Below are positions 1 to 64,000 of a stretch of 64,000 bases of DNA, piece by piece (position 1 is the first letter of the stretch; the number at the start of each line of letters is the position of its first letter). The stretch is taken from contig CM060732.1 in the NCBI GenBank assembly GCA_030704615.1, positions 29,078,001 through 29,142,000 on the forward strand, given 5' to 3'. The notes beneath the pieces are model-generated. The model was not told the origin of the DNA, did not search any database, and saw nothing but the letters and a program-made list of their open reading frames with translations. Made by a program: the position numbers and the translations under genes. Source of the stretch: Takakia lepidozioides. Taxonomy: Eukaryota; Plantae; Bryophyta.

Positions 1-561
1 ATATAGCCTGCAAGAAAATATAGCATTTTATAAATTTATGTAAATATAGGGTGGCCGATAAAGACCAAAATTAAAATAATACCCCCCTATAAAACATTTT
101 TTTTGCACGTGGTATATAAAAGATATAGGGAGTGACCTCCTCGAGTAGGTGAGCCATCATCATGGCCCATAGACCTTAGGTTCGGTTCCCAAAAATTAGA
201 CTCAATTATTTATTTTACGTGGAATATTATGCATTGGCCAATTAAAGGAGTAGTCGCCAACAACTACAACGATTGCGGGGAGTGGGAAACCGTTGCCGCA
301 CCCATTTTCGGGCTCGTGCATAGAGACAACACAATAGAGAGGAGGCAAAGTGATGGCAACGTCTATTTAGGGCTACGTTTTTGTTTTGACAGCTCACATT
401 CTCAACATTTTCTCTGTTTAGCTCATACGATGGAAACAGCCCATCTTGACGCAGGTAACGGCAATCCTCTGGCGCAGGAAACTGAGGAAGGCTGGTTTAG
501 CGGTCTCCGAATGATGAGGGGATAGCTACGGAGGAATGTACGACTGAAATAGGCGATTCGC

Positions 562-1038
562 ATGATGTTAATGTTGAAGCAGCTGACATTCCTGCTGTGG
601 AGGGCGACATGGGGGCAGGCCTGCCTCCCCTCAGCTGCTATATATCTCCAAATACGCCAAAGCGATCGCCGAGTGCATTGCATTTTCAAAATGTGGAGTG
701 CCTTGGATTCGGAGTCGTCAGAAGACTCCTCCGACAATAAGGACCATGAGGAAGCTGGGAAGTACCCTGTAGATGCCTTTGAAGAATTGGAGGTTGATGA
801 GCAAGACGACTTCCATTGGATCGGTGCTTCCATGGACTTCTTTCAGACTTCTGCTCCACAGTTTGTTTTGACGGCGAAAACAGACACATCGGACTCATGC
901 ACTATCTGCCTAGAGTTGGCACAATCGGGAAACTCTATATGCACGCTCAGTGTATGCTTCCACTCCTTCCACAGTACATGCATAGACATCTGGGTTCAGC
1001 TGAACGGCACATGCCCTCTGTGCCGGCGTACATTGTGA
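562..1038 (+). CDS. RING-H2 (C3H2C3) zinc-finger protein, intronless, possibly a decayed cargo gene
   Basis: C-terminal CTICLE...VCFHSFHSTCIDIWVQLNGTCPLCR has RING-H2 spacing, preceded by an acidic tract. The true start is uncertain. Confidence 0.75.
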   Translation: MMLMLKQLTFLLWRATWGQACLPSAAIYLQIRQSDRRVHCIFKMWSALDSESSEDSSDNKDHEEAGKYPVDAFEELEVDEQDDFHWIGASMDFFQTSAPQFVLTAKTDTSDSCTICLELAQSGNSICTLSVCFHSFHSTCIDIWVQLNGTCPLCRRTL

Positions 1039-1349
1039 GAAAGAAGTTCGAATTGCATTTTTATGTTGAATTGTGTTTCCCGGCTGTTTGTTGAGGGCCT
1101 CACTGTCTTGTTTACAGCTTTCCTTTGTATGAAAGCTTCCCACAACCATTATACATTATATTTAAAGTCTATGGCTCGGGATTTTGTGGCCTCTGGCTAA
1201 AGCACCATTTCATTTCATTTCTGTCGTTTGTTTTCATTTTGTCCCATCAGCTCTTTGCACTTTCCGCGCACGTTATGAGGTAACAAAAGAGAAAAGTAAC
1301 TACCGGCAGTGGCATGCACACGTTGGATCTCTTCAACTGCCACAAAAGT

Positions 1350-1680
1350 GTCTCTCTATTTCGGGCATTCCACGATGTTATCAGCGAAGATCTGGTTCGG
1401 AACATGGTGAGAGCGGATAGGCTGCACAAATGTCAAGATGGGTCCTTCCTACGGGGGGCACAGGAGAAAAGCCCCTGATTCGTGCAGACGTTCATGGAGC
1501 TCTGTTCACCAGAAGGAGGAGCAGTGGTGGATCTGACATCGGGATGCGGGGCGTCAATAGTCGCTCCAAGTGTTTGCCGTAGGCATTTGCTGGCGATGGA
1601 GGGGGATGAGGAGCTCCTTCGAGGGAGGCTTTGTGGATTACAACGGGTCGCACCAACGATGGAGATCCACACAGACACTA
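1350..1680 (+). pseudogene. Beta-class DNA amino-methyltransferase-like fragment (copy 1, SAM-binding half)
   Basis: Reads DGSFLRGAQEKSP*FVQTFMELCSPEGGAVVDLTSGCGASIVA..CRRHLLAMEGD. This resembles the N6_N4_Mtase C-terminal pattern KP..L..LI...S.PGD.VLDPF.GSGTT..A...GR..IG.E. One in-frame stop. Confidence 0.6.
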
Positions 1681-1789
1681 GCATGGTCCAAATTACTCCA
1701 ATTATATTTTCTCTTTGAAATCGACTGGTTTATAATAGACATTCCACAGTTTTTTCCAAATATAAATTTCCTCTTCGAAATCGGTTGGT

Positions 1790-2562
1790 TTAGGTCGGTG
1801 CCGACTATGCACTCTTTGACCATTGATTTTTACATGTGCACTAGTTTTTCTCACTTAAACTTGGAGCTCACATGAGCTCATATTTAGTTGGAATTCGTAT
1901 TAGTGTCTACTGCATGTCATACGATCCCAAGCATTTCTTCAAAATCGTGAGGGTCCAGTCGTTGGCATTTCTGTGGCTTTTGTGTTCATGTAACAATGAT
2001 TTCTTAAGGATACCGAGGAATCGTCGAGCGGATACTCGCTACTGACCGTGCCACTCTAGCCGGAACAGATAAGAGGACTTAGAAGTTGGTGCCGACTACC
2101 ACCACATGAGGTCATCAAAACTGTCGTTTTTACATGTTCTCAGAGAAAATATGTAGTCGGCAACGACTACAGTCGAATTTGTCAGTAGCTATTATCATGT
2201 TGGCGAATAGTCGTTGCCGACTGCCCCCACGCCAGCAGAAAAAAGAGAAGAGGTCACAGAAGTCAGTGCCAACTACCACCAACCGGGACTATGGCTGCTT
2301 CGAAGTAATACGAGAACTTCAAACACTTCCTTATGTTCCTCCTTGACATGGTCCAAATTTCTCGAATGAAATTGTTTCTTTGAAATCGATTGGTTGAAGT
2401 CGGTGCCGACTTCGCACTATTTGGCCTCCAAATTGTGCATATGCGGCTGTTTTATTCACTAAACTTGTAGCTAAAATGACCAAAGAAATGAGTTGGCGTA
2501 CGTATGTTTACAATCATAAGCATTTTAGGCAATTCAAATCATTGAAGTCGTTGCCGACTTCA
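1790..2562. repeat. Dispersed short palindromes AGTCG-N4-CGACT, overlapping a diverged duplication of about 150 bp
   Basis: Variants near 1793, 2083, 2155, 2209, 2260, 2398 and 2546. Segment 1683-1870 resembles 2347-2480. Confidence 0.6.
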
Positions 2563-5274
2563 AGGTATATAAGAAAGACTTCCATGTATTTTCCACAAGA
2601 TTTCTTCAAAACATCAGGGGGATGAGTTTGCTGAAAGCTTGGTGAAAGATGACAGTTTCCAGTTTCGCAGATTTCCGCTGTGGTACATCATCCTTATCAA
2701 TTCAAAATGAGAGGATCTTGGGTGCAGAATGTTGACAATGCGTTTCTATCACTCAAAGAAGTCCTCTTCTTCGAGTTTTTCTTCTTGTTCAACCACACGG
2801 CGCTTGTCCTTCAAATCAGATCCTACCAGCTAGCCAAAGCTCGGGGAGGTCAATTCACATCAAGGGAGGGACCGTGATCACGTGTTGGCCGTCAAGCTGA
2901 CCACTTCAATTGTTACTAAAAATTTTAACAGGACGGATACACGCTTCAACAAAAACTATAACGGTGAAGAGAATTTACAAGATCTAACAACTTACTGATC
3001 ACCAGAAACTTGAAATATGAACAACGATGAAAAACTGAAATATGAACAATGTCTGATTGCAGTTCTTCAATATATCACACAAAATAAATAGCTGATCATC
3101 ACCGCTCATTATAGTTGGTGTACGTCCAAAGGCTAGACACATTTCTATCAGTATGAGTAAAAAGAGAATGGGAGGCAGAGCGAGCGAGGAAGAAAGAGCA
3201 AAGAAGAAAACAAGATTATGCTTACCGAGCTTTGAATGGGGCGTGGTGCAAATTCTTGTACTCTGGTTTTCAATTTTCCTTTCTTAAGCACTTAGAGGCC
3301 AGTAGCCTGGGTGCATTTTGGCTAAGTCCCTTAATGAAATTTGTTGTTGGTTTCTGCGGATGAAATCGCGGTTTGTCATCCAATGCAACTTTCTAAATGA
3401 GAACTTATGCGGATAGATTCCACTCCTTCACGCGACATTCGGGCTATTAGTCTAGAGCTCCTAGCATAGACACGGGCTGCTCGAGAGGGAGAGTCATCAC
3501 ACCGGGCTTCAAGCACGAGGTTGTGCGCTTAACGGTTTTGAAGAAGTATTTCGGCGCTCTCTCTATATTTGGCGGTATATTTAGAGCCTGAGGGGTTGCA
3601 TCTTGTTTTGTGTCAGCAATGGTGTCTGGCGGGCATCAGATGAGCTGGGATGGGGGCAGTCAGCAACAGACAATGGCGGCGAGGAATTATGAGCGTGATA
3701 GAGCTCCAACGATATACAAGAAATGATGGCACCGGATATTAGCTTTTGCAATGCCGCTCGACTTCCCTTTGGAAAGTAGAGATGGAGGGGAGAGATGGAG
3801 AGTTGTGGATGATCATGAGGAGGACCATAGTGGAGGAGGAGTGATTCAGCTGTAGGAAAAATATTCTCTTTTGGTTCGATTGTATTTTTGGGGCATGTGA
3901 AAGAGCAGTAATATGGAGGTTAAGGTCGTAGGGTGATGCCTAAGAGAATGCAACGAGACACGATCCGTGAGTTTTTGCCTTATGGCAGCCTACGGGCATG
4001 TAAAGGATTTAAATTTTTCCCTTCAATAATCTTGAATAAAATTCTCAAAAGCTACCTCCCCTTTCAAAAAAAAAAAAAGAGCCAAAGCCGGTGGACATCT
4101 ACACGGCTGTCGGAAAGGTGGTTATTGCATGCGGGCCCACATGGCTATTGCCTTGGGAAAGTGGCAATTGCATGTGGGGCCCATTTGGCGGCTGCATGCA
4201 GCACTAACCGCTAGGAGCCATCAGAACGACACGACGACGAACCGGTGGTCGATGTAGGGCCCCTGACCACTGCCATCTTGGAAGAGCACAGTAATATCTT
4301 TCTTGAAATTTCGGTAAAAGCACACGTTTCTTGAGCAGAGTTTGGAGTTCGTTGTTCCTCATCGTGCAGAGCCCAATGGAGCCTAAAACAACTTGCATGA
4401 ATGTTGTTGAAAGCTCACTAGCACCCCCCAGCAAAGGATCTTGTCAAAATGTTGATGTTGTCGGATTTTCGAGCACAACCCTCTACCTTCGAGCACGGAG
4501 CAGAGCTGGCATGAGTTTCTTAAAGATCCTTCACAATGGTGGGACAACCGCAATCGCAAGGTGTGGCTTTTTCTTCGTGTACGATGTGAAGAAGTTTGTC
4601 CATCCTGCAAATGTGGGCTCTTGGCTCCTGTTAGTACCATGATTTGGTATTCTTCCTTATGTTTACAAGGTTCTTGGGAGAGTCAGCTTGGTCTTAGCAG
4701 GCCGTGTTTCAATCTCTGCCTGCTCATCTGCACCGTGGTGGTTCTCACAGACCAATCCGAGATTACCTAACTACAGACACAAGCATCACACACAAGATGT
4801 CATTTTGGGTTGATGGTCGGTCAAATCCTCCATGGGTCGTGACACAAGGTCAAGGACAATGTGGTGAGGGCACCTTCTTCTTTGAACTATTTCAGTCTGT
4901 TTTGCGCTCTCATCATATTCGGCCTTGAATTTGCATATTGAATCTGATGTCTGCAAGTTGTAGCCTTTCATTCGCCATATGTTGCAGTGGATCTGTGGTG
5001 GTTGGAATGAATTTGACAAGTTAGTGCTGATGTGGCAGCAGGGAAGTATCCAAAAACACCTAGTTATCATTCCTGACGTGACGTGGCGCTGACACGTCAG
5101 CCGTTACGTCCGACGTGCGTCATGTCACGTCGAATCCGGACGTTTACCCATGTAATTTTTTTTCCATTTGACTTTTACGATTTACTTCTACCCTTTGTAA
5201 TGACATGGCAGCCGTGGTGTAAAACAAACGTGGCCAATTATTAATATTTATTAAATTTTTTTTAACAAAATTAA

Positions 5275-5546
5275 GTGACCGCCAGTATTGGCGGTCGCCG
5301 GTAATTTATTTATTTTTAAATGAAGCGACCGCCCATATTGGCGGTCGCTCGTAATTTATTTATTTATTTATAAATGAAGCGACCTCCCATATTGGCGGTC
5401 GCCCGTAATTTATTTATTTTTAAATGAAGCGACCGCCCATATTGGCGATCGCCCATAATTTATTTATTTATAAATGAAGCGACCGCCCATATTGGCGGTC
5501 GCTCTTCTTGTTTTTATAAATATAGCGACCGCCATGCAGCGGTCGC
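5275..5546 (+). repeat. Tandem palindrome array, about 50 bp unit, GCGACCGCC-N6-GGCGGTCGC with AT-rich linkers
   Basis: Six copies read directly, e.g. AAATGAAGCGACCGCCCATATTGGCGGTCGC. Confidence 0.9.
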
Positions 5547-5564
5547 GTGTTTTTTTTTTTTCTT

Positions 5565-5651
5565 TGTCGTGCGCATACGTATCGCTACATAACTACATCG
5601 CTGTCCAAACCACACCACACATATATGCACAATAAAGTAGTCTGCCACAAT
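5565..5651 (-). repeat. Element 1 repeat A, outer copy (87 bp)
   Basis: Matches 6009-6095 with 2 substitutions. Confidence 0.95.
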
Positions 5652-5652
5652 A

Positions 5653-6006
5653 GATAAGAAAAGCTAAAAGACACACTCTTAATACAAGAAACATGAAATC
5701 CATCTCGTCATCACTCTTTCAAATAGAAGTCGAGCCAGGGGCACCCCAAGCTATGGGGACTCCACCCCACAACAACCTACACTCCCATCATAAGCACACT
5801 CAGTCCTGAACGATGAAGGAGCTCGGTCGCGCAGGCTCAACTCGAGAGAGATGAGCTGTGCGACTGCCGCTCTCGTGAAGATAAGGCGGTTCAGGTGTCA
5901 AACTAAACTTGACACCTGATTTAACACTTGACATAAATCCAAGTGTTAAATACAAATAACTAGCTTTATTCTAGTTGTTTTCACACTGTGCTTATTTAAC
6001 TTGACA
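5653..6006 (-). repeat. Element 1 repeat B, 3' copy (354 bp)
   Basis: Matches 23925-24278 with 4 substitutions by eye. Confidence 0.95.
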
Positions 6007-6008
6007 GC

Positions 6009-6095
6009 TGTTGTGCGCATACGTATCGCTACATAACTACATCGCTGTCCAAACCACACCACACATATATGCACAATAAAGTAGTTTGCCACAAT
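6009..6095 (-). repeat. Element 1 repeat A, inner copy
   Basis: Direct repeat of 5565-5651, separated from B by the dinucleotide GC. Confidence 0.95.
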
Positions 6096-6106
6096 CGCCC
6101 CCCTAG
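6096..6106 (-). other. Polypurine tract of element 1
   Basis: Minus strand reads CTAGGGGGGCG-AT-TGTGGCA, i.e. a G-rich tract, 2 nt, then TG. Confidence 0.7.
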
Positions 6107-6353
6107 CTGGTGGATAGGTCCCTCTACCTCCAGATAGCTACAAGATGTAATAGCCACAGCCGTACTAAGTCCTCTATCACTGTCCCTGTTGTACTCAAAC
6201 TCTATAGACTAAGTGGCCGGGTACAAGAGTAGCCCCATCGTTAGTCGCCGTCTTGCAATCTATGAACTTGAGTCAAGACCTCGTGTGTTCAAGGTCCCCT
6301 AGTAGCTTGGCCTTGCGTTTCTTGTTAGCCCTCCATGGTTGTATCCACTCCCA

Positions 6354-7576
6354 CTATCCAATGCAATGTGGACATAACCAATCCCCATCCGGAACCATCT
6401 CAAGAGGTGGAGTCAAGCAGCCCATATGCCAACCTCTAGAGCATCGATCACACACCAGCATGGTGACTACCCCTCTAGCAGACCCACGCAACATACACCT
6501 CAAACCTGCAAATACCACTGCCAGGTTTGGGTCAATTCTGCCATCGACATTCGGAAGGTGACATGGCGCACAATTACGCACATGGTCCTTCCAAGTTATG
6601 CCATCCCGACCCTCCAAGACCCTGAGGGCAAGACCTCTCGAACCCTCAAAATAACACGTCATGCAGTCACATCCAAGGTCGTAGGAGCAGTCTGCTGCAG
6701 GTAAACATAGTCACTAGGGTTGAATCTCCGAACCCCAGGACGATAGCCCCCACCACGTATGGTAGCATACCTCAACGTATCACGGTGTTGTGCGATGACA
6801 AGGTTTTCGAAAGCCATGGGCATGACTTACTTGAACAACTCTGCACGCTGCTCACATGCACGTGCCCACACGTCCGGATCGTCAAGGTTAAGAACTGCAG
6901 CACCTTCTCTGCGAATGGATGCAGGCAAATCCGACTCTCGGCCAAAGAGAAGAAAGTATGGTGAGAAGGAGGCAAGTGATGCTTGCTTGCTGAACCTGTA
7001 GCCCATGGCTAACCAGGGTAACTGAAGGTCCCAATCTCCTAGGTGTCCCTTCTGCAAGCCATACTTGCGCAAACCCCTCTTTACTGTCTGAACAACTCTC
7101 TCTGCCAAGCCATCGGCCTCATGATGATCCCGAGAAGTGGTGCGGTGGTCTATTAAGGCCTTGTCACACAAAGCCTGAAACTCCCCCAAGAACTCTTTCC
7201 CTTGGTCCGTGAGTACCTCAGCTGGAGCACCGAATCGGCTAAGCACACAATCCAAGAATGCATACGCAGCTCCCTCACTAGCCTTATCAGGCAATGGAAC
7301 CAACTCAATCCACTTGGAGAAGTGCTCCACCATCACCAACACGTACTTGTTGTGACGCATGGTCAGTGGCAATGGCCCTGCGAAGTCAAGACTCCACCTG
7401 TAGCCCAATCCCATGATCGAAAGAGGGTGCAATTGTGGAGTAGGGGCGTTGAATGAAGCACGCACCCTGTCACACACCATGCACCTAGCCACAAATTGTT
7501 GCACCTCTGTGTGCATACCACGCCACCAATACTGCCCTTGCAGTAGACTATGAGTGCGTCGCACCCCAAAATGCCC
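6354..7576 (-). pseudogene. Element 1 DDE integrase core and C-terminal PHD finger
   Basis: CMVC, WSLDFAG, VEHFSKW, LTDQGKEF and DGLAERVVQTVK motifs. Then MLVCDRCSRGWHMGCLTPPLEMVPDGDWLCPHC. Stops lie between core and PHD. Confidence 0.92.
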
Positions 7577-8033
7577 CCCGGGGGGTGCACTCTTTAAAAA
7601 CTGTGCGTATCACGTGCGTTCGTCGCCTAATAAAAAAACCCCCTGTATACGGGTCCTTGGATAATTTATACCCCCTCTGTACATACTTTTTTGAAGATTA
7701 TAAAATCCCCTCCTGTAAATATACAAAAATTTACAATTTTCGAAAAGTACCCCCTTCTGTATGTATATTCTCATTTTTCATCATTAAAAATAACCCTCCA
7801 ATATGTATATGTATGTTTTTATATTATATCGAATTTATTCTTTTAAAACATAATAAAATCTAAAAAATTAATTAAAAAATTTATTTGCCTTTGATAAAGT
7901 TGTCAAAGACTTTTCGGTCATTTGCATCAAGAACATATGTGTTTGACTTGACATTGTACTTTAAACATGCTAACGCGATAATGGAATCCAAATCAACCAT
8001 CATGTTATCCGTCAAATCGTACGTATAGACCCC

Positions 8034-9044
8034 TCATTTCACATGCTCTGTCAAAGAAGATTGCAAAGAACCTGTCCTTGGAAACAAGAGTAGCCACTTC
8101 AAATCCAGTGGGCACCTAATCCTTATGGAACCCAACTGCGAATAGTCTCCAATTGTGGCTTCCACAATCTCAAATCTGTTTCCAGGATTGTCCTCACAAA
8201 ACCGAGCGACTTCCTCTAATGCCTCCTTCACCCTGTTCTTCTTTGCGTCTAATGCTTCATCTGCATTTACAGGGCTGATGACACATTGTGATGAACCCTT
8301 CCCATGACGCCTCTCATAGGCTATGCGATGCCCCTCACTCCTCAAATGAGATCTCATAAAGTTTGCACATGCATCATATGGTTTGTTTTTCCCAGACCGT
8401 GCATAAACATCCTCACACTCAACACACCATATGTGGAACATTGCTTGTCCTTGTTGATCCTTTGTCATCAGCTCAAACTTGTCACATCGTCCTTCTGCAG
8501 AGATTTTCCTTTCAACGGCTCTAATCTCTTTCTGCCATTTTTGAATATCGTTGGATGTAGCCAACGTGCTGCACAATCTACCAGATCTCTGCTGAAGTGC
8601 ATGCTCATGTGCATGGTCTTCATTTCCACCATCGCCAACAAAGGGTGTATCAGGGTCCATCCTCATCTTGGTAGACACTGGTGCCGGGTCCTCGCCTGGT
8701 CTGTCCTCATGCAAGATCGTAGAACCACTGGAAGATAGAGGTCTTTTCAATCCTTGGTCCCCATCATTTTGGTCTGAAATCTTAATGTGTACAGTATCCC
8801 CTTTCAGAACCATCCTCTCTTCTTGCTTGGCTGAAAGGACACTACCCCCCATGGAAAGGAAATGAAATTTTGCTGAGACAAGCTCATCACCTATAATTTC
8901 TGCTCGGATGCATTTGTATGTGACACCTTGCATAGTGAACACAGAACCAAGCCTGTTTGGTGATGCATCTCCTCCAACAAGCAGGACTTTTACTTCCAAC
9001 TCTTCTTCCATGATGAGTTCACCTGCAAAATGCAATGAAAACAT
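8034..9044 (-). CDS. Uncharacterised 336 aa ORF or exon with a C2H2-like motif, cargo of the TIR element
   Basis: Long open frame containing IWCVEC...FMRSHLRSEGH. A TTTGCAG acceptor near 9023 suggests upstream exons. Confidence 0.55.
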   Translation of the reverse strand: MFSLHFAGELIMEEELEVKVLLVGGDASPNRLGSVFTMQGVTYKCIRAEIIGDELVSAKFHFLSMGGSVLSAKQEERMVLKGDTVHIKISDQNDGDQGLKRPLSSSGSTILHEDRPGEDPAPVSTKMRMDPDTPFVGDGGNEDHAHEHALQQRSGRLCSTLATSNDIQKWQKEIRAVERKISAEGRCDKFELMTKDQQGQAMFHIWCVECEDVYARSGKNKPYDACANFMRSHLRSEGHRIAYERRHGKGSSQCVISPVNADEALDAKKNRVKEALEEVARFCEDNPGNRFEIVEATIGDYSQLGSIRIRCPLDLKWLLLFPRTGSLQSSLTEHVK

Positions 9045-10094
9045 TTCAAATCAGACCTTGATAGACCAATAACAAAGCACCCGGGTTGGAAGGTTCCAAA
9101 GTCCTGTTTTATACAACCCTATAGGCTGTCTAAGTAGGAACTACGTTCATAAGAGGATGAAATGTATACAGAAGCAAGTACCTGATTGATGAGTTTGATG
9201 TTGTTAATTTTTGCTGCTGCTATTGACCAAATGCTGCTACTTCCACTGCTGGTAGCCCTCTTGGGTGATCTTGAACCCACAGTCCATCCTTGCATCAGCG
9301 GCTAGCCCTCCCTCCACACTAACATATTTAAATACAAAGTTCTGTCAAACTCCCTACGATGTTGCATGAAGAAAGCTCACCTTGTTGACAATATTGTCCC
9401 ACCGCTATGGATCAAATTTATAGAACTTCTGCCAGTGCTGTTCCTTGCTCCAAATCTGGCCCTCTTGGATGATTTTGCACCCACGATCCTCTCCCTGCAT
9501 CAACAGCTACCCCTCCCTCCACACTAACAATGCGTACATCATGCCTCTGCAGCTACTACTGTGGCTTCCAGTTGACCATCTACCCATCCAGGTTTCTTGT
9601 AGCTCTCATTCCACATGGAATCATAGGTAATCTGGAGCTTGGAATCCGCCATCTGGAAATCTAGGGACGACTCTGATAATAGGGAAAAACAGGCTGAAAT
9701 GTGTTGAAGAAGGTACCTTCATTAGCAGTCCCTTGTTCTATCTATTATCTTTTTTTAGGTACTGTCATGCTACCACCTCGGCAGCAACTTGCAAAGTCAC
9801 TCCAGAGCACCGCAGATCCACCCAACGAGCTAACTTACATAATTCAATACATATGCTTCAGGGCTGAGTCTGATGAGAGGGAAAAACAGGCTGAAACAGG
9901 TCAAACCAGAAGGTGCCCTCAGGCTGAAATACGTTGAAGAATGTACCTTTCATCAGCAGTGCCTTGCTTTATCAATTGCCCTGTTGCCGCTGCTGTTTCC
10001 AGTTGACCATCCACCCACATTGTCCCACCATTGACTGGGGTCAGAAAAGTGTCTCATTCCAAATCTTCTCTTCATCTCTGTGGTGCTATTGTAG

Positions 10095-10720
10095 GGTGAC
10101 TTCAATGCCCAAGTGGGCAAAGGGCTCCATCAGGACGATATCATTGGGTCTTCTGGTGAGGACGAGCTGAATTCTAATGGCAGACGGTTAATTAACTGTT
10201 TGGAAGAGCTTCAGCTTTTGACCTTGATTAACAAGACAAGAGGTGACCAAGTGCAGTGGACTCGTGAGAAATCCCAAACTGGGGAACGTTCCATTGTGGA
10301 CTATATCATAATGGACAAAAATTTGTTCCCCCAGTGTGCCAATGTGTTGATCGACAGAACTGATATTGGTACCTCTGACCACTTTCTGGACTGAGATCAA
10401 AAGGTGTTTTCCCAAGGCCAGAGTAGAAGAGATTCTCAAGGACCTGGACCTGGATCCGCAAGTCTTGACCCTGCTGGATAAATCAGACTTAGAGGCTGTA
10501 GTGTCCAAAGCCATGTCTATTGCCATGAGATTGTCTGATGAAAATGAAGTTAGGCATAAAACTTCCCTGAACTTGTTTCTAGTCAGTGACATGGGGGAGG
10601 ACATCTTGGATGACCTCAAGGGTCCACCCACTCTCGGCACTAGACTGAAATTTAAACTCAGGGAAGGAAGCCTACCTTTGAACATGAAACAAAAGCAGAG
10701 AGGAAAGGGGGAGTGCACTC
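10095..10720 (+). pseudogene. Second, inverted and internally deleted LINE fragment
   Basis: GDFNAQVGKGLHQDDIIG...SIVDYI...GTSDHFL is an APE C-terminus. It is joined to ILKDLDLDPQVL...GKGEC, which matches 11600-11895 in reverse. Confidence 0.85.
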
Positions 10721-11229
10721 TCCCAAGTGAACCTGCATCATTCAGTTGGCAAGACCGTGTCTGAAAAATTGATCCATTTGAAGACACCACGGTGCAGCTG
10801 AGCACAGCCTGACATGACAACAATTAAACATCATACTGAGACAAGAGAAGCAGTCAAGGACACAGTCATGCATATGGCAGCAAGTGATCACCCTTCAAAC
10901 ATGATTGAAAACATACATGAGGTCAAAGGCAATAAGAAATCAGCGAAGGGTACTGCAGCTAACAGTTGGAGTGTCTTTAAAGACAAAGGGAAGAGAAAGA
11001 AACACTTCACTGGCAATGAGGGGAGGCGGTGGAAACGCCAAGAGGATGGCACAAATGATAGAAATAACAGGGCAGGGCAAAGGATCCTGCAGGAAGAAGA
11101 AATGGTGGAAAGGACGTGCGGCTCATTCCAACAGAAAGGGGAACATTCGTGCAGTTAAGTACAACAACCAATTGCCCTTCAATTATGGCTGGAATTTTCC
11201 AAAAGGCGAGGGATGATAAGGATGAGATT

Positions 11230-13800
11230 GTACTCATAAGACGTTGTTTGCCGTAGCCTTGTGGCCATTGACCCCGCGCCCAGTTTCAGTGGGAACAAAA
11301 GGAACAGGGCTGACGTTGGTAGTAAGACTTACCATCGTATAAGGAATTAATCCGGGTTTTCCAGATATCCTCTAGAAAACCCTTCACACAAGCATCAATC
11401 TGATGTGTGTGATTTGCCCAAAAACTAGGCCTCAGAAGGGCCTGGACTTTTCGCTCAGCCTCGAGACTTTCAAAGTTGGTAAACAGGGGTACAGGCACAA
11501 TTCCCTTGATAGAATTGAAGAGAGCCTCTCTTTGGTGAGAGAACCCGGACAGCGTATCAGAAAATGAATACTGTCTTCAGATTGCCCACACAACGGACAA
11601 TTGCACTCTCCCTTTCCTCTCTGCTTCTGTTTGCTGTTCAAAGGTAGGCTTCCTGCCCTGAGTTTAAATTTCAGTCTAGTGCCGAGAGTGGGTAGACCCT
11701 TGAGGTCATCCAAGATGTCCACCCCCATGTCACTGACTGGAAACAAGTTCAGGGAAGTTCTCTGCCTAACTTCATTTTCATCAGACAATCTCATGGCAAC
11801 AGACATGGCCTCAGACACTACAGCCTCTAAGGCAGATTTATCCAGCAGGGTCAAGACTTGTGGATCCAGGTCCAGGTCCTTGAGAATCTTTTTTACTCTC
11901 TTCTGCCAGGACTTAGCCTGTTTGACAGGGCGGTCCTGTTTCCAAGATATAGAGTCAATCAACTTAGGATATCTGGTGTTGGGCATATGTTGCAGCTGAC
12001 CCCACCATCTGACCTTGAATTCATCTCATCGGGAGCTTAAGGATGGAATGCCAAACTCACCCCGAACAGCCACATTGGCTGTTTTGGAGCATGCTGACAT
12101 ACACTCCTTAAGCACCCCCACTTGAATGGATTCTAGAGACTTAGCCTGGTTGGAGTTATCAACCCATATAGCAGATCCGTACTCCAAGGCAGGTCTAATA
12201 ACGCGACAAAGCATGGTTTTCTTAACCTCAGAGATGACCCCTCTGCAGTGGAAAAATTTAGTGAGCCCCAGAGCTTTGCCCTTGCCAGTTCGAACAACTT
12301 TCCGGATATGTGCATCCCAATTACAATTGGAGGAAAACTCAACGCCCAGGTAAGTGTAGGAAGGGAGGACCGGGATCTCTTGGCTACCCCACTGCCACTT
12401 AAGATCACTTCCTCCCTCTCCTCTGTCGTTGAATGCTACCACTGCACATTGCTGACATTAGCCTCTAGCCCCCAAAGATCAAAGTATCTCTTCGCGCAAT
12501 TAATCAACTCCTGAGTGTGATGCCACGGTAGTTCCCCGGTTCTTCTCTGTCACCCTTCTTGTATAGACTGACAATGACCCCCTGTCGCCAGCGAAAGGGG
12601 ATCATTTCAGTCTTCCAGATAAGGTTAAAGAGGAGAACTAGGGCCTCTATCATGGGATCGCCACCGTGCTTGATAAGCTCGTTGACAATACCATCAGGTC
12701 CACCAGCTTTATATCCATTTAAATGTTCAATTGCTTCCACAATCTCAGAAGAACTAATGGGAGCGTTATAAGCCATTGAAATATACTCCAGTTCATCAGG
12801 GCTGTTTTGAATCATAGGAACAATTTTTCCAACTGTGTCCCTCCATTCAGCAGAAGACCCCTCACTGTTAGACCTAGAAGTTCTGCCAAGGATACTGTAG
12901 TGATTTTCAAAGGTTTTGACAATGTCAACTGATGAAGTCACCACTGCACCTTTAGTAGTCTTCAGCGCTTGTACTTGCTGACCGTTTTTAGGCTTGTACA
13001 AACGTTGAAGGGCCAACCATAATTTCTTGTCATTACCACCATGGTGGTTTGAGTTTATTTCACTGTATAACTTATCCCAGTATAATTTCTTCTGAGACCT
13101 AACAAGCTGATTGATATCTTTCCGGAGCTGATAGTACCTCGCCCACAATTCTCTGTTGGTTTTCAAATTGCAGCACTCTTTATAGAGGGCTCGTCCTCAC
13201 CAAAAGGCCCAATGATATCGTCCTGATGGAGCCCTTTGCCCACCCGGGCATTGAAGTCACCCAATAGCACTACCTGACCTTTGGCAAGGAACGAAGCACA
13301 GTTCAGCTTTACATCTTCGAAGGCTTTGTCTGCGTCAGCACTAAGGGTCCCCTCTGTGGGCATGTAAACACAACCCACAAAGAGGTCCTTCGTACTCATG
13401 CCGCCCTTCAGATTCAGTTTTAGCCAGATACTATGTTCGTACCTCAAACCCTTCTTGATAATTTCACAATTATCAAACAAGAAATCACGGACAAAGAATC
13501 CAACCCCTTTTTGACCGCGTTTGGCAGAGGTTGCCTTGAGAGTACACATCCTACCTGCCCATTTATAACCATTGACATCTCCAACCAGTTTATCCAAAGT
13601 TTCCCATGTTTCTTGCCCAGCACAGATATGAATATCATTAGTCCGAAGGACTTGTCCCACTTCGAGTTGTTTCCTTTGGTTAGTAAGCCCTGAGAAGTTG
13701 AAAGTGGCCAGCCGCAAGCCAGCCCTTTGCATGTGAATTGTTTGTCGTCTAGGTAGCTTGGGATAGCTCCTGGACGCCCAACCCTTCTGCAAAGGGGGGA
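11230..13800 (-). mobile_element. APE-type non-LTR retrotransposon (LINE) ORF2 remnant
   Basis: Endonuclease motifs LATFNFSGL, AGQETW, CVYMP, LLGDFNARVG. RT N-terminus KAGGPDGI...KKGDREEPGNYRGITL, then YTYLGV and a C-terminal CPLC...HFLIRC. The RT core is deleted. Confidence 0.9.
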
Positions 13801-14610
13801 CAGTTACCCCATGTGTAGATTTTGCTCGTCTTGTGTAAACTCTTGAGTACCAAATCCTTCAGATTCAGAACGTTCAGGTTCTGTACACTTAGGGGCATCT
13901 TGTCCCTCTGGCTGTTTGGATTCAATAAGGATGAGAATAGGCCTGATACAGTGAGTACAACCTTGTGTCACGCCAATCATTATTAGGAAAGAAAATAGGC
14001 CTAATGTGCTCATTACCTCTGATGACTGGGAATCTTGATGCCCATGTCCTCCTGTCATTGCTGCACAACAATCCGCCACCACACCCGCATATCATCACCG
14101 ATCAGCCCAGGCCTGCCCCACATTCCCGCGCACTTACTGCATCCCCTTCGATTCCTGCCCTCTACATACATCACAACCTCAAACCTTCTCCCAAGTCAGT
14201 GCCCTCACCACATTGTCCTACCATGCCCTGTGGAGAGGAGGGGAGAGGAGAGGAGGAAAAAGAGAAAGCCCGCGGAAGGGAAGGCGAACGCGGGAGAGGA
14301 GGAGAAAGAAAAGAGAAAGCCGCGGGAGGTCAGGGGAGAAAGATCGTGGAGCGAAAAAAAAAAAAAAAACAAACATACAAAACGACGATTCCACGATTCG
14401 ATTCCGGGATGCATCGCGGCGGAATCGCCATTCTTACCACTACACTATCCCTAAAAACTCAACAACCCCCTCCTGTAAAATTATATTTAAGGTGTTTTAA
14501 ACCCCCCTCTGTATGTATAATGTTGTACATGGGGGGGTTTAAAATACCCCCTCCTGTGCACGCACGTGGTTGGTACATTTAATGAGGAGTGCACCCCCCG
14601 GGAAATGCCC

Positions 14611-16500
14611 CAACTCCTCATGGGCATGCCGCACTAACCGTGCCCGCTGTGTTGGGTGAGGCACAATCCTCACTCGACCATCCTCCCACACTCGGAGCAG
14701 GTGTGTCCCCTCTCACTTGAACCTCTTGGCTCGTTGTAGGATCCGATCCCTCTCCTTGGCAGTTACAGTGTCTCCAGTGCGGAGGTAGTCCAACACAACT
14801 GAATCCTCATGTATATCTTTGGCGCCACCTTGCTCATTGCTGGCCTCAGGGTCCTCAGACACTTGATCTACAGTCATCCCTGTTGCAGGTCCAACCTGGC
14901 CTTCCGCTGCCAAGATACACAGAAATGCAGATGCATGCCATCCGGGCACCATCTCCTCGTCCGTCTCACCATGCCACCGAGCTCCAGTGTCATCCTGCTG
15001 GCTCGTGCATGGATTGCGACTCAACCCATCTGCATTGCGATTGACCAAACCCGGTCGATGCACCACCTGAAAGTCATACACTTGAAGGATGAGTGCCCAC
15101 CGTGCAACCTTCCCCGTAAGCTTGTCTGACTCCATCAACCACTTGAGTGGTTGGTGATCCGTGACAAGGGTGAAGAGATTGCCGTATAGATAGCACATGA
15201 AGTGTGCCACGGCCCACACTGCAGCTAAGCATTCTCCCTCATATGAGCTATACTTAGACTCTGCAGTATTGTTTGCGCGGCTAGCATAAGCCACTACGAA
15301 CTCTCTTCCCTCATCATCCACCTGTGTGAGCACCGCTCCAAGCCCTAGCATGCTCCAATTTGTATGCAGCTGAAAAGGACGCCCCTGATAGGTCGTCTCA
15401 AGATGGGCGCTGAGGTCAACCTCGCCTTGAGCTCTTGAAAAGCTTGTTCTTGCTCATCTTCCCACTGCCACTCCTGGTCCACCTTGGTCAGCTTGGTTAG
15501 AGCCTTTGCAATGGCACTAAATCCCTTAACAAACCGTCTGTAATAGTTTGCTAACCCCATGAAAGCTCGAACTCGGCTCACATCCGTGGGGCGTGGAACC
15601 TGTGCAATGGACTCTACCTTAGTTTGTTGTACCCCCAATCCTCCAGGATATATCATGTGACCCAGATACTCAATCTGGTTGTGGAAAAACTTGCACTTGC
15701 CCGGATGTAACTTCAATCCGTGCGTCCTCAAGCGCTCAAATACCCCCTGAAGGTGTCTCTCATGCTCCTCCACCGTAGCACTAAAGATGATGATGTCATC
15801 TATGTAGCACCGAGCAAACTCCACCCCTGCTAGAATCCTGTCCATGACTCTTTGAAACTCAGCGGGAGCGTTTTTAAGCCCAAATGGTAAGAACCGCCAC
15901 TGGTATAGGCAATCCTTCCCGTGCTCATTGATCCCCCATAATGCCGTCTCTTGCTTATCCGCCTCCTTGATCGGCAACTGGTGATATCCGGATCGTAAAT
16001 CCAACGTGCTAAAGACCGTGGAATGCCCAATGGCATCAAAGATCTCCTCTGGTGTCGGCATGGCATACCTATCGGACTTGGTCTGACGATTTACAGGCCG
16101 GTAATCACCGCACATACGTCTCTCCGTCCAATTGCCATAGACATCCTTCTTGGCTGGCATCACTGTGGCTGAAGCATACTCTCCACTAGAGAGCTCCACC
16201 AAACCTGCCTCCCAGAGATCTTGAGTCCTCATCTGAATCAAAGACCTCTCCATGTCACTGTATCTATAGGGTCTCCGAAAGATTGGTGTGTCAGTGGCCA
16301 ACTCAATACGGATCTCTTGACCCTTCAGTGCTCCCAAGTCCTTCAAACTGAAGGCAAAGCAATTCCTGTAAGCCCTCAGGAACCGCCGTATACGTCGTCT
16401 CTCTCCTCCGGTGACAATGGGTCCAATGTCAGGCTCCCAATTGTCCTCCGTAACTGCAACCTTAAGTCCAGTGGGCTTAGAGATAGAGGACGCGTTCTGT
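14611..16500 (-). pseudogene. Element 1 reverse transcriptase, RNase H and integrase N-terminus
   Basis: [48 protein letters not shown] and NADGLSR. Frameshift near 15380. Confidence 0.95.
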
Positions 16501-16769
16501 GGTTGCTATGCTGCAACCTCTTGAGCAGTACTCCCTTCCTGCTCAGTCAATGACAAGACCTCATCCTGCCCCATCATCTCATCATTGAGAACCTCCTCAT
16601 CCCGAGAAGAATCCCCAACCTCATCCATCACAGCTGCCTTGGCTGCCAACTCCCTCTGAACCTCAAGCACCTCCCACGTGTGCCATGGATGTCTACACCT
16701 CGTGGTCCTCACCGGCTCGCCCCCACTCACTGCCTGTACCGTCTCGGTAGGCAGAGATACCGTCAAGGG

Positions 16770-16922
16770 AAGTGCACTCCGCACTCTACGTTGCTCAGCC
16801 ATAGCCAAGCTGATAATCCAGGTCAAGCAATTGAGATCCATTGCTTGCCCCAACACCTGACGACGTGATGCCTCAGAAAGAGAAGGCACCGCCGTGGTCC
16901 CAGTGGAAAATCCCATAGCCCG
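16770..16922 (-). pseudogene. C-terminal motifs IX-X of the C5 methyltransferase, left outside the inversion
   Basis: RAMGFSTGTTAVPSLSEASRRQVLGQAMDLNCLTWI resembles the DNMT3 C-terminus ERVFGFP..YT.V..MSRLARQRLLGRSW. Confidence 0.8.
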
Positions 16923-17399
16923 TGGAATTGGATCCACAGCGTGGGGAGGCAAGCCGTCAGGCAAGGCTTCCTCAGTCATTCACATTGGCGGAGACTGTGT
17001 TGACGCCATCCATGGCACCTAGTTCTCGCCCGACTGTTACCGAGGCGGAGGTTAATATGCCATTGGGGAGAGCTACACGTGCAGCACTGACACCTGCTAC
17101 CAAGGCTAGTGCGGCCGATGTGTTATTGGGGGCAGCCACCTCTGTGTGTCAAGCCCCACTGTTCTCGGCAACCATGATTGCGACGCCGGGAATAAGACCA
17201 GCTGCAGTGTTCAGACTAGCAACAACACTCTGTGAGAGTGGGGAGGTCACTTCATCTTCTGCGGAGTTAGTGGAAGGTGTAGTGGCAGAGGGATCCTCGG
17301 ATTTGAGGGTCAAGACTGCCACGGCTGTGCCCTGGCAAACTGCAGCTGCCAGATTAACGGGGCTGCCAGCTAGGCCAGCCTTTGAGCGCGCCATGGTGA

Positions 17400-17850
17400 C
17401 ACCTAGAGTTGTCTTGTTAGACAACCATGAGGGCATTTTCTCATTGAGTGGACCGGCAGGCAAGAAGTACCGGCCACTTCGGGTCTTGTTGGACTCGGAA
17501 GCTCAACCACTGATGTTGGGCAGAGCTGCTATCACAGGTTTGGGCCTCATGGAGGCGGATATGGAGCCTTGTCTTTTCCAGATACAGACATCTCTGGGAG
17601 GATCAGAGCACGCTCGGGGCATGACACGGCGTGAATTGGCCATTAGACTGCAGCCGGATCATCCTAGAGATGGCTCAGTGATGCGAGCCAAGGCCATTGT
17701 GACAGATGCGGTCTCTTACGATGTCCTCGTTGGTGGGGCAGTGTTATACCCCATGGGCTTCACCCTGGACTTTTGGGAGGAGTCAGCATCCTACAGGCCT
17801 GGATGACAGTCAGGGGATGGTCGTCGTGCACAGCTCCCTGTGACATTCAT
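17400..17850 (+). pseudogene. Element 1 retropepsin-like aspartic protease (inside the inverted segment)
   Basis: RVLLDSEAQPLMLG (degenerate DSG motif) ... YDVLVGGAVL. Confidence 0.75.
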
Positions 17851-17994
17851 TGGGGGTATTGCGACTACCCAGCGGGGCAAGATGCCAACACTAGAAGCCT
17901 TTACAGCTGCAGTTAGTTGGCCTGGAGAGTTGCTGGAGGGCAATGCCCATGCAGAGGATGTGCCACCTCCAGCAGAGCAGGATGACATGATGGT

Positions 17995-18996
17995 ATGGCG
18001 GAGTTGCCTGCCATGATTGCTCACACTCCATGGTGGGGTACGAGCAAGGATTTGCAGCAGGCTGCTGATGGACGGGTGCAACAAGCTTGGGTAGAAGCTT
18101 TCGTACCGTCGGGAGAGGAGGAGAGTGCGGTGATTGCACAAAGACCACCCCAGTTGTCGCCATTGGACACCACACCTCTTGTGTGGCAGCGCCCGGATGA
18201 AGGCATATGCCTTCTGGACTTGTTTGGCGGGATCAACACTGGATTGGCTGCAGTGCTGCAGGCAGGTGTACGAGTTCGACGTTACCTCTATGTGGAGAGG
18301 GATGAGACTGCACGACGCGTCTCACTGCGCCATGTGGCTCAGTTGGTACAGCAGTACCCTGACTTGTTGCCTGTGTCTGCAGTTCGTGGATACCAACAAG
18401 CCTTGCCAGCAGACATTTCCTTGTTGGGGGCGCAAGATTTGGAGCAGGTTGGCTCCATTGATCTGATAGTGGCAGGTTGGCCCTGCCAAGGGCATTCATC
18501 AGCCGGGCATGGCAATGGATTGCGAGACTCGAGGACGGGTCTGTTTTGGGAGATGGTGCGGGTTTTGCGCCACTTGCAGCTTCATCAAGCTGTATCTCCA
18601 GCATACATCTTGGAGAATGTGCCACTGATGGGTGATTCTCGGGCCAAGGTGATGGCCAGTGTGCATCAAGTCCGGTCATGGCTTGGGTCAGCAGTGTTGC
18701 TGGATGCAGTTGCAGTGGGGTCACGGGCTCATCGTCCACGGCTTTGGTGGACTAACTTGATGTCACCCACACTGCTCAAGCGTGCATTTGATGGGGTGCA
18801 GCGGCCAGCACACCTCACCGTGGATGGCATTTTGGACACAGGGAGGCAGTCTCAACGTGTGAGACACGATGACCGTTCTCCTTTGGCAGTGGTCAACAGG
18901 GTGGGTCAACCACGAGCAGCATTACCTACACTGCTCAGCTTCCCAGGATCCCATGCTTTTCGGGATGGTGGACCTGGCCTCTTGTGGGATAGCTAG
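17995..18996 (+). CDS. DNMT3-like C5 cytosine DNA methyltransferase domain of element 1 (inside the inverted segment)
   Basis: Motif I LDLFGGINTG, II YVERD, IV AGWPCQGHS, VI ILENV and VIII AHRPRLWWTN, all in one open frame. Confidence 0.93.
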   Translation: MAELPAMIAHTPWWGTSKDLQQAADGRVQQAWVEAFVPSGEEESAVIAQRPPQLSPLDTTPLVWQRPDEGICLLDLFGGINTGLAAVLQAGVRVRRYLYVERDETARRVSLRHVAQLVQQYPDLLPVSAVRGYQQALPADISLLGAQDLEQVGSIDLIVAGWPCQGHSSAGHGNGLRDSRTGLFWEMVRVLRHLQLHQAVSPAYILENVPLMGDSRAKVMASVHQVRSWLGSAVLLDAVAVGSRAHRPRLWWTNLMSPTLLKRAFDGVQRPAHLTVDGILDTGRQSQRVRHDDRSPLAVVNRVGQPRAALPTLLSFPGSHAFRDGGPGLLWDS

Positions 18997-19019
18997 TTAC
19001 AACAGTTAGTGGAGCCTAA

Positions 19020-20669
19020 ATGGAGTGGCTCAGGGACTCGTGATGCTCATCAAGTCACGGCTGCAGCAGACTCCACTTGCTGTAGTGGTAGCGCTGCTCC
19101 ACACATGAATCCCATGCCTCCCATATCTCCTCCCTCAGGAGCAGGAGGTGGACCATCCCGCCTGGGAGCTGGTACCGCCTAAGCTATAGCCATGGCAGTG
19201 AGCCTCTGCTTTAGCTGCTGAAGCCGGTTGGCCATGCCTTGGTCAACACCCTAACCTCCGTGTCCTTGGCCATGTTGAGCTTGCCCTTGGCCTACACCTC
19301 GTGCCCGGCCACCTCGTCCTCTCTGAGCTGGTCCACCTCGCCCCCGGCCACCATTGTTCCCTTGGAACTGGCATGGGCGCAACTCAGGGTGCAAGTCATA
19401 ACACTAGGCATCTCCATGCCCATACTTGCCACAATGCCCACACTACAACTGTGCAGGCTATGCTTGTGCCGACCTTCTGCCACTCTCTGGGCAATCTCTC
19501 TTGACATGGGGTCCTCCACATGTCCAACATATCACCCCTGGTTGTTGTTGGCCTGCAAAAGATGCCACGGGCCTCTGCACATGAGGTCCCCTATAAGCTC
19601 CATGGAACTTGGGCTGGGCAACCTTGGCCCCTTGACCACGCTGTTGGGCAGTCCCTTGTGCCTGTGGGCTAGCAGCTGCGCCTCGTGCAGGCATGTCCTT
19701 GCCAAATCCAATGGTAACAACTCGCTCCTCCACCATGTTGAGCTCAATCCGTTCAGCCAGCAGAAACACATCTGCTAATGTGGGTTGGGCTGCCTGTAAC
19801 AGGGTTGCATCTCGCACCCTTCTCTTGAGCTCCTTGTCCAGAATTCCATACCAAAACTGGATTGTCTGAGCTTCAATAACCCCTTGGGTCACACTTATCA
19901 AGCGCCTCATACGAGTGTACGCCTCTCGCAGGCTCTCACTGGGTTTGCGCTGGAAGTCTTGCAAACTTCGCAGCTTCTCAGTCCGTACACCTTGGTAGTT
20001 CCTCCGCAACTCCTGGAAGAACTCCACCACCGGGCTGAATCTAGGCACATGTGTTGTAGTCGTGGGAGGATGAGTAGTAGCACCTTCTGCAGAAGTACTG
20101 GCACTACTTGTTCCACTACTAGTGCTAGCCGTGGGAGGTATTGGTGCTGATGCTGCTACTGGTCGCGTTGTTCTTCGAGTAATGGAGACGTAGTCAGGTG
20201 ACCAATACATCCTCCACTCTTCAATTTCTGCTTCATGCCCTCGCCTGAACTCGTGGTAATCGTCCATAGGCGGGCCTTCCAAATGCTAGAACAATCCTTT
20301 CCACGCCATAAATGGGGTGAACAGCTGTGGATTGCGCATCTGCTGCAAATCACACTAGATGTCGAACTCCTGGATAAAGTCATCCAGCTCGATTGTGCCA
20401 ACAGCTCCAGAATACATGTGAGGTCCCTTGGTAGCTCCATACATCTCCTCCATGTCGTCCCACAACAATGGCGAAGAAAACTGCACACTTGTTGATGAAA
20501 CCTCCGGGTCTGTGTCAGACTCTACAGTAGTTGAGGGTGGCGGTGAAGGTGGTCTGAACCGAATACCTCGTCTTGTGAACCCACTCTCACTGTTACTGCC
20601 TGTAGCCGTACTCCCCTCAAAACCCTTGGGTAACTCCGTGATGACACTCACAATGTGCACCTCCCCCAC
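19020..20669 (-). pseudogene. Element 1 gag
   Basis: FQRKPSESLREAYTRMRRLI...FWYGILDKELK capsid-like region and CWTCGGPHVKRDC zinc knuckle. In-frame stops. Confidence 0.85.
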
Positions 20670-21189
20670 GTGACACTATAAGGCTCTAATACTAATCCTA
20701 ATAGTGACACGGGTGGGCACCTGTTGCAGTTTAAGGGTCATATCTTAATGGCTCAGGGCACCTGCACCTGCATCCACCGCAAGAACTCCTATGGTTGGCT
20801 GGTCATCAACCCAGCCTCACCATAGAAGAAACACTGGTGGTCTTGCTGGTCATCACTCCAGCCTCACCACCGACAACATACTCTAGGATTGACCGGTGAT
20901 CAAATCCGGCCTAATCCCTATGAAAGCAAGCGCCCACACAAAACCAACATGGCGCACAGTCAAGCATGCAGGTGTTGGGGGGGATCCAAACACAAGAAAT
21001 CAAAACATCAACACCCCCACACCAAAATCCAGCTGCAATGTTGATCCTGCAGAATAGCCCAGCCCAAAAACCCGGACTGACTGGCCTCCACCAAGAGAGG
21101 CTTTGGCAACTACAAGTACAAGGTAATGAAAATAGTACAAAGATGGAGGGGAAGAATAGAAGCCCGCCCAAGCAAGATCTAATCCTGAT

Positions 21190-22042
21190 CTATGCTATCA
21201 ACTGCCGGACTTCTCTCAAAGTGCCTCGCTCTGCATGATGGTAAGGTGTAGGAGGTATATCTATGTCCAGAAACCTACCACTAACCTTGTCCCAAGCTAC
21301 AGTAGCTCGCTCTAACCAACCCTCCTCCTCTTTCTGCCATGTAGAGACAAAACAACACTCTGCTATCTCCCGCTCACTGAACACTAAAGAAAACAAAGGT
21401 AGGGTCTGATAGTCTCTCAACTCGAAAGCTTTGAGACGGTTGCGGGTGTCCTCATTGCGAATGAGTGCATCTCCTTCAAAAAGAACAAACTTGTCCTTGC
21501 TAATGAACCCCCGCTCGTGGTTGCCTTGTGCAGAGCGTGTCCGGCTGCAACCGTGTCTGATTGCACAAACTTGTGTAGCTCCTGCTCCTCTGCTCCAGTA
21601 CACCACGGCTTTGTGGCTGAACACCTTGGTCCCCGGGGCTGTCTTTGGCTGTGTTCCAAGCCTAGCTTTCACCCACTTTGGTATTTCACCTACAGCTGCA
21701 GAACTGCTGGCTCCAACAGAGTTCTGACTGTCCAAGGCGATATTGAGGCCCTCAACGCCAACTACAGCAGTCTGTTGTCTACTGCTAATGCCTGACTCCT
21801 AGTATGCAATCAACTCGTCCAACTGTTCTCCACTCAAATCAGTCTGAGTTCCTTGGGAAACATAAATCTTGTCCCTTTGTGTGCACAGGCTAAGAGACGA
21901 GACCTGCCCTTCAATTACGTCCTCATTTCCCCCAGCCATACAAGGAGGACATCCACAGACTTGTCTCTCATACAGACCAGAACAGGTTCTAGAAACAGAA
22001 TTGTGGATCTTTCACGGCATACTCACACTCTAAAAATTCCAT
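21190..22042 (-). pseudogene. Extra ORF upstream of gag in element 1, function unknown
   Basis: The 181 aa ORF 21190-21735 continues upstream in frame past one TAG (LIAY*ESG). The upstream limit is approximate. Confidence 0.5.
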
Positions 22043-22492
22043 AGATTTTTAGCAGAGTCCCAAAAACAAAAACCAGGTCTAGATACGTAGATTTCCCTTT
22101 TCTGCAGCTATCCCCTCAAAAACTGAGTCAAACGGAGCTCATTTGACAAAGATATGACCAACCAGGCTCTCTAAACATAACACATTTTTCTTTTCTTTTC
22201 TTTTTAAAAAAAAAAAGACAAAACAAATACAAAGAAAACTCTTTTTTTAAAAAAAAAAATACTTGTCTTGGTTCTTGTTCCCTGGTTATCTACGGGTTCC
22301 CGAGGCCGTTCCCCTCGCACTGTGAGCACACTACTGCCCCATTTCCGGTGCAGTTTGAGCATAGAATGCTGTCGACTTTACTTGGAGGCGTGGACTGTGA
22401 TGCCTGGACGCACACACGCCCCCGACCTGTTCTACACTGCGGATGACCACCATCACCGCATTTCCGAGCGCACTCCACAGCTGCAGTCTTCC

Positions 22493-22494
<2 letters not shown>

Positions 22495-22542
<48 letters not shown>
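22495..22542 (+). repeat. (GA)24 microsatellite
   Basis: Read directly. Confidence 0.97.
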
Positions 22543-22545
<3 letters not shown>

Positions 22546-23906
22546 ATGGCGAGACTTACAACAACAGCACAGGGCATCATGGCGTCCTTGGCATCAGCGG
22601 CATGGTGTGGGTGCCCTCAGATGTAGCTCACAGTAAAGGCGATCTCGCATGGAGCAACCTCCTCTGCAAATGCTGCTCGGCTGCCCTAATGGATCATGCA
22701 TCACTCCTCTCATCTTCAGGAGAGGCCCCCCTGCCAGTTTTTTTTGGGTTACCGAATCGGCCTGGGAAGATTTTGCATCACTGTTGGTTACTGTCCAAGA
22801 CGTCCGCCACTTCATGCCTCCAGCCTGAGTCCCATACAATGCACAAACTCATGAGTCCGTAACTTCCATGATTGGAACAAAAATACAAGCTGTCGCATAT
22901 GGTTCTCCTGCAGCTAACTAAAAAATCACTTCAAGTTGCCAGCCTTCCTCAGGCTGCGGATAGGCCCTTCGCGTGCGCAAGTGTGGTATGTGGGGGATCA
23001 TTGTTGTGGTTTGGGAAAGGTAAGTGGACCTTTCCATTGCTGAAATCTGTAACCTTGATCTTGTACCAGCCTGTCTGTATGTCTTTTCCATGAAACTTGT
23101 CTCTACCTACGACTCCGGCCACGTGTCCTGTGGCAACAGCGGACTTCACCCGCTTGTCATGAGGATTCAGTAGACATTGTCTCCCCCATCTTGAACCCTG
23201 CAGATGCAGACTATTGGGGGGCAGTCGCTGCCACTTGATGATGCATTGGCCCTCACATATATTGCCACCGTCTTTGCAGGGGTCCCGCCTTCCACATCCT
23301 TTCCTGCCTGCATTCGTGAAGTAGCCCTGACCCAACTCTGAAATCCTCGGAACTCTCTTCTAGCGAACGTGCAAGGAAAGAAGCGTTTTGTGGGGCCTTG
23401 CCCTCCTCCCATGTTGAGGTACATGTTGTTCCATTAGCCTGGTATAGTCCGGAAGGCTCTTATGAAGTATGTGCTTGGACTTCACTGCCATCGTCTACTG
23501 AAAAGCACCAAATGCCGCCTTCGTCCTTAATTACTCGATTTCTCTGTAGGCTTGCGTGAGATTGCAGAGCAATAACTTTGGCATCCACACAGATTCTCCA
23601 GTACAGACCAACTGCTATGCCAGTGCGACTGACAACAGCTGCTTGTATTTGCCGTAGAATCATGTGTCCCTTTGCCATGGCTCATGTGTGAGCTCATGCT
23701 GGACTTACAACAGCCACTCAACTTGAACTTGAAGTTCTTTGCCCTGATTCTGTTCTTTTCCTCATCGTCCTCTCCTTCCCCTTCCTCGTCGACCTCCTTA
23801 GCTTGTCACAAACATAATCCACAAACCACCATAATTTCTTCTCTCACTTTCAAAACAAAAACCACAAGTGCTAAAACTAAACTCACCTCTGGCACTCACA
23901 GATGCA

Positions 23907-23924
23907 AGCTCATCTCTCTCGAGT
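23907..23924 (-). other. Primer-binding site of element 1, complementary to its own terminal repeat
   Basis: AGCTCATCTCTCTCGAGT abuts repeat B and is the exact reverse complement of 24112-24129. There is no TGG tRNA-type PBS. Confidence 0.8.
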
Positions 23925-24278
23925 GATAAGAAAAGCTAAAAGACACACTCTTAACACAAGAAACATGAAATCCATCTTGTCATCACTCTTTCAAATAGAA
24001 GTCGAGCCAGGGGCACCCCAAGCTATGGGGACTCCACCCCACAACAACCTACACTCCCATCATAAGCACACTCAGTCCTGAACGATGAAGGAGCTCGGTC
24101 GCGCAGGCTCAACTCGAGAGAGATGAGCTGTGCGACTGCCGCTCTCGTGAAGATAAGGCGGTTCAGGTGTCAAACTAAACTTGACACCTGATTTAACACT
24201 TGACCTAAATCCAAGTGTTAAATACAAATAACTAGCTTTATTCTAGTTGTTTTCACACTGTGCCTATTTAACTTGACA
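23925..24278 (-). repeat. Element 1 repeat B, 5' copy
   Basis: Matches 5653-6006 and is followed by TCTT. Confidence 0.95.
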
Positions 24279-24987
24279 TCTTAGAAATCCAGAGACCCGC
24301 CGTGTGGTGTTTTGTTTTTTATTTTTAATCATGAAGCGGCGCCTCGGCCAGCCACATGGCGAGGTGCCACGGGTCAGGTTAAACGAAACAAATGGGATGG
24401 GGGGAGGTGGTTTTGAACCCTTGACCTCTCCCATGTGGGTGGGAGTGGCGAGGTGCGACTGGCCTGTCGCGCCTTTTCAAGCATAATGCCATTTTTCTTG
24501 TGGGGGGGGGGCGCTGGTGGGCGCCTATATAAACCATTCCCCCCTCATTTTCTGATCACTTTTGCCCCTTTTGTGGTGCGGTTCCTTGGCATCATGTAGT
24601 CCTTTCGGACTTCGTTGTTTGTCACTGCCAACGGGAGGTGCAAAGGTGATTATTTGGGGGGGGGGAGGTTTTGTCGGTATTCTATTGGTCAGTCCCACAC
24701 ACTTGTTCACGGTACAATCATTGTATCACCATTTTTCCGTTTCCAGATCTCCAGCGGCCTGTTTTTTTGCAGAAAACTACGAAGACTCCATCCACACGCG
24801 TTCATTGCCATTTTTTTGAGGTTTTGGACCATGTAGTGGGCAAATGTTTATACAATGTCGGGGGTTGTGAATTCAAGTTCTGGGGCGGGATCATCTGGGG
24901 GGCGGAGGAAGAGAAAACGTGCCCACGAGGCTGGAGAGTGCTTATGTTAGGCATGGATGGGATGGGTTTCAGATTTTTCAGCAAAAT

Positions 24988-26207
24988 ATGGAGCGGAAAA
25001 TGACAAACGCTTTGGCGGGGGCTAAGTGGACGGTGGACAGGGACAAGCCGAAGTTCAATCGGTGGATCCAAAGCAGGGCGAAAGACACCACGTGGAATTT
25101 GAGGCAGCTAATAAAGACATGGAAGGGTAGAACAACCGAGGGTCGAGTGCCCTCCGCCGAAGCTGAGTTAATGCGGCGTGTTGAGTATTGGGCTTGCTCG
25201 GCAAGTCAGAATTCACATCGCCGGACTAGGGTTGTCCCTTGGAAGGCGGGGTCATCGGGCGGGGGAGGCACAACTGGTCTTTATTACCTGAACTCTATTG
25301 CGAAGGTGGTAGAGATTGGCCCTTACAAAGAAGGAGGGTATGCTAAGGTCCGTCACTGTAGGATTGTTGGTGATTCTAGAATACCGGAGCGTTGGGAGCT
25401 GGCGGGAAAAAAACCCAAGTTCAAAAATCTAGAAAAGACGTTGAAACAACATAAAGACGAGTGTTTGGCAGTGAAGTTCCAACATCCGGGTGTTATTTCG
25501 TATTTTGCTGTGAATGCACGTGAGGTAGAGGGTTACACTCGCTGGTGGAATGGGGGGACAATACGAACCTTGACAGAAAATGGGGCAACGATTCGGACAA
25601 CAGGGTGATTTTGGAACAAAGGGGAACGGAAGCAGAGTTCCAGGAATGCGATCGTTTGCTTCATTTCCGGAAAGTGCGCAGTAAACTTGCATGGGCACTG
25701 GTGTGCATCATGGATGCTGTCCACAAGAACGGTGTCCTGCACAACGACTTGTCCCCCGACAACATGTTGTTGCATTTTCCAGATGGCACCGAGGAGATCA
25801 AGATTGGGGTGTGTGATTGGGGCTTAGCCACCCCATTGGGCATACGCAAAGCCTCGACGTACCAGTTTGAAAACCAAGACAAGCTGGACTGGGAACTCGC
25901 AAAAATATGGTAGGTGGAAAAAGATATTACATCGGTTTTCAATGCGAATGTCATGCCCCCCCTCCCCCATGACATGACGTCGGAGGCCTTTGCCGTTGGG
26001 AAGATAGCGATACGAATAAATGGCGGCGCTCATTATGATCAAAGTATGTTTCAGGACCAATTTACGGGAGGTTGTTGGCATTCAATGCTACAAAGGTTGT
26101 ACGACAACAACAAGAATGAGAAAGTTACATTAGCCCATGTAGTACTTCGGTTCATGGGCAAGCCATTCAATTGGCCTGAGCCGAAAGACGTATATAGGAC
26201 GGAGTAA
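24988..26207 (+). pseudogene. Intronless protein kinase-like pseudogene
   Basis: KEGGYAKV loop, LAGKK, HPGVI, VLHNDLSPDNMLL and VCDWGLA. Frameshift near 25575 and stop at 25911. Confidence 0.85.
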
Positions 26208-27914
26208 ACCATTGTCTCGTAGATATGAGATTTCTGGCGGTACAATGGTTCTTTTATGAAGACATAACTCAATTTTGATCGTGCACGTAATAAATAAAGT
26301 CCCATTGTAAATACTACATTGCATATGCTCGACCTTGGCACCTGTCATCGCAACATAAATGGTTTGTGTACTGGCTCACTGTTTATATTTGTAATGTTCC
26401 AAAGTTTCGGATAGGGTTATGAGAAAACGATGTATTAGTTCCGTATGAGTTAGACAACAAACGTCTCCTCTCATTCAACTGTGCAACACTACCATGAGAG
26501 GCATGGATCGGAAAATAATAGGTGCACATGCAACCTCCGAACGTTTGATACTAGGTCTCTACTTAAACGTGCGGAGGTCGCATGTACACCTATTACTATT
26601 TAATCCATGCCACTCATGGTAGTATCGCACAGTTAAATGAGATATGGAACGTTTGTTGTCTAACTCCTATGGATCCAATATATCATTTTCTCAGTTTCCT
26701 GTCAGAAACATTGAAACATTCACAGTTACAAACAGTGCCACAATACACGGCCGGTTTTGTTGAAATGACATTTGTGAGGTTCGAGCGTATGCAATTTATT
26801 ATTTACAACGGAATTTTATTTATTCGGGGGACCGGTACTGCTGTTGGAGCGCAACTGATGGTGCGAGTTCTCTATTGATTTGATCTGTCACAACCAATGT
26901 CAACAATCATATTTACGGTAAGGTGTTTCATGCTATTGTTGTTCCTCTAGCTGAATTCTGTAGTACTCTTTTTATTATTCCCATGCCAACGTCCTCTGAG
27001 ACTGTCATGTTCAAACAGACGTATCAGCCACCCTCGCCAGCTTGCAAGCTGCAGCCATGGCCCACCATAAATTGAATGAATTGGAAATTTTGTGCGAAGT
27101 TCCTGGTTTCATGTCCGTGGTGGCTGATACAGAATTCGGAATATGGCAGTCGTAGTGGACCTGATGTTGTTGGCATGGGAGTAGCAATACGATTCCTAAA
27201 TAATTCTGCTATATGAACATCGGCAGTATGAAACATCTTGCAGTACATATAATTCTTGAAATTGTTTGCACGGATTATTTGTGTTTGTGCTTTCAAGTGA
27301 CGAACATTTCCACCATGGTGCAGAAGACGTGCATTGGCCACATTAAACAGTTGATGTGATATCATTTCACAAATGTATCACATCGCATTTGTGAAAATGT
27401 ATCACATGAACCGTTCCATGTGGCCTACGGGAGTCTTCGATGGGTACGAGATCAATGTGGCCTACGAGATCTGCTTCCACCAACAAACATGTGATCATTT
27501 CAGAAGCGCTAGAACTTTGAAGCGACGATGGGCAAGGTTCTTCATCCAGATATTCAACATGCTGAGGTCTTCTGTAATGTCTCTTGCTTCATAATGAGGT
27601 GCTTCTCCAACTCTTATTTTTCCAATGCTAATATCTTCCATCTTGAACATATCCCACACATGCGTATATAACTTTAAAAAACAAATGACCATCAAAACTG
27701 GAAACTGGGGATGAGGCTTATAAAAGTTGAGATGGTCATTTATTTTTGTAAGGATTTCTGCACACATATGTGGATCTGTTCCAGGTGGAGAATATTAACA
27801 TATTGGATAAAGTGGACATGGAGAAGCACCGCATTACGATGCAGGAGACACTACAAAAAGAGCTTCAAAGGGCATACCATGTAGCAAGTCCCAGTATAAT
27901 CGAAGACGAAACCC

Positions 27915-28280
27915 CATTCATTCAATATGCGATTGAATGGTTGCCCATCCAAATGATTTTTGTTTGCTTTCAATCTTTGTCACTATGTTCAACATACCAT
28001 GTATCAGGTTTGGACTAATATCAGATCAATCGAAATTCATTCGATGGCTCAACGGATGGTTGGCCATCGAAATGATTTTGGTTCGCTTTGAGACTTGGCC
28101 ACTATGTTCAATGTGTCATGTAAGAGGCCCCAGAGTAATATGAGTTCAATCGAAATTCGTTCAATGGGCCAACGGATGGTTGCCCATCCAAATGATTTTC
28201 GTTCGCTTTGAAACTTGGCCAGTGTGTTCAATGTACCCTCTGATATGGCCCAGTGTAATATGAGATCAATCAAAATTATT
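27915..28280 (+). repeat. Diverged 120 bp tandem repeat, about 3 copies
   Basis: TCAATC(G/A)AAATT recurs at about 28026, 28146 and 28266. GATGGTTG(C/G)CCATC..AATGATTTT recurs with the same period. Confidence 0.8.
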
Positions 28281-28777
28281 TTGTGCTTTGAGAACTTTGT
28301 GGGTATGTTCGTAGAAAGATCATAGATTTTGCAAAATGATTATGAAATACGCAGGGACCAGGCAAAATTTGTTTGGAAGAGGACCGTTCGTAACTCGTTA
28401 TAACTTATTTGTTAACATCAATTTTCCTTGTTCTGCAGCTTTCGGAGTTCATTGCAAATACTCATATACACGTCATGACCAAATATGACACCATTGTAAA
28501 TTTGTTTACAGGGTGAACTACTTCTTCCCCATCACACGAGTGTAAATGTGAAGAAAACGCTGCTCATGCAATTGAAATTGGCAGGTGCCGCACATGTGCA
28601 TTGTGTATTAACAAAATTGGTGATATACAAACTTGGCGGAATGCCATCACTGTGTTTTCCAACAATATTCAAGGTACAACAAAAATGCATATTGTATATG
28701 TACTACGCTGCCAGTCATTAAAAGCCTAGTCGTCAATGTCCGAGGATGTGAAATTTGATGTTGTGGCCTGATTTGCA

Positions 28778-31052
28778 CTACCACTTGCCAGAGCTTTGCG
28801 ACCGTGATCTCGTGGTCAATGAGGGGCCCAATGACATGTGATCAATTCTGGCCTGCATCTGTCTATTTCGCGGCGAAAGTTGACTTTCTTCTTCACTCTT
28901 ACATCGTGGCGGAGGTGGATCGAGAACAAGTGTTCGGACTGCATGCAAATCGGCAACGATGCCGTCCTCATCCGGCAATACAGCCCCCAAAACACGATGA
29001 TAACGGTCTGTCCATAATCGCCTCCATTTCTCTACAACTGCCTTGATGGTACTTTTGAAACTTTCCAACTGCCTCTCACGGGCCCTGTCCCTAATCATTG
29101 TGTCGTTTCGACGATAAGCCGCCTCGTACGCATCATTCATTTGACGTTGACATATTATAACATCTTCCAGTTCGAGACAGCGACAAATGTCTCCCAATCG
29201 GTTGTCGGTCATACAATTCGTTCTCCTCCGGCACCCATGGAACCTGTGGGAGCTGGATAAACCTGGACCTTCTTTGACTCCAATGCCCCTCCCAGATTGC
29301 GGCAAAACTGCTCTCTCTCCCACCAATCTCAAATACCTCCTGCACATATGGTTATCTCCCAATCAGATGTGACCCAGAAATACTGGGGATCTTTGATGTA
29401 TGCCGGGTTTCCGGCATGTATGTCATGCATCTCTCTGTCTGCATCCCATACCAAGTTCTTGCCCCAATGCACACAATTCAGAAATGTGTATGGTAGCCCA
29501 TCCAATAGGAGGTTGTGTCGATTGTATTCAAAACCTATGGGCATCTGATCCTCCAAGCCCACCAGCTCATAGAAACGGCGATGGATTAGTGTACGGCATT
29601 CTGGGCAAGCGCTCGTCCGCAAGGCTTGCGGGATAAGACATGTAAGATGGAACATATGTCCACATGATCCAAGCACATGACATCCCTCTGGGCCGTATGG
29701 ATTCCTACACATCGAACAAACTGTGCCATCTACTATCCATGACGGCAAAACGCCTTGTGGTATCTCCTCCCTCTGGGCCGGTTTGATGTGGTTGGTCATC
29801 CTTGTTGTGGTGTCCCACTCTTCCTCTATCTCCAATTCCCAGTTTATGCTTCTGTTCGACCCCGAAATTCTGTGCTCACATTGATCGAACATAGAATCCA
29901 CATCTGCCCAATTGGTATACCCGGCGAACACGCTTGATGCGATGCGGAGATCGTTATACCTTTGCATGTTGGGTATAAATGCTATCCACGCTACGGTTCG
30001 ACATGCGTGCGACACGTTGCAAGCCTGACTGTGCCCGTTCTACCCGTGCTTCTCTGGAGGCCAAATGGGTCGCCCATTGTACCCAATTCTCCCAATCGCC
30101 ATTCAATGGGACCCATGCCTGAATCTCCAGCGTTTTGGACAAACGTCATGCAGCTGCCATGACAATGTCCTACTCCTTTGTAACGCGATCGACATCTAAT
30201 ATTGGGTTCATCTCCGATTGAATGGCGACCCTCGAGCATTCCCCGATTTCCAGTACTGGTTCTTTTCTTTTCCTCTTTCTCTCATCCGCAATTCGTTGTT
30301 CCTCAACCATGGTTTCATCGGCCACAGGGTCAAGGACTTCCGTAACTTCCTGAATGATGAGGTCAATACTGCGATCGGGCATCACAAACTCCGCGTCCAT
30401 GTCCACGACATTTGTTCGATCCTCATTGTGGACAACAATGCCATCATTGTTTGGAGGCATGTCTTGCAATCTAGCTTCCAACTCGACTATGCGCAGTGTT
30501 TGCCAGTCTAGTTGGTCCTGCAGGGTCCTGATTCGCTGGTCTCTTTCCGCCAGTTGTTCATCTAAAGTTGCAGCCGGTTGTATTCCAAATCGTATAGCCA
30601 CCTTGCGTTCCTCCTACTGGCAGTTTGCCAATTCATTGGACGCAAGAGTATGACCTCCACGTACAACATGGCTGCCAAAGTGTACAGGATTTGACCTTTT
30701 AAGAGAGGATGACCCCACAATGAGCAATGCACCTCATTCGCCCTATGCTGGAAATGCAAGTTCGTGCAAGACTTGGACTCTGCGTAATTGTTTCGGGTTT
30801 GCACGTCATGCCTATCCAAAGGCCACAATCGATAGATGTGATATCATTTCACGAATTTTTTGCATCTTGCCATCGGCCACCAGAACTCTTCCGAAACATC
30901 CTCCCAGCCCTCTTCTGCTAGTATGTTTGGGTCACCAAATACTTCCCAATTCAAGTCTTGCCTTGACCCTTTGATTTTCTTAGGGGCGGTCCATGTTCAT
31001 TGGGGTCATCTCTTCCATGACGGTCATGTCCTGGCCCTCTGTCATTCTACAA
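28778..31052 (-). pseudogene. Coiled-coil plus RING-H2 protein pseudogene
   Basis: A chain of same-strand ORF pieces with an LDEQLAERDQRIRTLQDQL coiled coil and CSMC...SCGHMFHLTC...CPECR. Confidence 0.7.
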
Positions 31053-31413
31053 CAATCGGAGCAACACTAAACAAGGTTTTCTAAAAAGACGTAACTCTAA
31101 ACCCTTCCCCCGTTAAGTAGGTTTGAATAGGTGTCAAAATAGTTCCTAAAAGCTAATTTTGTAGAATAAAATGATCCTGAAAGTCAGAGGAGGGCCTATG
31201 GGAGCATTTTGCAACGACCTTACAGAAATCGCGGCAAAAAATACCCCCCACCTAACCAATGGCCTCCTTCTCCACGTGACTACGTGTCGTGGAATAATGA
31301 AATGTCACGCACACAGAAGTTGTGTTAAGAGGAAGTGAGGGGAGAATAAGCCTCCCTTGGCTTATATCCCCCCGCCCTCATTTCTCGGGCCACGTGCAGG
31401 GCGAATCTTCTAG

Positions 31414-33073
31414 AGGCGACCGCCAACTTCCAGAAATTAAAAAAATAAGCGACCGCCAACATAGGCGGTCGCTTAATTTTTTTTATTAAAAAAAAAAAAA
31501 AAACGACCGCCAGCATAGGCGGTCGCTTCATTTTCAAAACATTTAAAATAAATAAACGACCGCCAACATAGGCGGTCGCTTCATTTTCAAAATAAGCGAC
31601 CACCAACATAGGCGGTCGCTTCATTTTCAAAATAAGAGACCACCAACATAGGCGGTCGCTTCATTTTAAAAAAATTAAAAAAAAAAATAAGCGACCGCCA
31701 GCATAAGCGGTCGCTTACTTATTTTATTTATTAATTAAATGAAGCGACTGCCTATGTTGGCGGTCGCTTCATTTTCAAAAACTTAAAAAACAATAAGCGA
31801 CCGCAAACATAGGCAGTCGCTTCATTTTCAAAACCTTAAAAAAAATAAGCGACCGCCAACATAGGCGGTCGCTTCATTTTCAAAAACTTAAAACAAAAAA
31901 AGCGACCGCAAACATAGGCAGTCGCTTCATTTAAAAAAAAATTAAAAACAATAAGCGACGGCCAGCAAAGGCGGTCACTTCATTTTCAAAACATTTAAAA
32001 TAAATAAGCGACCGCCAACATAGGCGGTCGCTTCATTTTCAAAAACTTTAAAATAAAGAAAGCGACCGCCAACATAGGCGGTCGCTTCATTTTCAAAAAT
32101 TTTAAAAAAGAAAAGCGACCGCCCACATAGGCGGTCGGTTCATTTCTTTAAAAATTAAAAAAAAATAAGCGACCGCCAGCATAGGCAGTCGCTTCATTTT
32201 TTTTTAAATTAAAATAAATAAGCGACCGCCAGCATAGGCGGTCGCTTCATTTTCAAAACATTTAAAAAAAATAAGCGACCGCCCACATAGGCGGTCGCTT
32301 TATTTTCAGAAAATTTAAAAAAAGCGACCGCGAACATAGGCGATCGCTTCATTTTCAAAAACTTTAAAATAAATAAGCGACCGCCAACATAGGCGGTCGC
32401 TTCATTTTCAAAAACTTTAAAACAAAAAAAGCGACCGCAAATATAGGCGGTCGCTTCATTTAAAAAAAAATTAAAAACAATAAGCGACGGCCAGCAAAGG
32501 CGGTCGCTTCATTTTCAAAACATTTAAAATAAATAAGCGACCCCCAACATAGGCGGTCGCTTCATTTTCAAAAACTTTAAAATAAAGAAGCGACCGCCAA
32601 CATTGACGGTCGCTACATTTTTTTAAAAATTAGAAAAAATAAGCAACCGCCCGGTCGCTTCATTTTCAAAAGATTTAAAATAAATAAGCGACCGCCTGCA
32701 TAGGCGGTCGCTGCATTTTCAAAAAATTTAAAAAAAACAAGCAACCGCCAACATAGGCGGTCGCTTCATGTTTTTAAAAATTAGAAAAAATAAGCGACCG
32801 CCAGCATAGGCGGTCGCTTCATTTTCAAAACATTTAAAAAAAATAAGCGACCGCCCGCATAGGCGGTCGCTTCATTTTCAAAAGATTTACAATAAATAAG
32901 CGACCGCCTGCATAGGCGGTCGCTGCATTTTCAAAAAATTAAAAAAAAACAAGCAACCGCCAATATAGGCGGTCACTTCATTTTAAAAAAATTAAAAAAA
33001 ATTAAGCGACCGACAGCATAGGTGGTCGATTCATTTTCAAAACATTTAAAATAAATAAGCGACCGACAACATA
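31414..33073 (-). repeat. Tandem palindrome array, about 55 bp unit, roughly 30 copies, same family as 5275-5546 but opposite orientation
   Basis: AAGCGACCGCCAACATAGGCGGTCGCTTCATTTTC repeats. The last unit is cut by the LTR at 33074. Confidence 0.95.
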
Positions 33074-33798
33074 TGTCGCGGCCCATTGCCTTGAGGGCAG
33101 GGGGGTCGGGACACAAGAGGGGCTGCCCCTGTGGTGGGGGCAGTAGCAGCGATAGGTACGGGGGCTGAAGCACCCTTGAGTGCCCAAGGCACTCAAGGAG
33201 GCGGAGGCGCTCACTAGGTGGAGCCCCGCACACCGGGTTGCGGTGGGGGTGGCTCCACAAGGGGTGGTGGTAGCTTAGCGGAACTTAGTGGGGGTGGCAT
33301 AGGACTCACCATGGGGTGGAGACCTCGAGGTGGGAGTCGTGGGGAGTCTTGGGACTCATCACGGTCCATTGGGGCCGCGGTGAGTGGGTCAAGACTCACC
33401 GCGACTCACCACCGGGAATCGAGGGTCTTCGTGGTGATTCGGCATAAAATGGCATGGCTGGTTGTGAAACCCCCGCGGACAGCTACAGAAGTATATATAG
33501 GGAGTAGTAACCCCGAGAACGGTGCAAGCCCGTTGGTGACCAAAAACTAGTGAGTAAGCGAGCGAGCCGGAAAGCGACCAAAGAGTGGGGAGCTGTTCTG
33601 AACTGCCAACTACCAAAGGGAATTCCCGCTGGTTCCAAATCGGTGGAGGGTTCTTTGGGAGAACAAAGGGGGACCGTTATGCCCCGGTGAGCAGCCGAAG
33701 CTCCAAGTTGGCCCGGCGGCCAGGTTGGGAGTCAGGCGCGCGCATCAAAGCGAGTAACTATGACTTGAGGGGGAGCTTACCGAAGTGAGGTGCGCGAC
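33074..33798 (+). repeat. Element 2 5' LTR (725 bp)
   Basis: 7 bp terminal inverted repeat. About 8 substitutions and 1 indel versus 39322-39873 by eye. Confidence 0.95.
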
Positions 33799-33800
33799 AC

Positions 33801-33812
33801 TTGGTATCAGAG
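33801..33812 (+). other. PBS complementary to initiator tRNA-Met
   Basis: TGGTATCAGAGC, 2 nt after the LTR end. Confidence 0.93.
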
Positions 33813-33854
33813 CTTAGAGTTCAGTGCGCGATCGTCCTTGGGATTGGCCTCATC

Positions 33855-35468
33855 ATGGGGTCGGGCAAGCCGAAGCGAAAGCGGAACGGCCCAAAAGATG
33901 ATGATCCTGGTGAGCCCGATGGGGGCGACGTGTCACCGAGGCGGCCGTTTGAGGAAGCGATGCATGTTTCCGAAAACGAGGCCGCTCAAGAGCGGGAGGA
34001 ATCCGAGGAGTCGGAGCCCGAGGAATCCTTGAGAGCTCCGACAAACCAAGAGATGCCTCCCATGCTGGCAGCCTTTTGGGAAGGGTTGTTGGCGTAGTTT
34101 GGCGGGACGTTGAAATACGTGTTGAAGGCGGCTAATGCCACTTCCACTAAGGCAAAGTTTAAGGTGAAGCCTAAGGAACCCGGCACCTTCGAGGGCGTCC
34201 GAAATCGGAAGGCACTCAACACCTGGCTCCTGGAGCTAGAGCAGTACTTCCGGGCGGCCAAGTTGAGTGACGAGGATCGGGTGGAAGTGGCTCCCACCTA
34301 TTTGAGGGGCTATGCTCAACAATGGTGGTAGAAACGCCTTCACGACCGAGGTCCAAGCCCGGAAACCTTGGACCGGAGTGGGTTCAAGGAATTGATGAAG
34401 AGACAGTTTGTGCCCCTCAACGCGTCCTGGCTTGCCCGGGACAAGATGAGGAATTTGAAGCAAACATATGACATTCGGGGGTATGTCCAGACTTTCAATG
34501 TGCTGTTGCTCGAAGTCGCGGACATGGTAGAACCAGAAATGGTCTTCAACTTTGTGGCAGGACTGGCCCCATGGGCCAAGCAGAAGTTGGAGGAGAAGCC
34601 ACCCAAGACTTTGAACGAGGCAATTGAGAGGGCTGAATGTTTCTCAGATGTCCCTAGGGGTGAGAGACAAGGCCGTACGGAGCTGAACCACAAGAAGACT
34701 CGACGGGGAGGTGACTCCTCCCGACCGGAAAAGAAGTGGGATAGGCAACGCGGCGACAATGGCACGTGGAAATCGAAGGGAGGGCCTTCACACGTCAAGG
34801 CGGCACCCGGTGCTTCGAAAGAAAAAGCGGGTGAAGCGGCTTATGGCGGACAGAAAACGACCTTTGATGGAGTGTGTTTCAATTGCGGGGAGCCCGGGCA
34901 CATGGCCAAGAAGTGCACGAAACCTCGACAATTGAACATGACTCGGGCAACCACGGAGCTGTCGGAAGATACCATCAGTCGCTTGGTGGAAGCGGTGGTC
35001 ACCAGGACTTGCAAGGTAGGCAACTATTCTTGTGAGTTGTATCAGGAAACTGGCGCCCTGCGTAAAGGGAGTCAGTTATTGTTCGTGGATGGGATAATAT
35101 CCGGAACTAACGTGTCGTTGTTGGTGGACACAGGAGCGTCGCACTCCTTCATGACGCCGGCGGCGGCGCAAAAGTTGGGACTCCCGACAAGTGACGTGGG
35201 GGCCTCTATTGAGGTGCGTTCTGCCAAATGAGAACCACAGTTGGCAACAAGGTTGGCGTTTGATGTTCCTCTTCAACTGGGGAGTTGGGAGGGACGTGAG
35301 AACTTCACCATCTGCGAGATCGATGGAGTGGATCTCATTTTGGGGATGACCTTTTTGAGCAAATCCGGAGCGGTCATAGATGGCCGCAAGAGAGTAGTCA
35401 CGCTGCCATGTGGGAATGGTAGCGAGGCCTTACGAGTGTCGGAAACGCCCAAATCCGTGGGAGGGTGA
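33855..35468 (+). pseudogene. Element 2 gag and protease
   Basis: KPKEPGTFEG, CFNCGEPGHMAKKC, LLVDTGASHSF and DLILGM, with several in-frame stops. Confidence 0.92.
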
Positions 35469-35498
35469 ATAAACCTTCTATCAGCAAGGGAGTGGGCC

Positions 35499-38418
35499 GT
35501 GGAGGAGGCACACGAGCCCCAGTTTTTGCTTTACATTAGAGAAGTGAAGGGAGAAGGCGATGGGGAGCCGAGCCCAGATTGGATCAAGGGGATCTTGGAG
35601 AAATACCAGGATGTGATGCCGGAGGATTTACCAAGCGGCTTGCCACCGCGAAGAGGAGTTGACCACAAGATTGAGGTGATACCGGGATCGGAACCGCCTG
35701 CCAAGGCACCCTACCGGTTGAGCCACAGGGAGTTGGTCGAGCTGAAGACTCAACTCAAGGATCTAATGTCAAAGGGGTACATCCGGCCGAGTAAATCACC
35801 TAACGGAGCCCCGGTGCTATTCGCAGACAAGAAGGATGGGACGCTGCGGATGTGTGTCGATTACAGGGCTTTGAATAAGGTGACTATTAAAAACAGGTAC
35901 CCTTTGCCAAGGATCGACGACCTTTTCGACCGGTTGGCAAGAGCGAAGTATTTCAGCCGGATCGACTTGCGCTCCGGCTATCATCAAATTCGGGTGGCGG
36001 AAGGAGATGAGGAGAAGACCGCGTGCAGGACAAGGTATGGTTCATATGAGTTCTTGGTGATGCCTTTTGGGCTCACCAATGCACCTGCGACCTTTAGCAC
36101 GCTGATGAACAACCTTTTTCAGGAGTGGTTGGATGACTTTGTGATCGTGTACATCGACGACATCTTGGTGTACTCGAAAACAAAGGAGGAGCACCTGGAG
36201 CACCTCAAAAGGGTGTTCCAAAAGTTGCGGGAATGGAAGCTGTACGCCAAAGCTTCAAAGTGCAAATTCGGGGTCACGAAAGTGGAGTTCTTGGGGCATG
36301 TGATTACACAGGATGGGATCAAAATGGATGACAGAAAGGTGAGGGCGATCTTGGACTGGGAGCCTCCGACTTCGGTCCCGGGAGTGCGATCCTTCCTAGG
36401 ACTCGCCTCCTATTACCGGAAGTATGTGAGAAATTTCTCCAAAATCGCGGGGCCGCTGTCGGACCTTCTGTGTAAATCCAAAGTCTGGGTATGGAACACA
36501 TTTTGTGGCCAAGCTTTTGCTGAATTGAAGCAGCGGATGGCGGAAGCTCCAGTCTTGAAAATCCCGGAGTTCGATCGTCCATTTGAGATTCATACAGATA
36601 CGTCGGACGTTGCGATTGGGGGTGTACTGATGCAAGATGGACGTCCAGTGGCTTACGAAAGTAAGAAACTGAATGAAGTGGAGCGACGGTGGCCGACGCA
36701 CGAGAAAGAGATGAAGGCGGTGGTGCACTGTCTTGAGCTTTGGCGCCACTATGTTGGTTCCAACCCAGTGAAGGTGTTCACGGACAATGTCACGGTGAAG
36801 TATTTTGCCACGCAGCCCAAGTTGTCCCCAAAACAACTTAGGTGGCAAGATACTTTGGCGGTGTTCGACGTGGATATCCAGTACAAACCGGGGCGAGACA
36901 ACGGGGTGGCCGATGCTTTAAGTAGAAAGCAGCAGCTCTTGTTGGTGTACAAGGGCGAGACGACGCTCCAAAGGAAGATCCGGAAGGCTTGCCGGAAGGA
37001 TGAGCTGGCGAAGTCCGTGATGCAGGACTTGAGGATGGGGGTTAAATCGTAGTTCCACTTGCAAAATGGACTGCTCCGGTATAAGCAAAAGCGTCTCTAC
37101 GTGCCGAAAGGGAGGGATCAGAGATAGCCTCTTGAGAGAATGCCATGATAGCCCGCTTGCGGGCCACAGCGGAGCCAAGCGCACTGCGGCACTCTTGAAG
37201 AAAGAGTATTTCTGGCCCAAACTGAGGGATGAGGCAGAGGAGTATGTCAAGACATGCACCACATGCCAACAAAACCGGAGCGAGTACAAAAAGCAAGCGG
37301 GGCTGTTACAACCCTTGCCGATTCCAGAGGGGACTTGGGAAAGCGTCTCGATGGATTTCATGACTGCTATGCCGCTGTCAAAAGGATTCGATGCAATCAT
37401 GGTGGTGGTGGATAGGTTCAGTAAAATGGGCCATTTCATCCCCACCAAAGAGATGGCAACGGCGCAGGAGACAGGACGACTTTACTTCGCCCACGTCTTA
37501 AAGCATCATGGAGTCCCGAAGGATATTGTCTCGGACCGCGATCCAAAGTTTACGAGTATATTTTGGAGGGCACTTTGGAAGAAGATGGGGACGAGACTGA
37601 AGATGAGCACCGCCTTCCGACCTACGACCGACGGCCAAACAGAAAGAGTGAATTCCGTAGTGAAGCAGATCTTGCGGAATTACGTGTCGGCAGACCAAAC
37701 AGACTGGGTGGAACACTTAGACGCGGCAGAGTTCTGTTATAATAACACAGAACACTCCGCAACGGGAGTTTCCCCTTTCGTATTGGTCTATGGAAAAGCA
37801 CCTCTGGTGCCGACAAGTTGGGCCGCCCAGGACGTTGAGGAACCGACAGTAGCGGTGGTACTGGATGAATGCGAGCGTTTGTTGAAGCTCGCAAAGTACA
37901 ACATTGCCAAAGCTAGGAAACGGTACGAAAGGCAGGCGAATTGGAAGCGGAGGGAAGTGAAGTTTGAGGCAGGCACAGAGGTCTGGTTGAACATCAAGAA
38001 TTTCCGACTACCTCCGGAAGTGAGTCCGAAGTTCGTACCTCCGTATGCGGGACCCTTTCGCATTCGGAAGGTTATGAATGAGGATGTGTATGAATTGGAG
38101 CTGCCGGCAAACAGCAAGGTGCACCCAGTATTCCATGTCTCCCTTTTGAAGCCTTACTTCAAAGATGAAGTGCGTCCGAATCGGCATCAAGTGTTGCGTC
38201 CGCCACCTATGTTGTTGGATCATGAAAATGAACCTGAGTACGAGGTGGAGGCAATACTTAAGTCGAGGAGGTTCAAGAACCGAGAAACGGAGTATCTCGT
38301 CAAATGGAAGGGCTATCATCATGTGGAGGCATCTTGGGTGCGTGCCTCAGAAATGGGAAACGCATCCGAGGTGGTTGCAGCTTTCGAAGGGCGACCTCAA
38401 AAGCGGAAGAAGCGTTGA
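35499..38418 (+). pseudogene. Element 2 RT, RNase H, integrase and chromodomain
   Basis: YIDDIL, ECHDS..AGH..CTTC, SMDF, SDRD, DGQTERVN, GPF and YEVEAIL...YLVKWKGY. Frameshifts near 37050-37110. Confidence 0.96.
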
Positions 38419-39321
38419 TGGGGACATCAACCTTGGAGCGTGGGGGAGAAAATGCATGCTTAGCCCGGCTTAGCTAGCTTAGGAATCCGATTGCAAAAAC
38501 TTGTATTGTACAAAACGTGCTATAAATGAAATGGATTCCAAATGTTGTGCGTCCTATTTTGTTTGGAATGGTGATGCATGGTATGGTTGGCTAGTGTGTA
38601 GAATGCATGCTAGCTTATAAAAGTGGGAGAGGTAAATTGGGTTAATCGTGTGTTTGCGTAGTGCCGAAATCGGGTGACCCCCATCCAAGGGCAAGGAAAC
38701 TTGCGCCTTCTTTGGGAGTTCACGTGCTAGTGCGCACCTGGCACGTGCGCGTACTATAACTGCGCTACTGAGGGGGTTGCCTTGTAGTGCGGGCTAACGC
38801 GGAAGCTACGTGCTTCCGTTCACGTACTATAATCGTGTAGCCTCGGGACAAAGTCGTAGTGCGGCTTCGGCGTGTTCCCGTACCTCAGGCCAACATTCCA
38901 AGGCGGACCCAATTGTAGTGATTGGGGCGCACGGTTGGTTCAAGGTTATCTTCCTAGTGAAAGAGGGTTCCAGGAAACCCTTGCTCAAGGTGATGCCAAA
39001 AGCGGCATCATGAGCGGTCGCAAGCAATGTTGTTGCAGTAAGGCGATTCGATCCTCGGGGAGGATCGTTCCTTGGCCTTGAAGTAGGCCAAGAAGAGTGC
39101 ACTGGGAGGAGCTTGAGAGGCTCCACCCTTGGCCGGGACTTGGAGGAAGTCGGCCGAACTAGCTAGTGGAGAGTAGAGTCAAGTGTGGGGTTTGGTTCTT
39201 TGCCATGGGACGCCATGGTACGGAAACAAACTCCTTGATGTGGGACGCCACAACTTGGATGTTCGTTTCTACAAAATGGACAAGTCGATGAGGACATCGA
39301 CTCCCTGTTGGTAGGGGTGTG

Positions 39322-39873
39322 TGTCGCGGCCCTTTGCCTTGAGGGCAGGGGGGTCGGGACACAAGAGGGGCTGCCCCTGTGGTGGGGGCAGTAGCAGCGA
39401 TAGGTACGGGGGCTGAAGCACCCTTGAGTGCCCAAGGCACTCAAGGAGGCGGAGGCGCTCACTAGGTGGAGCCCCGCACACCGGGTTGCGGTGGGGGTGG
39501 CTCCACAAGGGTGGTGGTAGCTTAGCGGGACTTAGTGGGGGTGGCATAGGACTCACCATGGGGTGGAGACCTCGAGGTGGGAGTCGTGGGGAGTCTTGGG
39601 ACTCATCACGGTCCATTGGGGCCGCGGTGAGTGGGCCAAGACTCACCGCGACTCACCACCGGGAATCGAGGGTCTTCGTGGTGGTTCGGCATAAAATGGC
39701 ATGGCTGGTTGTGAAATCCCCGCGGACAGCTACAGAAGTATATATAGGGAGTAGTAACCCCGAGAACGGTGCAAGCTCGTTGGTGACCAAAAACTAGTGA
39801 GTAAGCGAGCGAGCCGGAAAGCGACCAAAGAGTGGGGAGCTGTTCCGGACTGCCAACTACCAAAGGGAATTCC
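39322..39873 (+). repeat. Element 2 3' LTR, lacking the last 172 bp
   Basis: The match to the 5' LTR stops abruptly after GGGAATTCC. Confidence 0.93.
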
Positions 39874-40103
39874 GGGGGCTGCTATTTCATGAGCGGCATG
39901 AGCATGAGCGGGAAAAAAAAAAAGCATGAGCAGACCATTGTGAGTCCACGGAAATAGGGTTAGGAGGCACGGAAATAGGGTCATGTGAAGTTGGAATGTG
40001 GCACCAGTGGACTTGAAATGCAACATTTTATTGCAAATTTTGTGGCAAGCAACGTCTATACAAGTGTGTTCTAACTGTCATAGCCGGAATGGGCACTACT
40101 CTC

Positions 40104-41606
40104 CTACACCCTCCGAGGAACTTGCCCCACCTTCTTCCTCATCCCCTCATCCCCCTCATCCTCCGAGCTCTGTGATGCATCAGTTCCACTATGCCTCTCA
40201 AAAATCCCGTCCTCTCCTTGGGGGACTGTCCACCTCACCTCCTGGGAATCTTCTGCGTCTTCTCCCCCACTTTCCTCAGCAGAATCCAACACAAATCTAC
40301 GAGCCCGACGGGCTTTAATAGCTGCTGCCTCCTCCCTCATCTTCATTTTCTTGAGGCTTGCCTCGTCTAAAATCTGCTGTACACGACTACGTTCGGAACA
40401 CCTCCTAACGGACACCGAAGCAAGCCGGGCAGCATAAGTAGGAAGGATGTACTCCCTTTCTGCACTAGGCATGAAATCCCCCCTGGCAAAAAAAGGCACG
40501 TTCCTCCTGCCATGAACTCCGGTGTAGACGTCCCTCCGGCAGTACTTGGCATCCTACAGTAAGAACAAATCCACTTGAAGAATGTCAATACCAGCACAAC
40601 CAGAAAGGGTTTTCAATGAAATAAGAGAGCGGAGGGAGGTGCCTCACAAAATTTGGAGGCAACTTACAATGCCACCACTCACTCGTAAACCGGGGGCTCC
40701 TCGGCCTCGATCCCAACTTCCTCCCCCTGCTCCTTCTCGGATTTTTCCTCATCCTCCGAGGATGCCTCTTCCTCTTTCGGCAGACGTTCAGCCGCTGCAA
40801 GTTCCGAGTTGTGGAGGGCAGTATCTGGCTCGAAGGCGAACACATGCCTGTCGGACAACGTCCCTGCCCACATTGAAGCACCTGAGGAACAAAGCGGGCG
40901 GTTAATAGCTTGCGGCATGCAATTGCAATGGGGCCAGGGGACAAACTGAGCACGTGAAGGCTTACCCGTGCCGCATGTGAGGTCTAGAATCCGCCCTTGG
41001 ACATCCGAGCACGTCTCCATGAGGGTTTGGATGAAAGCAGGGCTCCGGGTCCGGCTGTACCGCCACGGTTTGCCTGTCTTTGTGTCCTTCGGCATACTAG
41101 AGTTGGGCACATAGTTGTAGAGGACATCGTAGGTTACAGGGTCCACATCGGCATCAACAAGACGACCGTCGTTGCGGAATATGAACGTAGACCCTCTCTT
41201 CACAAAGCAATATGCCTCAAACACCAATGTCTGCACATCCAACAAAGAAGGGATCAATTCCAGGGTCTACTTAACATACACCACAATATGAAGTGAATGC
41301 AATAGATTGATAACTTACACTTTGGCCCTCTGTTCGCAACCCCTGCGTACTGATGCAGAACCATTTTCTGAGGAGGACCGGGGTGACACTTTTCGGTGTC
41401 CACCTTGCCACCGCATTCTCTGTGGTCTTCCCTCTCGTGGCAAGGACAACCACACATCCACCGTCATCCAGAAGCATCCCCGCCAGCCCAAACCCGGCTT
41501 TCCAGTAGTCCTCAGTAAACCTGTTCCAGGTGGGCACACCATCCAGGCCCTCCAGCAGCTCCCCATCTGGAATGTCAAGGAGAATCATGTCGCAAGCTCT
41601 CTCCAC
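40104..41606 (-). CDS. Spliced beta-class amino-methyltransferase-like domain (copy 2) plus a final exon
   Basis: DMILLDIPDG (41562-41591) sits at the DPPY position. Then GKPWRYSRTRSPAFIQTLMETCSDVQGRILDLTCGTG, GT-AG intron 40882-40965, ASMWAGTLSDRHVFAFEPD. Confidence 0.65.
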
Positions 41607-42469
41607 CTCAACCCCCCCCCCGAGTGCTCTTGCAATTCGTGCTCACAGCCGTGAAGAATTCCATCATGGCTTCAAAACCAGGGGTGTCTTTAGGCTCTGT
41701 ACCGGCAGCCCTCTTCTTGGCTTTCCCCTTCTGCTCCGCCAGAGACTTGTTGTGTGCCACCTTCTTCGCCCTGGCAGCGAGAGCGTCAAGGAAGCTCTCA
41801 TTGACGCATTGGATGATGGTTGGAGGTTCTAGCTTTGGCATGTGCGTAAACGTCACCGCCGAATACCGCCGTGTAGGCTCGCCCTCAAAAGCCAACTTCT
41901 TGGCAGAGTCAGTCCCACTCCGAATTGACTTGGGAACCCGGACGACCGGTGACTGGGTAGGAGCAACAGCAGTCGCAGGACCTTGAACAAAATCGGCGTC
42001 GGAGTCACTCTCTTGGGTCCCCTCCTGCGCCTCCTCCGATGCCCCGATGGTTTTCTTCTTTTTGGGTGTTACTGCAGTCACCTGTTTCCTTGTCCTTTTC
42101 CTTTGACTTTACTCTTCTCATGCAATTTCTCCTGAATTCCTGCCTGAGCAAGCTCTGCCGCTTTCCTGGAGTTCGCAAGCGCTTTTGCCTCTTTTGCACC
42201 CAACGGAGGCCGCGGAGCCCGGTTTCGTCGGAATTCAGCATCCAGCTTCAATTGAAACTCGGATGGGTCGAGCGAGCCGGGCGGAAGGTCCACATACCAA
42301 GGGCAATCACGCAAATGTTCCAGATGCCACTCCTTCACAATATCGTCAGTGTACATGGAGTCAGCCCCAGGGTTCCTCCATGCCAGGAAGAATGGTGGCT
42401 CGAAAGACAGATGACCTTTCTCCAAAAGCGAGAACTTACAATACCTGCATTCATGAAAAACACAATGAG

Positions 42470-43075
42470 GTCTGAAAATGGCTAAGTCCCTGAACGGCAT
42501 AGGGCCTACAACTGGAATATGGCGCCGAATTTCCACTTCAGGGCCACCCAGTCTAGAGACTTAGCTCGAAAATGGCCAAGTCCCTGAACGGCAATACGGC
42601 CTGGAACTGGAAAATGGCGCCGAATTTCCAGTTCAGAGGCAGCCAGTCTAGGGACTTAGCCCGAAAATGGCTAAGTCCCTGGACGGCAATAGGGCCTAGA
42701 ACTGGAAAACGGCGCCGAATTTCCAGTTCCGGGCCAGCCACCCTAGGGACTTAGCCCGAAATGGCTAAGTCCCTGGACGGCAATAGGGCCTAGAACTGGA
42801 AAACGGCGCCGAATTTCCAGTTCCGGGCCAGCCACCCTAGGGACTTAGCCCGAAAATGCTAAGTCCCTGAACGGCAATAGGGCCTAAAACTGGAATATGG
42901 CGCCGAATTTCCACTTCAGGGCCAGCCAGTCTAGGGACTTAGGCCGAAAATGGCTAAGTCCCTGAACGGCAATAGGGCCTGGAACTGGAAAATGGCGCCG
43001 AATTTCCAGTTCCGGGCCAGCCAGTCTAGGGACTTAGCCATTTTCGGAGCCCGACTGGAAATTCGGCGCCATTTT
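42470..43075. repeat. 94 bp tandem repeat, about 6.5 copies, two palindromes per unit
   Basis: GGGACTTAGC-N9-GCTAAGTCCC and CTGGAAAA(C/T)GGCGCCGAATTTCCAG, with period 94-95. Confidence 0.93.
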
Positions 43076-43096
43076 CCCTAACACCACTTGAGGCCT

Positions 43097-45225
43097 CTAA
43101 CATCCTGAAATGCCAGGACTTGAAAGAAAGGCAGCGCGTATGTACCTATACAGAAGGCGCATTGATGCTTTGTCCGCGTTCGGCTGGTCGGTGAACTCGT
43201 GGCTCCGGCGAGCATCTGCTATCTCCCGAAAGAATAGGTTGGTTTTGTAGAGCAGAAAGTACCTCGTCACATAGTCACGTAGGCTCTCTGCTGCAGGAGA
43301 TATCTCCATCTTGAACTGATGTGCTTGTGTGTCCAGCTGCTCTTGCGCATTCGTCGTCACCTGTGGAGATTGTCCATCAGATCGCTTCCTCAAAAATACA
43401 ATGAATCCACCCCTACTAGAGTAGAAGCCCAAACGAAGCGTGGGGAAGTACTGAAAAACACCATGTCATGCGGTTCATCCACATGTCGAATGTGGGGTCA
43501 GAGAGTTTGTCCGGTTTGGGGAAGCTCCAAATGTCCCTGGTACTTTGGGAACCATTCTAGATTTGGAGCCACCGGGTCTGTCCAACCACCCAGCATATTC
43601 GTAAGCGCCAAACACCACAAAAAGGAGTTGTTGCCACCACAATTTGGTAAGAATGTATCACCTTTTCTGTTGCATCCACAAAGGATGTGGCTAGACAATG
43701 GAGCTTTCCAATGTCATCGTGGGCTTCAGAGCGCGAGAGTAGTGCTTCCCCACCTCCACCAGAAAGTCGGCACCAAGGGCGGGATCAGCTATGGCCACGT
43801 ACTTTACCATCCGCGACTTGTACTTTATGCGGGCCCTCACCTCCGCAGCTTTGACATACGATTCGAGTTCCGGGAGGGTTGGATTCTTCTCCTCTGACTC
43901 CATGTAGAACCTCCGCGCATGTGCCAAATCCTGCTGTATTTTCGTCTGTCGAAAAGGCGCACATAAGATTAGAGATCCTGCTCAACACAATTTCTTCTAT
44001 TGGGGGAGAGAGACAGACTAGCTCAACAAAACTGTCAGGAGCTTTACCCGAAATATGTGGTCCACCATGGCGTCGACGCTCAGCCTTATACCAGGTTCTG
44101 TCTGCCTTTGCCTCCGACTTGCGCAGGAGGTCGGCACTGAGGGAATTGGCAAACTCTTGCACCCCCTGCTTCCCGACATCCTTCACTCGGAAGAGCATAT
44201 GGACAAGTTGGTGGCAATGAAGGCATTCTCAGTCACCCTGCAGTGCCACATTTCCATCAAACAATACTGAAATGGGAATTTTCATCATATATGAGGATTC
44301 GCAATGAAATGACTTCCAAATTCAAAGTCCAAAGCGAGAGGGGTTGTAGCTTACGAGTTGATGTCGCCATTGCAGCTTGAGAAGACTGCGATCTTTGGGC
44401 CCCGCAACCTTCAGCACAACACAATCGACGGCGAAATGCCAATCGAGATCGTTGGGGTGGGCTTGGCAATGTGCTCCATCCATGCCAGGAGGTGATTGCT
44501 GTCCCACACGTAGAACATCTTGCCGACATGTGCTGGAAAAGAGGATCACTAGCAATCGATCTCTCGAACTCCTCATTTCACGTTTGCCAATGGGGACCCC
44601 ATTTGTCCACCTCATCGGAAGTGTGGGCACGGGAAGCTCCGTGGTCGTTCTCAATGGAAACGTAAAAGGCGGCAGACCCCATTCGATATCCATCCCGAAA
44701 GAGAATTTCAGCTTGTCGATATCGCCTGGGAGGGCAGGTCTCACCACCTGCAATGACACCAAGCGGCAAAGGGAATTCGAAGCTGGCGGGTACACCATGC
44801 CCCCCAGCACCCTGCCAATGTTGCTGTGGGTTGCCTCCAACATCTTGGCAGCGGCCAACTTCATATCCGCCTCAGACATGACGTCTGCTGCAGAGGGGTT
44901 TTCCGGCAGCCCACCAGGACCGCCAAATCCAGCCTGTATGCTCCGGGTTTGGGGCCTGGGGATGTCCGGGGGATGTCATCCTGGTCAGAAACCTCCATGT
45001 CGTCCTCCTCAACAGGTCAGCCACCTGCGAAACCACCTCCAGCACTCTCGTCGTCTCTACTGCCCTCTCCCTGGCTTCACCTCGAACTTGCACAATCCGT
45101 GCTCTTTCAGGTGTTCTTTCCTCTCCTCCACTCTCCACCGTATGGGTAATTGCGGGGGCTGCTCTTGCCCGCGATGGTCTAACCGGTGTGCTACTGCCTC
45201 TCTGTGGTGTCTTGTAGGGATCCAC
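43097..45225 (-). pseudogene. ParB/Srx-like N-terminal domain and linker, frameshifted, upstream of MTase copy 2
   Basis: Joining frames gives VRPALPGDIDKL..F.DGYRMGSAAFYVS...KMFYVWDSNH-LLAWMEHI..HPNDLDWHFAVDCVVL. WDSNH resembles the ParB DGxHR motif. Confidence 0.5.
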
Positions 45226-46544
45226 CGTCTCTGTGGTCCCTCGCTTACATTGGCATCTGTCATTTGGGCACCCCTGGCCTCTTCAGCTGCCTTTGTCTTT
45301 CCTCCTGGCTAGCATTCGTCTCGTCTGTTCTTTTGCCCTCTCTTTTGCCCTCTCACGGGCTTTCTGTTTCTTACTAGGGCTAGCAGCAGGGGAGCCCTCC
45401 AGGACGACCACCTTTGATTGAGGCGAACTGACACCCTCGCGCGCACTGCTCACTCCCCCCTCCGCAGCCCGTGACTGCTCTCTCGCCGGGGATTGCATGT
45501 GCTTAGCTTTCTTCTTTTTCTTTGCGGGGCGGGCCCTACTGCATGTGCATGAACAACCTCCATTGCCGGATCTGCTGTCCTCATGTCCTCACGCCCTTCA
45601 CCTGCCATGCCACCTGCAATCAACCTCCCCAATGCCTACCCTGTCGTAATCTCGTTGCAAGTCCTCCCGTCCACCAACAAAAGGTTTAAGTTTGCCCTCT
45701 CGCCCCAAGTTGGCGATTCAAACATGCGATGAGTTGGAGCTGTCGATGATACCACCAGCGTGCCGGGCTCGTCGTCACTCTGTCATTGACAAAATCGTGA
45801 AAACCAACATCGGTGCAAAAAGCAGCATCGCAACGAGCAGCGCAACCACCATAGCAACAATCATGTAGCAAAAATGAAAAACATAACAAGTTTAGGAAGT
45901 ATGGAGAGCCATGCAACAACAATGAAAACAAATGCAACCATTGCCTAAGAATGACATGCACAAGCAGCCTTCTCCAGAGCTGCCGGATTTGCACACGCAT
46001 TGCAAAAATCTAAGGTTCACTCAACTATCTAAAGTCACTCATACAGCAAGCCAGGATGAAGATGCAAAACAAAGCGAGGTAACAAAGCGAAAGCAAAAAA
46101 TAAATCGAACAAACCGAAAGCAGAAGTGACTTGCCTGAGAGTACTCGGCTTCAGTTGGCGGAGGTTGTGAGCAGACACTGGAATCTCCTGCTGGAGCTTC
46201 AGTTTGGCCATGCGAGAGATTGGCCGTCGTCCGTAGACTTTCAAGAGCTTTCAACTTCCGCCGCGGTCTGGATGTGAGGTCTCTCTCAGGAGAGCCACGC
46301 CCTTCAGGCGGCATAAGTCCCAGCCAAAAAGATCTCCTTTTTTGGGGTACATGCCTGGAATACCATGTTAAGCCAAGTTTAGCATGAGATTTAGGGTACG
46401 TGTCCAGGAAGCCATGCGTCGCCAGCCCGATAATAACCGACGGCCGTCGACATTTATTGCCCAACTGCGCAATTAAATGTCGGATGAAGCCCTCCATGTC
46501 GGATGAAAATCGACGTAAACAGTCCCGGAATTTCCAACGTAGAG

Positions 46545-47795
46545 GTAATTCGGAGCGCTGCACGATGGAATTCCGGCGCCGGATTTCCATCCTGCAGGTA
46601 ATTCGGAGCGCAGCAGGATGGATATCCGGCGCCGAATTTCCATCCGCGGAGGAAGGCCGGCGCTGGAAATTTCCCTCACGCAGGTAATTCGGAAGCGCGC
46701 GGATGGAATCCGCCGCCGAATTTCCATCCGCGGAGGTAGGGCGGCGGTGGAAATTTCCCTCATGCAGGTAATTCTAGCGCGCGGATGGAAATCCGGCGCC
46801 CAAATTTCCATCTGCGGAGTTAGGGCGGCGCCGGAAATTTCCCTCACGCAGGTATTCGGAAGCGCGCGGACGGAAATCCGGCGCCGAATTTCCATCCGCG
46901 GAGGTAGGCGGCGGTGGAAATTTCCCTCACGCAGGTAATCGGAAGCGCGCGGACGGAAATCCGGCGCCGAATTTCCATCCGCGGAGGTAGGGCGGCGCCG
47001 GAAATTTCCCTCACGCAGGTAATTCGGAAGCGCGCGGATGGAAATCGGCGCCGAATTTCCATCCGCGGAGTTAGGGCGGCCCGGAAATTCCCCCACGCAG
47101 GTAATTGGAAGCGCGCGGATGGAAATCCGGCGCCGAATTTTCCATCCGCGGAGTTAGGGCGGCGCCGGAAATTTCCATCACGCAGTAATTCGGAAGCGCG
47201 CGGATGGAAATCCGGGCCGAATTTCCATCCGCGGAGTTAGGGCGGCGCCGGAAATTTCCCTCACGCAGGTAATTCGGAAGCGCGCGGATGGGAAATCCGG
47301 CGCCGAATTTCCATCCGCGGAGGTAGGGCAGCGCCGGAAATTTCCCTCACGCAGGTAAATTCGGAAGCGCGCGGATGGAAATCCGGCGCCGATTTCCATC
47401 CGCGGAGGTAGGGCGGCGGTGGAAATTTCTCTCAGGCAGGTAATTCGGAAGCGGCGGATGGGAATCCGGCGCCGAATTTCCATCCGCGGAGTTAGGGCGG
47501 CGCCGGAATTTCCCTCCGCAGGAATCGGAAGCGCGCGGACGGAAATCTGGCCGCCGAATTTCCATCCGCGGAGGGAGGGCGGTGGTGGAATTTCCTCAGA
47601 AGGTAATTCGGAAGCGCGCGGATGGAATTCCGGCGCCGAATTTCCATTCGCGGAGTTAGGGCGGCGCCGGAAATTTCCCTCACGCAGGTAAATTCGGAAG
47701 CGCGCGGATGAAAATCCGGCGCCGAATTTCCATCCGCGCAGGTAGGGCAGTGCGCCAAATCCATCAAGCAGGTAATTCGGCGCCGAAGTTCCTCC
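46545..47795. repeat. GC/CpG-rich 84 bp tandem repeat, about 15 copies, running into the gap
   Basis: The unit contains GGATGGAAATCCGGCGCCGAATTTCCATCC. GCAGGTA recurs about every 84 bp. Confidence 0.95.
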
Positions 47796-47810
47796 TGCAG
47801 TATTCGAATC

Positions 47811-48310
47811 NNNNNNNNNNNNNNNNNNNNNNNNNNNNNNNNNNNNNNNNNNNNNNNNNNNNNNNNNNNNNNNNNNNNNNNNNNNNNNNNNNNNNNNNNN
47901 NNNNNNNNNNNNNNNNNNNNNNNNNNNNNNNNNNNNNNNNNNNNNNNNNNNNNNNNNNNNNNNNNNNNNNNNNNNNNNNNNNNNNNNNNNNNNNNNNNNN
48001 NNNNNNNNNNNNNNNNNNNNNNNNNNNNNNNNNNNNNNNNNNNNNNNNNNNNNNNNNNNNNNNNNNNNNNNNNNNNNNNNNNNNNNNNNNNNNNNNNNNN
48101 NNNNNNNNNNNNNNNNNNNNNNNNNNNNNNNNNNNNNNNNNNNNNNNNNNNNNNNNNNNNNNNNNNNNNNNNNNNNNNNNNNNNNNNNNNNNNNNNNNNN
48201 NNNNNNNNNNNNNNNNNNNNNNNNNNNNNNNNNNNNNNNNNNNNNNNNNNNNNNNNNNNNNNNNNNNNNNNNNNNNNNNNNNNNNNNNNNNNNNNNNNNN
48301 NNNNNNNNNN
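47811..48310. other. Assembly gap (500 N)
   Basis: Run of N. Adjacency across the gap is unproven. Confidence 1.
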
Positions 48311-48962
48311 GCATCACTAATCCTCCTTCATCGTGCTCTCCGATCTCCGCTTCCGCCTGACTCCCAAGTCCTCCCCGAATAATGATCTCATCATAATCCC
48401 CGTTCTTCCCTTTATCTCCTCCTATCCCCGCGGTTCTAACCGTTTCCCTCTCTAACCGTCGTATGTGAACTAACATGTTCCCTTCTCTGGTGTTGTTCCC
48501 CACAGTTCGTTCCCTGTCCTACTCTTCGTTCCCTATTATCGTGACAGCTGTGTCAAGCGGTGACTGGCTGTGTTTGGCTTGTCGGGCTGTGACTGGCTGT
48601 GTGGCTATGCCGGGCTGTGACTGGCTGTGTGGGCTGTGTCTGCTGTGACGACTGTGACGGGCTGTGTGGGCTGTGTGGGCTGTGACGACTGTGAAGGGCT
48701 GTGTGGGCTGTGACGGCTGTGTGGGCTGTGTGGGCTGTGACGGCTGTGTAGGGCTGTGTGGGCTGTGTGGGCTGTGGGGCTGTGTCGGCTGTGTGGGATG
48801 TGGACGGCTGTTGACGGGCTGTGTGGCTGTGTGGGTTGTGTAACCCCCTTCTACAGTGCTCTGCTGTCACCCCTAGGGTTCCTGTGTCTCAGTCTGATGC
48901 AAAATTAAGGGTACCCTACAGATCCCGTATAAGTGTCTAAGTCCCCTACAGTCCTCTAAACA
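48311..48962 (-). repeat. Element 3 3' LTR (partial) with GGCTGTGTG-type simple repeats
   Basis: Matches 60447-61095, with length variation in the simple-repeat tract. Confidence 0.9.
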
Positions 48963-49027
48963 TTTCCCGCCCCCTCAAAAGCCGTGTCTCACGTTTACTG
49001 TTTCGAGTAGCAAAACTTTGTGAGTGA

Positions 49028-52000
49028 TCACTTTGTGAAGTTGAGAGTTCGTGGTGGGCTGTGTGTACGAGCCGAGGTCTGTCCAAAGAGTGGGGTACCA
49101 ATTACTGGTGCCGCGTGCAAGTATTTCCATGCGATATGTCCCTTATAGAAAATGTCATCAAGTCCGAATTTCTGTGTTGACAAATTGTTGCAGGCTGCTT
49201 GAAACCATGAACGAATTTGAGAATCCTTCTGTATCATAACTTTTGGGTCATATAGGTACATATGAGGTGGCACCGAAGGTAATACCCAATGATCTCCCAC
49301 TGGAGTAACTTTGAAAGCGTGCTTGCATCTTTTGTTGCTCAATGTGGTAACGTATCAGAAAACAAGCAGCGTAGTATAGCCCGCACCCCATGACAATACT
49401 TGCTATCTCCTTGGTCTTGGTATAAATGAGTCCATGTACACCTGGAAAGCAACCAATTCCCTCAACATTGTACCTGCCTCGTGCCAGTATTGTGCAAAGT
49501 GATGATCTTCAATATGTCGATTGTTTGGAAGAACTTTAGTCCTGGTTGCCACTGGCAGCCAAATACGCATGATTTGGTAGTAATGTGCGAATGACTGCGG
49601 AGGACTAAATTCTTTCCAAGCCAAATCCAACATGAATGGAATTTGGTTGAAGGGCATAATCATAGCCCTACTGTACTCCCTGGCAGCTGGAGTTTAGGTG
49701 GGTTAAAAGCTGCATTGCCCATACCTCCGGCTGTGGTGGCTGTGGTGTGGTTGTAGTAACCACAGGTTCAGTTACTGGTACACTGACCTGTTGTGGTGGT
49801 GTGGTAGTGGTTCCTGTACCATTGGCATCTCTTGCACCTCCTGTGAAGACTGAAAAAGCCAGAGTTCTGGCTTTCAAATAAGAAGCCATTAGCTGTTCCC
49901 GAGGGATATAGACTTTGGTCGATGTTTGAAGTGAGGTCTTCCACTTGAGTCTGGAGTCCGTCTACATCCTCTTGTAACTCTGCTATCCTACTATAGACAT
50001 TGTCTATAGTAGTTGTGGCAATGTTCTGCACCTGCAGTCTAGCTCATTCATCTCGCTTTGGGTGAGCTTCCGTGGGCTTTGCCTTCTACTGGCCCTTGTG
50101 CTAGCCAGACCTGCATAAGGCTGTTATCCACCAAGCTGCTTGTGGTTCCCCTGAGAGTTTGCTCCTCTCTTAGCTTATACAATTCCAACTGCTGTTGTAA
50201 ATCCTTCATGCGCTTCGCCTGTGGCTCAACCAATTGCGCATAGGCAACAAGAGATTATTGGCTTCTTTCGAAGCCTTGTTACTGATTGAGATTTCATTTC
50301 TATTGGCCACGATGTTTTGTTGCAACTCCACGATGTATTTCTCATTCTCAGCTTCCATCTGCCTGTATTGCTTGAGAGTATCTTCATTGCGACAGATTGT
50401 ATTCTTCATATCGACAATGAGCTTCATGTGCTCCGCATTCTCTTCTTCTGCCTTCGTACATTTTTCCGCTTGACTGTTTATTTCTTTTGTTGATTGGTCA
50501 AGCATAGTTGTAATTGTAGCGCATTGTATTGCCATCCTGTTATGCACTGTTTGCAACTCCGTATGTAGTGCATTCAGTTCTTGCAACTTGCTTTCATGCT
50601 GCACCTGCATTTGGTATAGCTGTTGCTTATGTGCTTCGTGCAACTGGTCTTGCGCGAGGCCTGCCTCAATCAATTGTTGCTTGGCTAATTGCAAAGCCAT
50701 TTCTGTATTGGCCAAGTCCTGCTTCATCTTGAGAGTGACCTCTTCATCGACCTTGTTTGCACACTCAGTGGCAAGTCGAGCCTCAAACTCCTTCCTGAGT
50801 TCTTCTTTCAAGGCTGTCAATTGGGTAATTGGAACATGGGTTTTGACATAAGTCCCCAACAAATTAAGTGTCCTGCCTATGGAACTCATCAGCATTTCCT
50901 GTTGAGGGTCATCATGGTGAGGTTGCTGCTGTTCCTCCCGATCTTCAACAGTATGATGTCTCACTAACCATTCAGACCATTGTCCCACCGGATTTCTTCC
51001 TGAACTACTTCATTCATGACCGGTGCTACAGTGTCATGGCCTTCTGCCTGTGGTACCTCCAACACAGGTGTGTGCATTATATGCACCTCAGGATTTCCTT
51101 TGGGCAACTGTTGCACCTCTGGGATTTCTGTCTCCTTTACCAGACCAGAATATTCATAGAGAAGGTCCCCTTTCTCTATTTCTGCCACTATCTGCTCTGT
51201 AGTTGGAATCTCTATCCCTTCACTTTCCAAATCAATTATTTCGGTTGAGCTGCATGGATAACTTGTGACCTTGTGACAAGTCGTTCAAGTGGCTGTGTTG
51301 GTTGTGATGCAGAAGTAACTTCTTCCTCCCTCTCTGAAGGTCCTGCTTCCAGTAATAACATTCTTTTGTGCTGCTGTGCCCCTTCCTGGTTATGAGCTTG
51401 GGAAACATTATCATGCGGAATCCGTGAAGCCAGTGGATCCGCCACTACAGTCTTTCCCTTCTCTGCCTCTTAGTCTCTGGTTGTGCTGCTAGTCCACCCT
51501 CACTGTGTGAAGAGCCTTGCTCTTCCATTGCAGTTGTTTCTGGCTCAAACACTCCCATTTCCTTCCTTTCTTGTGCATTAAGTATGCCCGAACTAAGGAT
51601 TATTTGAGCAATGATTGGGCCAGACACTATGATAGGAGATTTTGCGGTAGTACTTGTAATCTTTTCATCTCCTCTACCAGTGCGTTGTACATTATGTCCG
51701 CCCATAGTACCTCTTGTCCCTTCAAGCCTTTGAGGATTTCCTCTGTGAAGGATTTGCTCAAATATTGTTGGTTCTGTTTCAGGGCAATCAGAACGTTCAA
51801 TACTTGGCTTATGTCTTTTAACCCTGGGTACACAGCTTTGGTACAAGCATAACCCTGAGTTTTAAAGAAACTCCCTTCTTGGAATAAATCCCCTATTTGC
51901 AGTCTTTCCCTGTGTTCTTCCACATACACATGACCTGCTGGCAATTGAAACAATTGCTGGAGGTATAGGGGAGTAATCATTAATTCAACTCCCTTCACCG

Positions 52001-52259
52001 TTGTTGTTCCTGTCTTTGGCTCAAAGTTCTGCAAAAATTGTAACATGTACTGTCTATGGTGTAGTGTCCAATCCTTGCTTTGCAATCCTTCCAATCTCAG
52101 CTCCTTCAGTATCTTTATCGCCTGTGGGGTAGCCATCGTTTGTTTCTGCAGAATGGTGGTGCTCTTCACCCTGATTTCCTCCATTCCTCTCACTCTCTTC
52201 ATCTTAGACTCACCAGAACTGCTTTGGCTGTAACAACTGCAGGAATGCCTGTAGTGCAC
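49028..52259 (-). pseudogene. Element 3 extra 3' ORF(s): retrotransposon accessory-like domain plus long coiled coil
   Basis: Consecutive minus-strand ORF pieces linked by frameshifts. FLQNFEPKTGTTTVKGVELMITP..LQQLFQLP region, and a heptad-rich segment at 50206-50988. Confidence 0.6.
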
Positions 52260-52894
52260 AAAGCAGAAACGTATGGTTGCCGCAGAAAGCTATGGGTAAC
52301 CTCTTGTAAGCCTGCGGGGCTTGCAAGCATTGTTCAAGAGAAAAGCTCTGCTCTTTCGTTTCGTGTCTCTGCCACTGCGTAAGTAATATTGCGAGCGTAA
52401 TGTCTGTTAGTTCCTCCATAGTTTCCAAGTTATAGCATTTATGGCCTGTCCTGTCGAGACGCCCGTTACTCTGAACGACGCCGCCTCTTGCGCTCAATTT
52501 CCCTCCATTTTCTTGATCATTTTCTGGTTTTCTATTGGCTGTGGCCGCTGTGACTGGATTTTAACTTTTATCTTCTTTAGTGGACTTTCCCTGTTGGATA
52601 GTCCACTAGGATCACACATGCGACATGAATTCGGCTTTTCTGTACTTGCCGTTGTTCTGTTTCCCTTTTTCCCTTTTCCGCATTAATGGGTCCGCCTTTC
52701 ATCCCTTTTGACGGCCGTTCTTGTCCTCTTTCTTTTTGACACCTGTCCTTGCACTTCATTCTCTGCTGTGTGTCGCACCCTGACCTCCACGTGTCTATTT
52801 TAAATTAATTTCCGTTTCTTCTTCCTTCAGCCATTTTACTGAAGTTTTTATGTGTCCACTTGTCACTGATTCTATGGATCGTGTAACTTTAGTA

Positions 52895-53340
52895 GGCTGT
52901 CTTGAGCTGTGATAGGCTGTGTTGCACTGTGGTAAGCTGTGATAGGCTGTGACACGCTGCGGTAGGTTGTGATAGGCTGTGTCACGCCTTGCTGGGGTTG
53001 TGGTTGGCTGTGTCACGTCGTGACGGGCTGTGATAGGCTGTGTCACGTCGTGACGGGCTGTGGTAAGCTGTGTTGCGCCTTGTGGGCTGTGGTGGCTGTG
53101 TCACGTCGTGATGGGCTGTGATAGGCTGTGTCACGCCGTGATGGGCTGTGATATTCTGTGGTGCGCCTTGCTGGGCTGTTGGTGTGTCACGTCGTGATGG
53201 CTGTGATAGGCTGTGTCACGCCGTGATGGGCTGTGATATTATGTGGTGCGCCTGCTGGGCTGTGGTTGGCTGTGTCACGTCGTGATGGGCTGTGATAGGC
53301 TGTGTCACGCCGTGATGGGCTGTGATAGGCTGTGTCACGT
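52895..53340. repeat. About 30 bp tandem repeat after integrase
   Basis: GGCTGTGTCACG(T/C)CGTGATGGGCTGTGATA units. Confidence 0.88.
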
Positions 53341-56300
53341 TTGTTTTGCCCACCCCGGTCATATATACTGGGCCTAGCGACAAGTGTTCCATACTCCGTT
53401 CGTAACACTGGTGCAGCCCGTGACTGCTCTTGCGGTTCAACATGCAAATCATGTTGCAGGGGTTTGTCATGGATACCACTGTACCCCTTCAACTTATTTG
53501 CATTGACTCTTCCCAGCATTTCCTTGTTAATGGTTTGTAACATGGCTGTGTTGTTATCATACATCTTTTGTATGACATAAGGTCCTTTCCATGGTGATTT
53601 AAGCTTAGAAGCTTGAATCTTTCCTTTCTTCTGCAACCATAAAACCAAATCCCCCGTCTTAAAAGTCTTTAATTTGCCTTTATCAAACTGTTCCTTTCGC
53701 TTCATCTGAATTCTGGTCATATTATCAGCTGCATCAGCACGTACTTCTTCCACATGGTATAATTCATGTTTCCTGACCTTGATGGAGTCTTGCAATTCCA
53801 TTCTTTTTCCCACTCTGTTCTCATGGTAGGTAACAGGAATTCCACTGGAAGTAAGGCTTCCATACCATAAACTAATTGGAATGGTGTATACTTAGTGGTG
53901 ACTTTATATGAAGTCCTGTATGACCACAAAGCTGTCAGCAGCTTTGTATCCCAATCCGTTCTGTTTGCATTGACTATCTTAGCCAAGATAGTACATAGTA
54001 TTTTGTTGGTAGCCTCTGCCTGTCCATTACCCTGTGGGTAATATGTTGTACTCTTTCTATGCACAATCATAAACTCTTTAGTCAATAACTCAATGGTCTC
54101 ATTCATGAAGTGACTTCCTTGATCACTGATAAATTCTAAGGGACATCCAAATCGTGTAAGTATGTTCTCGTACAGGAACCTTGCTGTGGACTTGGCTGTG
54201 TTGTCCCTCAAAGCTTTAGCTTCCACCCACTTTGTAGTATAATCAGTGGCTGTAATTATGTACCTGTTTCGTGTATTCTTGGATGGTGGATTAATTGGTC
54301 CAACAAAGTCTAGTCCCCATTTCTGAAATGGTTCCGTAGGCATTGTAGGATGCAAGGCATTCTTCCAGATCTCTGCAAAGGTCCTAGCCTCTGACATTCA
54401 TCACACTTCTGACAATACTCATGTACATCTTTGAACAACGTAGGCCACCAGTATCCTGCGAGTAGTATCTTTCTACTGGTAGTCTCTTCTCCAAAATGAC
54501 CTCCAGCCACTCCTTTATGAACTTCCTCCAAGACTTTATTTACTTCATGGTGGTACAAGCATCGTTTTAGTACTCCATCAGGTCCTAACTTATACATTCT
54601 GCTTCCTACCATAGTATAAGGTAAAGCTCTGATAGCAATTCTTTTCCTTTGCTCCTTACCATAACTAGGTGGGCACTGACCATGAGCAAGGTAGTATCTG
54701 ATTGGCCACTGCCAATCTAACCATTCATCTGCACTTCCTTGCACCTCCATTACAAATAAACTCGCATCAGGTAACTGATCGTCCACTCCTGTGGCGGCCT
54801 CTCCTGTTGTTAGTCGTGACAAATGATCTGCCACAAGATGCAAACGGCCAGGCTTGTAAATAACCTCGAACTCAAACTCATGCAAGATTATTAACCACCT
54901 CGCTATCCTTCCACTTATCAAAGGTTTGTTCACCAGATATATCAGAGCCTGGTGATCCACATAAAACATAAACTTTCTTCCAATAGGTAATGCCTGAATT
55001 TCTTCACTGCATAGATCATTGCCAATGCTTCTCTTTCCGTTGTGCTATAGTTCCTCTCAGCACTGTTCATCAACCGGCTAGCATAGTACACAGGTGAATC
55101 TATATTCCCTGTAACATTCTGGGCTAACACCGCTCCCAATGCTTCTCCTGATGCATCGCAGTGAACATGAAATACTACATGCCAGTGAGGGTTAATCAGC
55201 ACAGGTGTAGTTGTTACTGACAGTGTAAGTTCCTCAAACGCCTGTTGACATTCAGCTGTCCATGCAAACACTGCATCTTTCTTCAGAAGCTTGCTCAATG
55301 GTGCTGCTATTTGTGCATACCTTTTGACAAATCTTCTGTAATAACTGGTTTGCCCAAGGAATCTCCTTAAACTCTTAACATTCACTGGTGGTGGAGAGAC
55401 TTTAATGGACTCTGTCTTCCTGGGATCCACAAGAAGTCCCTTCTTACACACTATGTGTCCCAGAAGCACCCCTGAGTTCACACAGAAAGTACACTTCTCT
55501 GGATTCAAGCCCAGACCTCTCATCCTGCATCTGGCCAGGCATAACTCCAATTTATGCAAGTGCTCATTCTTAGAGCTGTACACACTGAAATCATCCAAAA
55601 ACACCTGCATGAAATCATCCAGATACTCTTGAAAAGATTCACTTATCACTCTCTGAAAGGTCGCTGGTGCATTACAAAGTCCAAAGGGCATGACTTTGTA
55701 TGCATAAGCCCCCCAGTCTGTGATGAAAGCTGTTTTCCCTTGGTCTTCTTCTGCCACTTGCACTTGATTATAACCACTGAAGCCATCCATGAATGAGTAC
55801 ATCTCATGGCCTGCCACAGTGTCTAATACTGCTTCTGTGAATGGCAAAGGGAAAGGATCTTTCTTCGTACAAGCATTCAGCTTCTTATAGTTCACACATA
55901 CTCTTAGTTTGCCATTCTTCTTGGGAACTATAACAATGGGTGACAACCAAGTTGTATACTCTATTGGGTATATAAACTTAGCCTCAGCCAACTTCTTTAT
56001 CTCTTCTCCAACCTTCTGTGCGTAGTTGGGATTCATTCTATACCTCGCCTGCTTGATTGGCACTGACCCTGGTTCCAGTTCAATTTTATGCTGACAGACT
56101 TCAGGTGGTATCCCTTTTAGATCCTCATAGCTCCAAGCAAATACATCTCTGTATTTGATGAACAAGCTTTTAGCTTCTTCGAAGAATTCCGGCTCCAAAT
56201 CAGCTCCTACTTTCACCATCCTTGGTTCCTCCGGAGTTCCCACATTTACTTCTCTCACCTGCTCATCAGCTGTGATTGTCCAACCAGTCACCACTTCATC

Positions 56301-59300
56301 CTGTAAGCTCACAGTGGCTGGTTCTTCTAGGATTTCTATTTCTCCTTCTCTTTCTTCATAGAAATGTGATGGGTAAATGCTGGTTTCTTCTTCCGTTGGT
56401 GTTGCTGTCACTACACCACAGCAGATACCTCTCAAACAACTTAGGCTTTCCAGCCGCATCTCTGCAACTTGCTCCCACTCTGGGTGTGCAGCAAATAGGG
56501 TAGCTTCCTGCTCCTCATCCAGTCCTCCCCTCCAGTCATACTCTCTGACTCCTCGAGGTCTTCTTGTAGCAGGTAATCTACTAGATTTCTTTGTGGTAAT
56601 TTGTATCTCGTGCATCCCATTATGCACAGTTAGTAACTGAGAATTCCAGTCATGGAATACCCTGGCCTGTTTCAGCCACGGACGTCCCAATAATAAGGAA
56701 TAAGCCTCCATGACTTCATCCATTTTTAATACAGTTACTGTGATCAGAAAGATCATTTTCTGTATCTGTATCTTAACTCCTCTTATTAATCCCAATGGCT
56801 GTACACTTCTTTGATCTGCCATTGTTACTGTAAATGGGGCTGGTTTCATGTTACTTAGACCAAGCTTCTTCCTTAATTGGTCTGTCATGATATTTACTCC
56901 AGAACCACCATCTATCAGTACATCAGTTAGTTCTGTGCTTCCAATTCTCAATTGGATTACTGGCATAGAATCATCAAAGTCCATGACTGGTTCTCGCCCT
57001 TCCGGCTTCACATTATAACTGGTCACCTTGCTGTTCAGGTCTGTGTTTCCTGTTTCTTGGGCAATTCGATTGATTGCCTGATACAGCCTGTGCCTACAAT
57101 AAGGTGCCACAGCTAATAGCTGTCCAATGGTAATTTCTGCTTTGGTCTGACATATTACTTCAGCCAAAGTCTCTTCATTACTTTGCATGTCTGCATCTTC
57201 TTTTCTCCTTTCTTCCTCACTCTCCTCTTTTTCTCCATCCGAATCAGAGGAATCTGCCACAGGAATATCAGTACTCTTTTGCATTTCCCTTATAGTATCT
57301 GCCACTTCCTTGTGCAGTTCCTTCTCATCCTTCCAAGTCTCTTCATCTTCAGGCATATCATTGCCACTTCCAGTCTCATCTTCTTCCTCTTCTACTGGAG
57401 GTATTAGTTTAGCTTTACTTCTTGTTACTATCATTGTACTTACTTCTGGTACAACACATGGCCTAACCATGTGAGCTGCCACCACTGGGCCCTCATTCAC
57501 AGGAGCTCTCATCTCATTCTGGTGTCTTATCCAGAATGAACAGGCTGCCTTGCGATGTCCTGGCTGATTACAATAGTAACATAGCTCTTCACCATTGGGT
57601 CCTCGCCCTTGGTCTGGTCTTGGATTATTTCTATAATCCTGATTCCCGGGCTGGTAATTCCCCCTCGGATTACCCTGATAGTTGCCTCTGGAATTTCCTT
57701 GGTAATTCCCTCTTGAATTACCTCTTCCTTCCATGCCATTGTTATAACCACCAGACCTACCATAGTGGTCCTGATCATTGCTTCTTCTTGGCTGGGGTTG
57801 CACCTGATGCACCCTCACTTGCCTAGGTTCTCTGGCAGCTGTCCTTCTGTTGTAGTAACAATTCTCAGTAGAATGGTTATCCATTTTACAGATAGTACAA
57901 TGTTTCTCCTTCATGTGGCATTCTGTAGTGGTATGGCCTTCATTCTGGCACTTTGCACACCATACACCCTTCCTCCAATGTGTTGCAGCCTCTGTGGCAT
58001 ACTTCTTCAAGATTTCTTCCAATCTTTTCTCATAGTTATCCCTCTTCAACTTTTCCTTTCTCTTACTCTTTCTTTTTAGTTCTTGCTCTTCTTCTTCATC
58101 TGACTCATCTTCAGAGTCCTCATCTTCCTTTTTCTCTCTCCTGAGCATTCCCAATTGCTCAATTCTGTTCGCAGTTTCAAATGCCTCCTCCACTGTATTA
58201 TGGGGTAACATATCCACTTTCTTCTGCAACTCTGGTCTTAGTCCACTCACAAACCAAGTCTTCTGTAAACCGGGTGCTGGTACTGCAGCCAGCTTTTTCA
58301 TCATCAATTCCATCTTCTCCATATACTCTTCAACAGTTTCATGCTTCTTCTGCTTCAGCTGTTGTAAACTTCCATACACTTCATCCTCAGTTTTACTTGT
58401 CCTGAACCTATTTCGAAATGCTGTATTCAAGCCATTCCAGGTTAGGAAATGATTATCAGGGAATCTTGCATACCATTCACTTGCTTTCTTGATAAGTGAA
58501 CAAGGAAACAGTCTCATCTTGGCATCATCGCCATTCTCATTGTTCACTATACACATGTGCTCAAATTGGCTAATGTGTACATCGGGATCCCCTTTTCCTG
58601 AATATATTGGAAAGGGTGGTTTTGCCCGTGTTGGTTGTAACGCCATCTGTGGCCCTACCTTCTGCCCACTGACAGGTGCTGGCACCCTTGCTGGTGCTGG
58701 TCCTTCTGGACCTGTTGTTTTTGTGGTGGATCTTCCACCAAGTGGTGGCCCTTGAGCACTCCCTGCTTCTGGCCCCACGATATTCACAGTATTCCCAGCT
58801 TCAGTTGCACTACTTCCCACACTCCCTGTCCCCCAGAGCCAGATCCAGGCAGCCCGCCTGATCCCCCTGAGCCGACACCTTCGTTGGCCTGTGATCCAAG
58901 TGCTCCACTTGATCCAGGTCCAACGGGTTGGGATGTCCTGGTTGTAGTCTCAACCTCAGCTGTTGGGTCTACTTCTTCATATTCTTCCTCTTCCAATTTC
59001 TTCTCTCTGTTTTCATCATTCAAGTTCTGCCCTTGGGTTTCTTCTTCACTCATGTAACTCAACTGTAATGGTGTTGGAGAGTCTGAACTCTCCGTTGGCT
59101 CTGCCACATCCTCATCTCCTTCTTCATCTTCTGCTTCAGAAACTGGAGTTCCTGCTTTTGGTGTTCCATGCCAACTTTTATCAAAGATTTCTGTCAAATC
59201 TTTTATCCAAGGATGTACCTCAGATCTTTCACCTCTTGATTGATCTTCTTCCTGTACCAATTCCCTTAATCTTTCTTGCAAAGAAACAGAAGGAGTGGCA

Positions 59301-59476
59301 TCCAACTCTAGTTCTTCCGGTATAGGTGATGCACTTTTTGATCTTGATGGTGTGAGAGGTCCAGATGATTCCCCTATGTCTATTCCTCTCTCCCAAAGAT
59401 ATGGATAATTAGCTTTCAGATAGCTTTCCCTTTTTAATGAATATCTTTGTCGTCTAGCTTCTCTTTCATCACTCAT
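53187..59476 (-). CDS. Element 3 gag-pol (three CCHC knuckles, PR, RT, RNase H, integrase) with a few frameshifts
   Basis: 1292 aa open frame with LIDGGSGVN, KDPFPLP, FLDDF and HCDAS. Then WGLDFVGP, SDQGSHF, GQAEATN and WKGPY. No chromodomain. Confidence 0.95.
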
Positions 59477-59498
59477 GTCCCATGTCTTTCATTTCTTT

Positions 59499-60194
59499 TT
59501 AATGTGGCAATAACCAAAACTCTCTTCTGTAATATCTCTCGTATATGCCTGGATTTCTTTCAAGCTTCAATGCACCCTTGGCTATACTTGAAGTCTCCGT
59601 TACCATATAACCATATGGCAAACAAGTCTGAAAAGCTGTTCTTGGTGTGAGTTTGATCCACAAAATATCCTTTGGAATCCAATTCTTTACCAGTACAAGC
59701 TCTTCATGCATATGAGTATAAACATTCACCTTTCTTTCTTCCCAGCCTTCAAACTCTACTCGTTTAATGGATAGCAATGCTATCACATAAACCAATGTTG
59801 GTAACCAACGTGCTCTTCCTCTACAGGCTACTTGATAAATCTTTATCACTCCTTTCTCCAGACCCCATTCTGGATCAGCATCATGCACTCGTTTAAGAAT
59901 ATTTTCTTTACATCCGTCTGGCAATTCCAAGAACCTTTGAAAGAACTGTTTGGACAATCTTTCTTCCTTCGTTTCACAGGGAATTTGATTCACTTCAAAT
60001 TCTTTAATGGTCCAACCACCATGATCCCACCAGATGCCTGTCACATCTGGTTGTTCATGTCCCAGTTCCCCAGTATGGTCGCCAAATGTCGCGCGGCTTT
60101 TACTCACCCATCCCTTCGCTATCCGAGGCGGAAACTCCAAGATAGAAGAGTTGGAAATCTCTAAGTACTCAGCCCGCGCAGAACAATCAGTCAT
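59499..60194 (-). CDS. Extra 231 aa ORF upstream of gag in element 3
   Basis: ATG-started open frame between the 5' LTR and gag. No recognisable motif. Confidence 0.55.
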   Translation of the reverse strand: MTDCSARAEYLEISNSSILEFPPRIAKGWVSKSRATFGDHTGELGHEQPDVTGIWWDHGGWTIKEFEVNQIPCETKEERLSKQFFQRFLELPDGCKENILKRVHDADPEWGLEKGVIKIYQVACRGRARWLPTLVYVIALLSIKRVEFEGWEERKVNVYTHMHEELVLVKNWIPKDILWIKLTPRTAFQTCLPYGYMVTETSSIAKGALKLERNPGIYERYYRREFWLLPH

Positions 60195-60446
60195 GACCTA
60201 CAGCTAGTGTATCATGGGGGTGTTTCCTATTTGTTTCCCTTTTCGCATTCATCTTAGCTACCTTACCATTGATAATTACGTATTAGTTTCCTTCACTCCT
60301 CCATTCAATCCACAGCTTCACTCAGATCTCTCTACACAGTGTGATTGTATCGTATAAATATCAGATTATGATTTATCAGGTATCAGGCCGAAGCCATTGT
60401 ATCTCTATTCTCCTCTACATTATCCCTACGGCTTTGCATCTAACAA

Positions 60447-61095
60447 GCATCTACTAATCCTCCTTCATCGTGCTCTCCGATCTCCGCTTCCGCCTGACTC
60501 CCAAGTCCTCCCCGAATAATGATCTCATCATAATCCCCGTTCTTCCCTTTATCCTCCTATCCGCGGTTCTAACCGTTTCCCTCTCTAACCGTCGTATGTG
60601 AACTAACATGTTCCCTTCTCTGGTGTTGTTCCCCACAGTCGTTCCCTGTCCTACTCTTCGTTCCCTATTATCGTGACAGCTGTGTCAAGCGGTGACTGGC
60701 TGTGTTTGGCTGTGTCGGGCTGTGACTGGCTGTGTGGCTATGCCGGGCTGTGACTGGCTGTGTGGGCTGTGTCTGCTGTGACGACTGTGACGGGCTGTGT
60801 GGGCTGTGTGGGCTGTGACGACTGTGACGGGCTGTGTTGGCTGTGACGGCTGTGTGGGCTGTGTGGGCTGTGACGGCTGTGTCGGGCTGTGTGGGCTGTG
60901 TGGGCTGTGTGGGCTGTGTCGGCTGTGTGGGCTGTGACGGCTGTGACGGGCTGTGTGGGCTGTGTGGGTTGTGTAACCCCCTTCTACAGTGCTCTGCTGT
61001 CACCCCTAAGGTTCCTGTTTGTCTCAGTCTGTGCAAAATTAAGGGTACCCTACAGATCCCGTATAAGTGTCTAAGTCCCCTACAGTCCTCTAACA
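60447..61095 (-). repeat. Element 3 5' LTR (left boundary not fixed)
   Basis: Starts TGTTAGAGG on the minus strand. The flank ACCAC is the candidate target duplication. Confidence 0.9.
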
Positions 61096-61174
61096 ACCAC
61101 TGCCAAAGGCGAACGGTCATCGTATCTCAAACCCTGAGACTGCCTCCCCGTGTCCAAGATGCTATTTTTTGACT

Positions 61175-62550
61175 TCACAATAGGCCACAAATGGCCAGTA
61201 TGCCATGCTCAAAATACCCCTAATTGGAAGCCCCAAACAGTGTGCTTCAAAGCACACTGTTTGTGGCCCCCTCTGTGCCTGTTATTTGATTTCAAAATGG
61301 GCCATGTTTGATGTCTAAATGTGTCACACAGGGCCAGTGTGCCAAGTTCAAAACACCCATAGTTGGAAGCACCAAACAGTGTGCGGCAACGCACACTGTT
61401 TGGGCCCCGCTTTCCGGTTGTTTTTTTATTTCAAAATGGGCCACAAAAGGCCAGTATGCCATGCTCAAAATACCCCTAATTGGAAGCCCCAAACAGTATG
61501 CGGCAACGCACACTGTTTGGGCCCTCATTTCCAGTTGTTTTTTTATCTCAAAATGGGCCACAAAGGGCCAGTATGCCATGCTCAAAATACCCCTAATTGG
61601 AAGCCCCAAACAGTGTGCTTCAAAGCACACTGTTTGTGGCCCCCTCTGTGCCTGTTATTTGATTTCAAAATGGGCCATGTTTGATGTCTAAATGTGTCAC
61701 ACAGGGCCAGTGTGCCAAGTTCAAAACACCCATAGTTGGAAGCACCAAACAGTGTGCGGCAACGCACACTGTTTGGGCCCTCATTTCCAGTTGTTTTTTT
61801 ATCTCAAAATGGGCCACAAAGGGCCAGTATGCCATGCTCAAAATACCCCTAATTGGAAGCCCAAAACAGTGTGCATCAAAGCACACTGTTTGAGGCCCCC
61901 TCTGTGCCTATTTTTTGATTTCAAAATGGGTCATGTTTGATGTCTAAATGTGCCACACAGGGCTAGTGAGCCAAGTTCAAAACACCCATAGTTGGAAGCA
62001 CCAAACAGTGTGCGGCAACTGTTTGGGCCCCCATTTCCGGTTGTTTTTTTATTTCAAAATGGGCCACAAAGGGCCAGTATGCCATGCTCAAAATACCCCT
62101 AATTGGAAACCCCAAACAGTGTGCTTCAAAGCACACTGTTTGTGGCCCCCTCTATGCCTGTTTTTTGATTTCAAAATGGGCCATACTTGATGTCTAAATG
62201 TGCCACACATGGCCAGTGTGCCAAGTTCAAAACACCCGTAGTTGGAAGCTTCAAACAGTGTGCGGCAACGCACACTATTTTGGCCCCCTTTGCGGTTGTT
62301 TTTTGACTTCAAAATGGGCCACAAATGGCCAGTATGCCATGCTCAAAATACGCCTAATTGGAAGCCCCAAACAGTGTGCTTCAAAGCACACTGTTTGAGG
62401 CCCCCTCTGTGCCTGTTTTTTTATTTCAAAATGGGCCATGTTTGATGTCTAAATGTGCCACACAAGGCCAGTGTGCCAGGTTCAAAACACCCGTAGTTGG
62501 AAGCACCAAACAGTGTGCGGCAACGCACACTATTTGTGACCCCCCTTTCC
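61175..62550. repeat. Higher-order tandem array of about 117 and 138 bp units, 11 units
   Basis: Nearly every unit has AAACAGTGTGC-N5-GCACACTGTTT. The two unit types mostly alternate. Confidence 0.93.
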
Positions 62551-62637
62551 GGTTTTTTGTTTGTAAATCTGCATTCTTGTTCCTCTTCTTGGTCGTTCTC
62601 GGATGGAGTTGCATAAGTTGCTCAAATGAATATGTAG

Positions 62638-63665
62638 GTGCCTGGTTTTCAAGCTTTTTAGATCCTTCTGGATGTCCTGTGCGCAGACACGTTTGTTTGA
62701 AGCTGTTTGTCTCGTCCGAGTGCATCCACCTACGACTCCAGCCGTCATTAGGGAGTTTGCCATCACTTATGGGGGCAAGTTCATATACGAGAGGACAGAT
62801 CCTCCCACGGATGACATGCACCACAACTACGTGGACAACAACGTCTACTTGCGAAGGGGGAATGGGGTTCCTTGGATAGGGGCCAGGGAGAGGAGCCCGG
62901 CTTTCATTCAAACGATTGTGTCCAGAGTGTTGCACCTACACCGACGCCAGAGTTTTGGATTTGTCAATGGGCACAGGTTCGTCTCTTCAACATTCACATT
63001 TGATCGGGTTTGTTTGAGCTTGCACTTTCAGCGCTTCTCATTGTTCCAAATGAGTCTTCAATGTCTATTTCTTTCCTTCTATTCCATTGCTGGTGCTTCG
63101 TACCACGCTTGCAAGGCCACTGCGCGACATCTCTTCGGGATTGAAGGGGATGCCGAAATTTACAAGAACCTCCTGATAGGTTTGGGTGGACAAACTTTTC
63201 AAGTGCTTCCAAAGCCGCTTCTCAGTGATATTGATACAGGGGAGACGTCCGACAAGGAGCTGGACTCCGACTTTGCCTGTGAGTAAGTTCAACCTGTGGA
63301 TGCTTGCATTCTTGTTTCACTGGAATCACTGTTCTTAAAGTAGGGTGCACATGGGAGACATCCTCTTCGTTGGATTTGTGCATTGCATCATTGTTTTAAA
63401 ATGGATTTTTGTCGACTTGTGCAGGAGTCTGTGTGCTTCCACTGACCCTCCAGGGCTATCACCACTTCTTGGACTTCTTTCAAGTCCTCCTCAGTCTTAC
63501 ATGCTACCTGTCTATGTGGAGGCACTCACAACAAGCATGTTCGTTCATGACATTCGCAGTCCAACCATTGACGGTCGTGGTAGAAGACGTGGTGTTGGGG
63601 CCGGAATCTTTGTGGATGACATAGCAGAGGAGGTCAATTCTGATTCTGATGACTTTGACACTTGA
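62638..63665 (+). pseudogene. Spliced beta-class amino-methyltransferase-like gene (copy 3)
   Basis: GVPWIGARERSPAFIQTIV, frameshift, ECCTYTDARVLDLSMGTG, intron 62977-63092 with a damaged acceptor, ASYHACKATARHLFGIEGD. The next exon contains SYMLPVY. Confidence 0.62.
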
Positions 63666-64000
63666 TATCAAGTTTTCTTTTACTTTTATTCGGGGCCAAT
63701 TTTGAGATGGGATGGTGGTGTGTCCTTGTTAACCTGTTTGCAATGTGTGCGTGGGATGCAAATTCCTGGGAACAAACTATCGTTGGAGATGGGGGTTGCA
63801 TGGATTGCCTGTATTGTTCTTTCAATCTCTTTAGTGTTTTCCGGAGCTCACAGTCTTGCAAAAACAAACAAACGTCTTTGGTTTGGGCAGTGCATTCTCG
63901 CATCATTTGCTCGTTGGTCTCCAAACCATTCCAGCCAGAAGAATGCTTGGTAAATCCACCACATTAAAGTCCACGTGATCAAAGATTGTTCAGGCATTCT

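Follow-up and report, generated by a model that had tools for sequence, protein, structure and literature searches.

Whether the cytosine DNA methyltransferase (DNMT) found inside a retrotransposon of Takakia lepidozioides belongs to that element, and in which of its reading frames it would be made, is the question raised by this locus. The window, i.e., the whole 64,000-nucleotide stretch of DNA that was analyzed, contains a Ty3/Gypsy element of 18.7 kb on the minus strand (24278-5565), which opens with TG, closes with CA and is bordered by a 4-bp target-site duplication, AAGA (24282-24279 and 5564-5561). Since the 3' flank is A-rich, the AAGA match taken alone is modest evidence. The Takakia copy is non-functional: it carries an inverted block, frameshifts, stops and a nested insertion, and the inversion, the frameshifts and the nested insertion would represent damage acquired later by this copy. 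On balance, we lean towards the view that in this dead copy a DNMT3-type enzyme closes the Gag-protease frame ahead of a probably leaky UAG-CARYYA stop, would be made at a capsid-like dose and would probably methylate the element's cDNA.

DNMT motifs I-VIII are encoded at 18148..18993 on the plus strand, as identified by Pfam, profile ranking, Foldseek and residue alignment. An earlier note on this DNA had placed motifs I, II, IV, VI and VIII in a single open frame, and the stop-free plus-strand frame 17986-18993 does contain motif I DLFGG (18217-18231), the acid of motif II (18295), the Pro-Cys of motif IV (18481-18486), the ENV of motif VI (18613-18621) and the R-x-R of motif VIII (18733-18741). 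The Pfam comparison proposed in that note returned PF00145 (E=1.9e-13, 51 bits, cut-off 22), and its DNMT3-like assignment was borne out: profile ranking placed DNMT3A first (E of about 5e-19), ahead of HaeIII (3e-8) and the first DRM-type entry (4e-6), and all 34 of the 34 Foldseek matches listed were DNMT3A/B/C entries. The ranking of DNMT3 against DRM, DNMT1, DNMT2 and bacterial enzymes was performed on homolog P0004 and profile A1; a DRM identity was rejected on these values. Across aligned domains, the catalytic Cys is present in 206 of 208 and the motif VI Glu in 208 of 209. The domain is DNMT3-like in sequence and fold, with all catalytic motifs kept. Motifs IX-X (16770..16922, minus strand) show 74-88% identity to bryophyte homologs and match the DNMT3A C-terminal motif in homolog P0004; they do lead towards the reverse transcriptase (RT), as had been proposed, but lie on the minus strand, cut off from motifs I-VIII by an inversion.

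Strand comparison with homologs indicates that this inversion, of about 2.1 kb, splits the DNMT. As assembled, the inverted block (16923..19020, plus strand) holds the Gag-protease linker, the protease, DNMT motifs I-VIII and the target-recognition region, whereas gag, DNMT motifs IX-X, RT, RNase H, integrase and the PHD finger are read from the minus strand. GC skew flips across the block, and each of its junctions is short of about 12 bases. The orientation opposite to gag and RT would suit an origin of the DNMT block by separate insertion or by chimeric assembly, and no read or contig could be shown to bridge the inverted junctions. Such an origin is nevertheless hardly credible: the element's own protease sits inside the same inverted block, homologous proteins continue across both junctions with about five residues missing at the DNMT side, and loose contig ends at 16922 in 4/4 sequencing runs indicate other copies that run on un-inverted. 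Separate insertion was refuted for the family. Neither introns nor a target duplication of its own, which the earlier note had named as signs of a separate insertion, were seen in the block. In the runs, retrieved with a stretch spanning both DNMT and RT, contig depth is similar over the two, although summed contig depth is not equal to copy number and runs X1 and X4 may be the window's own sample.

The nearest relatives of the DNMT are found in Marchantia, Calypogeia and Sphagnum, in whose proteins Gag, protease and DNMT are colinear. An identity as a host gene was rejected. Identity of the window copy to the Marchantia protein P0003 is 72% for the DNMT, 60% for gag and 56% for the protease. 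In homologs, the motifs run in the order I to X; the Dnmt3-type domain is non-permuted and intronless. For a single pair, the window against the close relative L035, dN of the DNMT is 0.49 against a dS of about 2.3, which is near saturation, pointing to purifying selection. As judged from sequence comparison, the DNMT is an integral, conserved part of the element.

Further relatives were found in Closterium, Scenedesmus and Chromochloris (DNMT) and in Coleochaete (RT). Metagenome contigs yielded at least three loci, L001 being the one RT-bearing relative among those listed; genome contigs yielded two, L035 and the distant RT match L036. None of the 31 loci from viral contigs matched the family RT frame; nine of them served as outgroup. 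The RT tree comprised 154 rows, limited to RT matches of 190 to 300 residues and cleared of near-duplicate cluster members. The window RT shares a large clade with three K. nitens RTs, in whose proteins no DNMT was seen, and groups apart from the RT of a chromovirus in the same window, in a tree free of named Chlamyvir or Tcn1 references. The DNMT tree was built from 60 hand-picked homologs, the window, L035 and nine phage enzymes, with a long-branch warning at its root; no protein named as a K. nitens DNMT was among the matches of the protein searches.

The remaining coding parts follow a Gypsy plan. An extra leader ORF of about 250 codons with one stop (21190..21940, minus strand) gave no match in Pfam or Atlas and has one unnamed homolog, P0400 (44% identity over 161 aa). 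Gag with its zinc-knuckle region (19026..20648, minus strand) is broken by stops, and its PF03732 match (E=0.0048) is below the cut-off. The aspartic protease region (17417..17803, plus strand) gave no match when searched alone against Pfam; its D-S-E stands in place of the D-S/T-G present in 25 of 26 matched homologs. A protease-like region just upstream of the DNMT agrees with the suggestion that the DNMT directly follows the protease, but the frame is discontinuous in the window copy, being broken by a stop at 17804 and a frameshift near 17989, with a further stop at 18994. RT, RNase H and the start of the integrase occupy 14603..16505 on the minus strand (PF00078, E=6.6e-32; PF17917, E=2.2e-33), with a frameshift near 15381. 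The integrase zinc finger and DDE core (PF17921, E=2.3e-12; PF00665, E=2.3e-14) follow at 6620..7568 and the PHD finger that ends ORF2 (PF00628, E=1e-9) at 6357..6620, both on the minus strand, with a frameshift at 6620. No chromodomain was detected in the window's terminal segment or in ORF2 of L035, a PHD finger standing there instead. The integrase is split by a 7-kb nested insertion (7569..14602) with a 9-bp target duplication and short inverted ends, and in 3/4 sequencing runs a joint in contigs skips its 7034 bases. It is putatively Mutator-like and does not belong to the retrotransposon family.

The DNMT had been thought to be built into Pol between protease and RT. This did not hold for the RT-bearing frame: an in-frame UAG (16508-16506), conserved in relatives, separates the DNMT from RT and, together with the CAACCA that follows it (16500..16508, minus strand), forms a UAG-CARYYA context at the end of ORF1. 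ORF1 comprises Gag-protease-DNMT, and ORF2, in frame beyond the UAG, comprises RT-RNase H-integrase-PHD. In-frame TAG-CAA-YCA occurs in 3/3 loci with DNA across the junction, namely the window, L035 and L001, the last of which is decayed (nine in-frame stops in the scanned stretch); within the window, 7 of 4843 stop triplets show the pattern. Given this conservation of stop and motif, random decay was rejected as the source of the UAG. Among the 35 differences listed for the organism-B contig, none falls at 16500-16508; that record has 47 other letters, and a difference at 16496 is missing from the listing, so that sites close to the edge may have gone uncounted. On the protein side, 36 of 47 PR-DNMT proteins with nothing downstream, many of them near-duplicates, end 53-184 residues past motifs IX-X, and the seven best-scoring RT proteins begin after the linker.

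CARYYA is described as an established readthrough signal of plant viruses (PMC4132726, PMC2194720). At the UAG, most ribosomes would terminate after the DNMT and a minority would read on into RT-RNase H-integrase-PHD. Because the domain ends the Gag-protease frame before UAG-CARYYA, the DNMT would be supplied at a Gag-like rather than a Pol-like dose. Alternatively, the UAG could be the true end of ORF1, with RT-integrase arising by re-initiation or from an RNA that is spliced or starts internally, and the DNMT still made with Gag. For this there is the precedent of Tca2, whose in-frame gag-pol stop is reported not to be read through by local context (PMC2194720); in addition, gene callers place ATGs a few codons past the stop in relatives P0059, P0060 and P0211, and the bryophyte gene models P0008, P0012, P0015, P0041 and P0054 link DNMT to RT while skipping the stop-bearing stretch. 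These models, however, are predictions that each omit a different stretch, the window ORF2 has no Met until deep in RT, and in 3/3 loci the frame is kept and the six post-stop bases fit CARYYA despite diverged flanking linkers, so that we regard a terminal UAG as improbable and retain leaky termination as the preferred reading. No shared RNA structure 3' of the stop was evident between the window and L035 in single-sequence folds. In other branches of the lineage, DNMT and RT are fused without a stop or the DNMT follows RNase H, and bulk synthesis is therefore not required for keeping the DNMT. Readthrough of the UAG would still yield a fused DNMT-RT polypeptide as a minor product.

The earlier note had combined the DNMT with a PHD finger, self-priming and permuted ends, and all three are present. 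The ends take the form of A...B-A-B split repeats. The 5' repeat A (23925..24278) differs from the 3' repeat A (5653..6006) at 5 positions in a 357-base alignment, and the internal repeat B (6009..6095) is identical to the terminal repeat B (5565..5651) at 85 of 87 bases; all four lie on the minus strand, as do the features below unless stated. Directly after the 5' repeat A lies the primer-binding site (23907..23924), an exact 18-base complement of a predicted self-primer at the predicted transcript 5' end (24112..24129), with which it pairs in folded RNA. Complementarity of the primer site to the element's own 5' repeat, a Tf1-type trait, was also found in L035, where the corresponding position forms a duplex of 13 bases that differs in sequence. 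A polypurine tract (6096..6104) precedes internal B, an arrangement repeated in L035 (6939-6946). Since the primer site directly follows A and the polypurine tract directly precedes B in both the window and L035, B-GC-A corresponds to an ordinary LTR unit. The internal B-GC-A junction (6003..6012, without strand) is a near-perfect palindrome, GACA-GC-TGTC, and its two halves equal the ends of the element as inserted; in L035 a perfect palindrome, GACAGCTGTC, occupies 7051-7060. At the terminal A-B join, one extra base (5652) separates the two cDNA ends predicted to be set by the primer and by the PPT, and is absent from seven contigs of run X1 and one of run X4.

These observations suggest a replication route, modeled on one full copy and one circularly assembled contig, in which the ends cannot be seen. 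The element RNA would be reverse transcribed with its own 5' end as primer, and ordinary strand transfers would yield cDNA with terminal B-GC-A repeats. The cDNA ends would then be joined, and the DDE integrase would cut the internal GACA-GC-TGTC palindrome and insert the element there; cutting and insertion at this site are proposed to produce the A...B-A-B layout. Integrase cutting of a palindromic 2-LTR junction has a precedent (PMC1905944). We infer this circle-cutting route, as well as readthrough and enzyme activity. Integrases act normally on linear ends, and for split-repeat DIRS-type elements templated strand transfers have been proposed, in which the internal B-A junction rebuilds both ends. 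By such transfers, linear cDNA could already end at the palindrome halves with no ligated circle being cut, which would agree with the TG...CA ends and short target duplication and with A-coding-B-A-B being a DIRS-type layout as described in PMC5890265. Against it stand the ordinary LTR unit defined by the primer site and polypurine tract in both loci, and a terminal join that consists of the primer-defined and PPT-defined ends plus one base, variable among copies. We consider templated ends possible but unlikely and proceed with the circle-cutting route. The broader picture of an old green-lineage Gypsy clade whose replication departs from the textbook LTR cycle, one that is self-priming, joins its cDNA ends, carries a DNMT3-type enzyme at capsid level through a leaky stop and has its cDNA circle opened by the DDE integrase at the palindrome is put forward only tentatively, as doubtful in its entirety.

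In the proposed mechanism, the DNMT would methylate the element's own cDNA no later than the moment of insertion, with the PHD finger reading target chromatin. The CpG observed/expected ratio of the element is 0.46-0.57. Two Gypsy elements of the window that lack a DNMT bracket this value, at 0.88 and 0.27, and there is thus no self-methylation signature; neither CpG nor CHG depletion sets the element apart. The lack of a specific signature would agree with a DNMT whose main target, in trans, is host DNA or chromatin, or which serves as a DNA-binding or protective domain, with cDNA methylation incidental. Bulk synthesis with Gag would likewise exceed the enzyme need of a single cDNA, and several possible roles have been put forward (PMC5890265). 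The catalytic residues, however, are almost invariant, and a Gag-fused domain would be expected to be packaged, hence beside the cDNA. We rate these other roles as rather improbable and keep cDNA methylation as the favored function. As reported in PMC5890265, the Dnmt3 of SymbioDIRS-Dnmt3 methylates CG in yeast, and no methylation was seen in yeast for the Dnmt3 domain of the Klebsormidium Gypsy element, a result the authors deem inconclusive.

Among known elements, KnitGypsy-Dnmt3 of Klebsormidium nitens (de Mendoza et al. 2018, PMC5890265) comes closest. As described there, it shares with the Takakia element the Gypsy domain set (RT, RNase H, DDE integrase), an intronless non-permuted Dnmt3-type domain under purifying selection with key residues kept, and DIRS-like A-coding-B-A-B repeats. 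The suggestion of an undescribed lineage accordingly does not hold as far as the kind of element goes, a Gypsy element with a Dnmt3 domain and DIRS-like split repeats having already been reported. In KnitGypsy-Dnmt3, however, the DNMT is given in one ORF with RT and RNase H, whereas the conserved UAG-CARYYA lies between them in the Takakia element. Because the UAG splits DNMT from RT in 3/3 loci, the latter is a related variant of KnitGypsy-Dnmt3, not a member. KnitGypsy-Dnmt3 is described as an acquisition of the K. nitens lineage, whereas the Takakia element is nearest to those of liverworts and Sphagnum. PHD does not occur in the main text of PMC5890265, and neither self-priming nor a replication model was found in the sections covered.

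Other systems share single traits. SymbioDIRS-Dnmt3 is likewise described as carrying a retroelement-borne Dnmt3 and A-coding-B-A-B repeats, but with a tyrosine recombinase (PMC5890265); membership of DIRS/Ngaro was rejected, as the Takakia element has a DDE integrase and a 4-bp target duplication instead. Tf1/Sushi and the plant Tcn1 chromoviruses are also reported to have a primer site complementary to their own 5' sequence, but carry chromodomains (PMC6317226, PMC4600332), whereas the Takakia element ends in a PHD finger; chromovirus membership was rejected on the PHD finger without chromodomain and the RT standing apart from the window's chromovirus. An in-frame stop between bulk and enzyme frames is described for TMV, SIRE1 and MuLV (PMC4132726, PMC2194720), and the UAG-CARYYA context equals that of TMV; unlike in these three, the bulk frame of the Takakia element ends in a DNA methyltransferase. 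Gypsy-7a_cRei of Chlamydomonas, compared by description only, is a PHD-bearing Gypsy element whose LTRs are described with subparts and whose listed domains include no methyltransferase (bioRxiv 10.1101/2022.06.16.496473).

Retrotransposon-borne cytosine methyltransferases have been described from algae, with elements that are hard to study. As relatives occur in Marchantia polymorpha and Sphagnum, the enzyme's use to the transposon can be put to the test in a model land plant. The conserved, likely leaky stop shifts the expected DNMT dose from that of a Pol passenger to that of a bulk particle component, and the end structure suggests, in specific terms open to checking, how a DDE integrase might exploit an internal site of joined cDNA, a molecule usually regarded as a dead end. 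If the broader picture given above is true, two-LTR circles would be the normal insertion substrate, new copies would arrive already methylated and, in copy-rich bryophytes, the element would provide de novo methylation not encoded by the host. LTR finders expecting two equal terminal repeats would mis-call such ends. Family ORFs with PF00145 matches carry annotations as hypothetical or methyltransferase genes of the host, and DNMT counts can therefore be inflated.

Judged by its sequence, the minus-strand Ty3/Gypsy copy at 24278–5565 is a member of the Gypsy-DNMT3 lineage, in a branch tied to bryophytes where the methyltransferase is followed by a conserved stop of readthrough type. A plus-strand frame without stops (17986–18993) matches Pfam DNA_methylase (PF00145, E=1.9e-13) and holds methyltransferase motifs I, II, IV, VI and VIII, opposite to the Pfam matches for RT (15345–16505), gag and RNase H, all on the minus strand. 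To work out the domain order, 54 homologous proteins were mapped onto the window, giving gag (minus, 20648–19380), protease and DNMT motifs I–VIII (plus, 16925–19020), DNMT motifs IX–X (minus, from 16922) and RT (minus). This strand flip against the homologs indicates that about 2.1 kb is inverted within the element; about five DNMT residues are absent at the inversion break. At the left junction, contigs of 4/4 sequencing runs depart from the window at 16922 and run on into sequence adjoining motif IX in an un-inverted copy. The inversion is therefore confined either to the window copy or to its assembly.

The window copy is dead. The motifs that the earlier note had placed in one open frame after the protease are present, but the frame from protease to DNMT is cut by a stop at 17804 and a frameshift near 17989. 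The triad at the protease active site is altered, a further stop lies at 18994, the frame shifts again near 15381 and near 6620, and the integrase is split by a nested insertion of 7 kb. The claimed position of DNMT between protease and RT holds in the homolog order, but in the window the block is inverted and a UAG separates DNMT from RT; that observation was thus partly confirmed, and its interpretation partly supported. The two A repeats of the element show 5 differences over 357 aligned bases. The nested insertion (7569–14602) has duplicated 9 bp of its target and has short inverted termini; it contains LINE endonuclease sequence (13166–13858, PF03372) and a 298-base inverted repeat (10420–10717 / 11602–11899). 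In the leader, 22500–23800 has very low family depth, probably marking a further insertion that this copy alone carries. An extra ORF in the leader at 21190–21940 (minus) is covered at family-level depth; it has one homolog and belongs to no known family. A segment of 70 bases from the DNMT region (18824–18893) recurs 42 kb off at 61096–61165, 89% alike and on the strand opposite to the inverted block.

The assignment as a DNMT3-like C5 methyltransferase was borne out. P0004, an intact Calypogeia homolog with 71% identity to the window domain, placed DNMT3A/B/C first among solved structures (E 8e-11), with DRM-type enzymes at 4e-7 and weaker and HaeIII, HhaI and DNMT2 also behind; a 17-sequence profile gave DNMT3 a larger lead (5e-19 vs 3e-8). 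In the predicted structure of P0004 the DNMT part is confident and the rest poor (mean pLDDT 61.7), and DNMT3 entries made up 34/34 of the Foldseek matches listed. The motif order is I to X, without the permutation of DRM enzymes. Conservation was scored on an alignment of 209 DNMT domains, counting only those with a letter at the site: the catalytic Cys is conserved in 206/208, the motif VI Glu in 208/209, and the motif VIII arginines in 201/205 and 203/206. Both gag and protease are less conserved than the DNMT domain, and the suggested dN/dS comparison, between the window and L035 (a related locus from genome contigs), gave dN 0.49, below a dS of ~2.3, for a single pair with dS near saturation. 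Glu replaces Pro before the catalytic Cys in 84 of the 209 element-borne domains.

The idea that DNMT is built into the RT-bearing Pol frame is contradicted by an in-frame UAG-CARYYA between the two in the window, L035 and L001, a related locus from metagenome contigs. The window TAG (16508–16506) lies ~110 codons past motif X and 22 codons ahead of the conserved RT-region start, and is followed by CAACCA. L035, with 68% identity to the window in RT and 51% in DNMT, has Gag-protease-DNMT and RT-RNase H-integrase-PHD as two open frames in register, with nothing but TAG CAATCA between them; L001, decayed and with nine in-frame stops, has TAG CAATCA at the matching place. CARYYA follows only 7 of the 4843 stop triplets in the window. 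Among 47 protease-DNMT proteins with nothing downstream, 36 stop 53–184 residues beyond motifs IX–X, another 10 reach no further than 23 residues, and 1 continues for 479, counts that include many near-duplicates and chains possibly cut by contig ends. The best seven RT proteins by score start past the linker. Counter to the generality of the stop, 22 proteins carry DNMT then RT on a single chain; six of these are bryophyte gene models lacking part or all of the stop-bearing linker, and the remainder belong to more distant branches and seem to be genuine fusions. TMV and further plant viruses have UAG-CARYYA as a known readthrough signal (PMC4132726, PMC2194720); Tca2 shows that readthrough does not necessarily occur at an in-frame stop (PMC2194720). 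DNMT ends ORF1, and we infer that the UAG is read through: ribosomes would mostly halt after DNMT, made at Gag level, and a minority would pass the UAG to yield RT-integrase as the lesser product.

The closest named relatives of the DNMT are proteins of Marchantia polymorpha, Calypogeia fissa and Sphagnum, and in the DNMT tree the window domain shares one clade of 10 rows with them (SH-aLRT 100). The RT tree is consistent with this, with Calypogeia and Marchantia nearest and Coleochaete and L035 next, all within a PHD-/DNMT-bearing clade (FastTree support 1.00), to which three Klebsormidium proteins, four Closterium proteins and one Scenedesmus pair also belong; the RT groups apart from that of the window's chromovirus. 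These relationships point to a host that is a green plant near the bryophytes. The search of 50%-identity representatives found 190 proteins (E up to 1e-30). Summed depth, which is not copy number, was 845,158 for DNMT vs 1,044,269 for RT in run X1 (219–620 for a private insertion) and 721 vs 1,161 in run X5, from another study. DNMT depth near RT depth, as in X1, argues against the domain being missing from most family copies. A second layout, RT-RNase H-DNMT-integrase-PHD, occurs in 35 full-architecture proteins, including Scenedesmus (e.g., P0035–P0046, P0258, P0262); the DNMTs of this layout cluster in a single clade (24 rows, SH-aLRT 98) that lies within the protease-DNMT-RT forms, which suggests that the domain shifted position within the polyprotein. 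L035 (1–9285), a lineage member with both ORFs open, was assembled as a circular contig and is filed under a cyanobacterial genome, most likely as misbinned eukaryotic DNA.

The most likely role of the DNMT would be methylation of new copies of the element. Since a Gag-fused domain is expected in the particle, DNMT would be packaged with Gag beside the cDNA and could methylate new copies there. The CpG ratio of the element (0.46–0.57) lies between those of two nearby DNMT-free Gypsy elements (0.88, 0.27). In yeast, Symbiodinium DIRS Dnmt3 domains produced CG methylation, and the Klebsormidium Gypsy Dnmt3 domain was without activity, a result its authors call inconclusive (PMC5890265).

The ends of the element point to an unusual integration route. 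The minus-strand order is A, primer site, coding region, polypurine tract, B, GC, A, one base, B; the element starts with TG, finishes with CA and has AAGA at both flanks. After the 5' A come 18 bases exactly complementary to a stretch within A, as in the primer sites of the self-priming elements Tf1 and Tj1 (PMC4600332). L035 has polypurine tract, B, junction and A in the same order; its duplex spans 13 bases and differs in sequence, and the palindrome at its junction, GACAGCTGTC, is perfect. Because the primer site follows A and the polypurine tract precedes B, ordinary reverse transcription is expected to produce a cDNA bounded on both sides by B-GC-A. Relative to this cDNA the inserted element is circularly permuted: the two predicted cDNA ends are joined at 5652, and the element's termini are formed by the two halves of the palindrome. 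The extra base at the terminal join is missing in some copies (seven contigs of X1, one of X4, none of X5 or X7, the last tentatively taken as RNA), a variability that would follow from the join being made anew in every round. As shown for HIV-1, integrase is able to cut a palindromic 2-LTR junction internally (PMC1905944), and here integrase is predicted to cut the internal palindrome of end-joined cDNA. The main rival is a templated route, which would give a linear molecule with the same ends as the inserted element. A full replication cycle of circle cutting with pre-methylated DNA is a tentative proposal, less likely than not.

Among described elements, KnitGypsy-Dnmt3 of Klebsormidium nitens comes closest, and DIRS-like repeats are known from it (PMC5890265), but its DNMT, RT and RNase H lie in one ORF according to its authors (PMC5890265 peer-review file), unlike those of the window element, which we therefore rank as a related variant. 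The suggestion that the lineage may be undescribed does not hold for its kind, as KnitGypsy-Dnmt3 already unites a Gypsy element, a Dnmt3 domain and such repeats. In the accessible text of later papers, streptophyte Gypsy-DNMT3 receives a passing mention only (bioRxiv 10.64898/2026.05.21.726589; PMC12344493); that of a plant LTR classification (PMC6317226) has PHD 0 times, and that of PMC10952607 has nothing on such elements. In the mainly open-access literature searched, we found neither the readthrough stop nor a mechanism for the ends described, and no account of such elements from bryophytes; published supplements may list land-plant members.

Elsewhere, the window holds a chromovirus-type Gypsy (33074–39873, plus), whose two LTRs are 98% alike and which has Gag, protease, RT, integrase and a chromodomain. 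Another Ty3/Gypsy (48311–61093, minus) has terminal repeats of 655 bases, tandem arrays of 10 bases and a Gag-Pol frame of 1335 aa. Arrays of a 50–54 base unit with an internal hairpin-like core lie at 31439–33100 and 5252–5524, the latter adjoining the 3' end of the DNMT-bearing element. An assembly gap of 500 N spans 47811–48310, and an ORF at 29332–30039 (minus) has a RING-finger-like match under the Pfam cut-offs.

What the first reader, a model, noticed from the sequence alone, without database searches (positions are those of the whole stretch)
40104..45225. Spliced ParB-like plus beta-class amino-methyltransferase gene on a putative mobile element
Seen: on one strand, a YVWDSNH-LLAW segment, linker exons, DMILLDIPDG and a C-terminal LDLTCGTG..RH...E.D block, in catalytic-before-SAM (beta) order and with GT-AG introns. 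Known: ParB-MTase fusions are common in phages and bacteria, and horizontally acquired beta-class 4mC methylases function in bdelloid rotifers and Marchantia. Inference: a prokaryote-derived 6mA/4mC-type enzyme, or a catalytically altered derivative since DIPD replaces (D/S)PPY, has gained introns and travels on a eukaryotic element recent enough to interrupt a young LTR. The ParB call rests on joining frames by eye.
Basis: partly seen in the sequence, partly recalled or inferred. Interest (0 to 1): 0.85.

Follow-up and report, generated by a model that had tools for sequence, protein, structure and literature searches.

The report
Plant transposon pseudo-methylase with private palindromes
This is a damaged copy of a highly repeated, spliced plant gene whose tail is a true relative of bacterial DNA-methylating enzymes but lacks their catalytic signature, so it is likely not a working methylase but a likely jumping-gene protein that is predicted to bind the repeated DNA palindromes of its own element, a design already proposed for seaweeds.

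Summary
The gene is real. Contigs of RNA-labelled runs skip its introns. Read across its breaks it gives one 1,189-aa frame. Both C-terminal halves align to bacterial beta-class amino-methyltransferases (HHalign 97.4%, E 1.6e-11). DIPD sits exactly on DPPY, is shared by other copies, and a distant relative has QFPD. The SAM motif lacks its Phe in 14 of 15 family rows. A pseudo-enzyme is therefore likelier than a 6mA/4mC writer. The ParB call rests only on the YVWDGNHR motif; three profile tests found nothing beyond it. The gene sits in a very high-copy repeat that abuts a cut 3' LTR; the far end is lost in an assembly gap and no transposase was seen. One palindrome fills both an intronic and an upstream tandem array, and two other family remnants in the window each lie beside a different palindrome. 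Best reading: a VANC-like, self-recognising transposon accessory protein. The architecture is published for Ectocarpus Sola1-1 and red-algal Plavaka; nine searches found no land-plant report. This scan has already noted the same family in other plant genomes. This copy carries a CpG-derived stop.

The parts
39322..39873 (+). 3' LTR of a chromodomain Gypsy element, cut after 553 of 726 nt
   Evidence: 98.4% to 5' LTR 33,074-33,626; 5' LTR runs on to 33,799 with a primer-binding site at 33,802
39874..39918 (.). likely end of the element carrying the gene
   Evidence: LTR match stops here; X8 and X11 contigs carry 39,872/4-39,918 between other flanks (table 7); only one copy in the window
40104..40553 (-). 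last exon: conserved basic tail (PFFA..LPTYA) and acidic end; stop at 40,104-40,106
   Evidence: tail aligns with L001, 0 of 500 shuffles as high; approximate splice joint
40683..40881 (-). exon: end of motif I, RH..AFE strand, acidic linker
   Evidence: donor could also be 40,667
40966..41230 (-). exon: motif X region and degenerate motif I (DLTCGTG)
   Evidence: exact splice joints; 13 family homologs among 16 hits; Atlas N6_N4_Mtase clusters
41319..42444 (-). exon: aromatic-rich segment, basic/acidic linker, and motif-IV half of the MTase fold (DIPD at 41,565-41,576)
   Evidence: HHalign puts DIPD on DPPY; Atlas N6_N4_Mtase clusters
42474..43078 (.). 95-bp tandem array inside intron 42,445-43,145; each unit holds the GGAA-N-GGCGCCGAATTTCCA palindrome and a second inverted repeat
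   Evidence: intron skipped in X8
43146..43360 (-). exon of the middle region, no family match
43452..43945 (-). exon of the middle region, no family match
   Evidence: part covered by a spliced X11 contig
44048..44237 (-). exon following the ParB-like segment (introns predicted, not seen spliced)
44355..45617 (-). 5' coding exon: low-complexity region, then the ParB/Srx-like motif (44,479-44,515); private stop at 44,578-44,580; start codon not fixed
46530..47810 (.). 84-bp tandem array upstream of the gene with the same palindrome core; runs into the assembly gap 47,811-48,310

Best explanation
This is a decaying copy of a spliced, high-copy plant gene with a beta-class amino-methyltransferase fold that has lost the catalytic signature; it is likely the accessory gene of a large DNA transposon, and its intact form is predicted to bind the element's own palindrome arrays through a likely ParB-type N-terminal part and would thereby shield or activate the element, probably without adding 6mA or 4mC itself. 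Shown: splicing, one reading frame, MTase homology in beta order, eroded motifs IV and I, high copy number, a shared palindrome in two arrays, deamination-type damage in this copy. Inferred, with my odds: DNA-transposon cargo 0.8; ParB fold 0.7; no canonical methyl transfer 0.7; binding of own palindromes 0.55; anti-silencing outcome 0.4.
For: Homology: HHalign of a 13-row family alignment against 14 bacterial PF01555 proteins, 97.4%, E 1.6e-11, 185 columns; best of 30 column shuffles 0.7%. Each half alone retrieves N6_N4_Mtase clusters at 0.90-0.92. Eroded motifs: DIPD here, with only a synonymous variant among the listed rows; QFPD in L001/L002; motif-I Phe absent in 14 of 15 family rows and present in 13 of 14 bacterial rows. 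In EcoP15I the motif-IV Tyr stacks on the flipped base (PMC4490356); SPPY to APPA abolishes N4CMT activity (PMC8885841). Repeat: 51,030 contigs of one run lie on 6.7 kb. Palindromes: 34 of 35 half-site hits in the window fall in the two arrays. Two more family remnants each lie beside another palindrome: 10 copies at 61,235-62,535 and 9 matches at 252-2,559. Precedent: Ectocarpus Sola1-1 accessory protein, Bostrychia PAG3 with arrays of inverted repeats, Arabidopsis VANC.
Against: ParB: no profile signal beyond the motif; no Pfam hit. No transposase, second end or target-site duplication was seen. Motif IV was seen in only two lineages. Atlas shared-feature counts (141-162 of 256) are below the 170 typical of same-family hits. 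The two arrays may share ancestry, and tandem copies are not independent, so shuffle counts overstate significance. A 53-bp palindrome array pair (5,268-5,560 and 31,435-33,073) has no such gene detected with it, so palindrome arrays also occur without this gene. This copy shows CG and CHG deamination, so it was not protected from methylation. No binding or activity was measured.
Confidence: 0.45

Rival explanations
1. The protein is an active but non-canonical amino-methyltransferase, or the inactive half of a dimer with a paralogue that keeps an aromatic motif IV, and marks the element with 6mA or 4mC.
For: Fold, motif-X Lys/Arg and the acidic SAM-contact residue are kept. Beta-class enzymes work as dimers with divided roles, as with METTL3/METTL14 (PMC4490356). 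An unchecked scan note reports a DIPY relative in another plant (e1-10418562).
Against: No aromatic at motif IV in either lineage seen; motif-I Phe lost in 14 of 15 rows; no intact-motif paralogue found in the window.
Confidence: 0.22
2. The palindrome arrays are binding sites of a transposase or are self-amplified satellites, and the gene is cargo with another job (for example RNA or protein binding) or a passenger.
For: Palindrome arrays occur in the window without this gene (53-bp arrays). The upstream array could be subterminal, since the end lies in the gap. The ParB fold is unproven.
Against: One array lies in an internal intron about 2.6 kb from the visible end. Three divergent members each have their own palindrome nearby. 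Tail and intron positions are conserved in a relative with 25% identity, which argues against a neutral passenger.
Confidence: 0.22
3. The unit is not a cut-and-paste transposon but another kind of repeat (Helitron-like element, endogenous large DNA virus piece or segmental amplification), and the LTR was cut by a deletion.
For: No transposase or second end in view; the missing 173 nt of the LTR are not in the window; one X11 contig joins LTR letters 39,800-39,871 to the gene interior, which is unexplained.
Against: A sharp boundary at 39,874 whose first 45 nt recur between other flanks and with another inner sequence in two runs; spliceosomal introns; no relative among viral contigs.
Confidence: 0.11

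Closest known systems
Sola1-1_Ec32 accessory gene of Ectocarpus (PMC12477816; passages and supplement rows read)
   Same: Predicted ParB-like plus N4C/N6A methyltransferase protein of 1,104 aa in a DNA transposon, proposed to bind and modify its own element
   Different: Brown alga; described as a predicted methylase, whereas motifs IV and I are eroded here; AACCG termini there, a G-run end here; sequence homology not tested
Plavaka accessory genes PAG2 and PAG3 of Bostrychia (10.1101/2025.02.11.637652; section 8 and passages read)
   Same: ParB-like accessory protein next to tandem arrays of inverted repeats; PF01555 domain on the same element
   Different: ParB is fused to a 2OG oxygenase and the methylase to SET, in two genes; here one gene joins both parts
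VANC anti-silencing proteins of Arabidopsis VANDAL transposons (PMC5735166; abstract read)
   Same: Transposon protein with family-specific targets that form tandem repeats
   Different: Activity shown by experiment there; no homology tested and no activity shown here
Beta-class amino-MTases, PF01555 (CcrM, EcoP15I Mod, DpnA; passages of PMC6787082 and PMC4490356)
   Same: Fold and motif order
   Different: (D/N)PP(Y/F/W) becomes DIPD or QFPD; FxGxG becomes LTCGTG; introns; long N-terminal extension
Rotifer N4CMT and Marchantia MpDN4MT1 (PMC8885841 and 10.1101/2021.02.12.428880; passages)
   Same: Eukaryotic, prokaryote-derived 4mC-type methyltransferase domain
   Different: Active host enzymes with SPPY/TSPPY at one or two loci; this is a high-copy repeat gene without that motif
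Shigella VirB (PMC10770331; passages)
   Same: Functional analogue only: a ParB-type clamp that loads at a palindrome and counters silencing
   Different: Bacterial, no MTase fold, CTP-dependent loading shown; nothing of the kind is shown here

Membership tests
Beta-class amino-MTase (PF01555) | Profile homology over both halves | tested here: met
   HHalign 97.4%, 185 columns; homolog P0014 PF01555 E 7.6e-6, 26.5 bits against a 26.7 cut-off; window exons alone have no Pfam hit
Beta-class amino-MTase (PF01555) | Motif IV before motif I | tested here: met
Beta-class amino-MTase (PF01555) | Motif IV (D/N/S)PP(Y/F/W) | tested here: not met
   DIPD here, QFPD in L001/L002
Beta-class amino-MTase (PF01555) | Motif I FxGxG | tested here: not met
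   Phe absent in 14 of 15 family rows; the glycines and the downstream acidic residue are largely kept
Beta-class amino-MTase (PF01555) | Methyl transfer to N6-A or N4-C | not testable with these tools
   needs an assay or modification data
ParB/Srx N-terminal domain (PF02195) | Core DG-x-H/R-R motif | tested here: met
   Other copies read YVWDGNHR; the same motif lies in phage and bacterial domains with weak ParB_N hits (E 0.009-0.06) whose profile matches canonical ParB at 93.8%. This copy has lost the Gly and the Arg.
ParB/Srx N-terminal domain (PF02195) | Profile match beyond the motif | tested here: inconclusive
   No signal with a 15-sequence ParB profile, with the motif masked, or with the insertion cut out; the query was one damaged sequence
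ParB/Srx N-terminal domain (PF02195) | HTH parS-binding domain, CTP binding, clamp loading | not testable with these tools
   no foldable intact sequence was available
ParB-MTase accessory genes of DNA transposons (Sola1-1_Ec32 type) | Lies in an element with two ends, a target-site duplication and a transposase | tested here: inconclusive
   One sharp end, high copy number, cut LTR; other end in the gap; no transposase among the 56 ORF scans
ParB-MTase accessory genes of DNA transposons (Sola1-1_Ec32 type) | Sequence homology to the algal protein | not tested
N4CMT / MpDN4MT1 host 4mC writers | SPPY motif, low-copy host gene | tested here: not met
VANC-type anti-silencing system | Sequence-specific binding and hypomethylation of own element | not testable with these tools
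   candidate target arrays are present

The most novel reading that the evidence does not exclude
Land-plant DNA transposons carry a eukaryotic ParB/parS-like system: a CTP-gated clamp loads at the family's private palindrome, slides along the element and uses a dead methyltransferase fold to grip or open DNA and keep host cytosine methylation off; protein and palindrome diverge together, family by family.
Probability: 0.15. Interest if true: 0.85.

Novelty: new variant of a known kind. Interest (0 to 1): 0.52.

Why it matters
Only VANC is shown to let a plant transposon resist silencing in a sequence-specific way. A widespread, bacterial-derived alternative with candidate target sites already in hand would be directly testable, and could give sequence-specific chromatin tools. 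The eroded motifs also warn that such genes are not evidence of 6mA or 4mC in plant DNA.

Tried and rejected
No whole genome is held, so copies and ends could not be counted. Three word-index protein searches for longer proteins found nothing, which is weak evidence; no spliced full-length homolog was obtained. PDB sequence searches gave only weak DpnA hits (E 0.12-0.48). AlphaFold of the L001 SAM half had pLDDT 49.8 and Foldseek found nothing: no verdict. No phage record matched P0014; no viral contig held a relative or the end sequence. The tree separates 15 family rows from 14 bacterial rows by a long branch and names no donor; its w62k row was mis-framed in its first part, so its position is ignored (correct frame). 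No run is on record as RNA; X8 and X11 are guesses. I first read the X11 joint 39,871 to 43,637 as a terminal inverted repeat and withdrew that: its 72 letters are LTR. The summed contig depth is not a copy number. The ParB motif search selected for the motif, so matches to it are circular; 6 distinct domains were used, while L006 and L007 (duplicates) and the 9 other genome hits, which did not look like such domains, were left out.
Full report
Observation. No whole genome is held, so I laid public contigs on the region. In run X8, which the tool guesses to be RNA, one 770-nt contig spans three exons with introns 40,882-40,965 and 41,231-41,318 removed exactly, at 16 other letters and no gaps. 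Approximate skips cover three more introns in X8 or X11. DNA runs X1 and X6 show none of these joints. A close copy is therefore transcribed and spliced. The two introns next to the ParB-like exon are predicted only.

One gene, damaged copy. The window frame is broken many times. With placeholders at 18 small gaps (11 listed in other contigs, 3 read from loose ends, 4 inferred by me) eight exons from 44,969 to 40,104 give 1,189 aa with one internal stop; the other frames have 36 and 48 stops. About 215 further codons of low complexity lie upstream and were not resolved. Many gaps are probably assembly errors: three X6 contigs differ by 10 gaps but only 2 substitutions over 810 nt, and the region runs into a scaffold gap. 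Other changes look real. The stop at 44,580 is CGA in all depth of X3 and X6 (the single X8 contig does not show that base), and the Ser in DSNH is Gly in 99-100% of depth. Both are CpG transitions. Of 27 listed variants that I picked from truncated tables, 13 are deamination-type, 4 at CG and 5 at CHG, as expected for a methylated plant repeat. Other notes call the genome a moss; I did not test that.

The methyltransferase half. A full-library search with the SAM exons gave 16 hits, 13 of them family members and 3 unrelated repeat proteins. They are exon-sized gene calls, unnamed or 'hypothetical'. One scores against PF01555 at E 7.6e-6, just under the cut-off. A metagenome scan gave three loci of one distant family. 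L001 and L002 show both halves, with an intron at the same place after the motif-IV exon and the same C-terminal tail. The joined model scores 10.6 bits on a profile of 19 bacterial PF01555 proteins, above all 200 local shuffles. Profile against profile gives 97.4%, E 1.6e-11 over 185 columns. DIPD falls on DPPY and DLTCGTG on DPFxGSG, so the beta order is confirmed. Each half alone retrieves N6_N4_Mtase clusters in the Atlas, with shared-feature counts below the usual same-family level.

Catalysis is doubtful. Motif IV is defined as (D/N)PP(Y/F/W) and motif I as FxGxG (PMC6787082, passages). The Tyr stacks on the flipped base (PMC4490356, passages), and SPPY to APPA removes N4CMT activity (PMC8885841, passages). 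Here the fourth residue is Asp in both lineages that I could see (DIPD, QFPD). The only listed variant near it is synonymous. The motif-I Phe is missing in 14 of 15 family rows but present in 13 of 14 bacterial rows; the acidic residue after the next strand is kept. This is a conserved fold with a conserved non-canonical pocket, not random decay. Two lineages are a small sample, and an unchecked note reports DIPY in a relative elsewhere.

The ParB half. Other copies read YVWDGNHR. The same string occurs in phage and bacterial domains with weak ParB_N hits, and their profile matches canonical ParB at 93.8%. But the window segment gave no score above noise on a canonical ParB profile, none once the motif was masked, and none from its N-terminal part when the insertion was cut out. 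The query is a single damaged sequence, so this is inconclusive, not a refutation.

The element. 51,030 contigs of one run lie on 6.7 kb, so this is a large and diverse repeat family; a copy number cannot be given. The Gypsy 3' LTR stops after 553 of 726 nt, at 98.4% identity to the 5' LTR, and new sequence starts at 39,874. Its first 45 nt recur in X8 and X11 between other flanks and with another inner continuation, which fits an element end and perhaps an inverted terminus. Six X6 contigs closest to this copy differ by 15 substitutions in 2,165 nt (0.7%; two more diverged listed contigs left out), which fits an insertion no older than the LTR pair. The far end, the rest of the LTR and any duplication are not in view (gap 47,811-48,310). 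No transposase appeared in the ORF scans. The superfamily is unassigned.

Palindromes. Earlier notes prompted this check. A 95-bp array in intron 42,445-43,145 and an 84-bp array upstream share the core GGAA-N-GGCGCCGAATTTCCA: 13 exact matches, 7 and 6, and 34 of 35 looser half-site hits. Two other family remnants in the window sit beside different palindromes. Against this reading, tandem copies are not independent, the two arrays may be related, and a fourth palindrome array pair has no such gene detected.

Mechanism. The most likely reading is a transposon accessory protein that recognises its own element at private palindromes and protects or activates it, with the MTase fold serving as a DNA-gripping module. 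Splicing, fold, motif loss, repeat status and arrays are shown. Transposon cargo, ParB fold, binding and anti-silencing are inferred (joint confidence 0.45). Rivals are an unusual or partner-assisted methylase (0.22), arrays unrelated to the protein (0.22), and a non-transposon repeat (0.11).

What is known. [quoted passage not shown] Bostrychia Plavaka has ParB-like PAG3 beside arrays of inverted repeats (section read; bioRxiv supplements are closed and may bear on this). VANC is the tested precedent (abstract) and VirB a bacterial analogue (passages). A 2016 survey says land plants show few N6A-MTases and the passages I saw do not list this family (PMC4738411). Nine searches found no land-plant report; subscription journals and repeat databases are outside the library. 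This scan has noted the same family, including the pseudo-methylase and private-palindrome reading, in other plant genomes; those notes are unchecked and are not counted as support.

Verdict. Real, spliced, homologous to beta-class amino-MTases but not a member by its catalytic motifs; ParB membership open. A new variant of a known kind. Interest 0.52; the bold ParB/parS anti-silencing clamp reading has probability 0.15 and interest 0.85.

Noticed in passing
window 62,687-63,660 (+) with array 61,165-62,560: Second, divergent member of the same MTase-like family (35% identity, introns at the same two places, DLSMGTG), next to a tandem array with its own palindrome AAACAGTGTGC-N6-GCACACTGTTT, 10 copies. 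Its motif-IV exon was not found.
   Followed up: partly
window 1,284-1,715 (+), palindromes 252-2,559: Third, broken member (SAM half only), with a dispersed palindrome AGTCGKTGCCGACT, 9 matches against 0.48 expected, and a RING-finger frame just upstream.
   Followed up: partly
window 5,268-5,560 and 31,435-33,073: Inverted pair of 50-53-bp palindrome arrays, possibly the subterminal repeats of another large element; between them lie a kinase-like frame (24,871-26,200 +) and a RING frame (29,329-30,039 -).
   Followed up: partly
window 16,919-18,996 (+): C5 cytosine methyltransferase frame (PF00145, E 1.9e-13) after a protease-like frame; fits the DNMT-carrying Gypsy family that other notes on this genome describe.
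   Followed up: no
window 39,871 / 43,637: One X11 contig joins LTR sequence ending at the same point where this LTR is cut to the interior of a diverged gene copy on the other strand. Chimera, rearrangement or hot spot; unexplained.
   Followed up: no
L004:4588-10176, L005:13-8904: Very long multi-domain phage proteins carrying ParB-like domains with the FYVWDGNHR motif.
   Followed up: partly
window 48,311-61,093: A second Gypsy element on the minus strand, LTRs 97% alike, whose first LTR copy begins at the gap.
   Followed up: no
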